Part shown: piece after piece, positions 1-64,000 of the stretch
Layout: every line of letters begins with the position of its first letter
How positions within the stretch are numbered: the stretch's first letter is position 1
NCBI GenBank assembly: GCA_965287045.1
Contig: OZ336878.1
Span: 104,966,001 to 105,030,000 of the forward strand
Length of the DNA: 64,000 bases
From: Carcharhinus amblyrhynchos
Taxonomy: Eukaryota
Direction of reading: 5' to 3'
Translations under genes and position numbers: made by a program
Notes under the pieces: model-generated
Databases searched by the model: none
Told to the model about the DNA's origin: nothing
What the model saw: only the letters and a program-made list of their open reading frames with translations

Positions 1-760
1 TTTCATTGTGCGAGACTTGCAGATTGATGGTGAATTGAATTTACAGCATTTATAAAGCTCTAAGCTGTGTATTGACGACGAGATGCAGAACTTTAAAATT
101 CTGAACTGTGTATCGATGAAGAAACGTACAACTTTGCAGCCTGACGAATACAAGGTTCTAATGTTTTCTTCGAGCAGCTGTATACAACGTTGCTTCAAAG
201 GCGATTGCAAGAAATTGCGTCAGCAACTGAAATGAATTCACATACAAATGAAGTACAAATCGCAACACAGGAGGACACATACTTTAAAGAGCGGATTAAT
301 ACAAATCACTATACTGGTCACACATTGTGTCCTGAATGATGGTGCACAGTTCAGAACGTCGTGCTGAGGGCTACCAACGACAACTAAGCAACGCAAGAAT
401 CCACAACATCATTTCACAAGGCAGGGATGAACATTTTCCGATCATTTCGCAACAGATTCCTTGTTTATAACATCAATGTCGGTCTGGCGTTAAATCGCCG
501 ACATCAGAGACCATTATTTTGACAGTTTTTATTACTCTCCGTTCCGTCAAGTGACGCTCAACACACGGGAACCAACCAACATTGCGTTCATGACAACATT
601 CCAAGTGGTTCATGAAGAATTTTGTGACAGAATTATCCACAGACAACATTTCCGAGTTCAAATCAAAGTTAGAATGTGTACGACAAATGGTCTATATCAC
701 ACAGTCGTGTATCATGTGCACAGAGAAGGAAACATCTAATGTATTCGGAAAAATCAGGAG
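1..760 (+). pseudogene. Decayed C-terminal part of a very large interferon-inducible GTPase (GVIN1/URGCP-like); runs off the window start
   Basis: Manual translation across stops and frameshifts gives, in order, GHTLCPE*, TSFHKAGMN, FLVYNI and KWFMKNFVTELS (603-638). These resemble the GVIN C-terminal motifs CPFC, FHRP-G, LV-DIC and YWKWFV. Motif recall only. Confidence 0.45.
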
Positions 761-1384
761 TCGACATAAATTTTCGTTGACGATGTTATCAAGTAACACT
801 TAAAAAAAAGCATCACGGTATTAATTAAAGTTCATTCTGGGTTCCGTACAAACGGTTGATTATTAATATTATTCCAGCCTTCCCCAAAAAATGAATAAAT
901 GAATTGTTTCCCACATTTAAGTTAGAATCATTGTTCTTTACATATAATCAGCAGTTAACGGACTGTTGTAGGAGCAAGCCCCCGGCAAATGAAAGTCAAT
1001 GCAAATCAGGTGTAAAATCTGCACCATATTTTAAGCGAAACATGGTTAACAGAATTCTGTCTTCCTCGTAGAAAGTCACTGCATACCAAAAATTGGATCA
1101 CAACTTCGAAAGAGTTATGTCGTAGACATTATTATATTCAAGTTGGACATGAATGTCGCTCCCTCCATCTCGCCAAAATAAGTGGGAATATTCTCTGTTT
1201 TTTTTAACAATGTTCGGTACCAGTTGTATGAACAATTAAATTGGGGAAAACACAGTGTCAGCTGAACAAGATCAAACCTGTGCAGATTATTGACAAGTGT
1301 TATTTAAAGAGCTTAGTATCAGGGAACTACCATATGCAACATCAAATTATCCTGCAAAATGCAATCAATGGCGTGAAAATAATA

Positions 1385-1537
1385 GTAAGAAGTCTCACAA
1401 CACTAGGTTAAAGTCCAACAGGTTTATTTGGTAGCAAAAGTAAGCACTGCCAAATAAACTTGTTGGACTTTAACCTTTCGGTTGAAGTCTCACCTCTTAC
1501 TGTACTTACTCCAGTCCAACGACAGCATCTTCACATT
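1385..1537. mobile_element. Short palindromic Penelope-like repeat (shark type)
   Basis: ggttaaagtccaacaggtttatttgg is followed ~15 nt later by its near reverse complement ccaaataaacttgttggactttaacc, then the tail cagtccaacgacagcatcttcaca. Confidence 0.6.
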
Positions 1538-1669
1538 GTGAGAATAATATACAGGCAAGTCAATGCTCAACGCAAACAACAGCCAATTTAACTTGATCTG
1601 CATTTGAACAGGACAGTCCAATACATGTAATGGCCTCAAGTGCATGTCAATCGCAAGCAATATGTGGCA

Positions 1670-1850
1670 ATGTTCTCAGCTGCTGTCTCGCCAAAGATAG
1701 TCCAAAATCTGAAGCGCACAACTGAGGATCGTGATGGAAACCACTTGAATTGTTTCATGAATTAACCTCCACACACGCTGAAGGTGCTCAGTAGAATCCA
1801 CATGACAAAGCATACTTTTTGATCAGATGCCCATCTACTAATCCTAACAT
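1670..1850 (+). mobile_element. Old LINE (L2/Crack/CR1-group) ORF2 C-terminal fragment
   Basis: Diverged match to the same LINE family seen at 24140-25090 (RT 3' region). Confidence 0.45.
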
Positions 1851-2289
1851 ACATATGACAAATTGTAGACGAGCATAAATTTCATCAATATGATTTTATG
1901 TATGTTGCAGCATCAGCAGTGTCCTCTGAGGTAATTAGCTCTGCGCTGACATGCTTATCAAAAAATGTTTTTTTTTGCCATCAGCAACAGTAGCATCGAT
2001 AATTCCCCTTGCGATATCAATTAATTTGTGTCTCAGGCGGGTTTTAATGATTATGATTTGCTCCATGTGATTCAGCCAATACTGACATGCATAAATATTA
2101 TATGACGTTGTTCTCTCTCTGTTACCTTGCAATGCTTCTTTATGTTTCTGGATTTCTAACAAAAACAAATTGCAATATTGTTAATTATTTAATTTTAATG
2201 GAAACGTCACTGTGCAAATCATAACGATTTTACGCTTTAGGAAAATTGCATTATTTCTGTACTATACGCTTCTACATTTGAATGACTAC

Positions 2290-4320
2290 ATCAGTTTACA
2301 GTTACATCAGATGATCTGTCAGAAATATGAATAAGGGCATCGGCATTTGCTTTGTTATTCATCAACCTGGGAATTGGAAAATCAATGCATACACCAAATC
2401 TGAGCTCCGAATGTCCGAATTGTTTCACAAAACAAAACAACGTTTCCTTTTTCATGAAGAAAAATATGAAAGATTTTACAAACTGAATTAAGGACAAGTG
2501 TGCTTGAACTGCGTTGGACCCGCCTAGAATAAAATAAATCTCTATCTCGCCAGAGGCGCTGTTTGATTTGTTTTGCTTTCGATATTGCTGGTCTTAGGTA
2601 GCATGGAATGAGTGCTTTGTCATAGGATACTGCTGTTGAAAGATGGGAAAAATAATGAAGATGCTGACTCAAAAATCTAATACCTGCATACTAGCCTACA
2701 ATAGATAGCAGTTACGATAGTAAATACATTTGGAAATATAGTTCCCAAGTTATTTTCATCCTGCAGAATGCTACTCATTATAATAATCAAAATATAGATT
2801 AAAAGACACAGAATCATGTTGAAGGTTCAAATATCAACAACTGGAGTGAGGGGACATTTTGGTCGAACATATATTTGGCGGTTTTTTTTAATTGCCTTTG
2901 GGTAGAATGTCGTGGAATTTAATCAACGCTCTTACAGACAAATATTCCACTTCGACACTGTGACAAAATATGGGCTATGCTGAGAAAGTACAGTTGAGCA
3001 GAAGGTTTAATTAAAGTTGCAATGCATTGCAAAATAGGCTTCGTAGGAAATATAGTCCACACTTCTCTAAATTAATGTATTTACTACATGCTAGTTACAA
3101 ATATTAAATAAATGCATCCAATTCACGCTTGAAAAAAACAACTGTATGTATTTCTCTGAAGAACAATATACACCGGCCAAGTACTGTTTCTGGAGGTTAC
3201 AGATTAATTAATTTTATTTCAAGGACAGTTTATGAACTCTGGGTTCACTCTTTTAGAAAACTTGAAACAGACTGTTATGATTTTCTGGAATGATAACAAA
3301 ACATCCTCTCAACCTTTTTTTTCAAAGGTGAACACACAGTTCTGTTTCCTGACGTGTCAAAAATGAATACACCAGTTTTCTGAAGTTATGAGTTCGCCAA
3401 AAAGAAAATCACAACGACATTTCACTTTAAGCATGGCGTGTCTGAGCAATTGAAGTCTTCTTTCCATTGGAAGAGAAATGCGATTTGGATAAAGGGCATT
3501 AACTTCTGATTGACATCCCGATTTGCGCTGACATGTTTGAAAGAAAACGTTGGTGAAAACATATCTTTCAAAAAGAAACGTTGTATATTAGAACAGCAAA
3601 ATTGTTTCAATTCCTTGGTAGTCGCTATTTAATCATGAAAACCACGTTTGCAGAAATCAAATGAAGTAAATTGTAGGATTATCGTAGAGTTGCTTGCTTA
3701 CCATCGTCTTTTCTGAATGATGTTTCTTCTGCAAGGAATTCATGCTCAGATCATGATACAATTAAATTGCATATCTGCATTGAATTAATTAGTTTATTGA
3801 ATGCGTAATGATTCAGTTAATCTATACCAAATCCCGATGCCTGGCAGAAGGGTCGATAAGTTGAGTTATAACTGCGTTTGCTTCATTGGATTTACAAAAT
3901 TAAATAGATCTGTACTGAGAGTTTTTTTTAAAAATTCAGAACTAAATTTGGTGCAGCAACTGGCTTCCTAGATAACTGGACTCATGAGCTTATTTTCTCA
4001 ATGCAATGAAACCTGATGTCTAAATCTGCTCAGGTCCAGAAGTAGCATTCAGGCCAGTTGGTCTGCAGTATCCGTAAGTGGTCTGTATGTGTAATTTACT
4101 CAAATTTAGCTTTGCAAATTCAAAGTAAACGCCCACAAAACATAAATCTGATGGGTCAGTTATCTTCAACATCTCAATTGTATATAAGTGGAAAATGTGC
4201 GAAATGCATCTGAAACATTTTTATTTGACCAGCAGTTAACTACTTTGGCTGGAATTCACACTGATGCAATATATTGTCGTTCTGCACCGACGCTATAGTT
4301 AATTAAGATTGCCAACGCCG
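2290..4320 (+). pseudogene. Decayed NLR (NLRC3/NLRP-like) large NACHT exon
   Basis: Motifs occur in the expected order and spacing: Walker A-like GIGKS (2370-2384); PEALF, Walker B region (~2550); QKLIPAY, like KLLP..V.VTSR (~2670); YFSEEQ and CYDFL (~3150-3290); LMSLFSQCNET (~3980); FSFANSK*TPT (~4106); LKHFYL and VLHRR. It ends at a GT donor (4321). Many stops and frameshifts. Confidence 0.5.
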
Positions 4321-4559
4321 GTAATTGCTCAGAAAGCTACGGAAATTTGTCGTACCTGCTACAACTTTCACATTATTTTACAGATGCGCTTAAAAAAAAA
4401 AGCCCTTTCCGGATGTGCCACAGCTTCGGAAGCCACCTTCTCTCATTAACACAGAGAGAAACTAGAAAGGATTGTGAATGTAGCCTAGTCCATCATCCAA
4501 GTCACCCACACACAGAGACTCCGTCTACGCTTGCCACTGTCACGCAAAAGCAACCATTT

Positions 4560-4880
4560 GCTAAGCCATTTAAGAGGATAGTTGAGAGTAAACCGCGTTA
4601 CGGTGGGACTGGAGTTACGTGCGGGCAAATCGGAATGGGGTGAGGGGGGCGGTTGGTGGTAGAGTGGAGATTTCCTTTCCTTAAAAATATGACTGAACCA
4701 GATTTTTTTTTCAAACAATCTAAAATTGTTTCATGGACAGCAATGGATTATTAATTCCTTAGTTTTTTTTTAACTAAAATTCCACCGTGTCTATGGTGGT
4801 ATTCGAAAACGTCTCCCTAGAATATCAGCTGAGTTGTTGAATTTTGGGTCTAGCAATAATAACACTATGCTATCGCTTCC
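4560..4880 (-). mobile_element. tRNA-derived SINE with L2-type tail (shark family)
   Basis: Reverse strand has a tRNA-like head (ggaagcgatagcatagtg...ttcgaatacc) and the same body as the copies at 25500-25760 and 32090-32420. Confidence 0.65.
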
Positions 4881-7469
4881 CTGCACATCGTTTTTAACCG
4901 ATGCTGGAGGGAGTCAGTTTGATGTTGCCATGTCGGCCTCAAGTGCAGCGGAAGATCTCTGGATGGGTCCTCAGTAGTGGGAGTGAAACAATTAGAGGGC
5001 TGACTCCATCTCACCTTCACGTGCTTCAGCAGCCCACAGAGCCACGCAGGAAAAAAAAAACTGCAATGCTCTTTAATTTTGTGGAGATAAAGGATCACAT
5101 ACTGTGTCCGATATACCACCAGTACATGTGGTGACTTTTTTAAATTCAATAACAAAGTTCTCAAATTGCCGTCTGCCGATTGCCACGAAATGACTCAGAA
5201 CACACAATTGAATCTATATTTTTGTTTTTGAGCAGTAAAGTTTCCATTCATTGTGAGACATTCATAAGAAACGAGTTTTGTAGCCATATGCATGATTTAA
5301 GTGCCATCAACAATGGCCTAGAATGCCAGTCAGTTGACAAGCACTTAGTGATTTGCAACAAATGCAGTCAAAGTCAGCGCACTTTGCATTGTATGAATGG
5401 ATAATCAACCATGCCAAGCCAAGTCAAGCATATGACAGTTGTATATTTGCATATCTGAGAAAGTTACTTCACATACACGCACACACCTACAAATCTCGCG
5501 TTCACTAGACGAACACAGCTAGCTCTCCAACCTTATGACTGACCCGCTCTCCACAACTACCTAACACACCAGCCATATTATGAATTATCAGTAATCACCC
5601 GTTTGGCCACATAACCATCTTCTAATTTAAAAAAAGTTCAAGAATGTATCCTCCTTCTTGCCCAACTGCGGACATGCTGCCAACATCAACCACTTTCCAG
5701 CTGCGTATTTGACTGATCACATGTCTACCCATAGCACTCAGTCTCCTCAGTAAACTACTAAAGCGAGGGCTACTTTGAGCCACATCTTGCCAAGTAGCCA
5801 TCACCCACCTACACAATTCCCCACTCCCTCACCTCTGAAATCTAACCAACGCATAAATATACACAGCTACATTTTGTGAGGGGGAATGATGAACGCGGCT
5901 TATTACTCCTACATCTGGCATCCGACGGGGATGATTTATTAAAGGGTATTGAATTGGCTCAATGATAATATGAAAAATGAATTAGGAAATCACTGTAACT
6001 TACGAACGGTATAATTTGAGCGTTTTGAGAATTACTTTGCTGTATCCGAAAACATTCAGTCTGAAATACAAAATCTAGTTAGCACACTGAAGTGTCGGGA
6101 CACAGCGGTACTATTGGTTTGATGGAGACGTTGTTAAACAAACGTTCTACATTCTGGAAAGACATCTTTGGCCCCTACTGGGAGCCTCAAAATCTTGTGA
6201 CATTTGTATTTCTCCAAATGTGACTCATTAAAAAAAAAAGCTGCAATGCAAGTCGGAGCCATAAACAAGCAAACGTCAGAAAATAGGTTGCAAGTATACC
6301 TAGGTGCAGTAGGGGATACATGTTGCGTGGGATAACAGATGCAGTGTCTCATGAAAATCTGCAGTCAAATGCATCCTTTAGTTTAAATCTACAACAAAAA
6401 AATGTTGAAAGTCAAACATCGGATTGCCGATGTGTTTCTCAAAGTACAAACGACAATGTTTAGTTAGCCGGGAAGAGTATGACTTTTGAGATACCCTCTG
6501 AGATTAAGCTCAGCTGACCTGTTGCAATGTAGGAACATTATGAACCTGAGCTCCTGAGAGCATTGCAATTATTTAAAATCTCCTACAGCAAGTTGGAATA
6601 ATATATAGGATATTGATGACAGTAGAATTGAACGGCTCTGCAAAAATAAAATGAGCATATTGTGTTTGCCAACTGTAATTAGTGCAGCAAGCCTGTTCGG
6701 CAATGATCTATACGAGTATTCCTGAATTTTGGGCACTTGAAAACTGGTCACGAGAGTATGAGGGTGGAAAAAAAGCAGAGCTTTCCAGGTAGGATGGCGG
6801 GAGCAAAGCCCCACGAGACAAACTAGACCATTATGGAGCAATCTGAGAGCAACGGCGGACCACTTACGTTAAAACAATCTAATCGTCTTTTTTTTCTAGA
6901 AATGATCGGGGTCTAAACTACACTGACGGACAATTATTCAGGTGAAGCTATCCAAGACGAAGAAAATGTGGATAAAAACGCGCAGGGAGACTGCACTCCG
7001 GAGTAGAAATTTATACATTGTACGTTCACAAAGGTAACAGGAGCCACAGCAATTAATAAAGAAAAACACACAGAAATAGGCAGAATAATGTTTGGCAGGA
7101 AGTGGGAAGGCACGCTACGATTTCCAATTGCAGAGGTAAATGCTTCATCCATGGCATAACACGGGCAAACCCATTACTGTTGACATATCGCATCATCCTA
7201 GGGAAATCCACACTGGGAGCTAATCCTTTTAGATTTTGCAGGACGGTTCTAATCTAATCAGAAAAATATTACTGCCTGAAAGTCATCAAACAATTCACCG
7301 AATGTGTACAAACATTTCATGAACACCACTTCCAACCGAAAGTGCAGCTATAATCATATTTGTGGACCTAATTCCCCAAATGGCTTACCAGTGTAGATAG
7401 ACTCTGATGAGGGCACACATTAAACTTGTCGGGTGATCAATTAAGTAAGTGTTTCAGAATAAAAAAAAA

Positions 7470-8850
7470 ACAACTTCCAAAACCATCCACAAGCAATGAA
7501 TCGAACACTGAATACTACACTGTGTGTTTTTCTCTGAGAAGTTAATGGAAGTCGGGCAGGAAATCAGAGCCCGTCTGAGCACTAACTTGCAATTTTTTCT
7601 GCAGACAGCTGAAGGTCCGGGGGAGTGGAGAAATGCAAATATGTTTCTGTTGCTTAAAAATGTAACAAAACATTTGTCAAACCCTACTAGGTCAGTTATT
7701 TGCACTCCGCTGGTGGACAATTTGTTGTAATGACTTCTGAGAGACCGGATGAACGTTACTTAGATGGACATTTATACATCGGGGATAATCATCATGCCGA
7801 CCATGGGGTAGAGCATAATGTCATGATCGTGATCCAAGTTGGCTGAGTAGCAGGAAGCAAAGGGCAATTATCTCTGAATGCCATTACAACTATAACGTTG
7901 CTTCACGTTGTGCTCCACAGGGCTTAGTGTTGGGACCACTGCTGCTTGTTTGACATAAATTACGGTTTGGACTTGAATGCCAGAGGTACAGTCGGGAAAT
8001 TTGCAAACAACTCAAAAAAAAAGTTACTGCGTAGTGTAGAACATAGAAAATAGGTTTAAGCTCCAAAATAATAAAAAAGATGCTTTGATGATTTAGCCTG
8101 AAAAGTAGCAGATAGATTTCAATTCTGATAATATGAGTCAATGCAGTTAGTGAGGTCAAACTGCAAAAGTGAATATACACAATAAACGGGAATATACTGA
8201 GAGGGCTAGATGAAGTGAAAGGTGTTCGCGTGCTAGTGCACAGGACCCTCAAGCAACAGTGCACGTAGATTAGGTTGCAACCAAAACATATGGAACTTTG
8301 ACCTTCGTTGCCAGAAGTACAGAATGCAAGAGTAGTGTTGAGATGAGAAAGCTGCATGAAACACTGATGAAGCCACAGCTGGTACATTGTGTGCAGTTCT
8401 GACCTGAAGAAGTACAGAAAGCACGCAATTTCTGAGCAGAAAGTGCAGACAGATTTCCTTGAACCCACAAAGCTGAAGGGTAACGTAATTAATATATGCA
8501 AGACTGGCATGCGTACAGGCAGCGTATAAAGGAGCAAACAATTTTCCTTGGCAGAGTATACAAAAAAAAAACAACGGTTATGAATTCAAGAAGGTAGCAA
8601 AAGGGTACGCGTGGACATGAAGAACATACATGCACAGTGTACGAACTATCCGGAAATCATTGCCTGAGTTCATGGTAGAGGCAAAGACCATAAAATCATC
8701 TCAAAACAGAACCTGGATTTGCACTGTAAGTGCTATAAATCAGCTCTATTTGGGTCATTTGGAGGAAGATGGGAGGGTCCGTTCAGATCTGTTGTTTGGC
8801 ATGGATAAGATGGATCAAGTATTCCCCTTCTGTGCAATATCATTTCTATT
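7470..8850 (+). mobile_element. Degraded CR1 LINE ORF2 (RT and C-terminus) with 3' tail
   Basis: Remnants of PQGSVLGPLL (ccacagggcttagtgttgggaccactg) and PQLEYCVQFW (ccacagctggtacattgtgtgcagttc), and a CR1-type 3' end. Confidence 0.75.
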
Positions 8851-10444
8851 GATCTCTGGATCATTTGGGCCAGCCCAGAAGGCTGCACGGTAAGTGTAAA
8901 GTAATGAACACGGTTGATTGCTAATTTGCATGCTTTATATATGGATCTTTAAATTAGCTAAATGGTTTTATCAAAAAGTGATGGGGGAATCTATGCAAAT
9001 GACTAAAGAGGCTTTTAGAGTTATCTGATGTATATATGATAGTACTACAAAGGATTCTAAGTAATCTTTCACACTTCTCGTAAAATAAACCACCCACTAA
9101 TATGCAGACAAGATCAATTCATAGCGGTACCACAAACTAGATACTGTTGTGGTTAAGCATCTTGCTATCAGGGAAATTCATAAGTCTTCAGTGCCCAAAT
9201 CAGTCGCCAAGGCGCTGGCGACCTTTGGCTTGCTCAATTGCTGAATTCGTAAATAATAGCAACTGGAGACTGACAAGCCTCTGAGCAACAACGGTCGGAA
9301 AATAGATAAAAATAGCTTTTGGCGGCAGAGAGCACAGATAACGCTTCCTGTAATAGGCAGTCTGTTCTATTGAAAATATGAATTCAACGATATTAGTTTA
9401 ATATAAATCAAAAAACAGTATTTTTTTTTTAATTGCCTACATATAGCTCAATACATGAATGGCATCTGATATGTTCGCCTGGAAGAGCCCTGATTTGGAG
9501 TTATCCTTTGATGTGCAGCTCTCACGACGTGTTGAATCAAATAATTGTTTTATTTCAACACGTGTCTCCTGTGATTATTGTGCATAATAACATCTCTGAC
9601 AAAACAACCCTTACACTATAAATCTCTTACACTCTTGTCATATGAGCACCTCACTTAACACCCTCATATTATGCAATCATCAGATTGTATGCTTATTAAT
9701 GCATCTGCCAACAAAGGCACCCATCTACCCATTTTGGCATCTGTGCAAACAATAAGGCACCTTTTACCGATTTAGCCATTCCATCTTCCCTTATCTATCC
9801 ACCCATCAGCTCAGCCAGCTCGCCAATCTTAATCGCGTGCTTCCACTCATTTAGCAACCAGGCACAATTCCAACTACTTACCTATCCACATACGGGCATG
9901 TCTGCACACCTATCTATCTTTCGCATCAGTTTCCCCACCTCACCCAATTCTCCAAATAGAAATCTCCGTAAAGCCTCCAAAGGCATCCACCTACCACTGC
10001 ACAACACCCACTTACCTAAGAGCACACGTTAAACAACCATTCTTCTGGTCTGCCCCCCGAAGTACCCACATACCTCAGCTTCTACAGAGCTGCAATTCAC
10101 ACCTACCCATGTACACCGCTGATTCTTTAATTCACATTACTCCATAAATCAGTTATGTCATCGAGAAATAGGGCACAACGCTGTCTTACAATGAAGGATC
10201 AAAAGTATATTTCTAGTAAATGTGTCATGTCTGAGCAGAAATCTAATTTGAGAAGTACGAACTGCAATCAGTATCAATCGGTTCAAACTGTTTGCAAGTT
10301 AGAAAGGATTTCTAGCATGAGCACAATTATATTGCCACCTGAATTTTGCAGTGCTATTTTCAATTCTTCCAGATCTAAGGAAAAAAAAACAGAAGTTTGT
10401 GGCAAATCATATTGTTTGTGCAACATTTTTGTTCTATTTCAAAG

Positions 10445-10528
10445 TGTGCGTAAGAATCGGGTATTTTTTAAGGACTCAGGTGTTACAGACGCCTTACTAA
10501 ACATGCGTGCCTAAACATAATATGAGAC
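10445..10528 (+). pseudogene. 84-nt LRR exon remnant of the NLR pseudogene
   Basis: Pyrimidine tract plus AG (10443-10444) and gtaatt donor (10529). Exactly 84 nt, phase 2, translating VRKNRVFFKDSGVTDALLNMRA*T*YE. The 84-nt phase-2 pattern is canonical for RI-type LRR exons of NLRs. Confidence 0.55.
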
Positions 10529-10554
10529 GTAATTCCTATGGCTCTGAACATTAG

Positions 10555-10555
<1 letters not shown>

Positions 10556-10593
<38 letters not shown>
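10556..10593. repeat. (TG)19 microsatellite
   Basis: Directly visible perfect dinucleotide run. Confidence 0.98.
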
Positions 10594-10596
<3 letters not shown>

Positions 10597-11088
10597 TGGT
10601 GACACGTAGCGATATTGCAAAAATGTGCATTGCATGAAGATAACAATTCAGTTGAATTCGTCAGTGGTTAATAACCAGCACATTTCAGTGAAACAGTTTA
10701 GTCATACTAATGAGTTAGAATAACAGTACGGTAAATAGAAATTCAAAAGACAAACATTACAAAAAAAATCTACATTTGCTGTTATAAATAATGTGTCATT
10801 GTATTGATCTGTCGACATGTAATCCACAGTAATGGTAGCTACTAGGCGAATACCAGTTCCAGCACCACCAAGAAAGCGGAAGGATAATTACTCAGTCGAT
10901 TAATAAAATTAAAACGTCAGTGATAATTCTGAATAATTATCAGAATAATTTGACCACGTGGTCCTAAATTGCATCCGGTTACTGAAAGAATGTGAGGAAG
11001 GAACATAATAATCCAATCAAAGATGAAGTCATGACCACGTCAAAACAATTTTGTTTTCATTCCGAAGTCGGTCCTGTCCCTGCCGTAG

Positions 11089-11182
11089 ACACATATAAAT
11101 AATGATATATAGGAAACGGGAAATAGTGCCGGAAATTTGGCTGCAGAGCCCATAAGTTCTCACTGTATCAACGCGCACATGG
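11089..11182 (+). pseudogene. Possible second LRR exon remnant
   Basis: Bounded by ag and gtaagc; translates NDI*ETGNSAGNLAAEP, like N-I...GA..LA.AL. The 94-nt length is non-canonical. Confidence 0.3.
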
Positions 11183-11439
11183 GTAAGCAAATTTGCTTCA
11201 TCAGTGGTTCTGCCATCTGACTAATTTTGGCTTTATCAATGGCCGACTGTCGGATCTGGCTGTGAATCCTTATACCTATCAGACTGTGCCAACTTCAAAT
11301 ATTTCCAAAATAACCAGAATGAAACCGCAGTTGACCTCACCTTTAACATCCCCTTTCAGCGATGCCTCTGCAAATAACCACTGCACAGTCCTTGTGTATA
11401 TAGAGCATATTTTGCGAATAACATGTAATTAATAGTGAG

Positions 11440-11975
11440 GCACTGCCAGCAGAATGTCGGTTTTGTATCACAACAACTCTGGAAATGAAAGTGTCCATCG
11501 ATGAACGAAATATTTATCTTCACAGTTTAGCATATCTATACAACCACGTTCAGGCGAGGTTATTGAGCTTGCAAAAACAAGAAATCTCACCATCAATGAA
11601 CCCGCCTTACCAATTGATGAGGTGCCAACCCGAGAACAATACAAGTCACATTCTAAAGAGACGTTCAGAAGAAAGCTCATCACAAGTCACACATTGCGTC
11701 ATGAATTGTCATGGCAACTAAGTCATTCGTACGTCTGCAGGTACCAAGCATTTTCGTATAAGAGAGAAGACAGCATCATTTCCAGTTATTTTTCTACAGA
11801 CATGACGCACAGTAGACGAATCTCGGCAGCATTTTGAGCTCCACAACTTCAAGAGAGAAGTCTTCAGAATAACTTAATTACAACTGCTGATAGAAAGGCA
11901 ATGTCAACGTCATCGGCTACAACACTTCTTATATCCCTAACAATGTGGCACAGTGTGGTTGTGGACTTCTGTTAA
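11440..11975 (+). mobile_element. Possible Gypsy-type pol/integrase remnant
   Basis: Ends in MWHSVVVDFC (like PW..V.VDFCGP); the rest is heavily decayed. Confidence 0.3.
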
Positions 11976-12199
11976 GAAGCAGCAGGTTACCGAACCCACT
12001 GTTTTACTTGAAACAAACCTTTTGTACGTAACGACAATGTGTGGGTCGGCACATTGTGATGTATACGTGTACAAAATGTGAAATGTAACCTACTTTTAAC
12101 AAGGAGAAGGGACACCCCTGTAATCGATGCTATGTAGTAATACTTATTAAATAGTTGCGTGCTGACTAGTACTCAAATTTGTGCCCAAATATTCCTTCT

Positions 12200-14290
12200 A
12201 CGTCTTGACTAAACAACCTTCTCCAAAAATAGAGAAAGGAACTGATTCCCAAAGTTGTTCAGGAGTTGCTTCTCAATAATTTCAACGTGCATTTGAACGA
12301 CTGTAGCATCATGGAGCTGTGGATTTTTTTTTATTGTGTGTGAGTAAAGCGTAGCATTATGGATGATAGCTGTGTTTCCCACAAGTTTTTGTTTTACAGT
12401 CTTATGGTAGCACGTCATGATATATGCCGCATCTCTTTCTAGCTTCTGTTGTCGCCAGTTGCTTCAGCAGTGCAACTTGCTGCACCAAACTATGAGATTT
12501 GGGGATCTTCTTTGATTAATGGCAAGTATGCAGTAACAACCGTCTCTGTTTTGATGTTAAACAATCCGTGTTCACGTGCTGGAAGAATTTTACCAGACAG
12601 AGTCTTGAATTGATAATGGAAAATATCATTCACCACACATAATGTCAGGCAATGATAATCTCGAAGGTAAATAGATTCAGTGATCTTCATTCTACGGCGT
12701 TTGGTATATTTTTGGGCTTTTCCACGTCCAGCCCCGTAGAATTTGTGGATATCAATGTCATTAATTTTTCTTGACCAGTCAATTAATGCAGCGCCTATAC
12801 ATGTCTGTCAGAAGTTCACACCATCCCTACAGTACCGAAGGAGGACATTCGACCCATTGAGTTTGTACCGACTTCAATTCCTATTCCCATAACCCCACAT
12901 TAGCCCTGCTAATCTCCTGAAACTATTGTTAATTTACCATGACCAATCAAACTAAAACGTATATCTTTGGAGTTCGACATATGCAGCAAATTACTGACAT
13001 TGTCGCCCTGGAAATTCGTCTTCCAAATATAAAGATCGAGAACGCAGTAGAAAACTCCCACTAATTGTGTCCCCAAAACTCTGACGAAAAAATGGCATCC
13101 TGCTTGGCAAGCGACCCTTCCACGACCGTAAACATCTGCTTGATCAAGTTTGGCCTACATTGCTAAATCAGATCCTTCAGTGTCTTAAATAATAAGTTGC
13201 AGATTCAGCAGTGAGCATTGAGGCTAATTGCTCTACATTGACTTCTCGGCATAGAGCCGATTTGAAGGAAAAAATGCGGAATAAGCAAAAAGCTTGTTCC
13301 ACAGTTCCATATCGACAACAAATGTCCAAAATACCAGGCTAGCCTTTTTCAAATGTGGGACATGCATTATTGAATTCAAATAACAGTGACATGAATAAAT
13401 AATAAATGAGCCATGTTTGACATTTTCACTGACATTTACCTTGTAAAGCATTTGCAAGTTTTTGCGTTGCTAAAAAGAAAACAAGCCGTTTGTTTAGATA
13501 TCTAAATTCAAACAAAATGTTATTGCATCGATCGAAAGTTCCTTTCATCAGACTGCATTACTCATTTCTCAGATGCATGTGTTGGTGAATGTCTGAATGA
13601 GTTTGCAGTAATAACAGACTGCTTTGGGTAAAATTCAGTCTTCACATCATCAGTTGCTCTCAAGTTTTCAACTTCGGGCTTTAGTCATATAACAGAATTG
13701 GAAGGAATACTGAGAAACTACTTTGCAAATCAGAATATGCTAAATCATTGTAAAAATGGTCATCATTCCAGCTATTCAGATTCAAGATACAACAGGTGCT
13801 GGATATTGACGTGTGAAAAAAATGTGCTTGGAACACTCAACATTCTGACCAGAAATGTTAACACCGTATAATTGCTGAGACGATGCTTGACCTACTTTGT
13901 TTTGCACACATCACAACTTTACTTATTATTTTGCAACTGATTCTGATGTGGCTCCATGAAATGTTGCTTATAAAGGTGCAGATGGACTGAGCAGATTTAT
14001 AGAGCAACCTGTAATCTCTGGCTTTCCTGTTCTGGAAAATGCAAAGGGGAGTGCCATAATTTACATCAGCCATTTTTGGGATGTTAATAAGCTTCAACCT
14101 GGAAAGATGCAAATTGCACAATCGATTCTAAAGTCACTAAGCTTCTCATTCTCGGAACTTTTCCTGTGCATTATATGGAACGAATTTTACAACATTTGCA
14201 ATGTTTCCAATGAACATGAGGTAGACTGTGCGGCTTCCAAACTACTCGATAATGGAAAAAATATTTCTGGCAAGTAACATTGAAGTCCGA
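12200..14290 (-). pseudogene. Decayed VLIG-type GTPase domain (GVIN1/URGCP-like)
   Basis: Minus-strand motifs in the correct order: (R>*)EM (13563-13571); QKLANALQG; CGTSFLL...FLQ, a degenerate G1 like SGKSTLLN..FGLQF (~13260-13303); DTEG, G3 (13173-13184); FQGDNV, like FVHQNV. Interrupted by a SINE fragment at ~12820-12975. Confidence 0.55.
12820..12975 (-). mobile_element. HE1/V-SINE 3' fragment
   Basis: ccctacagtaccgaaggaggacattcgaccca is the reverse complement of the HE1/CR1-type tail. Confidence 0.6.
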
Positions 14291-14339
14291 CTGAATTATT
14301 GTTTTTGCTACTGATATGTACGGGGACATGTGAATTCGT

Positions 14340-14680
14340 GTGTCATGGGCGGTGGTGGCAGGTCAGAATTTCATTGTCTATCCCAGATTGCCCTTATGAA
14401 GTTGATGGTGAGTTTGAATCGCTGCAGCCCATGCCCTTTAGGTTGACCCATACCTTTAAGGAGGACATTCCAGGATTTTGACCAAGAGACTATGAAGGAA
14501 TGATAATATATTTCCAAGTTAGGATGGTGAATGGCTTGGGCGGAGCCGTGCAGGTGGTGGTATTCCTATTTATCTGCTGCCCTTTGCCTTCGAGATGGAA
14601 GTGGTCATTTGTTTGGAAGGCTCTGTCTAATGATCTTTGGTGAATTGCTGCAGTACATCCAGTAGATATTGGATGTTCAA
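14340..14680 (-). mobile_element. L2/Crack-like LINE 3' fragment
   Basis: Reverse complement of the LINE 3' region (RNTTTCT..PPKP.TILTWKYI visible in ORF 14490-14687). Confidence 0.65.
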
Positions 14681-16015
14681 TCTTCAATCTTCCTTAACTG
14701 ACTATCGTATCAGCCTCTTCAATATCTCGGGGTGAAACCCATGTGCATTCCAGACGTTCTGCTGACTAATAAGGACGGTTTCACCAAGACGTAGACAACA
14801 TAATATGATGCGGTGCACCCATACCTTCCTCCTAAGCAAACTGGCCAAGAACACCACCCTGAAACAAGTCGGCTCTGCACCAATCACCAAACAAATATGT
14901 GGCCGTGAACGTAATATCTAGTCGCTATCCAGTTGGTAGATCAGAATCACCCCAGTGGAGCGATATGCATAACAACCAATTGCCGAAGAGCAGGCTATTC
15001 TGCAGATCATCAAACTGCAATCCAATGTTTATCTAACCTGTAAACATACTTTAATTCATCAGAAACACATACACTTGTAGCCTCAAACGACTCATTCGTT
15101 AACAGGAATAAATAGTCTAACTAGCAGGTTACGGAGGCTGACCTACACAGATATGTTAGGCACAATACCCCTTGCAAACTACCAACACGTTACGGAAATG
15201 CACCACACAAATTTCACAATTGTTCACCAGATAGAAACAACTATTTCCCCCTGACACGGCATGCCCTCCTCCAGCCCATTCATTTCCAGTCTTATCTGTG
15301 CACCCTCCAGAACATCTCCCTCGGCTTCCTTTTTCACTTTTCTATCCATACTGCAGCAGTCTAATAGCCATCTACAAAAAATGCCTACAAAAATATCAAC
15401 CTCACCATTAATCCAGCTCAAACATATGTCCACATACAATCCTCTCAAACTATCCCCTAATCTTACCACCCGTGAATTTGACTGTCTCATTGTCTTACGC
15501 ATCTTACCCAAATGTCACCGAGTCCCCCCGACGCTTTGCCTGTGGACCCTCCTAAAAAAAACACCACCATATATCTCAACGGTATTTTTTAACTACACAG
15601 TAACCAAACTCATGCATATATCCATAAAACTATCTCTTCATTTTCTCACTCACCTATTTACACAATTCTCCATTGGTCTACGTAAACCATCAATTTTCGC
15701 CCAAATGATCTCATCCACACACAACTAATCCGTATTAAGATCCTCTACGGAACCCCTTTCGGAGACCAGGTGCACCACACTCACTTACCGAACAACCATT
15801 GATATATCTCATTCAATTTCCCAGCCTCCGACTCAAATGCAGCGAACGATTCGCGTAACAATTCAGCATCATCAACCACTTGCCCAACTGGTGGCTCAAA
15901 CACCTGTGTGCATGTCATTCGCCTATCCATAATCCAATCTGCACACATATAGAACATTCCAGCCACTCATCTGCACGTCTTATATATTTACATAATTTCA
16001 CCTAACTAATCCAAC

Positions 16016-16320
16016 TGGTGGCACAATGATTAGCACCACTGCCTCACAGCGCCAGGGACCCGGATTTGATTCCAGGTTTCGGTCACTGTCTGTGTGGAGT
16101 TTGCACATTCTCGCTGTGTCTGCGTGGGTTTCCTCCAGATGTCCCTGTTCCTTCTACAGTCAAAACATGTGTAAGTTATCTAGATTGGCCATGCTAAAAT
16201 GCACTTCAGTGTTGGGGGCCAGCTACGTCAGTGTTTGTGTTTGTAGCGGTCGGAGCTGCTTGGGATTTTGGTGGGTGCAGACTCAATGGGCCGTATGGCC
16301 TCCATCTATGATTCTATTGT
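16016..16320 (+). mobile_element. Full-length HE1 / V-SINE
   Basis: tRNA head with A/B boxes (ggtggcacaatgattagcac...gatttgattcc), V domain (ctgtgtggagtttgcacattctc...gtgggtttcctcc) and CR1-like tail (tgggccgtatggcctcc...tatgattcta). Confidence 0.9.
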
Positions 16321-17209
16321 ACTCACTAGCATGCCGAATCAGCCCACCCACATGTAATCTTTCTAACCAACATGACCCACGAAAACAACACCCCTCTCAC
16401 TCGCATCATTAAGCCTACCTGTCCATTTACCGATCCCCCTTCATTCCAGCACTCACAATCACCTTTCCATTTGTGTATCTCAACTATTTAACTGCTTACT
16501 AGATCAAACATTTAAAATGAGAAACTAACCAAGTTTCAGGCATAGGTCAATGATCGTCATACCTATGCACTTCAAACCTGATCCAGCTCATCTTTAGATT
16601 TGACAATTTGTCGACACAATGACCCACCTATTCATCACTCCCATTTACCCAGTTTTTAAGTCTTACCCAGCTTTCGAGCTCACCTCCCGTGCTAATGTTT
16701 TAGTTTTTCAGTAATTCGTCGTGTCAATGGTTCAGTGGTCTCATTTGCAAAGCATGAACCCGTTAACAACATTGAACAGTGGAGCTGGCGCAGGCAAAAC
16801 TGACCTGTCCCCCCCCATGCACCAACTCCACACTGCCCATCGATTTTAAGTATGAGGCTCTAGGCTTCCCATTTAAATTTCATGGCTGTTTGACAGATAC
16901 TTGCAGCAATATGAATAGCTTGGAGTTTTTTTTTAAATCTTTGTGGGAGATGCAAATTTGCCGAACTTGTCCGCTGATCAAACCATGCAAGCCTCTGTGT
17001 CTTTCAGAGAAGTTCACTTGTTCCCATACATTGTACTATTTATGTGGGATGATGTTTGGCCAACCGCACGAAATTAATGAATACAATTCCACGAATGCAA
17101 GCATTTCAAACATAACTAACATTTAAGTAGTATAACTGTTAAGTGTCAATTGATTCAAGTTTTTACTGTGATTAATGAAGCCTAGCTGTGAGTCACTTAT
17201 TTTTCCTAC

Positions 17210-17988
17210 CTGAATTCTTCAGTGCCTCTTGCAATTCTGCCAACTCTGAATAACAAACCGACAGCCTTTTTAATTAATTTTATACAAGCGAGATTTTGAT
17301 TCTCTGTTCAAGGCTGATCTGCAAATCAATCGTTTTTTGAAGAAGACTCCCCAAGTTAAGATGGCTTATCACCTAGAACATGTCGGTGAAAACATTTAAG
17401 TTCATAACGTGACAAAAAAATGAGAAAAAAACAGCGTCCTGATTTTTACTGGACACTCATCAAGTTGCGATATTACATCAGTTTGCGTGGAGCGAAAATA
17501 AAATGTGATACAGTCCACTGTTCTGGTGTGACCCTCAACTCAGGGTCCTCGCCGGGCAAATATCAAAATATCAATTAGTGAAACACTTTCGTCAGTAATA
17601 ATTTTTGACTGTGTTGCCATACAAAAGATAGACTTCGCACAATGCATTTTGTATTACAGATATGGAGCCCTATTTGGTAACAAATGGATGGGTGATCGAT
17701 AAGTCACTGTTTCAGCTGTGAAAGTAGAATCAAATCACACCACGATCATTCATCACTGTACTTCTATTAAAGGCCAAATGAGCACTTCAAAGACATGACC
17801 CCAATAACAACGACGAATTTGTAAAATCGCTGTCGTTATTTTAATTTTGTTCCTTAATACATTTGGAGTTCGAAAAGGCCCTCACGATTCCGTGGAAGCC
17901 AGAATGGTAGTTTCGGGTCAACAGCAATATTGTGAACAACTATTATTCTCAGAAATGCCCCAGTCAATCACCGACTTGTGCAAATCAC
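17210..17988 (-). pseudogene. Decayed N-terminal part of the GVIN-like GTPase gene (candidate exon)
   Basis: Acceptor tttatttctacag at 17989 and donor CAG/gtagga at 17209. Contains AFLRIIVVHNIAVDPKLPFWLP (like FLRQ...ALPLLVP) and IF*YLPGED (like IAWY.P.G). Confidence 0.4.
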
Positions 17989-18464
17989 CTGTAGAAATAA
18001 AGTAATTGAACACGCAACGTCCACTAAAATATCATGGTGTTGTGTCAAAATTGCCACGCAGCTGAGTCAAGCGTTAGCATGATGTATTTGTACTAACATA
18101 ATGCCACCAAATATCCTCTGCTCCACCCTCGTCCACCTTACATTTTTTTTAATCCTGTAAAACACTTCATTTAGCTATGATGGTTATCCCCGTGTTCAGA
18201 ATGGGCAGTTGTGTCTCTGGGTTCTCATTTTAGCATGGTAGCTTCTGCTACATTTGCTGTAAAACAGGACAGTTGGGAGATAAAATAATACCCTATCCGC
18301 TGGTCTCCATTTATTTTGCCCTATTGTCGACAAGTAGAACGATTCTTTTTTGCTCGCCTTTTCCACTACATTTCCAAAATGTCGACCTCCATAGCTAATG
18401 GTGTCAGGGATTGTCTCTCCGTTCTTAGTGTTAGTACTCACCATCCACGTTTCTATTTACAGGT

Positions 18465-18585
18465 AACATTCTGTGGAGCCAGCTCTGAAGAAGGGGCATT
18501 CTGTTTCGAACGGTTAACTCGATTCTATCTCCACGGAAGCTCTCAGGCCTGCTTATATTTTCCAGCTTATTATGTTTTGTTTTTC
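18465..18585 (+). mobile_element. Penelope-like 3' terminal fragment
   Basis: tctgaagaagggg...tcgaacggttaactc...ctccacggaagct...cctgc...ttccagc pattern. Confidence 0.55.
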
Positions 18586-18783
18586 TTTCTAACGATGGTG
18601 CATAAAACAATTAGAATCGTATTGAAAATGCATCACTCACAGATTTGACCATTTCATGGGAACATCCTCTATCATTTGCAATTCATTAGCATATCAAATC
18701 TCTGATACTGGCCCGAATGAAATTATGTTGACTGCTCGGCATCGTTATCAATGTCCAAACAAATTGCTGATGTATTATTGTAC

Positions 18784-18810
18784 CTGCGTCTCGTTCGTCA
18801 ATTTCTTCCT
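18784..18810 (-). other. 27-nt phase-1 micro-exon candidate (EEEIDERDA)
   Basis: Long T-rich tract plus ttag, exon AGGAAGAAATTGACGAACGAGACGCAG, donor gtacaa; open in phase 1. Confidence 0.55.
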
Positions 18811-19139
18811 CTAACAGCAAAGGAAAAAAAAGAATAATAAAAAACAAATTTTACAATCAAAATAAAGCAATTATATTTCGTTAAAGAGAGGAAATGTTTT
18901 TTTTTAAGTTGAGGTGGCCTGTCACCTAGGACATACAGGTTCAACATTCAAGCTGATAACGTGCACTTCTCTCATATTGGAAATATAGTCAACGAGTTAT
19001 ATACGCAGCAGGATTCCAAGATGTCAATGAATATTGCTCTAGCATTCATTATTTTCTTAGCTGATCATTAATGTCAATCACATGCTCACAGAACCAAACA
19101 CCACCCCCCCACCCCCACCACCGGCCAATTTTCTTCATT

Positions 19140-22100
19140 CCCCTTGCCCCAAGATATATACCTTACTGCTTCGTCAAAAAAAGTAATAGTTTGGCCTCAA
19201 ATGCTTTATAGTGGTAGCAAATTCCTCAGGTTGACGAAACTCTGTTTGAAGACATTTTCCCGCCCTAAGTGGCCTATAGTGTATGCTCAGACGTGACCTC
19301 CGATTTTGGCCAATCCAACACATTAACGCCTTTTTGGGTCAATCCTGTCTAGACATTTCTAAGTGTTATAGATTGCTAAGTAGTCTCCCTTCATTCTTCT
19401 GAACTCCAGGGAATAACATTCTAACCGACTCAATGTCTCCCCATATTTCATTCTGTCATCTCAAAAAGCAATCGAGTAAATATGCTCTGCAACCTATGTA
19501 GAGCAAGCGCATGCTTCCTCTGATGAGGAAACCATACCTCCGCACAATACTCCAGGTGTGGATTAAGGCATCGAAGCATCCCTGTTTCTGCTTTCGCATC
19601 CTCTCGTGATGAGTGTCAGCATATAAACGTCGCGCCTCCCCAACGATCCCACTGGAATATCGTCACTTTGGCCCGAGCGACGATGGCGTAAGCGACCGGC
19701 CGAGAAGTGGTAATATGAATGTAATTGCACCTCAGTCGCCGTTTGAGTCCAATTACACTCAGACGGTTCGGGAACTGATATGAAGTCCATTTATCTGCGG
19801 AAACATGGTCTACAGTAGGTCAAGTCCAATTAGCTGGAATTCCCTTCTTCTATAACACAGTGAGTCACGCCTTTCTGCAGGTACCATCTGGATGTCATCT
19901 CTATGGGCACCGAGAGATGGTGCTTAAATGACTGGCTGAGGATATTGAGCGGGTGCAAATATGCTCCCTAAGAAAAATGCCACGAGGAGACTGCCAGCAA
20001 TTATAGTGATATTGTCGATTTAATGCGATGCCATTGAGACGTGGCAGAAATTTCTTAGCTGTGGCGATCTTGACTTTCTGAACAACAACGAGTCGTGCCT
20101 GGCGAGAGGCCCACAGAACTTCAAGTAGGCCACGCGCTGACAGACCTGATTATGTACTGGATAGACAACTAGCCGAGAACTACCAAACACAGTCTTGGAA
20201 CTTCAAATCCGTTTTGATATATTAAAAAAAAATGTGACAGATGGTGTATGCTATTTGTTCCGGGAGTAGTCGATGATACACATTCAACCACCGAAAAAAT
20301 ATATATCGTACCCATCAAGCCCCAGGACCAGGAACCTTAGACTTCCAGGATCGGTCAACATAGAAAGTCGATTATTCTAAGACCTGGGCCTGGTGTGAAG
20401 AAACGAATGGGCGTTGGTTTCCCTTCACGTTCATGCAGATCACTATACCGGTGGAAGGCAACAAGGAAAAGGTTTGCGGAGACCAATACATCTTACTTCT
20501 GAGATCAAAGTATACAATGCCTCGAAGTTTCAGGAAGGGTGGGGCTTGGTTAGACGGCGAACAGTACTACACCCGGATTGCGTGAGTAGAGTCACATGTG
20601 CAACTGCAAACATTGTTAGACCTGCTGTATTGTCAATTGTACTGTTGTAGTTTTGCTATTCAAACAACATCCAATATTCGCTTGATGAATTTACGAGTAA
20701 AGGTCTCCAGACAATCGAGCAAAAACTAACCTTACCAGCCTCCGTTTTCAGTGGTGTGACATTCTGCTTGCCTGCAAACCCTGTGGTCGAGGTCGTAGCA
20801 TACTCGAGACCAACGCTCTATTTCTGCAAAAACCTAAGAGTTGTCGTTACCATCCAGTGGACGTCACTCAGATTCAGCTCTGAAGTGCGCGGCATACGTC
20901 GCCGAGCGACGTTAAACTCAAGAAGATATTCGCAAGACTGTCTATCTCAAAAATATAGCGATTCAAATGGCGATCTGCCTTTATATTGTCACCGCGTTGG
21001 ATAACTTTACATGAGCCAAATTATTCTGCATATCATTCATTTGTCTCTACCTGTGAATTGTTCAGATCACATTGAAACTTTTCTGCACCCTTCTCAAGCT
21101 ATCCCCCACACCCACACGCATCCAGCTTTGGGTCGTTCATAAATTTTGTTCTCTCATTTAAAGTACAATTTTATATTGTGAACAGCTGGGGTCAGAGACC
21201 TGTGGCTGCCCAGAAGTCATTTGTTATTTGTTGAAAATAAACCGGTTTGCTCTTCGGCATTGTTTCCTTTCTGCCAACCAGCCTTATATCCATTTGAATA
21301 CATAACTGCCAAACCAAAGAAATTCAATTGTTCACACTAAACTGGGACTTTACAGAACGATGAAATAAACCACACCCATTGCTACTCTAATTGTTGCACG
21401 CTCGACAATTTCCAATAGATTCGTCAAGCACATTGTTCCTTTCATATGTTTATGTCGAATCCTGTCATCTTTTTGCAAATGTTTCGCTGTCAATTATAAA
21501 TGGATTCTAGAATTTTCCCCACAAGCGACGTCAGACTTTCAGGTCTTTAATTGCCTAAATTCTCCGTGTATGCCATTTCTTAATTGGTGTGTTTAAATAG
21601 CGAACTTGCAATCTGTAGGAACTGCTGCATACCCTATGGAATATTGGAAGACGAATAGACGAATGCCAATGCATCCATTATTTCTGGTGCCAAATGATTA
21701 AGGGCCAAGCATGTTGAATACCAGTATTTGCGATCATGCAGCATTTTATCCCAGCAGTTTTCCGAACACCAGTTTCCTACAGGTACTGATCTCCCTCTGT
21801 TCCTCCCGCGCACAAAACGTTGGTTCCCCAAGAGTTTTGGCACTCTATCTGTGTCTCCCGTTTTGAAGACAGAATCAAAGTATGTATCTTGTTTGTCAAT
21901 TATTGATTTGTTCCCCCAATTTCATTTTATCTGTTCTTGATGGAAGGAGCGATTCTTTTTTTATTCTCATTTCATTCGACTTGATTTTATTTTAGTCAGG
22001 TGATGTGTTCCTTATCATTTTATTCTTGTGCTCTGCTCTCCGCTTCTCAATCAATTCCTTTGTTCAACTTTGCTGCAGGCTAAACTGCTCTCAATTATTG

Positions 22101-22520
22101 TTCTTCCATTGTAAATGTGTACGCTTCTCCCTCCGATCTTATAGCATCTCAAATTTCGGTTGGACGCCATGGCTTGGCCATCTCTCCAGTTTACTTTCTG
22201 CACCAGACAGAAATGAACAATCATAGCTGTTCGCATATACACTCTTTGAGTTATTGCCATTGCCGATCCACTGTCATCCCCTATCTCATGTTTCTCAATC
22301 TATCATAACCAACATTCGTTTCATATCATCACAGTTTTGTATAACAAAATTCAGGACACAGATTTCAGAACAACGATGTCACTTCTTCATGCTGGAAAAT
22401 TATGTATTGTTAGGTTCATTCCTCCCCAAGGAGGTCTCACAGAACTGGATTGTCAATTAATCATTCCTCGTAACACAATGCTGATACTAAAATGGCCTTA
22501 TCTCGAGTTGGTCCCTCAGT
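19140..22520 (-). mobile_element. Degraded CR1 LINE, split by a nested insertion at ~19625-20990
   Basis: Reverse-strand CR1 ORF2 remnants on both sides of the insertion (e.g. cacaatactccaggtgtgg = PHLEYC; gtcaagcac..ttcctttcat). Confidence 0.65.
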
Positions 22521-22626
22521 AGATTGGCCCAGAATACATATAAAATGTTTAATTTCTGGAATTAGTTAAATGTATAACGTGCTTCAGATTATGTGTTGAT
22601 TGTTCTGGCTCGTTCTTGTACAATTT

Positions 22627-23272
22627 TGGTTTCGGACAACAAATTTTATGAAATTGGGCACACAAAATGGAAGCAAATTAAACTATCCTCAGAGACCTCC
22701 ACTAAAATCACGAAGTAACAGACACTGATCAGTAGGCAAGAGCATGCTTTTAGAATGCGAATGAGGGCAAGCACATAAGGGAAATTGGACAGGATGATAC
22801 CTACAAGAACAAAATTAAAGAACACATCCCCACCCCATTAAAATCAGCACTTCTAAACCAGTCAAACAACCCATGGAGACATCTAAAATTAACATAGTTA
22901 TGGAAACGTCCCTGGCTCCTCAAACCTCTTTGAGATCAATAACATACCTACGGTTCAAACCCCAGAGATTCTAGACCATTGATAACCAACCAGATAAAAG
23001 CGGTTAACACATACTTAAAACAATTGATCCAACACTCGAAAACATCGAAACAGGATGGTTGAAGTCAAATACTGTAAATAAAGGATTAGCATTTGAAACG
23101 CGAAGTTCAGGTATAACTGTAGCCCGTTGTGGGGGAGTCTTTAGAGCACTTTCAGGACAGTCGGATTGTATGTCCGGGACTGCTTCTCCGTCGACGTAAA
23201 TAAAATAAAGCTTTGCCGTTATTGAACTTCATCCTGAGTCCGTAGTGGTCGTTTCGCCCACTCGCGCTAACA
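22627..23272 (+). mobile_element. Solo LTR of the same family as the provirus at the window end
   Basis: TG...CA termini, 4-bp target-site duplication ATTT (22623-22626 and 23273-23276), TATA-like gtataa ~23112, AATAAA ~23200. Aligns end to end with the reverse complement of 59955-60614. Confidence 0.92.
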
Positions 23273-24139
23273 ATTTCGAAGTAAATGCACGTTGTGGGTT
23301 AGGTTTCAGTAAGTCCGAAAGATGCAGAGTGACTTGCTGTCTCCGATAAGCTATTTACACCCAAATGACTGGCCACTTGGGGATGAGTGGTCTTACAATA
23401 ACATATTATTAAAGGATAAGCCCGTCCAAAATGGAGCCTAAATTGATACATACAAACTTATGTATTGTTCCATTGCACAAATGGAGGGTGGTGACTGAAC
23501 TAATTCACAGAACTGCCGATGAATTTTTAACATAGTAATAAAATAATTCGTGCAGAAGAAATGTTTTCACATAATATGGTACTCGCCGACGTTAAATTTA
23601 CATCCACACATATACATAACTATAAGTGTATAACAAATTGTGAAATATGTCTTCTCTTGCAGTAGTAGGTAACATAAATCACTAAGCCGACTGAGGTCAG
23701 GCGGATTATATTCTAACACCAAGTGGCGGAGAGGATGAACGTTTTCGCGTAAATTCGATCCAGAACCGCCAACTTTGCGAGTTAACTTATGCCATTGGAT
23801 GCATGTCTTCGGCAAAAGAGTTTGCAAATCGAGAACTAGTCTTTCATTATCCTTCCAAACAACATTTTTTTTTCTGTCGAATGTCTTCACCCAAAAATTA
23901 CCACCATTGTTTTGAACTCTCCTTCACATATTCTTCTGCTCTGCTTTACCACGTTTATTTAGGCTTTATATCTGCAGGTCTCTCGGAAAATTAGCAACTC
24001 CCACCCATGCAGTACAAGGTTACTAATAGATAATTATGAGTCACTAAGCTGCTGGGCTCTAGTGAGCACTGGCTTCTCACAAGATTACACACAAGAAACA
24101 TTAAAAGTGTCTTCCACGTATTTGGGTCACAGTATGCAT

Positions 24140-25090
24140 AAAGGAGAATCATTGTGATGGTTGGTGGTTAATGATCAAAGCGTCAGGACACAGCTGTAGG
24201 AGTTACTCACGACGGTATCCGAAGCCAATTCGTCTTCACCTGCTTCACCAATAACGTTTCTTCCATCATAAGTTAAAAAATCACAATTGACTGCAAAATG
24301 TTCAGTAGCATTTGCAAATCCTCACTCAGTGGCTCAATGCAACAAGACATCAACTTTTTACAGGTGAAGGCCGACATGTTACCAGTAACATTCGATACAC
24401 GGAAGTATAAAGCAGTGACCATTTCGGCCAAAAAATAATCAAACCACTCGGTCAAGACCTTGCACATGAAATTTTACTGGACTATTCACATAAATACTGT
24501 GCCAACCACAGCAACTCAGAGGCTATGAGTCATTTGCTGAATAATTTACGCATTCACTTCCCAAATCCCGTCCACGATCCAAATGAAAACGCCAGATTTG
24601 CCATCGAATACTCTTCACATGCATGGGTGAGTGCAACTGGGACACAGCCAAAACACTTATCATCATGCAGGACAAAACAACCCGTTGTTTTGTTACCCGT
24701 TCCGCAATCGTTCGTTCACTCCACCATGGAGAATTGTGGCAGCCATGTGTCACATCTACATAGCTGCACCGCAGGATGTCAACAACTTTCCTTGGTGGTA
24801 CGTTCCAAACCTATGACTGCTATCATCTTGAAGGCCAGGAGTGAAAAATCGTTGCAAAGAGCTACAATAGGATGTTCCCCTCTCAGTCTGTCGCTATATT
24901 GAGTTGGAATTGTATTGCCTTTGCTTCAGAATGGTTGTATTTAAATGCAGCAATTCCATCCACAACTGTATTGTCGGTGTGCTTGCTCCTAAGGTGCCTA
25001 CAAATCATGAGTGCAGCTCACGACGGCAGAAGAATGCATAACATTTATGGGGTAACGAGTGTTGCTCCGGCTACCAATACACACACACCC
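24140..25090 (+). mobile_element. Degraded L2/Crack/CR1-group LINE, RT to 3' end
   Basis: Remnants FTCFTNNVSSII, WTIHINTV and EYSSHAWVSA in the expected order. Confidence 0.65.
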
Positions 25091-25109
25091 CATAAAATAA
25101 ATGATTAAA

Positions 25110-25350
25110 CAGAGGATATAAGAGTAATTCATTGTCTCCTTCGAGCCTGTTCTAGCACTCAACATGAAAACGCACGATTATTTACCTCAACGCCATGTTC
25201 GTCCTCTCTCCTCATAACTCTCGACAGCTCCAGGCACTAGCCATCCTTCTCTCTGTTTCATAAATTCACTGTGTTCACACATGCACAACATTATCTGGTA
25301 GGTAGTTCCACAGATTCACCAACTTAAGAGAAAAATATTGCTTCTCCCCT
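25110..25350 (-). mobile_element. CR1 3' fragment
   Basis: gttccacagattcacc (VNLWN) and a CR1 tail on the reverse strand. Confidence 0.5.
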
Positions 25351-25499
25351 CACTCCTAAATGGCTAATATTTTAGTTAGGAATGTTCCGCAAAGGAAACT
25401 AAGTGCCCAAAATTTAGAAAACGATCGATTTTTCTGCCCGTCTTTTGAACGTACGACGTGCAAGAATCCCTGTGATCCAGAGAGTTCATCAGGGAGATT

Positions 25500-25760
25500 G
25501 ATGCTGGTAAGTTTATTAAGAATGTACTGATGACCATGAAACATTTGGCGATTGTCGAAAAAAATGTTTCACTAATATCACTTAGGAAAGGAAATCTGAA
25601 GTAGTTTCCTGGTCCGGCCTACGTGTGACTTCAGAGCACCAGAAATGTGTTTGATTCTCAAATACCCACCAAGAAATGTGTTTGATTCTGAAATACCCAT
25701 CAACGCCAATGAGGGGAGGAGGTGGCGGGGGGGAGGCAATACGTGTCCTGTGAATGAGTA
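25500..25760 (+). mobile_element. SINE (same family as 4560-4880), 5' truncated, with a small internal duplication
   Basis: ctgatgaccatgaaac...aggaaatctg...ggcctacgtgtgact body; agaaatgtgtttgattct..aataccca occurs twice. Confidence 0.7.
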
Positions 25761-27499
25761 AATCATATTGTGGGACGGGACCTCATTCTGTAAAAAAAGA
25801 GGTCGGCAGCATAATGCTGAGCGTGAAAATGGGCTTGTGCCGGTCTATCAATAAGTAAATCATCGCTAGCGTACCACCCAACTCACTCAACCCCAGCCCT
25901 CCCCTCGAAATAGCCAGTTTAATCAATAAGAAAGCATCCCGCGTCTCACATACGCAATATATCCTGGAGGAATCCAGCTACAGGCCCCTCGTTGATGTCT
26001 CCGACCATGCTATTCTAACGGTGATGCGCAGCGGCCCAGTGAAGTGTCCCCAAATGTTTCCTGGCCTCTCTTGAAGCCACAGCCTTGAGAGGCGGGGAGA
26101 GGGTGGCCGCATCCCAGTAGACTGGCATAAACCTGTATTACCTTTGTTTTCACTATTAATATTATTCTGCCACAGTATCATGGCTGGCGTTTTCCACATT
26201 CCTGTACTTTGAATATCGCGTTCTGAGTTGCCCGAGAACTCTTCCTTTCCTATTATGGGAGCCGTCATAAATCTTTTGTCCGCTCTATGGTGCCTTCTGA
26301 CCCTGCGCATTGTCTTGTTTGTTTGGCAAGTGTGCGTGGAATACTACTATTTTACTGAAAACGTTCTTTCAAAATAAACAAACTGTCCTTGTCTTTCCGA
26401 ATTGACATTTGTTTCCTATGTCTAATTTTATGCACCCTGTGTGTCTTCTAAGGTCGTAAAAATGATTTCTGCCATCTGAAGATCTCCACAGACTGACGAG
26501 CAAATGTTTAAAACGAAACCAAAACGCACCTTCTTCGTAGTAAATCCCAAATGCAGAGAAAATCAAATCAACTTTACTTAAGACAGAAGATTTTTTTTTC
26601 TCTAGTAGCCAGTGTCAGCATCTGTGACATGGTCAGCAATAATTTACTGTCCTGGTTTGATCCCCACAGTCACCCTCAAGCGATCTGAAATGGACAATCA
26701 AAGTACAGGTGTCCAGAAGTGGGCGGAGTTGCAAGGAGAAATTTTGATATCAGCTCCCTCCGATGGTACCTACAATCTCCTCCGTCTGTTGTTTTTCCCC
26801 TTCATCTTATCGTTTCCGAGCACTGACATATAGGCACTATCTGCTCAGCTGCATTACTTTGCGAATCAACTTCTGATTTTATTGATTTGCGAGAATCTCC
26901 TCATCCTGCTGCATTCATTTTATGTTCCAATGTGCATAAAAAATAGAATTGATTGTTCAACACATGACAATATAAGAATATGTTTCATATTGGCAGCAGT
27001 GTGCATGAATGCACAGCGCTTATCTGAAAGAATTTCCGAAGTTAGCAAATCACATATCGCCATTAATGCATGAAACTGAATAAAACGTGTAATATCATAG
27101 TTCTAACAGAGTTTAGACGAAATGTTTCAATTTTCAGACGCTCTGACAAAAAAAAAGGATGAGCAATTATATTTAAAATGTTCAGTCAAATTTAAAAGGA
27201 GTAACTGTTATATCACGTTAAAATATTGAGAGGACAATCGTATACCACATAATATGAACTTATCTCTTGCAGCTTTTAATGCACGGTTGCAATATAATTT
27301 CGTCCAGATTCATCGTAACTTCCAAAAACCATGGAATTTCAGATGATATTCGACCGTTTCGATAGGTTTGGCAATACATTGGTGAAACAGTCTGAAACAG
27401 TTCTTTTCTGAATGGCGCCACACATTCTCAGGATGTTCTTCACAAAAGGTGTTGTGGATCACAAAGTTAGATTAGAGGAAGGATAATAAATTCATTGAA

Positions 27500-27745
27500 A
27501 CATAGAGTCATATAATCCCTACAGTGCAGAAGCAGGGCATCGTTTCATCAAGCCTGCACCGACAACAATCTACCATGGTCTTATCCTCGTGATCTTACAT
27601 ATTTATCCTACTAATCCGTTGGCACTAAGGGACAATTTACCATACCGAAGCAAAATAACATGCACATTTTTAGACAGTGGAAGGAAGCCACAGCTCCCAG
27701 AGGAAAACCACGCAGACGCGCGGATTAACTTGCAAACTCCGCAAA
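27500..27745 (-). mobile_element. HE1/V-SINE, 5' truncated
   Basis: Tail (atccctacagtgcagaag) and V domain (ccacgcagac...tgcaaactcc) on the reverse strand. Confidence 0.75.
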
Positions 27746-28782
27746 ACATTACATTATTGCATGACATAATGTCCCAGTGAAATATTGTGCTAATGTTTGC
27801 TTGTCTATTTTCATAGGTTTTTGCCCTCTCTGTATCCTATATCAGAAAGTATCCCATATTAGTGTCAATCAGGTTGCATCATTTTTTCCTTGCTTTCTAT
27901 TCAATTTATGCCACATTATAGCAATATAAAGAACATGGCTGGTGGACGACGTCGACTTATTCCAAATGTGGAAAAGGAGAACTGAAAAAATATATAGTCA
28001 ATTGAATTTAAAATTTACAAAATGCGAGGGAAGATTGATGTCCCAGGATTTGTGCTACGATTTTTAAATAAACATGTGTCTATTCCATGACAAAATTAAC
28101 AACAATATCTTACATTAGAGGTATATTTACCCAAAGGAAATAATGTCCGTAGGAAATATGCTGTATAATTAGACTTATCCAGTTCTTTCTCCATTTAGTT
28201 AATTGCTTTCAGAGATACACGTTTCCACAAACGTTCATGAAGTCGCATATGTGGATTAAACAAATTATAAACACAATCTAGTTACAGTTAACAGGCCCGG
28301 GAGACAACTGTCATTGAGGTTACTTCTGGGACAGAACAATCTGTTTTCTTTTTCTAGGGCACACTTTCATTCGAGGCACGACTCTCTGGGGGAAAATAAA
28401 ATCAACCTTTCCAACTGTTGGCTGAGGTTTCACAAAGGGACAGTTACATGGATTGAATATGTACCATATACTGTTTTTCCCTCTGATCTTCAATTATCAG
28501 ATGAAGCGCCTTCTGAAGACGACATTTATTACCTTGAATTAGAATTTTAGACTGTAACCGCAATGTTCACAAAGTCCTCGCTCTATAACCCTCCCAAAAC
28601 TTATTCAAAGCTATGTTATTGTATTCCTCCATGTTATCAACATCAAAGCGCTGCCGCCAACTTTAAGTCACTTATATCATCTTACCTTCAGCAGGATGAA
28701 ATACGAACACATTCAAGTGACTTTTCCAGCGACGTATTCCCTAATATGCTTCACTATGTCATCCATTGTAGTACAATGTATA

Positions 28783-29050
28783 GTGGGCAGTACGTTTCCA
28801 CAGTGATTAGAACTGTTGCCTCATCGGGCGATGCACCCGGTTCCATTCCCTTCCTGCGCCACTGTTTGTGCACAGTTTGCGCATTTTCCTCGTGTCTGAG
28901 TCGGCAAGACGTGCTGGTTCGATGCATTGTTCAGGTTGAGGATTCGCTGATTATACAAGAGCAGGCGCAGTAGTGTGACAACTAGGGAATTGTCACAATA
29001 GTTTCACTGTAGTGGTAATTAAAGTCGACTTGTGAAACTATTAAATAAAA
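28783..29050 (+). mobile_element. V-type SINE with an alternative 3' tail
   Basis: tRNA head (cagtgattagaactgttgcctca...ccggttccattccc), partial V domain, tail actagggaattgtcaca...cttgtgaaactattaaataaa. Confidence 0.65.
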
Positions 29051-29147
29051 CGAATAGCAGAAATACGCCTCATCTCTAATTCACGAGGAGTGATTGTATT
29101 AGTGTTAACATTACACGAAAATTTCCCGAAACTCCGAAATCCTGTCG

Positions 29148-29212
29148 TCAGCAGATTCTAGTCTCCTGAAGAAGGCTGACGGTATATTTTGCTTTTTGCC
29201 TTCCGGGTTTCG
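29148..29212 (-). pseudogene. Short exon candidate after the death-domain exon (AKPGRQKAKYTVSLLQETRIC*)
   Basis: Follows a 79-nt GT..AG intron (29213-29291) with a branch-like gtgac and a strong pyrimidine tract; phase 1 matches the upstream exon. Confidence 0.45.
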
Positions 29213-29291
29213 CTGGTATTCCAGAGAAAAAGAAATACAAAAAGAAAGCAGGAAACAAGTCACAAATCTCGAGAGGCACATATTTGCTGAC

Positions 29292-29561
29292 CTTCTGACC
29301 AATTGTTGAAGATTTTTATGAACGATTGTTTCTCCGTTTCTGCAAGATACTCTGCGTCCAAGTAATTTTGTTTGGTTACACACCACCTTCTTTTGTTATC
29401 GGTTGTGCAAAGACTTCCCCTTGTTTGCTTTTGCTTAAAGCTAATCATACACTTGCAGAAAATAATTTAAATCCATTCCAAAACTTGCACCAATATCAAC
29501 AGATATCTTGCCAAAATGGCACCAACAAAATCTTTTTGTTTGTTTGTTACTTGATTCATTG
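29292..29561 (-). pseudogene. 270-nt death-domain-like exon, frameshifted
   Basis: Acceptor ttttttattatatctcag, donor GAAG/gtcagc, 270 nt. Piecing frames together gives QVTNKQKDFV/CHFGKISVDIGASFGMDLNYFLQVYD/SKQGEVFAQPITKEGG/TKLL, resembling the RIPK1-type DD pattern LTDKHLD..ENLGK....W..REG..T..KL. Confidence 0.55.
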
Positions 29562-30009
29562 CTGAGATATAATAAAAAATGCAAATACAGAAAAATAATC
29601 AAAACAATTTGGCTATTGAAGGCAGGCAATGAGTATGAACAGATAAACAATGGACTCCAAAATAACGTCATCATTGCAAAATGATTATTTTACCGAATTC
29701 ATTCTTCGGCATCTGGCCTTTTGAAAACAAAATCACCCAAAATACGTTAAGGGCAAAGACTATTTTGAATAAATGCAGACAGATATGTCTACTCCGTATT
29801 TAACAAATGCCGAATAAGCCAAATTCCATAAGGTTTTGTCGTATTATTCTGGAAGCCCCTTAAACCCAGCGAAATTGTTATTGATTTATTTAACATAGTT
29901 GCGCTATTTTTAAATTTAATTTTTATTCGACTGCAATCATTGATTTTTTTTTAAATTGTGCCGATCAAATGGCACTTGTATTACCAATTTTGTGACTACG
30001 TTCAACATG

Positions 30010-31010
30010 TGATTCGAATCCTTCAATTGATTGCCATTTATATTGATAATTTGGATGACCATAGAGGAGGCATGGTTAGTAAGGTTGCTAATGATACCAA
30101 TATTGGTGGCATAGTGGTCAGTGAAAAAAAGTTATCTCCAATTGCAACGGGTTCTTGATCTTTTGGGCCAGCGGGCTGACCAATGACAGATGGAGTTTAA
30201 TTTTGACGTATTTTTGATTGATTTAACTAGGGCAGGACTTACTTCGTTAATGGTAAGGCGTTGGGCTGAGTTAACAAACAAAAAGATCTAGGGGTACATG
30301 TTCATAGCTCCTTGAAAGAAAGGTGAGTCACAGCCGGACAGATTGGCGAAGAAGGCATTCAGGATGCTTGGTTTCATCGGTTAGAAAATCGAATACAGGA
30401 GTTGGGAAGCCGTGTTGTTGAAGTACAAGAAATTGGTAAGGCCACACTTGGAATACTGTGTACAGTTCTGATCGCCCTATTATAGAAAGTGCGTCATTAA
30501 TAGAAAGAGTGCAGGAAAAAAAAATAATAGGGCTTGGCACTCGGACTTGATTTTTTGAGTTATAAAAAGAGGTTGGATAGACTGGGACATTTTTTTTCCT
30601 TTGGAACGTAGAAGACTAAGGGACGATCTTACGGAGGTCTATTAAATAATGAGGTGCACAGATCAGCTTGACAGTCAATATCTTTTCCCAAAGGTAGGTG
30701 AGTCTAAAACAAAAGGACATAGATTTAAGGTGAGAGGGGAGAAATGCAAAAGTGTCCAGAGGGACATTGTTTTCACTCAGAGGGCGGTGAGAGTCTGGAA
30801 CAAGCTGTCAGAGCTAGTAGTAGATGCGGGTTCAATAGTCTACTTAAAAAAAAATTAAACTGTTACATGGGCAAGATGGGTATAGAGGGATGTAGGCCAC
30901 ATGCTGAAATTGATAGTAGTTTAGGGATTTAAGCAAAAAAGATGACGTGTACAAGTTGGGCCGAAGGGCCTGTTTCCATGCTGTGAGCCTCTGTGATTCT
31001 ATGACTCTAA
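30010..31010 (+). mobile_element. CR1 LINE 3' half
   Basis: RPHLEYCVQF, LFPKVGESKTKGHRFKVRG and FTQRAVRVWN motifs; tail gggccgaagggcctgtttccatgctg...ctatgactcta. Confidence 0.9.
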
Positions 31011-31299
31011 TGCCTTCTGAATCGCTTGTTAACTCCTTGTCAGCAATATAATCACTGCCATTCTGAGCGAAATTATCGGCTACAGTTTACAACGATCGAC
31101 AATATATCCGGCCGGGAAAATATGAGGGCAACCAAGAAAATTAAATTGACAACGGTGGCTTTCCCACAACAAGCACGCTCCACTGCTGTGGTACCTTTCC
31201 CACCGCAGATGGTCGGGAGAGCCCGTCAGAATTCGTGCTCAACTCTTCCCGATGCCTGGTGTTGTCCTCTCGGCATCCTCACTTAAAACAGGCGGATTT

Positions 31300-33450
31300 T
31301 CAAAGCAATGGGACAATGGGAAGCTGGCAGACTCACTCCCAAAGTGGAGTTAAGAGGTCAGCGCTTTGGTAGCTGAAGGAGGGGATCTATGCAGAGAACT
31401 AATGAGAATCAGCAGGAACGAATACGATGCAAAAATATTAAAGGGGGTTAGAAAAATGGTTAAAAATAGAAGTGCATGTTCGCTATCTACACTTGGCCAA
31501 CAACACCAGTGCCCACTCGGTGCAATTGAACTCGCCTCACTATCCCAAAACAGTTTTCTAACCTCGGTCTACCAATGATCCACATCATAAGTCAAGGCAG
31601 GCTTGTTTGCAACGCTCCATTGCCTGCGATTATCCTGACCGGCGCCCTCTGCGGCTCCACGGCCGAAAATTCTCCAATTTTTTTTGGGGTACTGGGCAGT
31701 CATTCTCTTCGGTGAGCGAGTTTGGATTTGGAACGGTTAAATAAATTATGGAGTCAGATATCCCACAGCCTGTTGGCTGGAAGGTCCGGACGTGCAAAAC
31801 AGCCTCTACGCTTCCCTGGTGTGTTGAATAGAACTTGACATTCTCTTTGGGATGGAGGGGCAGTTGCAGTAAAGTATCGTTGCCCTGCAATCATCTAGAT
31901 CCCTGACCTAGATGCACTCAAGTGCCTGCACCACGCAGTTCACATTCCTCAGCATGGAACCCAAACTATACTCCAACACAAAGCTGCTGTCCAGTACGGA
32001 ACTTCAACTGCATGGAGCAGCCTCGAAGTCTCGACCTCAATGCAACAGCACGCAGAAACGACCATCTCAGACTTTTGTTTATCCATTCATGAGACTTGGG
32101 CGTCACTGGCTGGCGAAAATTTATTATCCAACCCTGGATGCCCAAAGACAGCTGAGCGGCAAACGCTTTGCTGTGGCTTTGGATTCATATGCATATCAAA
32201 ACGGATAAGGGCACAGATTTCCTCACCTAAAGGAAATTAATGAACGAGTTGTGTTTTTTAGACAACCAACATTTTTTCATGGGCATAAGTAGATTCTTAA
32301 TTCCAGATATTTGTTCTTATATTCAAAATCCAACAGTTGCGTTGGCGGGACTCGTACCCGTGAACTTCGAAGTTAAGCTGAGTTTTAGGTTTAATCATCT
32401 CGCCATAATACCACTGGGACACCTGACGGGCTGGCTTAAATGTAAGACGTTGGAACTATTCAAGTTATCCTTGCGATCTGAGGAGCAATGCGAATATCTG
32501 TTCTTGACCTTCACCCGGAGGCCCAGCGACCCGAGGTCCAGGTCAAGAGACATGTCAAATTACTGCGACGCATCAGATGCTGCCTAGTTGACCTCCAAAT
32601 GCCAGACCACTGTCTTTGCTTGTTGTTCTCTGTTGACACGCTCCACTGCGGTATGCTTCTGAACTGGTTAAGGGTCCGTCTGTTTGCGGTCGCCTTTCTT
32701 CAGTTTGCACGGCTCTGAATTCAGCAGAACATACGAGTGGGCTGCTCTATTATGTTCAGACTGAACCGTTTTGTGGCTGCAACCTCTCTGTGCCTGCATT
32801 GGAAGGCAGGTAGGTTGAGCTCATGGGAGTGTCACAGGTAGGGAAGTGATAGCGTTCTCGCGAGTTTCAAAAGCCCTCACTTGTGTTTCTCTTACTCATT
32901 TCCAACTAAACAAAGGGCCGGCTGTGTCGATCGGCGACAAGCGGTGCGGTTTTCTCAGACTTCATGAGTTGTTTCAAATCGATCATCTCTCCGCCCGTTT
33001 CCTGCCCTCTCCTGTCTATGGGGAGCGCTCCTTTCCTTCAAGGGAACAGATAGGGAGAGTGTAAGGCGGCCGTGAGGCAAGTGGGCGTCCGTGAGTGGGT
33101 GAGCAGATGTCAATCAAGCTCGTGACTTATCCTGGATTAACGGAGGAGGTCATTTATCCCCTATCTGCAAGGCACTGTTAAACTCGTGCGCGGAAAGTTT
33201 ACACACCGATGCTGTGTTAGTGGCATTTCTGGAATGCCCTTTCCCTGGCGTCTTGTAAAGTTTCCAGAACATGCTCCCCATGCCATCCAGCATTCAGACC
33301 AGCTGCTGGCTTCAATGTTTCTGTGCGGCCTTTCGTGGAGGAATCGTTTCTTTTGGATTAGCAATACATGCTGGGAAGGTATTTATGTGGAACTCCCCAG
33401 TAATTGAAACATCCAGCCTGAAGGCAGGCCAGAGAATCGGAGTCCACCTG
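31300..33450. mobile_element. Possible decayed PIF/Harbinger DNA transposon (transposase +, Myb-like gene -), with a nested SINE
   Basis: On +: RYPTACWLEGP and a GG.LQ remnant (~31750-31870). On -: QC...NDLLR followed by a donor-like site (~33125-33180). Convergent genes are typical of Harbingers. Weak. Confidence 0.35.
32090..32420 (-). mobile_element. SINE (same family as 4560-4880)
   Basis: cagatttcctcacctaaagga, gattcttaattccagat, and a tRNA head on the reverse strand. Confidence 0.7.
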
Positions 33451-33679
33451 CGTGGCCTGAAACCTATGAACTATGCTGAATCGGGTCCAATGTTATAGAA
33501 TGCAACATCGAAACTAACGGATGCGACGTGCCACGACAATGGAAAGCAAATCAAGCAACATATCAGGTATCCCATCAGTGATAATACAAAACTAGTCTTT
33601 TCAAATTGTTGGTGACGAGAAACATATTAACATCCATGCACAGTATCTGATTGTCATCCACTCGAAGACAGCCACACTT

Positions 33680-34030
33680 CAAGTTTTCAGCTCTTTCATG
33701 GGAAGGGTCTCCATCATTTGAAGTGGCTGAAGATGGCGGGAATAACATCCCAGTTTTAGGCACAACTTCCATGTTTTAGGCACCCCATTCCACACCCCAA
33801 ACACTCTCTGAGTAACGAACCTTCCTTGGACATCCCTCTTGCATCTCCCACCGTGAACCTTACAGTTATGCTCCCGAGTAGCAGCTACATGCACTTGAGG
33901 ACATAATTTCTGCACGTCCCCTCTATCAATCCCCCTCACCGTCTTATAAACCTCCATCAAATCACCTCACTTCCTCCTCCGCTCTAAAGAGGAAAGTCCC
34001 ATCTCCCTCAATCTTTCCCCATCTATATTT
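33680..34030 (-). mobile_element. CR1 3' fragment
   Basis: ORF 33679-33960 reads EVYKTVRGIDRGD...TQRVFGVWNG. Confidence 0.85.
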
Positions 34031-34429
34031 CGCATCTACATTTATTTGGAGTATATAAGGGGCGCAGTAAAACATGAACTTTAGTTGATATTCTGAAAGA
34101 CGTGAACATCGTCGATATTATCAACTGTGTATTACATTATGTACCTACTCAGTCATTAAACAATTCAACACATATTGGATCCTAAAGTGGTCGCGCTGAA
34201 TTCCATAAATTGAATCAAATATTTCTAAATTGAACGGAATGTCCCAATGACACACAGTAGTCGATAGCACATAAAACATTGAAGATGGAGGTTAGTGCCA
34301 AGACAGAATATAAAATACGTGCTACGCTCAAAAATGCAATATGCATTAGTTTCGTTGTTGCCACAGTAAAGCAATCCTCCCAGAATGTTAAGAATGGTAA
34401 TAAGACAAAACTATTTTGCCAGAACGAGA

Positions 34430-35597
34430 GCCTCACAAAAGGTTGCTTCAGGAGGTTAGCTTGCATGGAGTTGGGGGTAAGGTGTTAGCGTGGATAGATG
34501 ATTGGTTGTCTAATAGGAGGCAGAGAGTTGGTATCAATGGGTGCTATTCTGATTGGCGGTCGGTTACTAGTGGAGTGCCGCAGGGATCGATTCTGGGGCC
34601 TCAGCTATTTACCATTTATATAGATGATCTGGAGGAAGGGGTTGAGTGTAGGGTGACGAAATTTGCTGGTGACACGAAGATGAGTGGAAAAGCAAATTGC
34701 GCGGAGGGTGTGGAAAGTCTACAGAGGGATCTGGATATGCTGAGCGAGTGGGCGAGGATCTGACAAAGGGAGTACAATGTCAGCAAGTGTGAGGTTATCC
34801 ACATTGGCAGAAATAATAGTCGGAGGGATTCCTATTTAAAGGGCGAAAAGTTGCAGCATGCTACGGTGCTGAGGGACCTGGGGGTCCTTGTGCATGAGTC
34901 GCAAAAACCCAGTCTGCAGGTGCAGAAGGTGATCAAGAAGGCGAATGGGATGCTGGCCTTTATAGCGAGAGGGATAGAATATAAAAGCAGGGAGGTCTTG
35001 CTGCAACTGTACAGGCCACTGGTGAGGCCACAGCTGGAGTACTGTTTGCAGTTTTGGTCGCCACACTTGTGCAAGTATATTTTGGCCTTGGAGGGAGTGC
35101 AGAGGACGTTAACTAGGCTGATACTGGAGATGAGAGGGTTGGACTATGAAGAGAGACTAAATAGACGGTGTCTGTACTCGTTGGAGTTTAGAAGGATGAG
35201 GGGGCATCTTATAGAGACGTATAAGATAATGAAAGGGATGGATAGGGTAGAGATAGAGAGATTATTTCCGCTTAGAAAGGATAGCAGTACTAGAGGGCAC
35301 TGCCTCAAGATAAGGTGGGGGGGGGCAGCTTAGCTCGGAGTTGAGGAGGAACTTTTTCACTCAAAGGGTGGTGAATCTCTGGAATTCTTTGCCCGTTGAA
35401 GTGGTGGAGGCTACCTCGCTGAATATATTTAAGTCACGGTTAGATAGGTTTTTGACAGACAAGGGAATTAAAGGTTATGGGGAGAGCGCGGAAAAGTGGA
35501 ACTGATCCACTTCGCATCAGCCATGATCTTATTGAATGGCGGGGCAGGCTCGAGGGTCTAGATGGCCTACTCCTGTTCCTATTTCTTATGTTCTTAC
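34430..35597 (+). mobile_element. Young 5'-truncated CR1 LINE inserted in the first array unit
   Basis: RT motifs SGVPQGSILGPQLFTIYIDDL and KFAGDTK, then RPQLEYCLQFWSP, and a (ttcttatg)n tail. Array-unit sequence resumes on both sides. Confidence 0.95.
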
Positions 35598-36289
35598 GTG
35601 ATGTGATTAATTGACTTATTCTTGTGTAACTTGAACTTATTCCTGGCCGCTCTCGCTCTGCTCAGACAGACACGTGAAATTATTAGTCCTTTCAAAGCTG
35701 GAAGCGCATTACAGATCCATAGAGATTTCAAATGACGGGCCATTGATTTTGATCTTATTAAAAGACAAATCGTAGTCTTGGAAAGAAGCACCCTGCATGC
35801 TCAAACTACCATCACTTCAGCGTTTATTTCAGATTTCCAGAATCTGCAATATTTTGATTTTAAAATTCTCTTGGTTGTTTTCGAGTATTGTTGGAGCTAC
35901 CCATGACAACCATAGCGCTTGCACAGCTGTTATAGTTCAGTATATGGTCAAGAAGAGCCCCAAGAATGTAATAACGGTGATTTCAGCCATTGTATTGTCA
36001 CTGAATCTCAATGGATGGCGACTATGCGTTTTCTCTTACTTCCCAATACTGTGGCGCGAATGGTACTTTTCAATTGCCAGCCAAAGAAAGCAAACTCAAG
36101 AAAGCGTGAATTTCACTTGGTCATGTTGAAAACCTTGATAATCGTGGACGATTACCACCCTTTATATAGAACATGAGGACTGACTCATTCAACAATGCAA
36201 TATCGTATTATGATAATAATTGTTAGAGCAGCACTTTGGAGCGATTACAGCCAATTAGCACAAACATTTGTAGTTGTTGTGTAGGGTCA

Positions 36290-36740
36290 GTCATCTCTGC
36301 ACGAATCCGTGAGGGTAGTTTTCTAGCCCCAACAATCTTCAGCTGTATCATGAATATCCTTCCCTCCATCATAAAGTCAGATGTCGGGATGTTCTCCGAA
36401 GATTGTACGACGTTCAGCAAAATTGGTGACTTCTCAGATACTCAGTCTATTTCAAATGCAACAAGGTCTGAACAATATCCAAGCTTGTGCTGACAAGTGG
36501 AAAGGCACATTCGCGCCTCACATATTCCACCCTTTAACAATCACCACTGAAAGGCGCTCTAACCACAGCCCCCTGACATTCAATGGTATTTCCATCACTG
36601 ATTCCCCCACTGCCAACATCTTTAGGGTTACCATTAATTAGAAACTCAACTGGACTCACCACATAAACACAATGGCTATAAGAGCATGTTAGTGCTTGGA
36701 AATAGTGTGGCGAGTAACAGACCTCTCAACTCCACAAAAT
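36290..36740 (+). mobile_element. L2/Crack/CR1-group LINE RT fragment
   Basis: GSFLAPTIFSCIMNILPSIIKSDVGMFSEDCT and QQGLNNIQACADKW in ORFs 36236-36493 and 36381-36641. Confidence 0.85.
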
Positions 36741-39700
36741 GGCAGCTTGAGGCTATTCAGGCTCACTCCTTAGTAGTAGATTGTCGGTGGATGGTAGGTA
36801 CCATTTTGTGGAGATGCCAAATGGAACAAGAAGTGATTAACTTAGAAGCTTCCAAGACTCTAATCTGCTATTCTATCCACAGTATTTACAGTACTGGCAC
36901 TGTTCAGTTTCTAGTCAAGATCGACCCCAAAGTTTGTTTTTTACATAGTGGAGAATTCAGCAATTGTATTGCAACTTTGTTTCAATGGATGACGTTCTGC
37001 ATTTGGCTTCTTGGATTGATTTGCTGAACCATAATTCTGTGGCGAAATGCTGCTTGCCAATTGTCAGGTCAAACTAGGAAAATCTTTACTTTCGCTGATA
37101 AACTTGAAAATCTTGATCACCTCAGACAAATACACTACTTTGTTACAGGTTGTGACCACTCACTCATTGTATTTTGATTTGTTTTTGTTAGCAGGAATGG
37201 TCCAGCAAAACTATAATCATGAGAGTCAACTGAATTAAGCATTTGTAAATTGAACAGATAGATCAATTACACAGAATGACTGGATGCATCTTCTACAAGT
37301 CAATTGAAGCTAGCACCAAGAGCAATTGCAGTCAATACCACTGAAGACAAAAATTTACGAGTCGAGATAAGGGCAAAGTGCAACATATTTTTGTATTGAA
37401 GATGTCTTATTTAAAAATAACCTCCAAAATATTAAAGGTGATATTGAAGCACATTTTGTTTATTACAAAAGAGATGCACTCAAAGTTGACGTCTCCGTAT
37501 GTTACCTGATATTCTGTTCATCTCGTCTCGGTCTGTTCAAATGGAGAAGTCAAAGCTAATTAATCTTTCCAAACCTTGAAACATACGACTGAACCTTAGA
37601 ATGTTTCATTGACCTTAATCAACAAGTCGTTTTCTTTTCAGGAAGCCAATTTCCGCTCAAAATTCCAACACATCTTCTCTTAATTGAAAAAAGAATCTTT
37701 AAATTTAGTACCCTGCTTTCAGTGTTGCAAAATTAAATTATTGTGATGGCCAGCTAATGGAAAGTAATGATTTGAAATTGAAAAACGCTATTTATTTTCT
37801 GCCCACTGTATTTATAGAACTGACACTGTTAATTTCCTCGTCATGGTCGACCGGGTTGATTTTGATAAAAAAGCGTTCTGTGCCTTCATTGTCATTTAAT
37901 TTAATGGATACGTTTCGGCATTTGTTTGCTCGGATCAGTTTGCTGAAACACAATTCTTTGCCCCGAATGCGCATTGCCAAACGTCAGGTCAGACTAGGAA
38001 AATCAGGAAAACCTGAATTTGGGGTGATATGTTGATAATTTTAGTAGTCTGAAAAAATTACACCAATTTAGTGAAATGCCTGCCTACCATTCATTAAATG
38101 ATGCTGAATCCTTATATTCGCAGAAATGGTCTTGCATAACTATATAATAACTACAGCTAACTGAATCAAACATTTGTAAATTGAACCGAAAGATCAATTC
38201 TGCGATTCTGTGATTCTGTGAATTACGCCAAATCAATGGGAACAACATTCTAGTATTAAATGGAACCATGCGCCAATAAAAAGTTGAAGTCAATACCATT
38301 AAAGATGACGTTTTACGAGGCGGGATTCGACCAAAAAGTGCAGTATGTATCTGTTTTGTTAATGCTTTAGTTAATCAAACCCCCCAAACTGTTAGGTGTG
38401 GCATTGAGGCACAATTAGATTGTTGGAAGAAAATATGTTCAAAATAAAGTTACCTTCTTGGTATGTTACCTAATCGTATGTCCATCTTGTCTTGATCTGC
38501 TCAAATGAAGAAGTCAAGCTAATTAACCGATACGAATCTCGGAGAGTCCTACAGAACTATTGAAATTTCAAATGACCTGTAATTGATCTCGATTTCGTCT
38601 CAGCAAACCACTTTCCTGCTCAAACATCCATCGCTTCTGTTCTTGATTTAAAATTATACTAGCTGCGGGGTTTTGCTTTCAGTCTTGCCAAACTTAAATT
38701 GATGTAATGGGAAGGAAATGGGAATTAATGATTTCCATTTGAAGGATCACTTTTTATTTTTTGGACTCCCGTTTTGTTGTTAAATGACGGTAACAACAGA
38801 TTTGGAACAGCTTTTTGTAAAAAGAAGCGCCAACTTGCACTTTTTATACTCTCACATTAAAAGTTTTGGTTGCTGGCCAGACCAGAAATTAATGGTCATC
38901 AGAAGACAGAGCTGATCTGCATCCATGAAACCCTGCAGAGCATGCAGAGCTCGCATATTTTCAGTGGTACTGATAACCGTGTACAGTTAGCCTGATATAG
39001 TACAATTGATGGTTGCTGCCTCCCAGGTCTTGGGGGGACTTGTATTTGAAGGTTGCCGAGAAATTCCGTTTCCAGGTGACAGCAGTCATATGTTTGGTAT
39101 TTGTCTTTGGAGTTATTTTGATGAATTTCATCAGACGAATATTGTGAACAATGATGCAATGGCTTGTTTTCCATTGGATGGCTTTGACGATGTTGAGGTT
39201 TGTTGGAGTTATATATACCATGGCAGGTAGCGGCTATTCAATCATGCTACTTAAGTACATTTTTCGGATGGTGGAGAAATTTTGGGGAGGAATCGGATGA
39301 GACAAGAGAAATGATTAACGTGTCCCAGCCTTCAATCTGGCGCTCTCCAGTTTCTGGTCAAATTCGACCTCAAAAATTTTAAGAACGGTACATTCAGCGA
39401 TTGTTTTTCTAACTAATCGCAATTGATGAAGGTTATGTTTTATTCCTCTTGGAGCAGTTTTTTGCCTCGCAATTCTTTGCACGAATGCAGCTTGCCACTT
39501 GTCAGGCCAAACGAGGAAAGTCAAGAGAACTTGAGATTTCATTGAGCAACTTGAAAATATTGATAAAATAAGACACACACACATACCAACTTAGTGCGGT
39601 GTCGATTTACTTGCTAATTGGTTAAAGCAAAACCCTGCTACTAATGATAATGTTCGAGTATCACTATGTGATAATTACTGTCATCTGGATCAAGCATTTG

Positions 39701-42700
39701 CCAAATGAACAGATGGACCAATGACAAACAATGACTGAGGACATTAGTGTAAGTAAGTGAAAGCAAACGTCAATACGAATTGAAACCAATACCTCGAGAA
39801 GCGAAATTTTACGAGACGAAAGAAGATTAGATTGCAATTGGTATGAGTTTTCTTGTTGACTTAGTTGAGGAAAAACTCCAAAATATCAAGAGTGGCATTG
39901 AGTCAGATTGAGATTATTGGAAGAAGAGATACAGAAAGTTGACTTCTTGAAATGTTACTTAATCTTATGTCCTTCTTGTCTCGATCTGCCCAAATAGAAA
40001 AGTAAAGCAAATTAATCGTTCCAAAGATCGAACCGGCCCATAGCATTTCTCAGATTTCAAATGACAGCCATTGACCTTCATCAGTAATTCCCTTTTTCAG
40101 ATAGCGACTTTCCTGCTCAAAATACTATCACGTCCCCTCTTAATGCAATATTCCTTTATCCGCAGTCTTTTGATTTCAGGCTTATCAAAATTAAATTGCT
40201 GTAATGGAAATTAATGATATCTAATTGAAAAAAAAGTTATTGATTTTCTGGTCCTTCTTCGTTTTCTCTGTTAATAGCGGTAAACACAAGAGAGAAATCT
40301 CTCTTTTTCAAAGAAAAGGGTTTTCTTTATATTCAATCATGAAAAGTGATGGTTTTCAGCAGACATGTAATTAATGGTGTTCCCAAGGCTCAGGTGATCT
40401 ACATGCATGAAACCCTGCAGGCCATACAGAGTACGTAAACCCACACTGCTGCTGGTGAGTGTGCATAAGATTTTGATTAAACAAAAAATAATGTCACACC
40501 AATACATTCTAGTGTTGGGTGGCATTGTCATGGACTTGCTGGGGGTGAGGGACGAGTTGGGGGGGTAGTGGGGGAAGGGCGGGAGGACTTGCGTTTGCCA
40601 GTTCTCGAGGAATGCCTTTCCTACAGGTCAAGGGTCATGTAGTCGGATTCGCTATTGGAGTTCTTTTGATGGCTTCCAGCAAAATAAACTGTGCACATTG
40701 CTGCGACGGCGTGAAGTTGGCTTGAGTGCTGAGAGGGCAGTGCAATTGGCATTAGTTTTACTGTTCTGTTAAACCTCCACTCCAAATTAATAATAGTGGC
40801 TTTGAGTCAGATTGGGATTATTGCATGAAGAGAGGCGCGAAATAAATGCGTCTTGTTATGTTACCTGATCTTCTGTCCATTCTGTCTCGATCTGCTCAAA
40901 TGGAGAAAGAAAGCAAATTTATCTTTTCAAAGCTTGAGCCGTCCCCCACAACTCATTACATTTCAAATGACCTGTCATTGACCTTCATCTGTAATTCGCT
41001 TTCTTTTCAGGTAGCGTCTTTCCTTTTCAAACTTTCATCACTTCTCCTCCGAATTTAAATTTGCCTTATGTCAATATTTTGATTTCACTCTTGCCGAGTG
41101 AAGTTGATGTACTGGGAAGCTAATGACAATTAATGATTTCCAATTGAAAGAACATTATTGATTAACTGACCCTCCTCCATTTTGATAGTTAAAAGGGTTA
41201 ACGTTAAATTACGAATCCCACTTTTTATCAACAAAGCATAACTTGAACGCTCTTTATAATCATTCTGAGAAGTAATATTTGCCAGCTCGAGCAAAATTAA
41301 TGCTCATTAGCAGCTAGAGGTGATCTGCTTCCATGAAATCATGCGCACCATGCACTGCCCGAAAACTCAGATTGTTTTTTGTATGCATGTCATTTGAAAT
41401 GGCACAGCAAAATTGATGGTTCCGCAATATATTTAAATGTCCCTTGGTTTTGGCCTGGTCCAGGGAGGGGGACGGCCTGAAAGGATGTCAAGGAATTCAG
41501 TTTCAGCAGGCCAGCTTTCATGTGTTTGTAAATTGCTATTGGAATTGTTGTGGTGAATTTCAGCAGAAGAATCTTGTGCACAATAATGCAACGGTGTGAG
41601 TTTGGCTTGTGTCATTGACGGGGAAGGTGGGGCATTTCGTAATTGTTGACTGACGGAGTGCGGATTAACGTCACGTCGTCTGCGTTATATTGGTTGGCGT
41701 TGTGGTTGTTCTGTTTTTTTTGGAGCTATATCTATGAAGACAGGTCAAAGCTATTCAAGCTTACTCCTGAATTGTACGTTACAGACGGTGGGCAACATTT
41801 TGGGTAGTTTCCAAATACGACAAGAGGTGATTAATTCGTTACCGGCTTCCAAAACTCTAATCTGCTATTTTAGCCGCATTATTATTTAAAAAGGTACTAT
41901 TCAATTTCGAGTCAAAGTCGAACGCAAAGATTTTTATAAAAGAGGATTCAGTGACTGCACTGGCATTTAGTCTCATTGGATGACTTTTTATGTATTTGTC
42001 TTCTTGGACCAGTTTGCTGCGTCACAATGCTATGGCCCGAATGCTACTTTTCCATTGGCAGATAAAATCGGTAAAATCATGAGAACTCGAAGTTTGGAGG
42101 ATAAACTTGAAAATATTGTTAATTGCAGACAGATAACAAATTTAGTAGAATGTGTGGCTACTCGCTCATTGTATAATCCAATTCCTATTTTTTAGCTGAA
42201 AATGTCCATCCTTACTCGATGAGAATTACAACCAAATTAATCAAGCATTTGCACATTGAACAGATAGATCAATTTCACACAATGACTGTGTGGACATCAT
42301 TCTCAAAAATAATGAACGAAGGCTAAGAACAATTGAAGTCAATATAACTAAAGACGAAACTTTACAAAACGAGATATGACCATAGTACAATAGGTGCTCA
42401 TTTTGCTGACGACTTAGTTATGCAAATCCTCTAAAATATTAAGAGTGGTACTGAGGAACACTTAAGTTGTTCGAGAAAGAGACGTATGGAAAGTTGACTT
42501 CTTGAAATGTCACCTGATCTTATGTCTATCATGTCTCGATCTGCTCAATTGGAGAAGTAAAGCTATGTAACCGATCCAACATCGAAGCATACCACTGTAC
42601 TGATGATATTTCGCATGAGGTGTCATTGACCTTCATCAGTAACTCACTTTATTTTCAAGAAGCCAAATTCCTGCTCGCGATTCAATCAATTTTCCCATTA

Positions 42701-45700
42701 GTTTAAAATTCCACTATTTGCTTTCAGACTTGCCAAAAGAGAATTGATGTAATGGGAAGCTAATCGGAATTAATGATTTCCAATTGAAAGAACGCTGTTT
42801 GTTTACTGCCCTCCTCCATTATGTCGGATGATAGCCCTAACACTGAATTAGAAATTCGTCTTATTGTAACAAAAGACCAGACAATAATGCTCGTCAGAAG
42901 GTGGAGATGATCTTCATCCATGAAGCCCTGCAGACCATGCAATGTACCTATATCGGCAGTGCTGATGCGAAGTGTGTACCATCATTTTCGTACAGCATCC
43001 TTGATGGCACGGCAATATGCTTTAATAGCGGGTGATGTTGTCTAAGCCTTAAATGGCTGGATCTTGAAGGTTGTCAAGGATTCACATTTCCATACGAAAG
43101 TGGTCATGTGATTCTGATTTGTTATTAGAGTTGTTTTGAATAGGAGCAGAAAGATTTTATGAACATAGATGTAGCGTGCGCTATTACCTAATGTGATTAC
43201 GGGGCAATGTATGTCCGTTTTATATTGCTGGCTGACGGAGTGAGGTTGAACATCAAGCCGTTTGTTTTCTACTGGTTGAAGTTCTTGACTATTGTAGCTA
43301 TATCTATCATGGCAGCTCGAGGCTATTCAATCATACTTATTAATTGTAGGTTATAGGTAGTGGACGGATTTTGTAGAGGAGTCGAATCGGGTAAGAGTTA
43401 GCCCGTGTCACGTTTCCTCAACCTTAAATCTGCTGTTCGAGCCATAGGATTCATGGAGCTGGCATTGTTCAGTTTCTCGTCAAGATCGACGCAAGGATGT
43501 TGATTGCAGTTAGGGGGTGGTGCGGGGGCGGGGGGTGGGGGGGGGGGGGTGTTGAATTTAACGATTTTATTGCCAATTTATCTCAATGGAAGAAGGATGT
43601 GCATTTCTCCCCTTGGAACAGTTTATTGCCACAGAATTCTCTGGCCCGAATTCATGTTCACTTTTCAGGCCAGACGGGAAAATCAGCATAATTTGATTTT
43701 CCGTTGAGCAGCTTGAAGACGTTGATAATCGCAGACAACACAGTACTTTAGTGGAGTGTGTGACCACTCGCTAATGGAATCATGCACAATCCTTTGATTC
43801 ACGATAATGGGCGAGCAGCACGTGTGATAATTACAGTCATCTGAAATAACTATTGCCGAAAAGATCACCAGCGGCACTCAATTACTGAGAACAGTCTTCT
43901 GCAAGTAAATGGAAGCGCGTTTCAAGAACATTGAAGTCAATCCACCAAAGATAAAATTTTACGAGATTTTTAAAGGAAGGTAAGAGTGCAAGTGACATTA
44001 GATTTACTGTTGGCTCAGTTAAGCAACCCTCCAAAATATTCAGAGTGGCATTGACTCACATCTAGTTTTTTGGAAGAAGAGAGTTCCGAAAATTTGACTT
44101 CTTGCTATGTTACCTGAACTCATGCCCATGTTGTCCAAATCAGCTCCTCTTGAGAAGTAAAGCAAATTAGTCGCTACAAAGCTCGACCGTCCCATAGAGC
44201 TCGTCAGAGTTCAAATGACACCTCATTGATTGACATTCATCAGTAATTTGCTTTCATTTCAGAAAGCCACATTCTTCTCAAGCATTATTCGCTCCTCCTC
44301 TTAAGTTTACATTACTTTTTCTGTATTATTTTGATTCTATTCTTGCTGAAATTGAAGTGATGCGAAGCTAATAGGAATTACTGATTTCCGATTGAAGGAA
44401 AGGTATTCATTCCTGGCCCTTCCCCGTTTTGGTGGTTAGTCACGTTCACAATAAATTAAGCAACCTTTTTTTATCAAGAAAACACCATCAAGAAAACCCT
44501 TTATATTCATGCATGCGAAGTCATGGTTGGCGGATGGAGTAGAAATGAATGTTCATTAGAATGTGGATGTGATCGGCATTCATAAAAAGCTGCAGACCAT
44601 GCAGTGTCCAAGATTCCAGCTTGTTCTTTGTATGCGTGTGTCTTGATTTTGGCACAGCGGAATCAATGACTCAGCAATATATTTTACGGCCACTTGGTTT
44701 TGGCATGATCTGGGAAGGCAGTAAGGGAGGCGGAGCCGGGAGGAGGGGAGGGGGGAAGAGGGAAGGGTGGAGATGAGAGGGGGGATTGGAGGAGGGGTGT
44801 TATTTGAAGGGTATCCAATAATTTAATATCTACAGGTTAGCGTTTGTCTGTTTGGAAGTTGCTGATGCAATTGTTTTAATGAATTGCAGCAAGGCGATTC
44901 TTGTGCGTGGTGGCGCAACTGTGTGAGTTTGGTTTGTCCCGTTTGCGGGGAAGGTGGGATATTTCCCGATTGTTTTCCGACGGAATGCTGATCAACGTCA
45001 AGCCGGCTGCAATCTATTGGTTGGCGGTGTAGTTGTTCTGTGTTGTTGGAACTATATCTGTAAATGGGAGGTCGAGGTGTTTCAAGATTACTCTTGGATT
45101 CTACATTGTGGAAGATGAACAAAATTTTAGGGACTTGCCCGATGGCACTAAACGAGATTACCTCTTTACATGCGTTCTTGAATGTAATCCGCTATTTTAA
45201 TACTTATATAACAGGCACTGTTCTGTTAGTCAAGTTCGAACACAAAGATATTTTGTAACGGATCGTTCAACGATTGTATTGCCATTTAATCACGATGGAT
45301 GGCCTTTACGTGATTTGTGGTCTTGGATGAGTTTACAGCATAGCAATTCTGTGCCCCCAGTGCTACTTGCCAACTGTCAGATCAAATCGGTAGAATCAGG
45401 AGAACATGAATTTCGGTGGATAAGTTTGAAAATCGTATCAATTGCAGACAGAAATACCAATTTAGCAGATTGAATGACTATTAGCTCGTTTGATATTGCA
45501 AAATCATATTATTTGAAGAAATGGTCAGCCATAACTGTACACTAATTACAGTCAAATCCATCAAGTATTTGTCAATTGAACAGATGGGTCATTCACACCT
45601 AATGACTGAGAGCGGTATTCTCCAAGTAAGTCGAATCAAGCGTCAACGAAACTTGAAATCACGACCTCTAAAGAGACAATCTTACGAGACGAGATAAGGC

Positions 45701-48009
45701 CAAAAGATTTAAGTGCAATTGGTATTATGTTTCCTGTTCAATAGTTAAGCAATAGCTCCAAAATTTTAGGAGTTTATTTGAGTCAGATTTCAATTACTGG
45801 AAGAAGAGTGATATGGCAAGTTGACTTCTTGAAATGATACCTGATCTTATGCCCATCTTGTATCGATCTGTCGAAATCGAGAAGTAAAACAAATTTATCG
45901 TTCCAAACCCGTGCTGTCCCACATTACTACTCAGTTTTCAAATAACGGGGCATTGACATCCAGCAGTATTTCGCTTTAATTTCAGGTAGGACTTTCCTAC
46001 TTAAAATTTCAAGACAACTCATCTTATCTTTCTTTTTTATGCGCAGTATTTCAAATTTAATCTTGCCAAAATGACTCTGATATAATGGGGAGCTAATAGG
46101 AATTAATCATATCCAATTGAAAGAACGTGATTTGTCTTCTACCCCTCTTCCCCGTTGTTGGTTAATAGCAGTCACATCAACATAAGAATGCCTCCTTTTG
46201 ATAACAATAAACAACAATTTGTTATTTCTTTATATCCTCCTTGAAAACTAACGTTTGTCGGTAGAGCTGAAGATAATGATCATCAGAGGTTGGAGGAGGT
46301 TTGCATTCCATGAATTCCTACAGAGCATGTAGAGTACGTATACCCCAGTGTTGTTGGTAAGCGTGTATTAAGTTTTGAAAGTTTTGAAACAGCAATTTTG
46401 ATGACAGGGCCATATATTTTAATACCGGATGGTGCTGTAAAGAGCTCTGTGTGTGTGGACGGGAATGGGGGTTGGGGAGAGAAGAGGGGTTTCTACTTGA
46501 AGGTTGTCGTGTAGTTGCGATTCTATAGATCAACAGTCATGTAGTTGGAATTTGCTATTGCATTGTTTCGATTAATACAAACAAAATAATCTTGTACACA
46601 CCGATGCAACGGTGCGTGTTTGACTTGTGGGGATGAGGGGTTAGATGGGGCCGTTAAGTAATATTGCCTGACAAGGAGCAGTTGAACATCAAGCGGTGTG
46701 CTTTCTATAGGATTGCATTAACATGAATTAACTTGTTGAGTGATGTCCATGAGCTATTTCCATGATGGCTGTTCTAGCTTTGCAGTCGTGCTACTTAATT
46801 ATTTGTTGCAGATAGTGGGCAGAATGATGGGGAGAAGTTGATGGGACCAGAGGTGATTAACTCATTAAATGCTTATTAGCTTCTAATCTGCTATCCTCAA
46901 TACAGTATTGCTGCAGCTGGCAATATTTGGTTCCTATTCAATATAGATGCCAGCAATTTTCATGAAGGTCAATTCAGCGGTTGTATTGCAAATTAATCTC
47001 AATGAATGAATATTGTTTCTTTCTCCGTTTGGAACAGTTTGTTGCCTCACAGTTCTCTGGCACAAATAATAATTTTCACTTGTCAGGCCAAACTGGGGTT
47101 ATCAGGAGAACTTGTGTTTCCTTTGAACAGCTTCAAATATTCATAATCTAATAAAAAATCACCACTGAAGTACAGTGTCTAACTGGATAATGCAAATCAT
47201 ATTATTAGCTACAATGGTCGAGCATTACACTGTGATAATTGCATCCAGTTGAATCAAACATTTGCCAAAAGAACAGATGGACCAACGAGACACAGTGACT
47301 GACTACATTATTGTCTAAATGAATTGAAGCAAACTTTAAGAATAACTGAAATCTATACCACTTAATACCAAATTTTTATGAGACGAGTCAAGACCAGAGT
47401 GCTATTAGTGTTAGTTTTACTGTTGCCTTTTATAAGCCATCCCTCGACATTAGTAAGAATGACTGGGTCAGGTTGACATTTATGGAAGAAGAGGGGTACG
47501 AAAAGCTGGCTTTGTGTTATGTCACCTGATCTTCTGTCCATCTTGCCTCGATCTGCTGAAATAGAGAATTAATCGTTGCAAAACTTAAGCCGTCCCGCAG
47601 AATATACCAAATGTCAAATGACGTGTTACTTGAAATCTTCAGTAATTTGCTTTCTTTCCAGGCAACCCCTTTCCTCTTCAAACTTTCATCGCTTCTCTTA
47701 TTTTAAATGTCCTTAATCGGCAGTATCTTGATACAAGCCTTGCCAAAATGAAATTGATTTGATGCGAAGCTAATAAGAATTATTGAATTTCAATTGAAAG
47801 AAAGCTATTTATATCCTGAATCTCCGTTTTGGTGGTTTATAACATTAACATTAAATTAGGAATCCCTCGCTTTCAACAACAAAACACCAATTTTTGCGCT
47901 CCTTATATTCATCGACGAGAAGTAGTGTTTGCAAGCTGGAGCAGTATTAATGCTCATTAGGAGGTGGAGGTGATTTGCATCCATGAAAATCTGCAGAACA
48001 CACACCACC

Positions 48010-50550
48010 CGAAAATGTATTACTTCGCATTTGTCTAAATTATAAACCACCTGCCATTCGTCAGCCCAGTGGCCCAATTGATAAACTTCCCATTACAATC
48101 CTAGGTATTCTTCTTCACTGTCCACTATGAAATCAACCTTGGTGTCATCTGCAAACTTACTTACTCGCCTTCTAAAGTCACATCCAAAACATTAAAATAA
48201 ATTGCAACTAACAGTGGACCCAGCACCAGTCTCTGAGGAACGCCGCTGGTCACAGACCTTGAGTTTGAAAAAGAACAACCCTCTACAACCATACTCAAAG
48301 AACAAAACAAAGAACAAAGAACAAAAACAGCCCGGGAAACAGGCCCTTCGGCCCAACGAGCCCACGCCGCCATTTTAACGTTACCAGTTCCCGCCCCCCC
48401 CCCCCCACCCCCTCGACCCATGACCCTTATCTATTGTTTTATGGCAATCCACATTGAGTGAAACTAATTTAGGGACAATTTATTACTTCCAATCAGCCTA
48501 CTAGCACATCTTTGGGGTGTGGGAGGAAACCGGAGCTCCCGGAGAAAACCCACGCAAGCACGGGGAGAATGAGCACATCCCCACAGACACGAGACCAAAT
48601 CCACGTGTCTGCACAGCAAACAGTGATCGTCACTGAGCTGTCGGGTTGCCCAGCATCTGGTCCAGTTTAAGCGCACACTAACGACATGAAGCACTAGGCC
48701 AACCCCGAACATTCAAGAGCCGCCCTTGTACGTCCCTTCGCGTGGATTCCCCTCGTTGGACAACAAGGCGGACCGACTTAAAACCTGTGAATTAAAAGGG
48801 GGAAAAAAACATTATTATCATACCATATTCATTTACATGACCAGGGACGCCCCAATGCTAATGAACCTTATTTAAAACAATCTCCTATATCCACCCATCT
48901 CCAACCCGCTCATCTGCCTGTCTAAGTTACTCTCAAACAACTCTAGCGTGCTTGGCTCCACCACCTTACTTGGCAGAGCATTCCATACCCCCACTACCCT
49001 CTGTGTGAAAAAACTTCCCTCTAATATCTTTGTTATACCTCTCCCCTCTCACCTTAAGCCCATGGCCCCTCGTACTGTTTGCCTCTAACATAGGAAATAG
49101 CTTACCTCTGTTTACTCTATCTATACCCCTCATGTATCCTTCTGTCATCAAACACATTTTGTTTCAGTGTGCTACCTCACCCTGGATCCCGGGAAATTTA
49201 ATGTTGTGCAGCAATCTACCACATGCTACCTTGTTAATCGCCTTGCTAAATTCCACAAACACAACATCAACTGCACTGACCTCATCTACCTTCCTGGTTA
49301 CCCCTTCCAAAAACTCAATGAAACTTGTGAGACATGATTTCCCACTGACAAAGCCATGCTAACTTTACTTACTCAGTCCTTGTATCTCAAAAAAAATACT
49401 GCAGATCCTGTCTCTCAGAATAACTTCTAAGAAATTACGCACTACAGATGTGAGGCTCATCCATCTGTAGTTCTCCAGCGTTTCCTTGCAGCCCTTTTTA
49501 AAGAAAGGCACCACATTTGCCACACTCCAATATTCAGGCAAATCACCTGTGGCAGTCGATAATTCACATATCTCTGCTAGAGGACCTGCAATTTCATCCC
49601 TCACATCCCAGAATGTCCTGGAATACACTTCATCAAGTCCCGGGGATTTATCAATGTTGATGAGCTTTAAAACGTCCAGCATCTCCTTGTATGTTACATG
49701 TACAGTCTTCAAAACATTTTCATCCAAGTTCCCCAGCATTCACGTTTTCAACAACATTAAATACTTCTGAGAAATATTCATTTAGGATGTTACCCATATC
49801 TTGTGGATCCGCAGAAAGAAGACCCTATTGATCCTTAAGACGCCCTATTCTCTCCATAGATACTCTTTTGCAATTAATATATTTGTAGAAGCTCATTGGA
49901 TTTTCCTTTGCCTTATCTGCGGAAGCAATCTCGTGTCCCCTCTTCCCTCTGCTGATTAATCACTTAACGCTACTCCTAAAACTATTATTCTTTTCAAAGG
50001 ATCCGCTTGATCCCAACTACTTACACGTGTCTTGAGCCTTCTTATTTTTCTTGATCAGGGCCTCAATAGCCCAAGTCATCTAAGGTTCCCTACTGTTACC
50101 AGCCTTGTCCTTCACTTGAAGAAAAGTGTGCTCACCCTAAACCCTATATAACACACTTTTGAATGCATCCAATACAAGAAGTCCCTTTGCCTACCAAAAG
50201 ACCCATCCGATAAACATTTGAATGCTCCTGCCTGATGTTATTTGAACTGGCTTGACCCCAATTTAGAATTTTAACTTCGCCCACCCCTACCATTCTCAAT
50301 AGCTATCTTAAAACAAATGTCATGTTGTTCAGTTGTCCCAAAGTAATCCCACACTTACACTTCTGCAATCTGCCCTTTCTCATTTCCCCAGGAGGGCGTC
50401 AGGTTTTACCCCTTCTCCAGCCGTTCCATCCGCATCTTGAATGAAGAATTCATCCTGAATATATTGAACAAATTTCGCTCCATCCATGCCTGCAACATTA
50501 CGGCTATCCCAGTCAATGTTGTGAAAGTTAAAATTTCCTGCTATTACCCT
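48010..50550 (-). mobile_element. Degraded CR1 LINE within the array, containing a nested element at 48297-49137
   Basis: DKSPGLDEVY, ANVVPFFKKG..NYR.MSLTSVV, HGFVSGKSCLT and SGVPQRLVLGPLL motifs; the host sequence is contiguous across the nested insert. Confidence 0.9.
48297..49137 (-). mobile_element. Nested CR1-type element: ORF2 end plus long 3' UTR containing a V-SINE domain and (ttctttg)-type tail
   Basis: MRGIDRVNRGKLFP..TRGHGLKVRG (49137-48970), ~280 nt of unassigned sequence, V domain (~48470-48590), tail gggccgaagggcctgtttcc...ttctttgttctttg. Confidence 0.7.
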
Positions 50551-53500
50551 ATTTTGTTTTTTTGCTTGGAGCTATTGAGTTTCTAGTCAAGGTTGACGTC
50601 AAGGATTTTTACATCAGAGGATTCAGCGACTGCATCACCATTTAATCTTGATCGATGACTGCTGCGTATTTGTCTTATTGAATCAGATTGCGGCATCAAA
50701 ATTTTGTGACCAGAATGCAACTTGCGAATTGTCAGGTCACATTCACATAATCGGGAGAACATGAATTTCGGTGGATAAGCTTGAAAATTCTGTTAATCAC
50801 AGAGCAATAGAGCAAATTAGTAGAGTGTGTGAACACTCATTCATGGAATAATGCAAATTATTCGCATTAGCGAAAATGTTCGAGCCAAACTGTGTAATAA
50901 TTATAGTCAACAGAAACAAGTGTTTGGAAATTGCACATATACATCAACTACGTACAATGACGGGGGAATCTCATTCTCCAAGTTATGTACAACAAGGAGC
51001 AAGGGGAATTGAAGTCAACAAAATGTACGATGATATTTTGCGAAACGAGATATGACCAGACGGCGTTCTGCTGATGACTCAGTTAAGCAAATTCTGCAAA
51101 ATATTAATAATGCCATTCAGGTGCACTTAGGTTATCGAAGAAGAGTTGCACGAGAAGTAGACTTCTTGATATGTTACCTGATCTTATGTCCATCATGTCC
51201 CAATCTGCTTAAATGGAGAAGAAAGCTATTTATCCGATCGAAAATCGAAGCATCCTGCAGAAAATATGATATTTCAAATGATGTATCACTGGCCTTCATC
51301 AGTAACTCTTTCTCTCTCTTTTCAGGGAGCCTCTTTTCCGCTCAATGCAGTGTTCGTATATCCACAGTGCTGATGGTAAGTATGCACTATCATTTTGATA
51401 CAACAATAATATTTTAATATTGGCTAGTGTTGCCTCGAGGTTGAATGGTGGAACTTGTAGGTTTTTGAGGATTTACGTCGCTACGTGCAAGCGGCTATGT
51501 GTTTGTAATTTGCTAGTGGAGTTGTTTTGTTGAATTGCAGCAGAAGGATTTTCTGAACAGAGATGCAAAGGTGTGAGTGTGGCTTGCGGGTTTAAGGGGC
51601 TATGACACCTTTCTGTATTGTTGGCTGACGCAGTGCGGCTGAACATCAAAACGCTTGCTTTCTTTTGAATGCCGTTGAAGTTCTTGAGTGTTGTTGGCGC
51701 TAAATCTTTCATGGCAGGTCGCGGCTATTCAATCATATTTCTAAATTGTATGTTGTAAATCGTGGACAGGTTCTTAGGGAGGACTCGGATGGGACAAGTG
51801 TAGCTTAGCTCGTTACACGCTTCCGATCTTTATTCTGGTTTTCTCGTCAGGGGATTAATATTGATGGCACTGTTCAGTTTCAAGTAAAGTTTGGCTCAAT
51901 GATGTTGACACCGGTGGATTTAGTGATTGTATTCGCAATTAATCTCAATGATTGGAGATTATGTTTTCTCCTCTTGGGACAGGTTATTGCCTCACAATTC
52001 TCTGGCCCGAATGTTACATGGCACTTATCAGGCCAAACTGGGAAAATCTGGTGATCTTGAGTTTCCGTTGACCATCTTTAAAATGTTGACACTCTCAGAT
52101 ACATACAGCACATTTGCAGAGTGTTTGACCACTCACTAATTGACGAATGCAACATCCATTAATTTCGCAATAACTGTCGAGCATCACTGTGCGATAAGTA
52201 CAATCATCTGAATCAAATATTGTCCAACTGATCAAATGGACCAATGGCACACAATAACTGCGGGCATTATTCCGCAAATTTATGGAAGCACTTGCCAAGA
52301 ATAATTGAAGTCAATGCCAGTAAAGTCGATATTTTATGACAGTAGATAAGACGAGAATGCTATTCGTATTAGGTTTACTTTTGCCGTAGTTAAGCTATCC
52401 CTCCAAAATATTACAATTGACATGCAGGCACATTTAGATTTTTGGAAGAAGAGTGGTACGAAAACTTGACTTTTTCATATGTCACCTAGTCTCCTGTCCA
52501 AGTTGTCTCGATCTGCTCAAATAGAAAAGTAAAGCAAATTAATCATTTCAAAGCTCGAGCCGTCCCTCAGAACTTATCCGGTTTCAAATGGCGTGACATT
52601 GACCTTTATCAGTAATTCGTTTTCTTTTCAAATAGCCTCATTCTTCCTCAAATATCATTCGCTTCTCCTCTCAATTTAAATTACGTTATCTTCAGTACTT
52701 TCATTTCATTATCGCCAAAATGAAATTGATGTGAATGGAAGCTAAACGGAATTCATTATTTTCAATTGGAAGTGCACTCTGTTTGCCTTGTTGTCCACCG
52801 TTAATGTGGAAGTTCCTCTTTTCTAACAACAACACGCCAACGTCTACGCTTTTCATATTCTCCCACGAGAAGTACTGGTTGCCGGAGCAGAAATCAGTGT
52901 TATTACAATGTGAAGGTCGTCGGGACCACCGAAAGCCTACAGACCGTGCAGTGTCCGAAATCCCAGATTGCTTTTTGTATGCCTGCTCATTGATTTTGGC
53001 AAGAAAAAATGATGACAGAACAATATATTTTAATGTTGCTTGGTTTTGGCATGGTCTTGGGATGGCATGGGAAGGGAGGAGTGGGGGTTGGGGGCAGGAG
53101 TAGCGAGGGGGTGGGGGGGGGAGTGGGCTTCAAAAATGTCCAGGAATTCAGTTTCCACAGGTCAGGTTCCTTTGTTTGGACATTGCTAATGGAGTTGTTT
53201 TGGTGAATTTCAGCAGATGAATCCTTTGCATAACGCTGGAACCTTGTGAGTTTGGTGTGCGTTGGCGGGGAAGGTGGGGCATTTCACGATTATTGATTGA
53301 CGCAGGGCGAACCAACATCAAGCAGTCTGCATTCTATTGGTTGTCAGGAGCTGGACCCTTTAAGTAAAGTTGGCTGAAGGTGTGCAGTTGAACATCAAGC
53401 CGTTTGTTTTCGACTGGATGGCGCTGAAATTGTTGAGTGTTGTTAGATCTATATCCATGACGCATGGTCAAGGTTTGCAATCATACACTTTAATTTTACA

Positions 53501-54311
53501 TTGTAGGCAGTGGACAAGATTTTTAGGAGGGGCCGGCTCGGACACGAGCTGGTTAATTCTGCGAATACATGCTTCATAGCCTCTAAGCTGCGGGTCTAGA
53601 CACAGTATGGATATAACTGACCAGGTTCACTCTCTATTCGCTCTCTTTGTCAGGTCAAAACGGGAAAATCAGGAGAACTTGCGTTTCCGTTGAGCAGCTT
53701 GAAAATGTTGATAACCTAAGACAAATGCACCACTTTAGCACAATGCCTAGCCACTCGTGAATTGAATAACGCAAATCATATTATTGGTGTTAATGGTTGA
53801 GAATTACAGTATGGTAATTGCATCCATCTGAATTAAATCTTTGCTAAAAGAACAGATGGACCAATGAGATACAATGGCTGACGACGTTATTCTGCAAATA
53901 AATTGAAGTAAACGTCAAACATAATTGCAGTCAATACCACTAAGAATGGAATGATACGAGACGCTGTAACACCATTGTGCAATTGGTATTAGTTTGTCTA
54001 TTGCCTGAATTAGGTCAATCTTAAAACTAATAAGAGTAACATTGACTCAGATTCAGATTATTGGAAGATGAGAGATACAAAAAATGACTTTTTGTTATAT
54101 TACCTGATCTTCTGTCCATCTTGTCTCGATCTGCTCAAATGGAGAAGTAAAGCAAATCGATCGTCCCAAAGCTCAAACCGTCCCAAATAACATCAGGTTT
54201 GAAATGACGTGTCATTGACTTTCATCAATGATTCGCTTTCTTTCAGATAGCCTATTTCCTTCTTAAAATTTCATCACTTCTCATCTTATTTAAAGTTCCT
54301 TTATCTGAAAA

Positions 54312-54867
54312 ATCTGTGTGCAGTTTTGGGCGCCGTACTTACGCAAGGATATTTTGGCCCTGGAGGGAGTGCAAAGGAGGTTTACTAGGCTGATACCGGA
54401 GTTGAGGGGATTGAGCTATGAGGAGAGGCTGAATAAACTAGGCTTGTACTCGTTAGAGTTTAGAAGAATGAGGGGAGATCTCATTGAGACGTATAAGATG
54501 ATGAATGGGATGGATAGGATAGAGGTGGAGAGACTCTTCCCGCTCAAAAAAGACAGTAGGACTAGGGGGCACAGCCTCAAGATAAAGGGGAGGCGGTTTA
54601 GAACGGAGTTGAGGAGGAACTTCTTCACTCAAAGGGTGGTGAATCTCTGGAATTCTCTGCCCGTTGAAGTGGTGGAGGCTGCCTCGCTAAATATTTTTAA
54701 GAAGCGGGTTGATGTTTTCTTGATAAGAGAGGGGATTAAGGGTTATGGGGAGAGGGCGGGAAAGTGGAACTGAGCCACGACAGATCAGCCATGATCTTAT
54801 TGAATGGCGGGGCAGGCTCGAAGGGCTAGATGGCCTACTCCTGCTCCTATTTCTTATGTTCTTATGT
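54312..54867 (+). mobile_element. Young 5'-truncated CR1 LINE (same family as 34430-35597)
   Basis: Uninterrupted 151-aa ORF2 C-terminus (54318-54773) and (ttcttatg)n tail; aaaaat on both flanks may be a TSD. Confidence 0.95.
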
Positions 54868-57800
54868 AAAAATGGTGATATCCGTCGTGCCAAAGTGGAA
54901 TTAATGTGAATTTGTGATTTCCAACTGAAAGAATGTTATTTATTTTCTGGCCTTCTTCCTTTTCTTGGTTTATAGTATTAACATTAAACTAGAGTCCTTC
55001 CTTTGTCTTAAAAAAAATCAGCTTGAATATAAAGCACGCTTTATATTGATCCACGAGACGTAGAGTTTGCTACTTCAAGCAGAAATCAGCACTCATTAGA
55101 AGGCGGACATGCCGTGTCGGAAAACCCACGGTTGTTGTTTTTATGCGTGTTCTTTGATTCTGGCACAGGAAAACTGACGCCTCCGCAATATATTTAACGT
55201 CGCTTGGTTTCGGCGTAGTGTATGGCCGGGACAGGACCCGTGAAAGGTGTCGAGAAATTCAGTTTCTACAGGTCAGTATTCATGTGTTTGTAAATTTCGA
55301 CTGGAATTGTCTCGATGAATTCCAGCAGACGAATCTTGTGCACAATGAGGCACCGGATTAAGTTTGGCATGTGTCCTTGGGGGGAAGGTGAGCCATTTCA
55401 CGGTTGTTGCCTGACGGCGTGCTGATGAACATCAAGCAATCTGCATTGCATTGGATGACGTTATGGTTATTCAGTGTGTTTGGAGCTGTATCTGTCAGGG
55501 CAGGTCGAGGCATTTCAAGCTTACCCCTGAAATGCACATTGCAGTTGGACGACTGCATTTTGCGGACTTTCGGATTGAGCAAGAAATGATCAACTCGTCA
55601 TACCCTTCCAAGACTCTAATCTGCTACTTTAGCCACAGTACGTATATAAAAGGCACTGCACAGCTTCTGGTCAAGGGCGACAGCAAACATTTTTGTAACT
55701 TGGAATTCAGTCATTTAATCTCAATTTATGACAGTTATGTGGTTATGTATATTCATTCTTGGAGCAGTGTGCGGCATCAAAATTCTGTGGCCGAAATGCT
55801 TCTTGCCAATTGTCAAGTCAAACAGGGAAAATGAAGAGAACATGCATTTCGATGGAGAAGCTTGAAAATCTTGTTAATCGCAGAAAAGAAAACACCAATT
55901 TAGTAGAGTGTGTGACCACTCGGTTATTGAGTAATGTATATTCCTATTGTTAAGAGAAATGATCGAGCATAACTATGTGATGATTACAGTCAAGTAAGTC
56001 AAGCATTTGAAAATTGAACAGATCGACCAATTACACGCTGTTACTGGGGACATCATTCATCAAGGAAATGGAAGCAAGTACCCAGAACAATTGAAGTGAA
56101 AGAACTAAATATGTAATTTTACGAGAGGAGATATGACTAAGAACAGGTACTCATCTTGGTGATGACATAGTTTAGTAAATCCTCCGAATTATTAAGAGTG
56201 ACATTGAGGAAAGAGTGGATTATTCGAAGAAGCTGACTTCTAGCAGTGTTACCTGATCTTATGTCCATCATGTTTCGTTCTGTTCAAGTGGAGAAAACAA
56301 TCTATTTAATCGATCGAAATGTCGTTGCTCTCCAAAGAACTGATGAGATTTCAAATGACGTGTCATTAAAATTCATCAGTAACTCGTTTTCTTTTCAGGA
56401 AGTCAATTTCCTGCTCAAAGTTCCATCAATTCTCCTCTTAATTATAAACTACTTTATCTACAGTGTTTTGCTCTCAGTTTTAACGAAGGACAATTGACGT
56501 GACGAGACGCTGACCGGAATTAATGATTTCCAATTGAAAAAAAGGTTATTTATTTCCTTGACCTCCTCGATTGTTCCCGATAGTACCCATAATGCCAAAT
56601 TAGAGATTGTTCTTTGCGTGAAAAATAACATTTTTCGTTCTTTATAACCATTCATGAAAAATAGTGGAATCCGCCAAGACCAGAAATTAATGCTCATCAG
56701 CAGGCGGAAGTGATCTGCATCCATGAAGCCCTGCAGATCATGGAGTGTACGTAGGCACGCTGGGCTAATGGTTAGCATGTACTATCGTGTTGTTCCAACA
56801 AAATTGATGGCACAGCAATGCATTTTAGTGGCGGGCGTTGTCTACGGCTGGAATGGCGGGAACTTGTAGGTTGTCGAGGACTTACGTTTCCACACATCAG
56901 CAGTCATGGTTTTGCAATTTGCTATTCAAGATGATTTGATGAATTGAAACAGCATGACTTTGTGAACGTAGATGCAACTGTGTGTGTGGCTTGTGTGGTT
57001 AAGGGCCCGTGCGGGCTCTTTCTGTATTGGCAGAGTGCGGCTGAGCATTGACCTGTTTGCTTTCTATCGGATGGCGTTGAAGATCTTGAGTGTTGTGGAA
57101 GCCAGGTCCGTCATGGCAGGTCGCGGCTAATCAATCATAGCTGCCATTGGTAGGCTGTAGATTTTGGACGGGATTTTGGGGAGGAGTCGGATGGGGTGAG
57201 GTTGATGAGCTCGTTACACGCTTCGTAGCCTCTAATCTGATGTTCTTGGCAGGGGATTCATGTTGATGGCTCTGTTCAGATGCTAGTAAAGATCGACCCA
57301 AGAACATTGATAATGGTGGATTTAGGATGAAGTTCATATTTTTCCTGCTCTTTGAGCAATTTGTTGTCTCATAATTCTCTCACCCGAATGTGGCATGCTA
57401 CTTGTCAGGCTTAACCCGAAAAATGAGGTGAACTTGCGTTTCGGTTGAGCAGCTTGAAAATGTAATAATCTGAGACAAGTGCAATAACTAGAATGTGTCA
57501 ACACCCTCTAATTGCATACTGCAAAATCGTTGAATTCGTGATAAATGTCGAGCATCGTTGTGTGATAATTACAATCATCTGAAGCAAACATTGGTTGAAC
57601 AGATGGAGCAGCGACATTCAATGACTGAGGACGAAATTCTGCAGAAAAATGGAAGCACGTGACAAGAATAATTGAAGTCAATAACACTGAACAAGAAATT
57701 GTAAGAGGCGAGATAATGCCAGAGTGCAATTGATGTTATGTTTACTATTCCCTTAGTTACACAACCACTCCAAAATATTGAGTGCCCTTGAGGCACATTT

Positions 57801-59954
57801 AGATAGTTGGACGAAGAAAACTACGAAAAAAAAACCTCTTCTCGATACGTTACCTGATCCTCTATCCATGTTGTCTCGATCTGCTCAATTGGTGAAGGAA
57901 AGCAATTTAATCGATCTCAAGAACAAAGCCTCCCACAGAACTGATCAGATTTCAGATGAGGTTTCATTGAACTTCATCAGTAATCCGCTTTATATTCAGA
58001 TAGCCACTTCTATTCTCAAGCATGATTCGCTTTTCCAATTCATTTCAAATTATTTTATATGCAGTACTTTGATTTCATTGCTTGCCAAAATGCAATTGAT
58101 GTGATGAGAAGCTAATGGAAGTTTATGATTTCAATTTGAAAGAACTCTATTATTTTGGCCTACTTCCGTTTTGGCGTTTAATGGCGTTTTCACTAAATTA
58201 GGAATCCTTCTTTTCTAACAACAACAAAAAACACTAGATTGTACAATTTTGGTAATTATCCACGAGAAGCAGTCGTTGACAGCTAGAACAGATAATGTTC
58301 ATCAGACGTAGAGGTGATCTGCATCTAAGAAAATGCTGCGTCCATGCAATGCCTGCACATTCCAATTGCTGCCTGCGTCTGTGCTTTTCGTTTTGGCACA
58401 ACAAACTTAATGGCACGGTAACATATGTTAAGATCGCTTGTTTTCGGCGTGCAGTGTGGAGAGGGAGACTTCAAGGATTTCGAGGAATTCAGTTTCTACC
58501 TGCCAGCTTTCTTGTGTTTGTTAATTTCTATTAAAGTTGTTTCGATGACTTTCAGCAGACAGATCGTGTGCACGATGGTACAACTGTATGAGTTTCGCTT
58601 GTGTGGTTGGCGGGGAAGGAGAGGCATTTCACGGTTGTTGACTGACGGAGTTCGGATGAACATCAAGCCATCTGCATTCCGTTGGTTGGTGTTGTAATTG
58701 TTCAGTGCGTTGGAGCTATTTCTATTATGGTAATTCTAAGATATTCAAGTTTACTCGTGAATTGCACATTATTGACGGTAAACATCATTTGGGAGAGTTG
58801 CAGGATGGAACACGAAAAAATTATTAACTCGTTACCCGATTGCTAGACTTTAGTCCGTTATTTTTTGACCACAGTACTTATAAAGCAGGCATCCTTCAGT
58901 TTCCAGTCAACGGTGGATTCACCGACTGTATTGCCATTTAATTTCAATGGAAAACTGTTATGTAATTGTCTTCTTGGATTAGTTCGCTGCATCACAATTG
59001 TGTGGCCTGAACGCTACTTGCCAATTGTCAGTTCAAATGAGGAAAATCAGGAGAATATTACTTTCCGTGGATAAGATTGAACATATTGTTCATTGTCGAT
59101 CAATAAAGTCGCTCATTGAATAATGCAACTGTCTATTATTAGCAAAATTGGTCGAGAATAACCCTGCAATGTGCACAGTCAAATGAATCGTTTTGCAAGT
59201 TGAACAGGTGTATCAATTCCCCACAATGACTGGAGACTTCCATTTTCCAATCTAATGGAAGCAAGCGCCAAAAGCAATTCAACTTAGAACAACAACATAA
59301 GACATTTGATGAAACGAGATGTGACCAGGGTGCAATAGGTATTCGTTTTGCTGACGACTTAGTGAAACAAACACTCAAAAATATTAAGAGTGCTATTGAG
59401 GCGTTCTTAGATTAATCGATGAAGAGAGGTACGGAAATTTGATTTCTGGATATGTTACCTGATATTATGTCCACCCTGTCTCGACCTGCTCAAATTGATA
59501 AATAAATCTATTTAATCGAATCAATGCTCGAAGCTATCAAAAAAACGGATAAGATTTCAAATGAAGTTTCATTAATCTTCATCAGTCCCTAGCTTACTTT
59601 TCAGGAGCCAAATTCCTGCTCAAAATTCAATCAATTCTTCTCTACGTATAATATTCCATTATCTTCAGTATTTTTCTTCCGGTCTTGCTGAAATGAATTT
59701 GATGAGATGGGAAGCTAATGAGAATTAATGATTACCAATTGAAAGAACGCTATTTATTTACTGCACCTCCTCTATTTTGTCGGATGGTAGCCGTAACACT
59801 AAATCATAAATTCCCTTTACTTTAAAAAAAACGCATGTTCGTTATTTTTATTCATTAATATAAAATAGTTTTAACCAGCTAGAACTGAAAACAAAGCTCA
59901 TCAGATGGCCGAGATGATCTGCATCCACGAAGGCCTGATAACCACGCATGAACG

Positions 59955-60614
59955 TGTTAGGGCGAGTGCGCGAAACGACCACTCCAGACTCAGGGTGAAG
60001 TTCAATACCGGCACAGCTTTATTTTCTTTTACGTCGACGGAGAAGCGCAGTCAGGACATAAAATCGGACTGTCCTGAAAGCGCTCTAACGGTCCCTCGCA
60101 GCGGGCTATAGTTATACCAGAACTTCGGTGTAATATGCCATTCAAATGCTAATACTTTATTTACAGTACTCGACCTTAGGCATCCTGTCTTGATGTTTTC
60201 AAGTGTAGGGGAAATTGTTTTAAGTGTGTGTTAATCGTTTTGTCTGATTGGTTGTTAATGGTCGAGAACCTCTGAGGTTTGAACCATAGGTGTCTCATTG
60301 ATCTCAAAAGAGATTTGAGAGGCCAGGGGCGTTTCTCTAGCTATGCTAATTTGAGGTGTCTCCATGGGTTGTTTGACAGTTTTAGAAGTGCTGATTTTGA
60401 TGGGGTGGGGATTTTTTTTTTAATTTAGTTCCTGAAGGTGCCATCCTGTCCAGCTTCCCTTGTGTGCTAGCCCTCATTTGCATTCTAAAAGCATGCTCTT
60501 GCCTGCTACTCTGTGTCTGTTACTTTGTGATTTTTAGTGGCGGGGCACTGAACGTATCTTTAGTCTGCTTCCATATTGTGTGCCCAATTTTATACAATTT
60601 GTTGTCCGATAAAA
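59955..60614 (-). mobile_element. 3' LTR of an endogenous retrovirus-like element
   Basis: Homologous to the solo LTR, ends in CA on -, and is preceded on - by the polypurine tract AGGGGGGAA (~60616-60624). Confidence 0.92.
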
Positions 60615-60743
60615 GTTCCCCCCTGTCGGACGGGACCGGACTTTTTCCACCTCCTTCAGACCAATTTTCATAACAAATTTTATGTCCGGTGCTCCCTGCA
60701 TTTGCACGCTGCAGTCGTACAGTCTAGGGGAGCCCCGGGTTTG

Positions 60744-62915
60744 TCAAATTAGGTGTATGCGGGAGAAGTCTTCCCGATTTGTTAATTGTCCCATATTGCC
60801 AATCATTCTGCTTAGTTCCCTCCTAGGTTTAGTTTTCTTGCGCTGGCGGCATGTATAGCACATTATGACACCCCCGGATATTGCCAGTATGAGTTGGATG
60901 GCAACCAGTAGGTGCGAGATTATCCGGATCCAAGGGTCAATGTCTACATTTAGACTCCAGTCCCACACCCTCTGGACCCATGTCTGGCTCTGTAAGGCTG
61001 ACTCTGTGTCATGCTCGAGGGTCTTGATATGTGATTGTAACTGGTGGTATAATCGAACAGAGTGTCCCACCTTGAGACGGAGCCCTTTCAGTACTTCTGC
61101 TAAGTGTGGGATCGGAGCCTGTTCTGGCCCTCGGTAATATTTAAGGTTATCTCTCAGTGGGTCCGTTGCATTAAGTGTTAGGGTCTGTCTACTTCGAATG
61201 TTCGTGATGTGGACATGGCCAATAGTGACCGTTCTGCGAGGGATGAAGCAGAAGTTTGGGCTGGGGATCGGGCAAGTCAGCCCGTTGTATACGAAAGATG
61301 TTTCTGTTGTGGCTAGTCAATACCTGCCTCGTCCTCCATACCCTGCCCGGACAGAGTGTGGATCTGTGGGTGTAATTTCTAGGGTACAGCCCTGCGTTTT
61401 ATTAAACCCGCATTCAGCTGTCTGTCCTTGTCTCAGTGGGTGAGGGAAAATGGTTATCTCTCCCCTTTGTTTGCATCCCGAGAGGGAGGTTCTGAACATC
61501 ACGCCATGCCTTGAGATGGCCGTGACTTCGGTTAGGTGGTAGCGGGGGGAGTTATTGCCTATAACAGCACTGATGTTTTCAATATGGAAGATAGGGAATG
61601 GTCCCGAGTCTGCTGTAATTATCGGAATCAATAGGACCATCCCTACTCCCGTACTCTCGCGAACCTAGCAGTCGGGGATCACTGGATATACCCGAGTCAT
61701 TCCTTTCAACGTTTGGTTATACAGCGCCTCCTTCTGATCTGCGAGTTGCGCTAGCCGGGTGCTGTCAATCCAATCGGGGACCCCACCCCCCTCCCCACGC
61801 CCTGTGTACCTGGTCAAAATTATGTCTTAATTGGCCTATCATCCACTGACCGTACACATGGTACAGCTGTCCCTGTTGTACACGGACAGTTGTCTCTCTC
61901 CCGATCTATGAGGCGGTTAATAGTACGGGCGTGTGTTTCTAATATTGTGACTCCATCTAGTTGAGTATGGGCACCCCTCTCCCCTAAAAGAGCCTGTTCG
62001 GCTTGTTGGGCTAGTGACCGTTGCAAGACATCTTTCATCACTCCCCTTAACTGTTCTTTCTTATTATTGAGGCCCTGCATGTCAATTGAGTTAACCACGC
62101 TGGATCAGGTGTTTATTCCTGTGAGGATGTGATTGACTATGCCATATTTCCTTCTGCGTGTGCGTTGTCTCTGTAGGGTGCTGCTTCCATCGCATCGATA
62201 GCCCGCTTTATAGTTTCTCGGCCCAGCGTTCAGTACGTGCCTCGTGTCTGTTCTGAACAGTATCCCGGCACCTGGATCCCCGAGATATTGATCAGAACAG
62301 GCACGATTTCGTGTTTCACGTTGTCATATACAAATTTTCCCTCGTTCCACAGTCCTCCCCCCGCCCCCCCCCCCCCCCCCCCACCACCACCACCCCCCCC
62401 CCCCCCACCCCCCGCTCAACAAGCGGCAGGGTAAGACTTCGACTGTCGTGGTCGTGGGGGCACGCGTCCATAGTGCCCACAAATATCAGTGTCCGATTTC
62501 AAAAAGTCTTTTTGTGGCGGTGCTCGCGGGCCTTCGGGAAGGGCGCAAATAGTTCCGATGGTGTAGCCAGAGTCGATCAGCGAGTCTGGCCGTTGGATAC
62601 ACGCTCGGATCTTACCCATTGTGCAAGTGAAGCAGATCACATCGATACCCGGGTGGACTTGTAGCCATGAATTGGAATACATTCTGTTGTTCTCGGGGAA
62701 CGGTGCAGCCGGTGCGCACAACGCCTCGGACGTATTGAATATTATTCCATGGGATTGTTGATAGGTAGTATGCCCCTGGAAGGCGACCCTTGACAAGAAG
62801 ATCATGGATAGGGCCTACCTCAATGTGGTTAGCATTATCCCGGAGAGGGGTAGGAAGGGTACACGAAGCCTGGTGGCCGCCAGGTATTAAAATCTTAGTA
62901 TTAACTAATTTCTAT
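60744..62915 (-). pseudogene. env: Disrupted envelope gene with F-type class I fusion protein organisation
   Basis: F2-like VYDNVKHEIVPVLINIS..PGYC; basic cleavage site RQRTRRRK then GIVNHILTG; heptad region; Cys-rich segment (SLSGCKQRG..ECGFNKTQGCTLE..CPIPSPNFCFIP); Trp-rich membrane-proximal region; TM (IISHLLVAIQLILAISGGVIMCY) and tail. Several stops and frameshifts. Confidence 0.8.
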
Positions 62916-63142
62916 TAAATAACCTACTTAGGCATGCCTCTACATCTATATACACATATACACACATTAGAGCCATGGCCCTCCTCCGTCCTAGAAATGA
63001 AGGTTGTGGATCCGCTGTGTGGATAGAGGTGGTTAGTTATGGGTCGATACTTGGCCCGTTTACGTCGACGGGCTATTCTTGTCCTAACAGTCGGTCTGTC
63101 CTGTACCCCCTCCACCCCCCACCCCGCCCCCGCCCCTGAGTG

Positions 63143-63427
63143 TTATGCCTTTAACTGTGACCAGTGTTTCCAGCGGCCTTTCCCTTTGATGTCAACGCAG
63201 GCACATGTGTCTCTGGTGAGCATAATCTCACGGGGTCCTACCCATTTCGGTGCGAACCCTGTTTGGTCAGGGGCAACTCGGATTAAAACCTTGTCCCCTA
63301 ATTGGGGAAGTGTGGTGGTGTGACAGATGTCATGTTTCTTAACCTGGTCTCTTATAGCTTGTTGATCTCTGGTTGCGTGATGTAGCTCTCTGAGTTGGTG
63401 GTCTAACTGTTGTACATTTCTTTTCAT
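63143..63427 (-). pseudogene. pol: Integrase C-terminal (GPY/F-like) domain of pol
   Basis: PQLGDKVLIR...FAPKWVGP.EI.LT.DT...WKHWSQLK. Confidence 0.85.
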
Positions 63428-63499
63428 TTTATCCTGGGGGTGGCGGGGGGGGCACCGTCGTAATTTTTAAAATCTGATACTTTGGACCAGTTTGATTAC

Positions 63500-64000
63500 T
63501 CCAATGTCTTACCCCAGTTCCCTTATTTGCAAGATGGACAATTGGGTGATGCGTCGAGTGGACGGACAAAGCTATTTACAATCTCGACTGTGATGTCCTG
63601 ATTCTTCCTTAGTGAAGGCAAACTACGCCTACGTGGGCGGGCTTTGACTGCAGGTACATTTTTTGGTAGTGAGCGCCGGGTCAAACGGTTCTGGGAGTCC
63701 CGGTACCAGGAGCCCCATAGGGGGTAAGATTTGCGGGGTTTCCCATCTTTTTCGTCGGCGCCTCCTGACCGTGGTTTTATTCCTGAAGGTCTGTAAATTG
63801 GGCAGGAGACGTAGGTTCATGTGCTGGTTCTGGGGTAAGTGGGTGGGGGTTGTAGCTGCTTGTTTCGCCGGCCCTTCGAAAGGCATGGGTTGGGGTCCAT
63901 CGTCAGGGAATTGCTGAGATATTCGTGTAGGGTAGGAGCGTGGTACCTACAGTTCCTTGCAAAATGGTTGGGTTGCCCGCAGGTATGACACTGTACTTGT
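63500..64000 (-). pseudogene. gag: 3' end of gag with a degenerate CCHC zinc knuckle; continues beyond the window
   Basis: Pro-rich/basic segment, then VCLH*GR/GHHSRDC (63578-63620, one frameshift). Confidence 0.6.

Follow-up and report, generated by a model that had tools for sequence, protein, structure and literature searches.

Fifteen 27-nt segments on the minus strand of the window, a 64,000-nt stretch of the Carcharhinus amblyrhynchos genome (contig OZ336878.1, positions 104,966,001 to 105,030,000), are probably spliced exons, copied together with their introns about 50 times inside a cartilaginous-fish micro-exon rod gene, where they are predicted to encode a length-variable, non-coiled spacer. 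If transcribed as predicted, the 50-copy exon array would allow exon skipping to adjust the length of a vertebrate protein in steps of 9 residues.

Selection has held the splice sites, length, and open frame of the array exons

The first-pass annotation had reported fifteen invariant 27-nt units between AG and GT, and these were recovered with identical peptides (35631..59485, minus strand). The AG is present in 14 of 15 copies (44114 has CTG), the GT in 15 of 15, and none contains an indel. Phase 1 is free of stops in all 15 and each of the other two frames contains stops, as had also been claimed. Spacing between copies has a median of 1,611 nt (range, 906 to 3,652), and array introns measure at least 348 nt. 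Micro-exons measure at most 27 nt, and the segments have the properties of symmetric cassette micro-exons: a length of 27 nt, a multiple of three, flanking AG and GT, and equal phase on both sides. The features of the array in the window are as follows, in transcript order.

59459..59485, minus strand: array micro-exon, 27 nt, phase 1, 33rd of 47 in transcript order
57854..57880, minus strand: array micro-exon
56253..56279, minus strand: array micro-exon
54104..54130, minus strand: array micro-exon
52486..52512, minus strand: array micro-exon
51178..51204, minus strand: array micro-exon
47526..47552, minus strand: array micro-exon
45841..45867, minus strand: array micro-exon
44114..44140, minus strand: array copy without the main AG; in-frame AGs lie 3 and 6 nt upstream, of uncertain use
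42514..42540, minus strand: array micro-exon
40865..40891, minus strand: array micro-exon
39959..39985, minus strand: array micro-exon; terminal A, weaker donor
38470..38496, minus strand: array micro-exon
37506..37532, minus strand: array micro-exon
35631..35657, minus strand: last and most diverged array copy; weak donor; an insertion splits the downstream flank
34227..59900, minus strand: tandem intron-plus-exon array, 3' third, unit of ~1.6 kb; the rest runs to ~158,700
59955..64000, no strand assigned: LTR-bounded insertion in the intron that separates array copies 32 and 33, outside the gene proper

Copy 35631, the last in the array, scored lowest among the 15 under our own simple splice-scoring rules. 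The second LTR of the insertion lies at 68206-68855 and is 89.6% identical; Pfam named no family for 15 ORF fragments from insertions. A census of the window with a profile of the flanks only found no unit lacking the 27-mer, so the 15 copies are not a selected subset. The fifteen copies stand, but the array is about three times larger than first described and partly decayed: it continues past the window, with 47 profile matches in total, the 15 included, over ~123 kb (window coordinates 35631-158676), of which 37 are intact and 10 broken. Three of the broken copies contain stops, among them one that keeps both AG and GT (90119) and one with AG and GC. About six further units, some with indels inside the exon, have decayed besides, and many array copies are thus dispensable.

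The alignment check called for in the earlier annotation, of exon, AG, and GT against the remainder of the unit, separated the exon from its flanks. Among the 15 copies, exon identity to the consensus was 0.854 against a flank mean of 0.761, a value reached by 1 of 371 overlapping flank windows; no copy had an exon indel, against a mean of 4.2 copies for flank windows, none of which (0 of 371) was indel-free. The exon GT was retained in 15 of 15 copies, compared with 0.13 to 0.73 for 22 other consensus GTs, and the exon AG at 0.93, compared with 0.40 to 0.93 for other consensus AGs. Simulation at flank mutation rates, which treats the copies as independent (their star-like tree roughly agrees), gave 4.5 expected stops against 0 observed (P = 0.0056), 8.7 expected AGs against 14 (P = 0.0035), and 8.4 expected GTs against 15 (P = 0.00015). 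Duplication as whole intron-plus-exon units with symmetric phase-1 exons is likewise supported.

Two arguments built on individual positions fared less well. The CGA codon does occur in 12 of the 15 window copies and TGA in none, but flank cytosines within CpG survive at 0.74, compared with 0.69 for other cytosines, and the case made from hypermutability loses its force. The upstream AG of 44114, read earlier as compensating for the lost one, is the ancestral GAG of GAGCAG; both AGs are present in 10 of 15 copies.

The proposal that the array peptide itself is under selection was not borne out. Its pN/pS was 1.08 (resampled, 0.70 to 1.81), whereas 20 paralogous rod-exon pairs gave 0.40, a value biased low by the choice of pairs on protein similarity. 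Together the 37 intact copies would encode a 9-residue repeat that is balanced in charge, rich in D, R, and S, up to 332 residues long in total, and without computed heptad periodicity; hydrophobic power at period 3.5 was 0.82, compared with 2.65 and 3.83 in catshark rods. Because heptad periodicity is absent and pN/pS is near 1, we conclude that selection has held splice sites, length, and open frame rather than residues. If transcribed as predicted, the array offers a clean natural test of how an exon array is born, selected, and decays.

The surrounding micro-exon train and its homologues

The array sits as a local expansion in a 2.5-Mb, single-strand train of phase-1 micro-exons, in which 105.63-106.28 Mb and 104.01-104.26 Mb were covered by sampling. 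Across 1.06 Mb of unique sequence, the strong candidates of 27, 36, and 24 nt numbered 50, 25, and 16 on the minus strand and 2, 3, and 1 on the plus strand (from 273 minus-strand and 203 plus-strand candidates of 12 to 60 nt). Of those on the minus strand, 50, 23, and 16 were open in phase 1; the other two frames were open in 26 and 29 (27 nt), 4 and 5 (36 nt), and 8 and 7 (24 nt). In the 664 kb around the window, 19 of 19 strong unique 27-nt candidates were open in phase 1. Candidates of 21 nt numbered 6 on the minus strand and 3 on the plus strand; lengths of 27 and 36 nt dominate. Further local duplications are present in the same cluster. Candidates downstream of the array in the window are as follows.

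21610..21633, minus strand: weak candidate exon, 24 nt, GC donor; uncertain
18784..18810, minus strand: candidate rod exon, 27 nt, phase 1, after the array; strong acceptor, weak donor
17210..17245, minus strand: candidate rod exon, 36 nt, phase 1
13440..13469, minus strand: candidate rod exon, 30 nt, phase 1
11341..11367, minus strand: candidate exon, 27 nt, phase 1
3702..3728, minus strand: candidate exon, 27 nt, phase 1
2126..2155, minus strand: candidate rod exon, 30 nt, phase 1

On visual comparison, the peptide of 21610..21633 is similar to a short stretch with proline in a catshark model.

Outside the array, the small phase-1 exons are predicted to encode a long rod of coiled coil, and the cluster appears to consist of paralogous modules, two of which end in an intact B30.2/SPRY exon. 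Matches to catshark model P0001 were found for 95 of 828 minus-strand candidates and 6 of 589 plus-strand candidates. Colinear chains on catshark P0194 plus P0001 scored 514 in host module C (151 on the plus strand as control), 1074 in part of module D (62), 409 in part of module B (87), and 685 in part of module E (29), and module C matched the reference much more weakly than D or E. Many chained exons leave exactly one residue at the junction. An exon run at reference positions 957-996 precedes the array, within which chain placements are arbitrary. Related models occur in Scyliorhinus canicula (XP_038671249, XP_038672306-10), S. torazame (XP_072329362-3), Narcine bancroftii (XP_069775384-90, XP_069775418-28), and Callorhinchus milii (XP_042191566-8). 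They share rod peptides and a divergent B30.2 with the cluster, and several form isoform series in micro-exon steps, whereas their names are generic and automatic, the models are split or partial, and those tested lack the array peptide. The array peptide was found in none of 10 tested homologous proteins; the best profile scores did not exceed 13.9, a value at the lowest end of the self range. RefSeq isoforms of the homologues, themselves predicted models, differ by cassettes of 9, 6, 8, 11, and 12 residues, and the models include strings of short repeated cassettes together.

Three B30.2/SPRY exons lie in the train, two of them intact and one dead. The terminal exon at C9:103,955,183-691 was identified as SPRY (PF00622, E = 1.4e-9), is 63% identical to XP_038671249, and gave BTN3A1 (E = 4e-14) and TRIM21 as its best PDB matches; another SPRY exon is located at 106.384 Mb. 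The B30.2 of the cluster is divergent, scoring as SPRY and not as PRY. Modules A and E close with SPRY exons. Module D has conserved, intact exons through reference residue 890, and its last exons and SPRY are dead. The contiguous 104.566-105.63 Mb, which spans the whole of C and the last part of B, yielded neither a SPRY exon nor a remnant of one. Host module C therefore either lacks a head or splices onward to form part of a giant transcript.

The second of these options can be carried further. We consider it possible, though less likely than not, that modules B to E form one ~2.4-Mb gene, with a transcript of more than 400 micro-exons (an estimate). Its product would be a rod several thousand residues long that carries a single B30.2 tip and a spacer of 0 to 330 residues tuned by skipping. 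Tandem copies of a rod-plus-B30.2 gene would have lost their internal B30.2 exons, and splicing would pass through phase-1 start exons into a single transcript. Two observations speak for this arrangement: the exons of D are conserved and intact to residue 890 while its last exons and SPRY are dead, and each of the three start-like exons is phase 1-1, with an open frame ahead of its ATG. PMC12198301 gives titin 363 exons, a figure that the estimated transcript would exceed; among the genes of the family may be one of the richest in exons known to date. An early single-gene reading of the train lost ground with the second SPRY, with the start-like exon occurring three times, and with the SPRY behind D being dead.

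Several other candidates were set aside. A PRY exon at 103.527 Mb, considered as a terminal exon, belongs to a separate RING/B-box gene. Ig and transmembrane exons at 106.635-106.639 Mb were unsupported as the N terminus of the train, from which they are separated by ~150 kb with only scattered weak candidates, and a hydrophobic ORF at 106.498 Mb has no start codon and no exon structure. Run X1, of unrecorded kind, was rejected as splicing evidence, since its contigs cover introns evenly (~2 to 3% difference); the 15 of its 53 joints looked at were all in repeat insertions.

A predicted spacer and competing accounts

The linker-like role proposed in the first-pass annotation fits the array peptide. 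Because the repeat is charge-balanced and without heptad periodicity, the array is likely a non-coiled spacer or hinge within the rod. Each exon stops after the first base of a codon and has a length that is a multiple of three, so that any subset of exons is frame neutral. Since selection has kept splice sites, length, and frame and not residues, spacer length is likely what matters, set per transcript by skipping as the homologous models suggest.

Rather unlikely, in our judgment, is a relict array, in which the exons were once included and selected and most or all are now skipped, or in which module C is a fading pseudogene. The 10 broken copies of 47 and the roughly six decayed units would be expected under such decay, as would copy 90119 with its stop between intact splice sites, the pN/pS near 1, and the lack of a B30.2 exon after module C. 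Yet the 15 window copies have no stop or indel despite tip branches of ~0.2 changes per site, and all 19 of the strong 27-nt candidates in the surrounding 664 kb are open in phase 1.

We think it quite improbable that one or a few of ~40 variant exons are chosen per transcript, giving diversity of sequence rather than length. The copies do vary in peptide, with pN/pS not below 1, and PMC9013439 links tandem exon duplication to mutually exclusive splicing. Neither steric clash nor frameshift would force exclusion here, however, because the introns are at least 348 nt and the exons symmetric, and the homologous models string their short repeated cassettes together.

The exons might also be included as a neutral by-product of unequal crossing-over, tolerated because they keep the frame and giving a functionless spacer. 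We regard this as very unlikely: it accords with the lack of residue-level selection, the other local duplications in the cluster, and the absence of the array from tested homologues, but loss of a splice site should then be harmless, and AG and GT are kept above flank rates. That AG-27-GT lies by chance in the unit of a non-coding tandem repeat is scarcely credible, for although shared motifs are expected in any repeat and retention also reaches 0.93 for one AG of the flanks, hardly any flank window matches the exon window, whose length, phase, and strand agree with the surrounding conserved exon train.

Relation to known rod and B30.2 proteins

According to PMC5938342 and PMC4046983, chicken BG has a long coiled-coil tail of variable exon number with alternative splicing, encoded by 13 to 36 tiny split-codon exons of 21 nt, sometimes 18 or 24 nt, and a soluble tail form, the BG-derived zipper protein, acts on actin-myosin. 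The cluster resembles it in having many short split-codon exons with a heptad pattern, the period-3.5 signal being present in homologous rods and absent from the array. The shark exons, in contrast, are mostly of 27 and 36 nt, together three heptads, rather than of the 21-nt BG unit; they number hundreds over megabases, with B30.2 in two modules and a 50-copy non-heptad array. BG, for its part, lacks B30.2 and carries an Ig-V domain together with a transmembrane segment. No V-set domain was found in 103.9-106.6 Mb among 150 candidates scored of 1,794, Pfam found no Ig domain in homologous models P0001, P0194, and P0193, and no convincing signal or transmembrane exon was seen within ~140 kb upstream of the train.

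In butyrophilins, short heptad repeats are followed by B30.2, as described in PMC4046983. Modules A and E of the cluster share B30.2 with BTN3A1 and BTN2A1, the B30.2 being dead in D and not found after B or C; among PDB sequences the terminal exon matches BTN3A1 best. Heptads are common to both, but butyrophilins have only a few. With all 87 candidates scored for the BTN-type IgC domain (PF22705), C9 matches fell solely at 98.8 and 102.66 Mb, with none inside the train or ahead of its 5' end. The rod gene cluster is predicted to work like a chicken BG or butyrophilin tail, yet is probably a member of neither family.

TRIM proteins with B30.2 (TRIM21, TRIM39-like) also combine a coiled coil with B30.2, and ordinary TRIM genes lie nearby on C9, but the rod of the cluster is made of micro-exons. 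RING and B-box domains were absent by Pfam from the tested homologous models, and none appeared in exon scans near the 5' end of the train. Enterophilins are cytoplasmic, with an extended heptad rod plus B30.2, and are not known to have Ig domains; they have about 30 heptads and are mammalian. If the tail of chicken BG and the B30.2 head of butyrophilins and TRIM proteins are taken as models, the rod protein probably serves in the cytoplasm as a dimeric scaffold or a sensor arm.

We found no description of this micro-exon rod/B30.2 family in the open-access literature, supplementary gene lists being outside the scope of the search. It appears to be an undescribed and badly annotated family of cartilaginous fish, beside TRIM and butyrophilin-type genes, that extends the design of the chicken BG tail by an order of magnitude. 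When longer homologues were sought, the only match was a secreted-looking teleost rod-plus-B30.2 protein of 2,010 amino acids, over 16% of the query, which may be akin in its B30.2 alone. The Atlas contains, as a lead only, clusters of long SPRY proteins with many isoforms.

Conservation of the 27-nt segments and extent of the array

The fifteen 27-nt segments described by the first-pass annotation, together with their peptides and their open frame in phase 1, were all recovered at the reported positions. GT is retained in 15/15 (P = 0.00015 by simulation) and AG in 14/15 (P = 0.0035), and the absence of stops had a simulated P of 0.0056. As that annotation had proposed for testing, the exon proved better conserved than its surroundings in the ~1.6-kb unit (identity of 0.854 versus 0.761 in flanks) and less indel-prone (0 copies with an indel versus 4.2 for flank windows of equal length); a census of units built from flanks alone found none in the window that lacked a 27-nt segment. 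Two of its arguments did not hold up: retention of CGA codons is uninformative, as CpG in the flanks is not hypermutable, and the upstream AG at 44114, read as compensation for a lost CAG, is ancestral. A second GAGCAG lies ~130 nt upstream of each exon, and at window 56384-56410 and 42644-42670 it too has 27 nt and then a GT after it; the remaining units keep it poorly, and it may be what is left of an older duplication within the unit.

A DNA search gave 36 array matches, all on C9 (the contig on which the window occupies 104,966,001-105,030,000) between 105.00 and 105.12 Mb. A profile search raised the count to 47 copies, spanning window coordinates 35,631-158,676, with none on the + strand. 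Intact copies, with AG, GT or GC, and no stop, number 37 of 47; nine of the 10 broken copies lie beyond the window. The 47-copy statistics leave out approximately six more units with decayed exons, some with indels, and this biases them upward. Tip branches close to 0.2 in a star-like unit tree indicate an old array that has not been homogenized recently; a later three-unit block repeat is seen in copies 15-25. Insertions were seen at the following positions:

Window 59955-64000 and onward to coordinate 68855 (L001): ~8.9-kb LTR-bounded element within one array intron
Window about 34400-35560, 47900-50300 and 54300-54870: insertions with reverse-transcriptase-like ORF fragments

The ends of the LTR-bounded element are 89.6% identical; it holds short ORF pieces only, none named by Pfam, and it resembles a broken endogenous retrovirus-type element. 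The other insertions, presumably CR1-like LINEs, have very high depth in read run X1 (of unrecorded kind), and Pfam gave no name to their ORF fragments.

The host train and its modules

The array lies in a - strand train of phase-1 micro-exons, followed from about 106.49 to 103.96 Mb by sampling that covered all but about 0.85 Mb of the span. Over 1.06 Mb, strong AG-GT candidates on the - strand were open in phase 1 in 50/50 cases at 27 nt, 23/25 at 36 nt, and 16/16 at 24 nt; the + strand gave 2, 3, and 1 candidates, respectively. The last exon of the train, in phase 1, codes for SPRY and has 63% identity to catshark (Scyliorhinus canicula) XP_038671249; the nearest solved structures are BTN3A1 and TRIM21. 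Micro-exon peptides were found in order in two catshark rod protein models, P0001 and P0194, often with exactly one residue per exon junction. Gene predictors rarely detect exons so small without RNA, and these colinear predicted models are thus the strongest indirect evidence that such micro-exons are spliced. The homologues also point to a cartilaginous fish as the source of the genome.

At 106.384 Mb a further intact SPRY exon closes module A, which also contains a second local array, of five similar 36-nt phase-1 exons (L117/L132/L133, C9:106.425-106.443 Mb). Modules B, C (the array host), D, and E are defined by three start-like exons, listed here with the dead B30.2 exon of D:

C9:105,372,218: start-like exon with a D-E-Y-x-N motif
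C9:104,757,561: start-like exon with a D-E-Y-x-N motif
C9:104,359,558: start-like exon with a D-E-Y-x-N motif
C9:104,388,755-104,389,285 (L157): dead B30.2 exon closing D, with 69% identity to its live counterpart in E

Each start-like exon has a phase-1 acceptor 14 nt ahead of the ATG, with those 14 nt open, and a phase-1 end. The conserved acidic Y-x-N motif, which resembles an SH2 docking site, is also present in the catshark model. Modules D and E are tandem paralogues (DNA identity of about 68%). In D the exons up to reference residue 890 on the catshark models are intact and conserved, three of the last four are broken, and the SPRY carries many stops and frameshifts.

In module C the array is preceded by a series of rod exons in the same order as in the catshark reference, and rod-like exons reappear after it, below window coordinate 18,810. 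A three-exon cassette (27, 36, and 30 nt) seems to be repeated several times just after the array, at C9:104.89-104.985 Mb (window 2126-18810 plus downstream loci L033-L036). Since no SPRY or SPRY remnant was found in contiguous DNA after B or C, module C either ends without a B30.2, as do Narcine models XP_069775418-28, or splices onward. Splicing of modules B to E into one ~2.4-Mb gene with a single B30.2 tip we consider unlikely. Titin is credited with 363 exons in a passage of PMC12198301.

The array peptide as a candidate spacer

The catshark rods gave period-3.5 hydrophobicity values of 2.65 and 3.83, and three heptads result from one 27-nt plus one 36-nt exon. Together the 37 intact exons of the array encode 332 residues, 53% charged and of near-zero net charge, with no heptad signal (0.82). 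Three segments of the array gave pN/pS ratios of 1.22, 0.87, and 1.20, and the intact copies gave 1.08; the control, 20 D/E exon pairs, gave 0.40, a value biased low by how the pairs were selected. Codon positions are conserved equally, which fits constraint on splicing signals. Because of the missing heptad signal, a pN/pS near 1, and this equal conservation, we favor a predicted spacer within the rod, the length of which would be what matters. Isoform models of homologues omit single cassettes of 6-12 residues, and by analogy array exons are likely to be skipped too. Counting against a spacer, one stop-bearing copy retains both splice sites, one fifth of copies are broken, the peptide is absent from all homologues tested, and host module C has no B30.2 of its own. 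The array itself is a real feature and is likely to be coding.

Known systems and related loci

The chicken BG tail (PMC5938342, PMC4046983) is a coiled coil encoded by many tiny split-codon exons, whose number and splicing vary. The train would work in a similar way, with many tiny split-codon exons, a predicted coiled coil, and variable exon number and splicing, but differs in exon size and has a B30.2. That head type is like butyrophilin/TRIM; unlike BTN, the train did not show the IgC. The cluster was therefore placed in neither BG nor BTN. No published description of a cartilaginous-fish micro-exon rod/B30.2 family was found in the open-access literature searched. P0041, from the bony fish Denticeps clupeoides (2,010 residues, with a start resembling a signal peptide, plus a long rod and PRY/SPRY), is similar in architecture to the predicted cluster proteins.

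One further locus lies near the train:

C9:106.635-106.639 Mb, - strand (L151): Ig-domain exon and transmembrane exon

Its Ig-domain exon matches Pfam I-set (E = 1.3e-8); the pair, presumably CD2/SLAM-like, is probably a gene separate from the train. On C16 of the same genome, six more, similarly divergent B30.2 exons (60.4-66.4 Mb; one match has internal stops) probably represent a second cluster of the micro-exon rod/B30.2 family. Immune-type genes are abundant on C9, where exons for V-set, PRY, and BTN-type IgC domains form big clusters at 83.8-85.6 Mb, 96-103.6 Mb, and 109-112.5 Mb; further such clusters were found on C46, C53, C73, and C41.

Follow-up and report, generated by a model that had tools for sequence, protein, structure and literature searches.

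F-type envelope proteins have been described in lokiretroviruses, whose F-like Env has an RxKR site and, after cleavage, a subunit of some 450 aa and whose Pol has a dual RNase H (PMC7947760), and in foamy viruses, whose Env is placed in fusogen class Ib as opposed to the class Ia of orthoretroviruses (PMC11468914). A supplementary row of the former study records lokiretroviruses in none of three chondrichthyan genomes (PMC7947760). Two further sources leave the Env of epsilonretroviruses unclassified (PMC9967133; 10.1101/2021.11.05.467493).

The window analysed here, 64,000 nucleotides from the shark Carcharhinus amblyrhynchos, holds on its minus strand the 3' end of an endogenous retrovirus that occurs in many copies; the copy here is dead and internally deleted, with most of pol missing. 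An earlier note, made from the letters alone, had recognized an LTR element with polypurine tract, env and integrase C-terminus, and all of these were recovered. The 3' LTR (59955..60614; 660 bp, ending in TAACA, with AATAAA at about 60018) shares 91.5% of the aligned bases with the 5' LTR of the same copy, which lies 4.2-4.9 kb past the window end (L011 8707-9356). The polypurine tract, read from the sequence, is at 60615..60626. The env region (about 60744-62850) is broken. Its F1-like post-cleavage part (60744..62150), which has frame changes and stops, was delimited by tblastn to the natural shark homologue P0001 (67-72% identity) and by the predicted fold of P0001; it contains, in order, a fusion-peptide region, HRA, beta-rich domains with conserved Cys, HRB, TM and tail. 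The pre-cleavage part (62150..62850) is likewise broken and carries a poly-C/G expansion near 62355-62415; it runs from a predicted signal peptide through an additional N-terminal domain, about 125 aa long and rich in Cys, and a Thr/Pro linker to an F2-like strand and helix. An ORF at 63143..63466 is the remnant of the integrase C-terminus. Its match to MLVIN_C is under the cut-off (E 0.058), and the region 62900-63440 is 84-86% identical in DNA to pol-containing copies. The 4-bp target-site duplications (TSDs) claimed for the family also held: they are perfect in six of the nine two-LTR copies with both ends located (11 examined) and, as ATTT, at a solo LTR of the same family on the plus strand of the window (22627..23272). 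The two sides of the window copy itself do not match. Rfam and tRNA scans of the 64-kb window gave no match.

The zinc knuckle of the earlier note is real (CCHC at 63946-63993, minus strand; Pfam zf-CCHC E 4.9e-6) but does not belong to the family's own gag. The segment 63539..64000 (minus strand) matches, at 82-85% identity, the 3' end of gag in another endogenous retrovirus family of the same genome, hereafter family B, and has no counterpart in three pol-containing copies of the window family. It sits between remnants of the integrase N- and C-terminus. Among 20 env-selected loci, the family-B-type gag segment was present in eight and RT in five. In a pol-less subfamily, most of gag-pol has given way to a mosaic to which this segment belongs, and the presence of this foreign gag DNA shows that the two lineages recombine. 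Members of the subfamily, including the window copy, were likely spread with enzymes from pol-containing relatives.

Other copies of the family have the layout LTR-gag-pro-pol-env-LTR, as the domain order and Pfam matches of the pol-containing copy L018 show. Its pol has a dual RNase H (tether and RH), and its gag has two zf-CCHC knuckles, which foamy Gag lacks. Gag and PR share one frame with a stop between them, and further stops occur in this copy; we infer that the ancestor read through an in-frame stop between gag and pol. The primer binding site is presumably of the MLV type, for tRNA-Pro. With the epsilonretroviruses WDSV and WEHV1 and with class I elements (clade Mu) the family shares one frame for gag and pol, the 4-bp TSD, a weak MLVIN_C-type integrase tail and, presumably, the type of primer binding site. 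A 4-bp TSD holds for foamy viruses too. RT with tether scored 216-220 bits against MLV, 124 against foamy virus and 91 against Ty3 and is in this respect nearer to MLV, unlike foamy viruses; for the polymerase core alone MLV (146-151 bits) and foamy virus (145-150 bits) tied.

In the RT tree, built like the other trees without foamy, class II or WDSV rows and with epsilon rows labelled by motif only, the family grouped with epsilon and gamma rows to the exclusion of snakehead retrovirus (SnRV), with support of 98/97 to 98/98. It formed the most basal branch there, below all sampled epsilon/gamma rows, so that its branch point lies between these and SnRV. The SnRV Pol (P0042) had been recognized by three motifs and the loki rows (P0083, P0089, P0091) by a motif common to Loki-Aro. 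Twenty near-duplicate or partial Pol rows, and later more Pol rows, were dropped, as were integrase rows with fewer than 150 aligned residues and env rows shorter than 200 aa. The pol of the family is likely an early offshoot on the stem of class I, the epsilon/gamma assemblage of mouse-leukaemia and walleye retroviruses.

The earlier note had read the element as lokiretrovirus-like and had proposed an RT phylogeny as a check. A chondrichthyan lokiretrovirus would explain the start of the F-type env (GP.xG[IL]VL), which resembles that of loki Env when compared by eye with the supplement, as well as the RxKR-type site and the length of the post-cleavage subunit (PMC7947760). The dual RNase H would fit as well, albeit as a trait common to all retroviruses. 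However, the RT of the pol-containing copies fell outside the loki group, basal to epsilon/gamma (98/97), and so did the integrase (95/95 and 98/97, in a tree with one loki row, P0091). Grouping the family with loki RTs was rejected by the AU test (p=0.00025), and the RT motifs differ (TWTRLPQGF in the family, TWNRCPFGY/TWTVTPFGY in loki). Searching the same genome with a loki RT brought up nothing close among the 150 scored of 2215 candidates (best identity 41%). The Envs, compared by eye, differ in the extra N-terminal domain and in a fusion peptide less hydrophobic than the FLGGL type of loki. Unless long-branch artefacts prevail, the pol data refute this reading, which is very improbable. 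Membership of the SnRV group (clade Huo, CmiERV lineage I; PMC4422223) fits the adjoining deep RT branch, SnRV being the next one down, the shared motif LDI(A/S)NGFWSI and the shark-type host of CmiERV, which is placed by description only; SnRV itself has no settled place in the integrase tree. Yet a common clade of the family with SnRV and P0020/21 was weakly rejected (AU p=0.03), and a broad SnRV group with turtle and coelacanth rows more clearly so (p=1.6e-5). Together with the 98/97 support for epsilon/gamma, and no SnRV Env being named among the 50 BFVD matches listed (two rows unnamed), this makes membership improbable.

In Env, the long (~450-codon) post-cleavage subunit read from the window agrees with the 462 aa of P0001, and the absence of CX6CC and ISD-like (CKS-17-type) motifs was confirmed. 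A gamma-type Env would carry an ISD and CX6CC in a TM whose ectodomain is short, and the family env does not have these traits. A short F2-like segment with one Cys did not hold up: without its predicted signal peptide, the pre-cleavage part of P0001 is about 220 aa long and has 10 Cys, eight of which sit in the additional N-terminal domain (about 125 aa). Nor did the polybasic cleavage site, since the basic run in the window falls at a frame change and other copies read RSKR/GIVN. With a mean KD of 0.39, the fusion-peptide region is no more than mildly hydrophobic.

No fusion-protein family of Pfam matched the env fragments of the window and the copies or 41 family members (PF00523 in 0/41), and a Baculo_F match of the chimeric P0142 stayed under the cut-off (E 0.0011). 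A PF00523 search of the shark's own genome gave no match, nor did its control. TLV_coat did not match the family env either, whereas the control env L082 matched at E 2.2e-11. The envs form a Pfam-less, wide anamniote family of sharks, frogs and coelacanth. With the broad profile A5, a word-based search returned 19 proteins, 17 of them named from sharks; loki and WDSV Env were absent. The same profile matched foamy Env (E 5.7e-6, 1.2e-4 and 1.3e-3; next match 0.44) across the post-cleavage beta/Cys region, a result that requires A5, and did not detect paramyxovirus F (E 0.75). The narrow profile A3 and single-sequence PDB searches gave no match. For the env of the ERV-L-like element L081 the match was confined to the vicinity of the cleavage site (hhalign probability 23%), and this env was not counted as a member.

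The predicted structure of P0001 indicates an F-type (class Ib) fusogen, in accordance with the F-like env of the earlier note. Model quality was moderate (pLDDT 66.6, pTM 0.38), and TM-scores were low. Its best PDB matches are the F proteins of RSV, hPIV3 and henipavirus (Foldseek E 1.6e-10; Z 11.4). Postfusion Langya F aligned at Z 11.4 and rmsd 7.7 over 333 residues, within model residues 174-612; the alignment crosses the cleavage site, so that both subunits would contribute to a nested F core. In BFVD, lispivirus and fish-filovirus glycoproteins came top, and the Envs of WDSV and WEHV1 were the best retroviral matches (ranks 4 and 6; E 1.7e-11 and 5.6e-11). They are longer (1159-1317 aa against about 700 aa) and 12-13% identical. 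An Atlas search with whole P0001 gave F/Baculo_F clusters (0.91-0.93) at low recognition (1607), which is a lead only. The N-terminal domain gave no usable match there, and modelled alone it reached pLDDT 33. By the yardstick of the earlier note, the F-like reading would fall if epsilon or foamy Env were what the env resembles most. This is so for the sequence profile (foamy) and among retroviral structures (epsilon), but the F-like reading survives, since these Envs, the epsilon ones by fold search, have the F fold themselves.

The ancestral Env would have been cleaved by furin at RSKR, and its F core (HRA at about residues 252-366 and HRB at about 596-647 of P0001) would refold to a six-helix bundle as in paramyxovirus F and foamy Env. 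Compared with paramyxo- and pneumovirus F, the fold is alike but identity is about 10%, and the shark Env has the extra Cys-rich N-terminal domain, which likely binds the receptor. Attachment is thus likely built in and not on a separate H/G protein. Foamy Env (PMC11468914) shares the F core with the model (Z 8.2, rmsd 7.2, 272 aligned). It differs in its long cytoplasmic leader peptide, which the shark Env does not have, and in a receptor-binding domain that lies inside SU rather than N-terminally.

How did a pol from the stem of class I come to be joined to a predicted F-type env? The reading that we favour as a whole, with a probability of roughly 0.6, is a pol that likely branches on the class I stem together with a predicted F-type env that was likely acquired by recombination from a deeper-branching retrovirus. 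The deeper-branching family B has an env that is 33% identical over 564 aa and an RT that is 40% identical, whereas in the sister RT lineage (L074-L078; RT 53-59%) the env is of another, gamma type, with an ISD-like stretch and Cys loop in the TM of L077 and L078 and a Pfam Ebola-like HR1-HR2 match in L078 (E 2.5e-4). A swap, in one direction or the other, is likely for this reason. The F-type entry protein would hence be an old part, and the data suggest that it was likely exchanged among retroviruses. Capture of F directly from a paramyxo- or pneumovirus-like RNA virus, also raised in the earlier note, might be read from the PDB and BFVD matches. It is disfavoured, to the point of being very improbable, because the env reaches foamy Env and not F by sequence, because family B shares it, and by the identity of only 9-15% to the top structural matches and the absence of PF00523. 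Alternatively, the F-type env was inherited vertically from a common retrovirus ancestor, and the sister lineage replaced it with its gamma-type env. This agrees with F-type Env in loki (PMC7947760), foamy virus (PMC11468914), family B, the window family and, by fold search, WDSV/WEHV1, with the reach of the profile to foamy Env, and with an env clade that covers four shark genera. However, env normally diverges much faster than RT, and between the two shark families the identity of Env is near that of RT. WDSV Env, moreover, is only 13% identical in the structural alignment, although epsilon-like RTs are nearer to the window family than the RT of family B is. Vertical inheritance in this form therefore seems unlikely.

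A broader and tentative proposal, for which we would not quite claim even odds, is that F-type (class Ib) Env is ancestral to Retroviridae and persists in loki and foamy viruses, deep shark and coelacanth lineages, the class I stem and walleye epsilonretroviruses. It would include a large and so far unrecognized Env family, present in sharks, frogs and coelacanth, that could exchange the receptor-binding module at its N-terminus (Cys-rich, Ig-like or other), and gamma-type Env would be a later replacement. This would reverse the view of a gamma-type Env in the epsilon ancestor. With an F-type Env next to a class-I-stem pol, and with an Env that reaches foamy viruses by sequence homology and the walleye viruses by structural matches, the family provides intermediate sequences for testing the four scenarios of Env origin (PMC7947760). 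It calls into question the division of Env into an orthoretroviral class Ia and a foamy class Ib (PMC11468914) and offers a fold assignment for the unclassified Env of epsilonretroviruses. Calcraft 2024 (Cell) and PMC9972966 aside, the literature searched holds no statement of an F fold for epsilon or class-I-stem Env. Surveys of fish, shark and amphibian Env used gamma- and beta-type seeds (10.1101/2021.11.23.469661; 10.64898/2026.05.06.723177), which a Pfam-less F-type family would escape.

In Chiloscyllium, a single ORF (P0006) joins the same integrase C-terminus to the same env, which indicates that this pairing is old.

The feature at 59955..64000 is a real endogenous retrovirus (ERV), now dead, with an F-like env. 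It is the 3' part (4 kb) of a minus-strand provirus, whose family (family A) combines a pol that likely branches on the class I (epsilon/gamma) stem with a foamy-related env predicted to be F-type. Copy L018 from the same genome has the order gag (two zf-CCHC), PR, RT, tether, RH, IN, env; its gag and PR share a frame.

The reading frame of the window env shifts at least three times and is broken by several stops. Its fold was modelled on P0001, a natural homologue of 714 aa with 67-72% identity to the window env past the cleavage site; the closest homologues with a named source come from Mustelus, Chiloscyllium, Heterodontus and Pristiophorus, which makes a shark host likely. P0001 starts with a predicted signal peptide and a domain of ~125 aa rich in Cys, which gave no usable fold prediction; a Thr/Pro linker and an F2-like strand and helix come next. 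After RSKR (249-252) follows a post-cleavage subunit of 462 aa, close to the ~450 codons estimated earlier, with a TM near 655-680. Neither a CX6CC nor an ISD motif is present in P0001, in line with the earlier note for CX6CC. The AlphaFold model (pLDDT 66.6, pTM 0.38) matched RSV F in the PDB with E 1.6e-10, and all 41 matches listed were paramyxo/pneumovirus F. Postfusion Langya F was aligned (VIA) over 333 positions, residues 174-612, with Z 11.4 and rmsd 7.7; foamy Env (VIA) reached Z 8.2. The F-like character claimed for the env is thus supported. In BFVD, lispivirus and fish-filovirus (A0A2P1GML9) glycoproteins were on top, WDSV Env (A4GTG3) ranked 4 (E 1.7e-11), WEHV1 Env (Q9WHI8) 6 (5.6e-11) and feline foamy Env 45. 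Going by paramyxovirus F and foamy Env, furin would cut at RSKR and free the long subunit's N-terminal peptide, HRA would extend and HRB would fold back to form a six-helix bundle; the extra N-terminal domain would likely bind a receptor.

Searched with an env profile, 1.84 billion proteins yielded 52 hits; the ten looked up came from sharks, from frogs (Pelodytes, Mantella, Xenopus), from the coelacanth and from two sources without name. Against the PDB, the broad profile (41 sequences) found three foamy Env sequences (E 5.7e-6, 1.2e-4 and 1.3e-3) with agreeing Cys spacing, and measles F with just E 0.75; the narrower profile of 11 sequences found no foamy Env there. An independent capture of F, as had been proposed, is therefore probably not what happened, at least not directly from an RNA virus. 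Four relatives from bamboo shark and frogs (P0107, P0119, P0121, P0123) carry another N-terminal module ahead of the same F core (P0107 is labelled Ig-like at source, P0119 matches V-set with E 0.045), which suggests that the attachment domain is modular. The Mantella cluster has 16 members, mostly of 677 aa.

The lokiretrovirus-like affiliation suggested previously did not withstand the pol analysis. RT plus tether of family A scored 216-220 bits with MLV, 124 with foamy virus and 91 with Ty3, whereas the polymerase core alone gave a tie (MLV 146-151, foamy 145-150). Trees were drawn from 83 Pol hits (63, 33 and 30 rows in successive trees), in which the eel rows P0083/89/91 were labelled as lokiretroviruses and P0042 as SnRV via motifs matching the supplementary alignments of PMC7947760. 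Family A formed one clade with shark and minnow elements, which joined epsilon-like and gamma rows (support 98/97-98/98) with SnRV branching below, in trees that lack foamy, class II and WDSV rows and whose branches near the root are long. Constraining family A with lokiretroviruses was rejected (p=0.00025); rejection was strong for a broad basal group (p=1.6e-5) and weak for SnRV (p=0.03). In the IN tree, too, family A lies outside the lokiretroviruses; judged by its pol, it is not one of them.

Over 564 aa, the env of a second ERV family in this genome, family B, shows 33% identity to P0001. RT identity between families A and B is 40%, and the family B RT sits lower in the tree, together with coelacanth elements. 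In L074-L078, the lineage sister to family A by RT (identity 53-59%), the env is a different one, with a gamma-type-looking TM in L076-L078; the env of the epsilon-like element L082, used as a control, matched TLV_coat as expected. Since family A has an F-type env related to family B and its sister lineage a gamma-looking one, at least one env exchange has, judging from sequence, evidently taken place within this small clade. The env and RT identities between A and B being so close, we favour a transfer from a family-B-like virus to family A, the direction being a preference. Family B (L037-L039, L042, L046, L047, L050, L051, L072, L073, L083) has LTRs of ~800 bp (98.5-99.9% identity within the pairs of four copies) and a PBS differing from family A; of three copies inspected for TSDs, two have them, of 4 bp. 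Its env is F-type, and its gag combines a coiled coil with two CCHC knuckles. In many copies gag and env are all that is present; pol-containing members have an SH3_Tf2-1-like IN tail. The ERV-L-like element L081 has a 635-aa env that matches the env family weakly, at the cleavage site only, and has no Pfam match.

In the passages covered, PMC7947760 defines lokiretroviruses by RT, with none of three chondrichthyan genomes positive, and leaves four scenarios for Env origin open; PMC11468914 shows that foamy Env has the F core too, and places orthoretroviral Env in class Ia; PMC9967133 describes WDSV/WEHV Env as distinct and non-gamma, and concludes that the epsilon ancestor had a gamma-type Env; 10.1101/2021.11.05.467493 neither classifies nor models epsilon Env; PMC12583693 has Metaviridae as its sole reverse-transcribing clade, with further ones anticipated in Retroviridae; the screens in 10.1101/2021.11.23.469661 and 10.64898/2026.05.06.723177 used gamma/beta-type or syncytin queries; and PMC4422223 reports shark ERVs of SnRV-like and epsilon-like kinds. 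The portions covered of this literature, of PMC6001957, PMC12690878, PMC12440569 and PMC13709493, and of the preprints 10.1101/2023.10.26.564294, 10.1101/2024.03.25.586437 and 10.1101/2024.03.17.585361 hold no statement of an F-fold for class-I-stem or epsilon Env.

Besides env, the window copy retains ~105 gag codons and scraps of the PR/RT junction, RH and IN. A gag end with zinc knuckle is present, as had been noted, but is not of the element's own family: 63539-64000 is 82-85% identical to the family B-type gag end (L037, L038, L051) and has no match in the three pol-containing family A copies compared. The window copy is a mosaic. Since this gag segment occurs in 8 of 20 env-selected loci and RT in just 5, a pol-less subfamily of family A has likely spread in trans.

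The 3' LTR (59955-60614, minus strand) has the PPT immediately upstream; the 5' LTR of the ~8.9-kb element lies beyond the window end and is 91.5% identical to it over aligned bases (91.5-98.3% among family A pairs). A solo LTR lies at 22627-23272 (plus strand). The env DNA found at least 53 matches in the 2.92-Gb genome (40 scored of 248 candidates). Eleven two-LTR copies were inspected, nine of which have a TGGGGGCTCGTCCGGGAT-like PBS, presumably of the tRNA-Pro/MLV type. Perfect 4-bp TSDs in six of the nine copies with both ends placed, and the ATTT duplication at the solo LTR, agree with the TSD length attributed to the family; the flanks of the window copy have no matching 4-bp TSD. Near-identical RT copies of family A number in the dozens on G000:C48 and form clusters on C13 and C16, a pattern that suggests expansion via segmental or tandem duplication. 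At 36000-59950 lies a diverged tandem array of 11-12 copies (period ~1.6 kb, 60-80% identity); one of its units is split by the provirus, and the array resumes in register past the 5' LTR.
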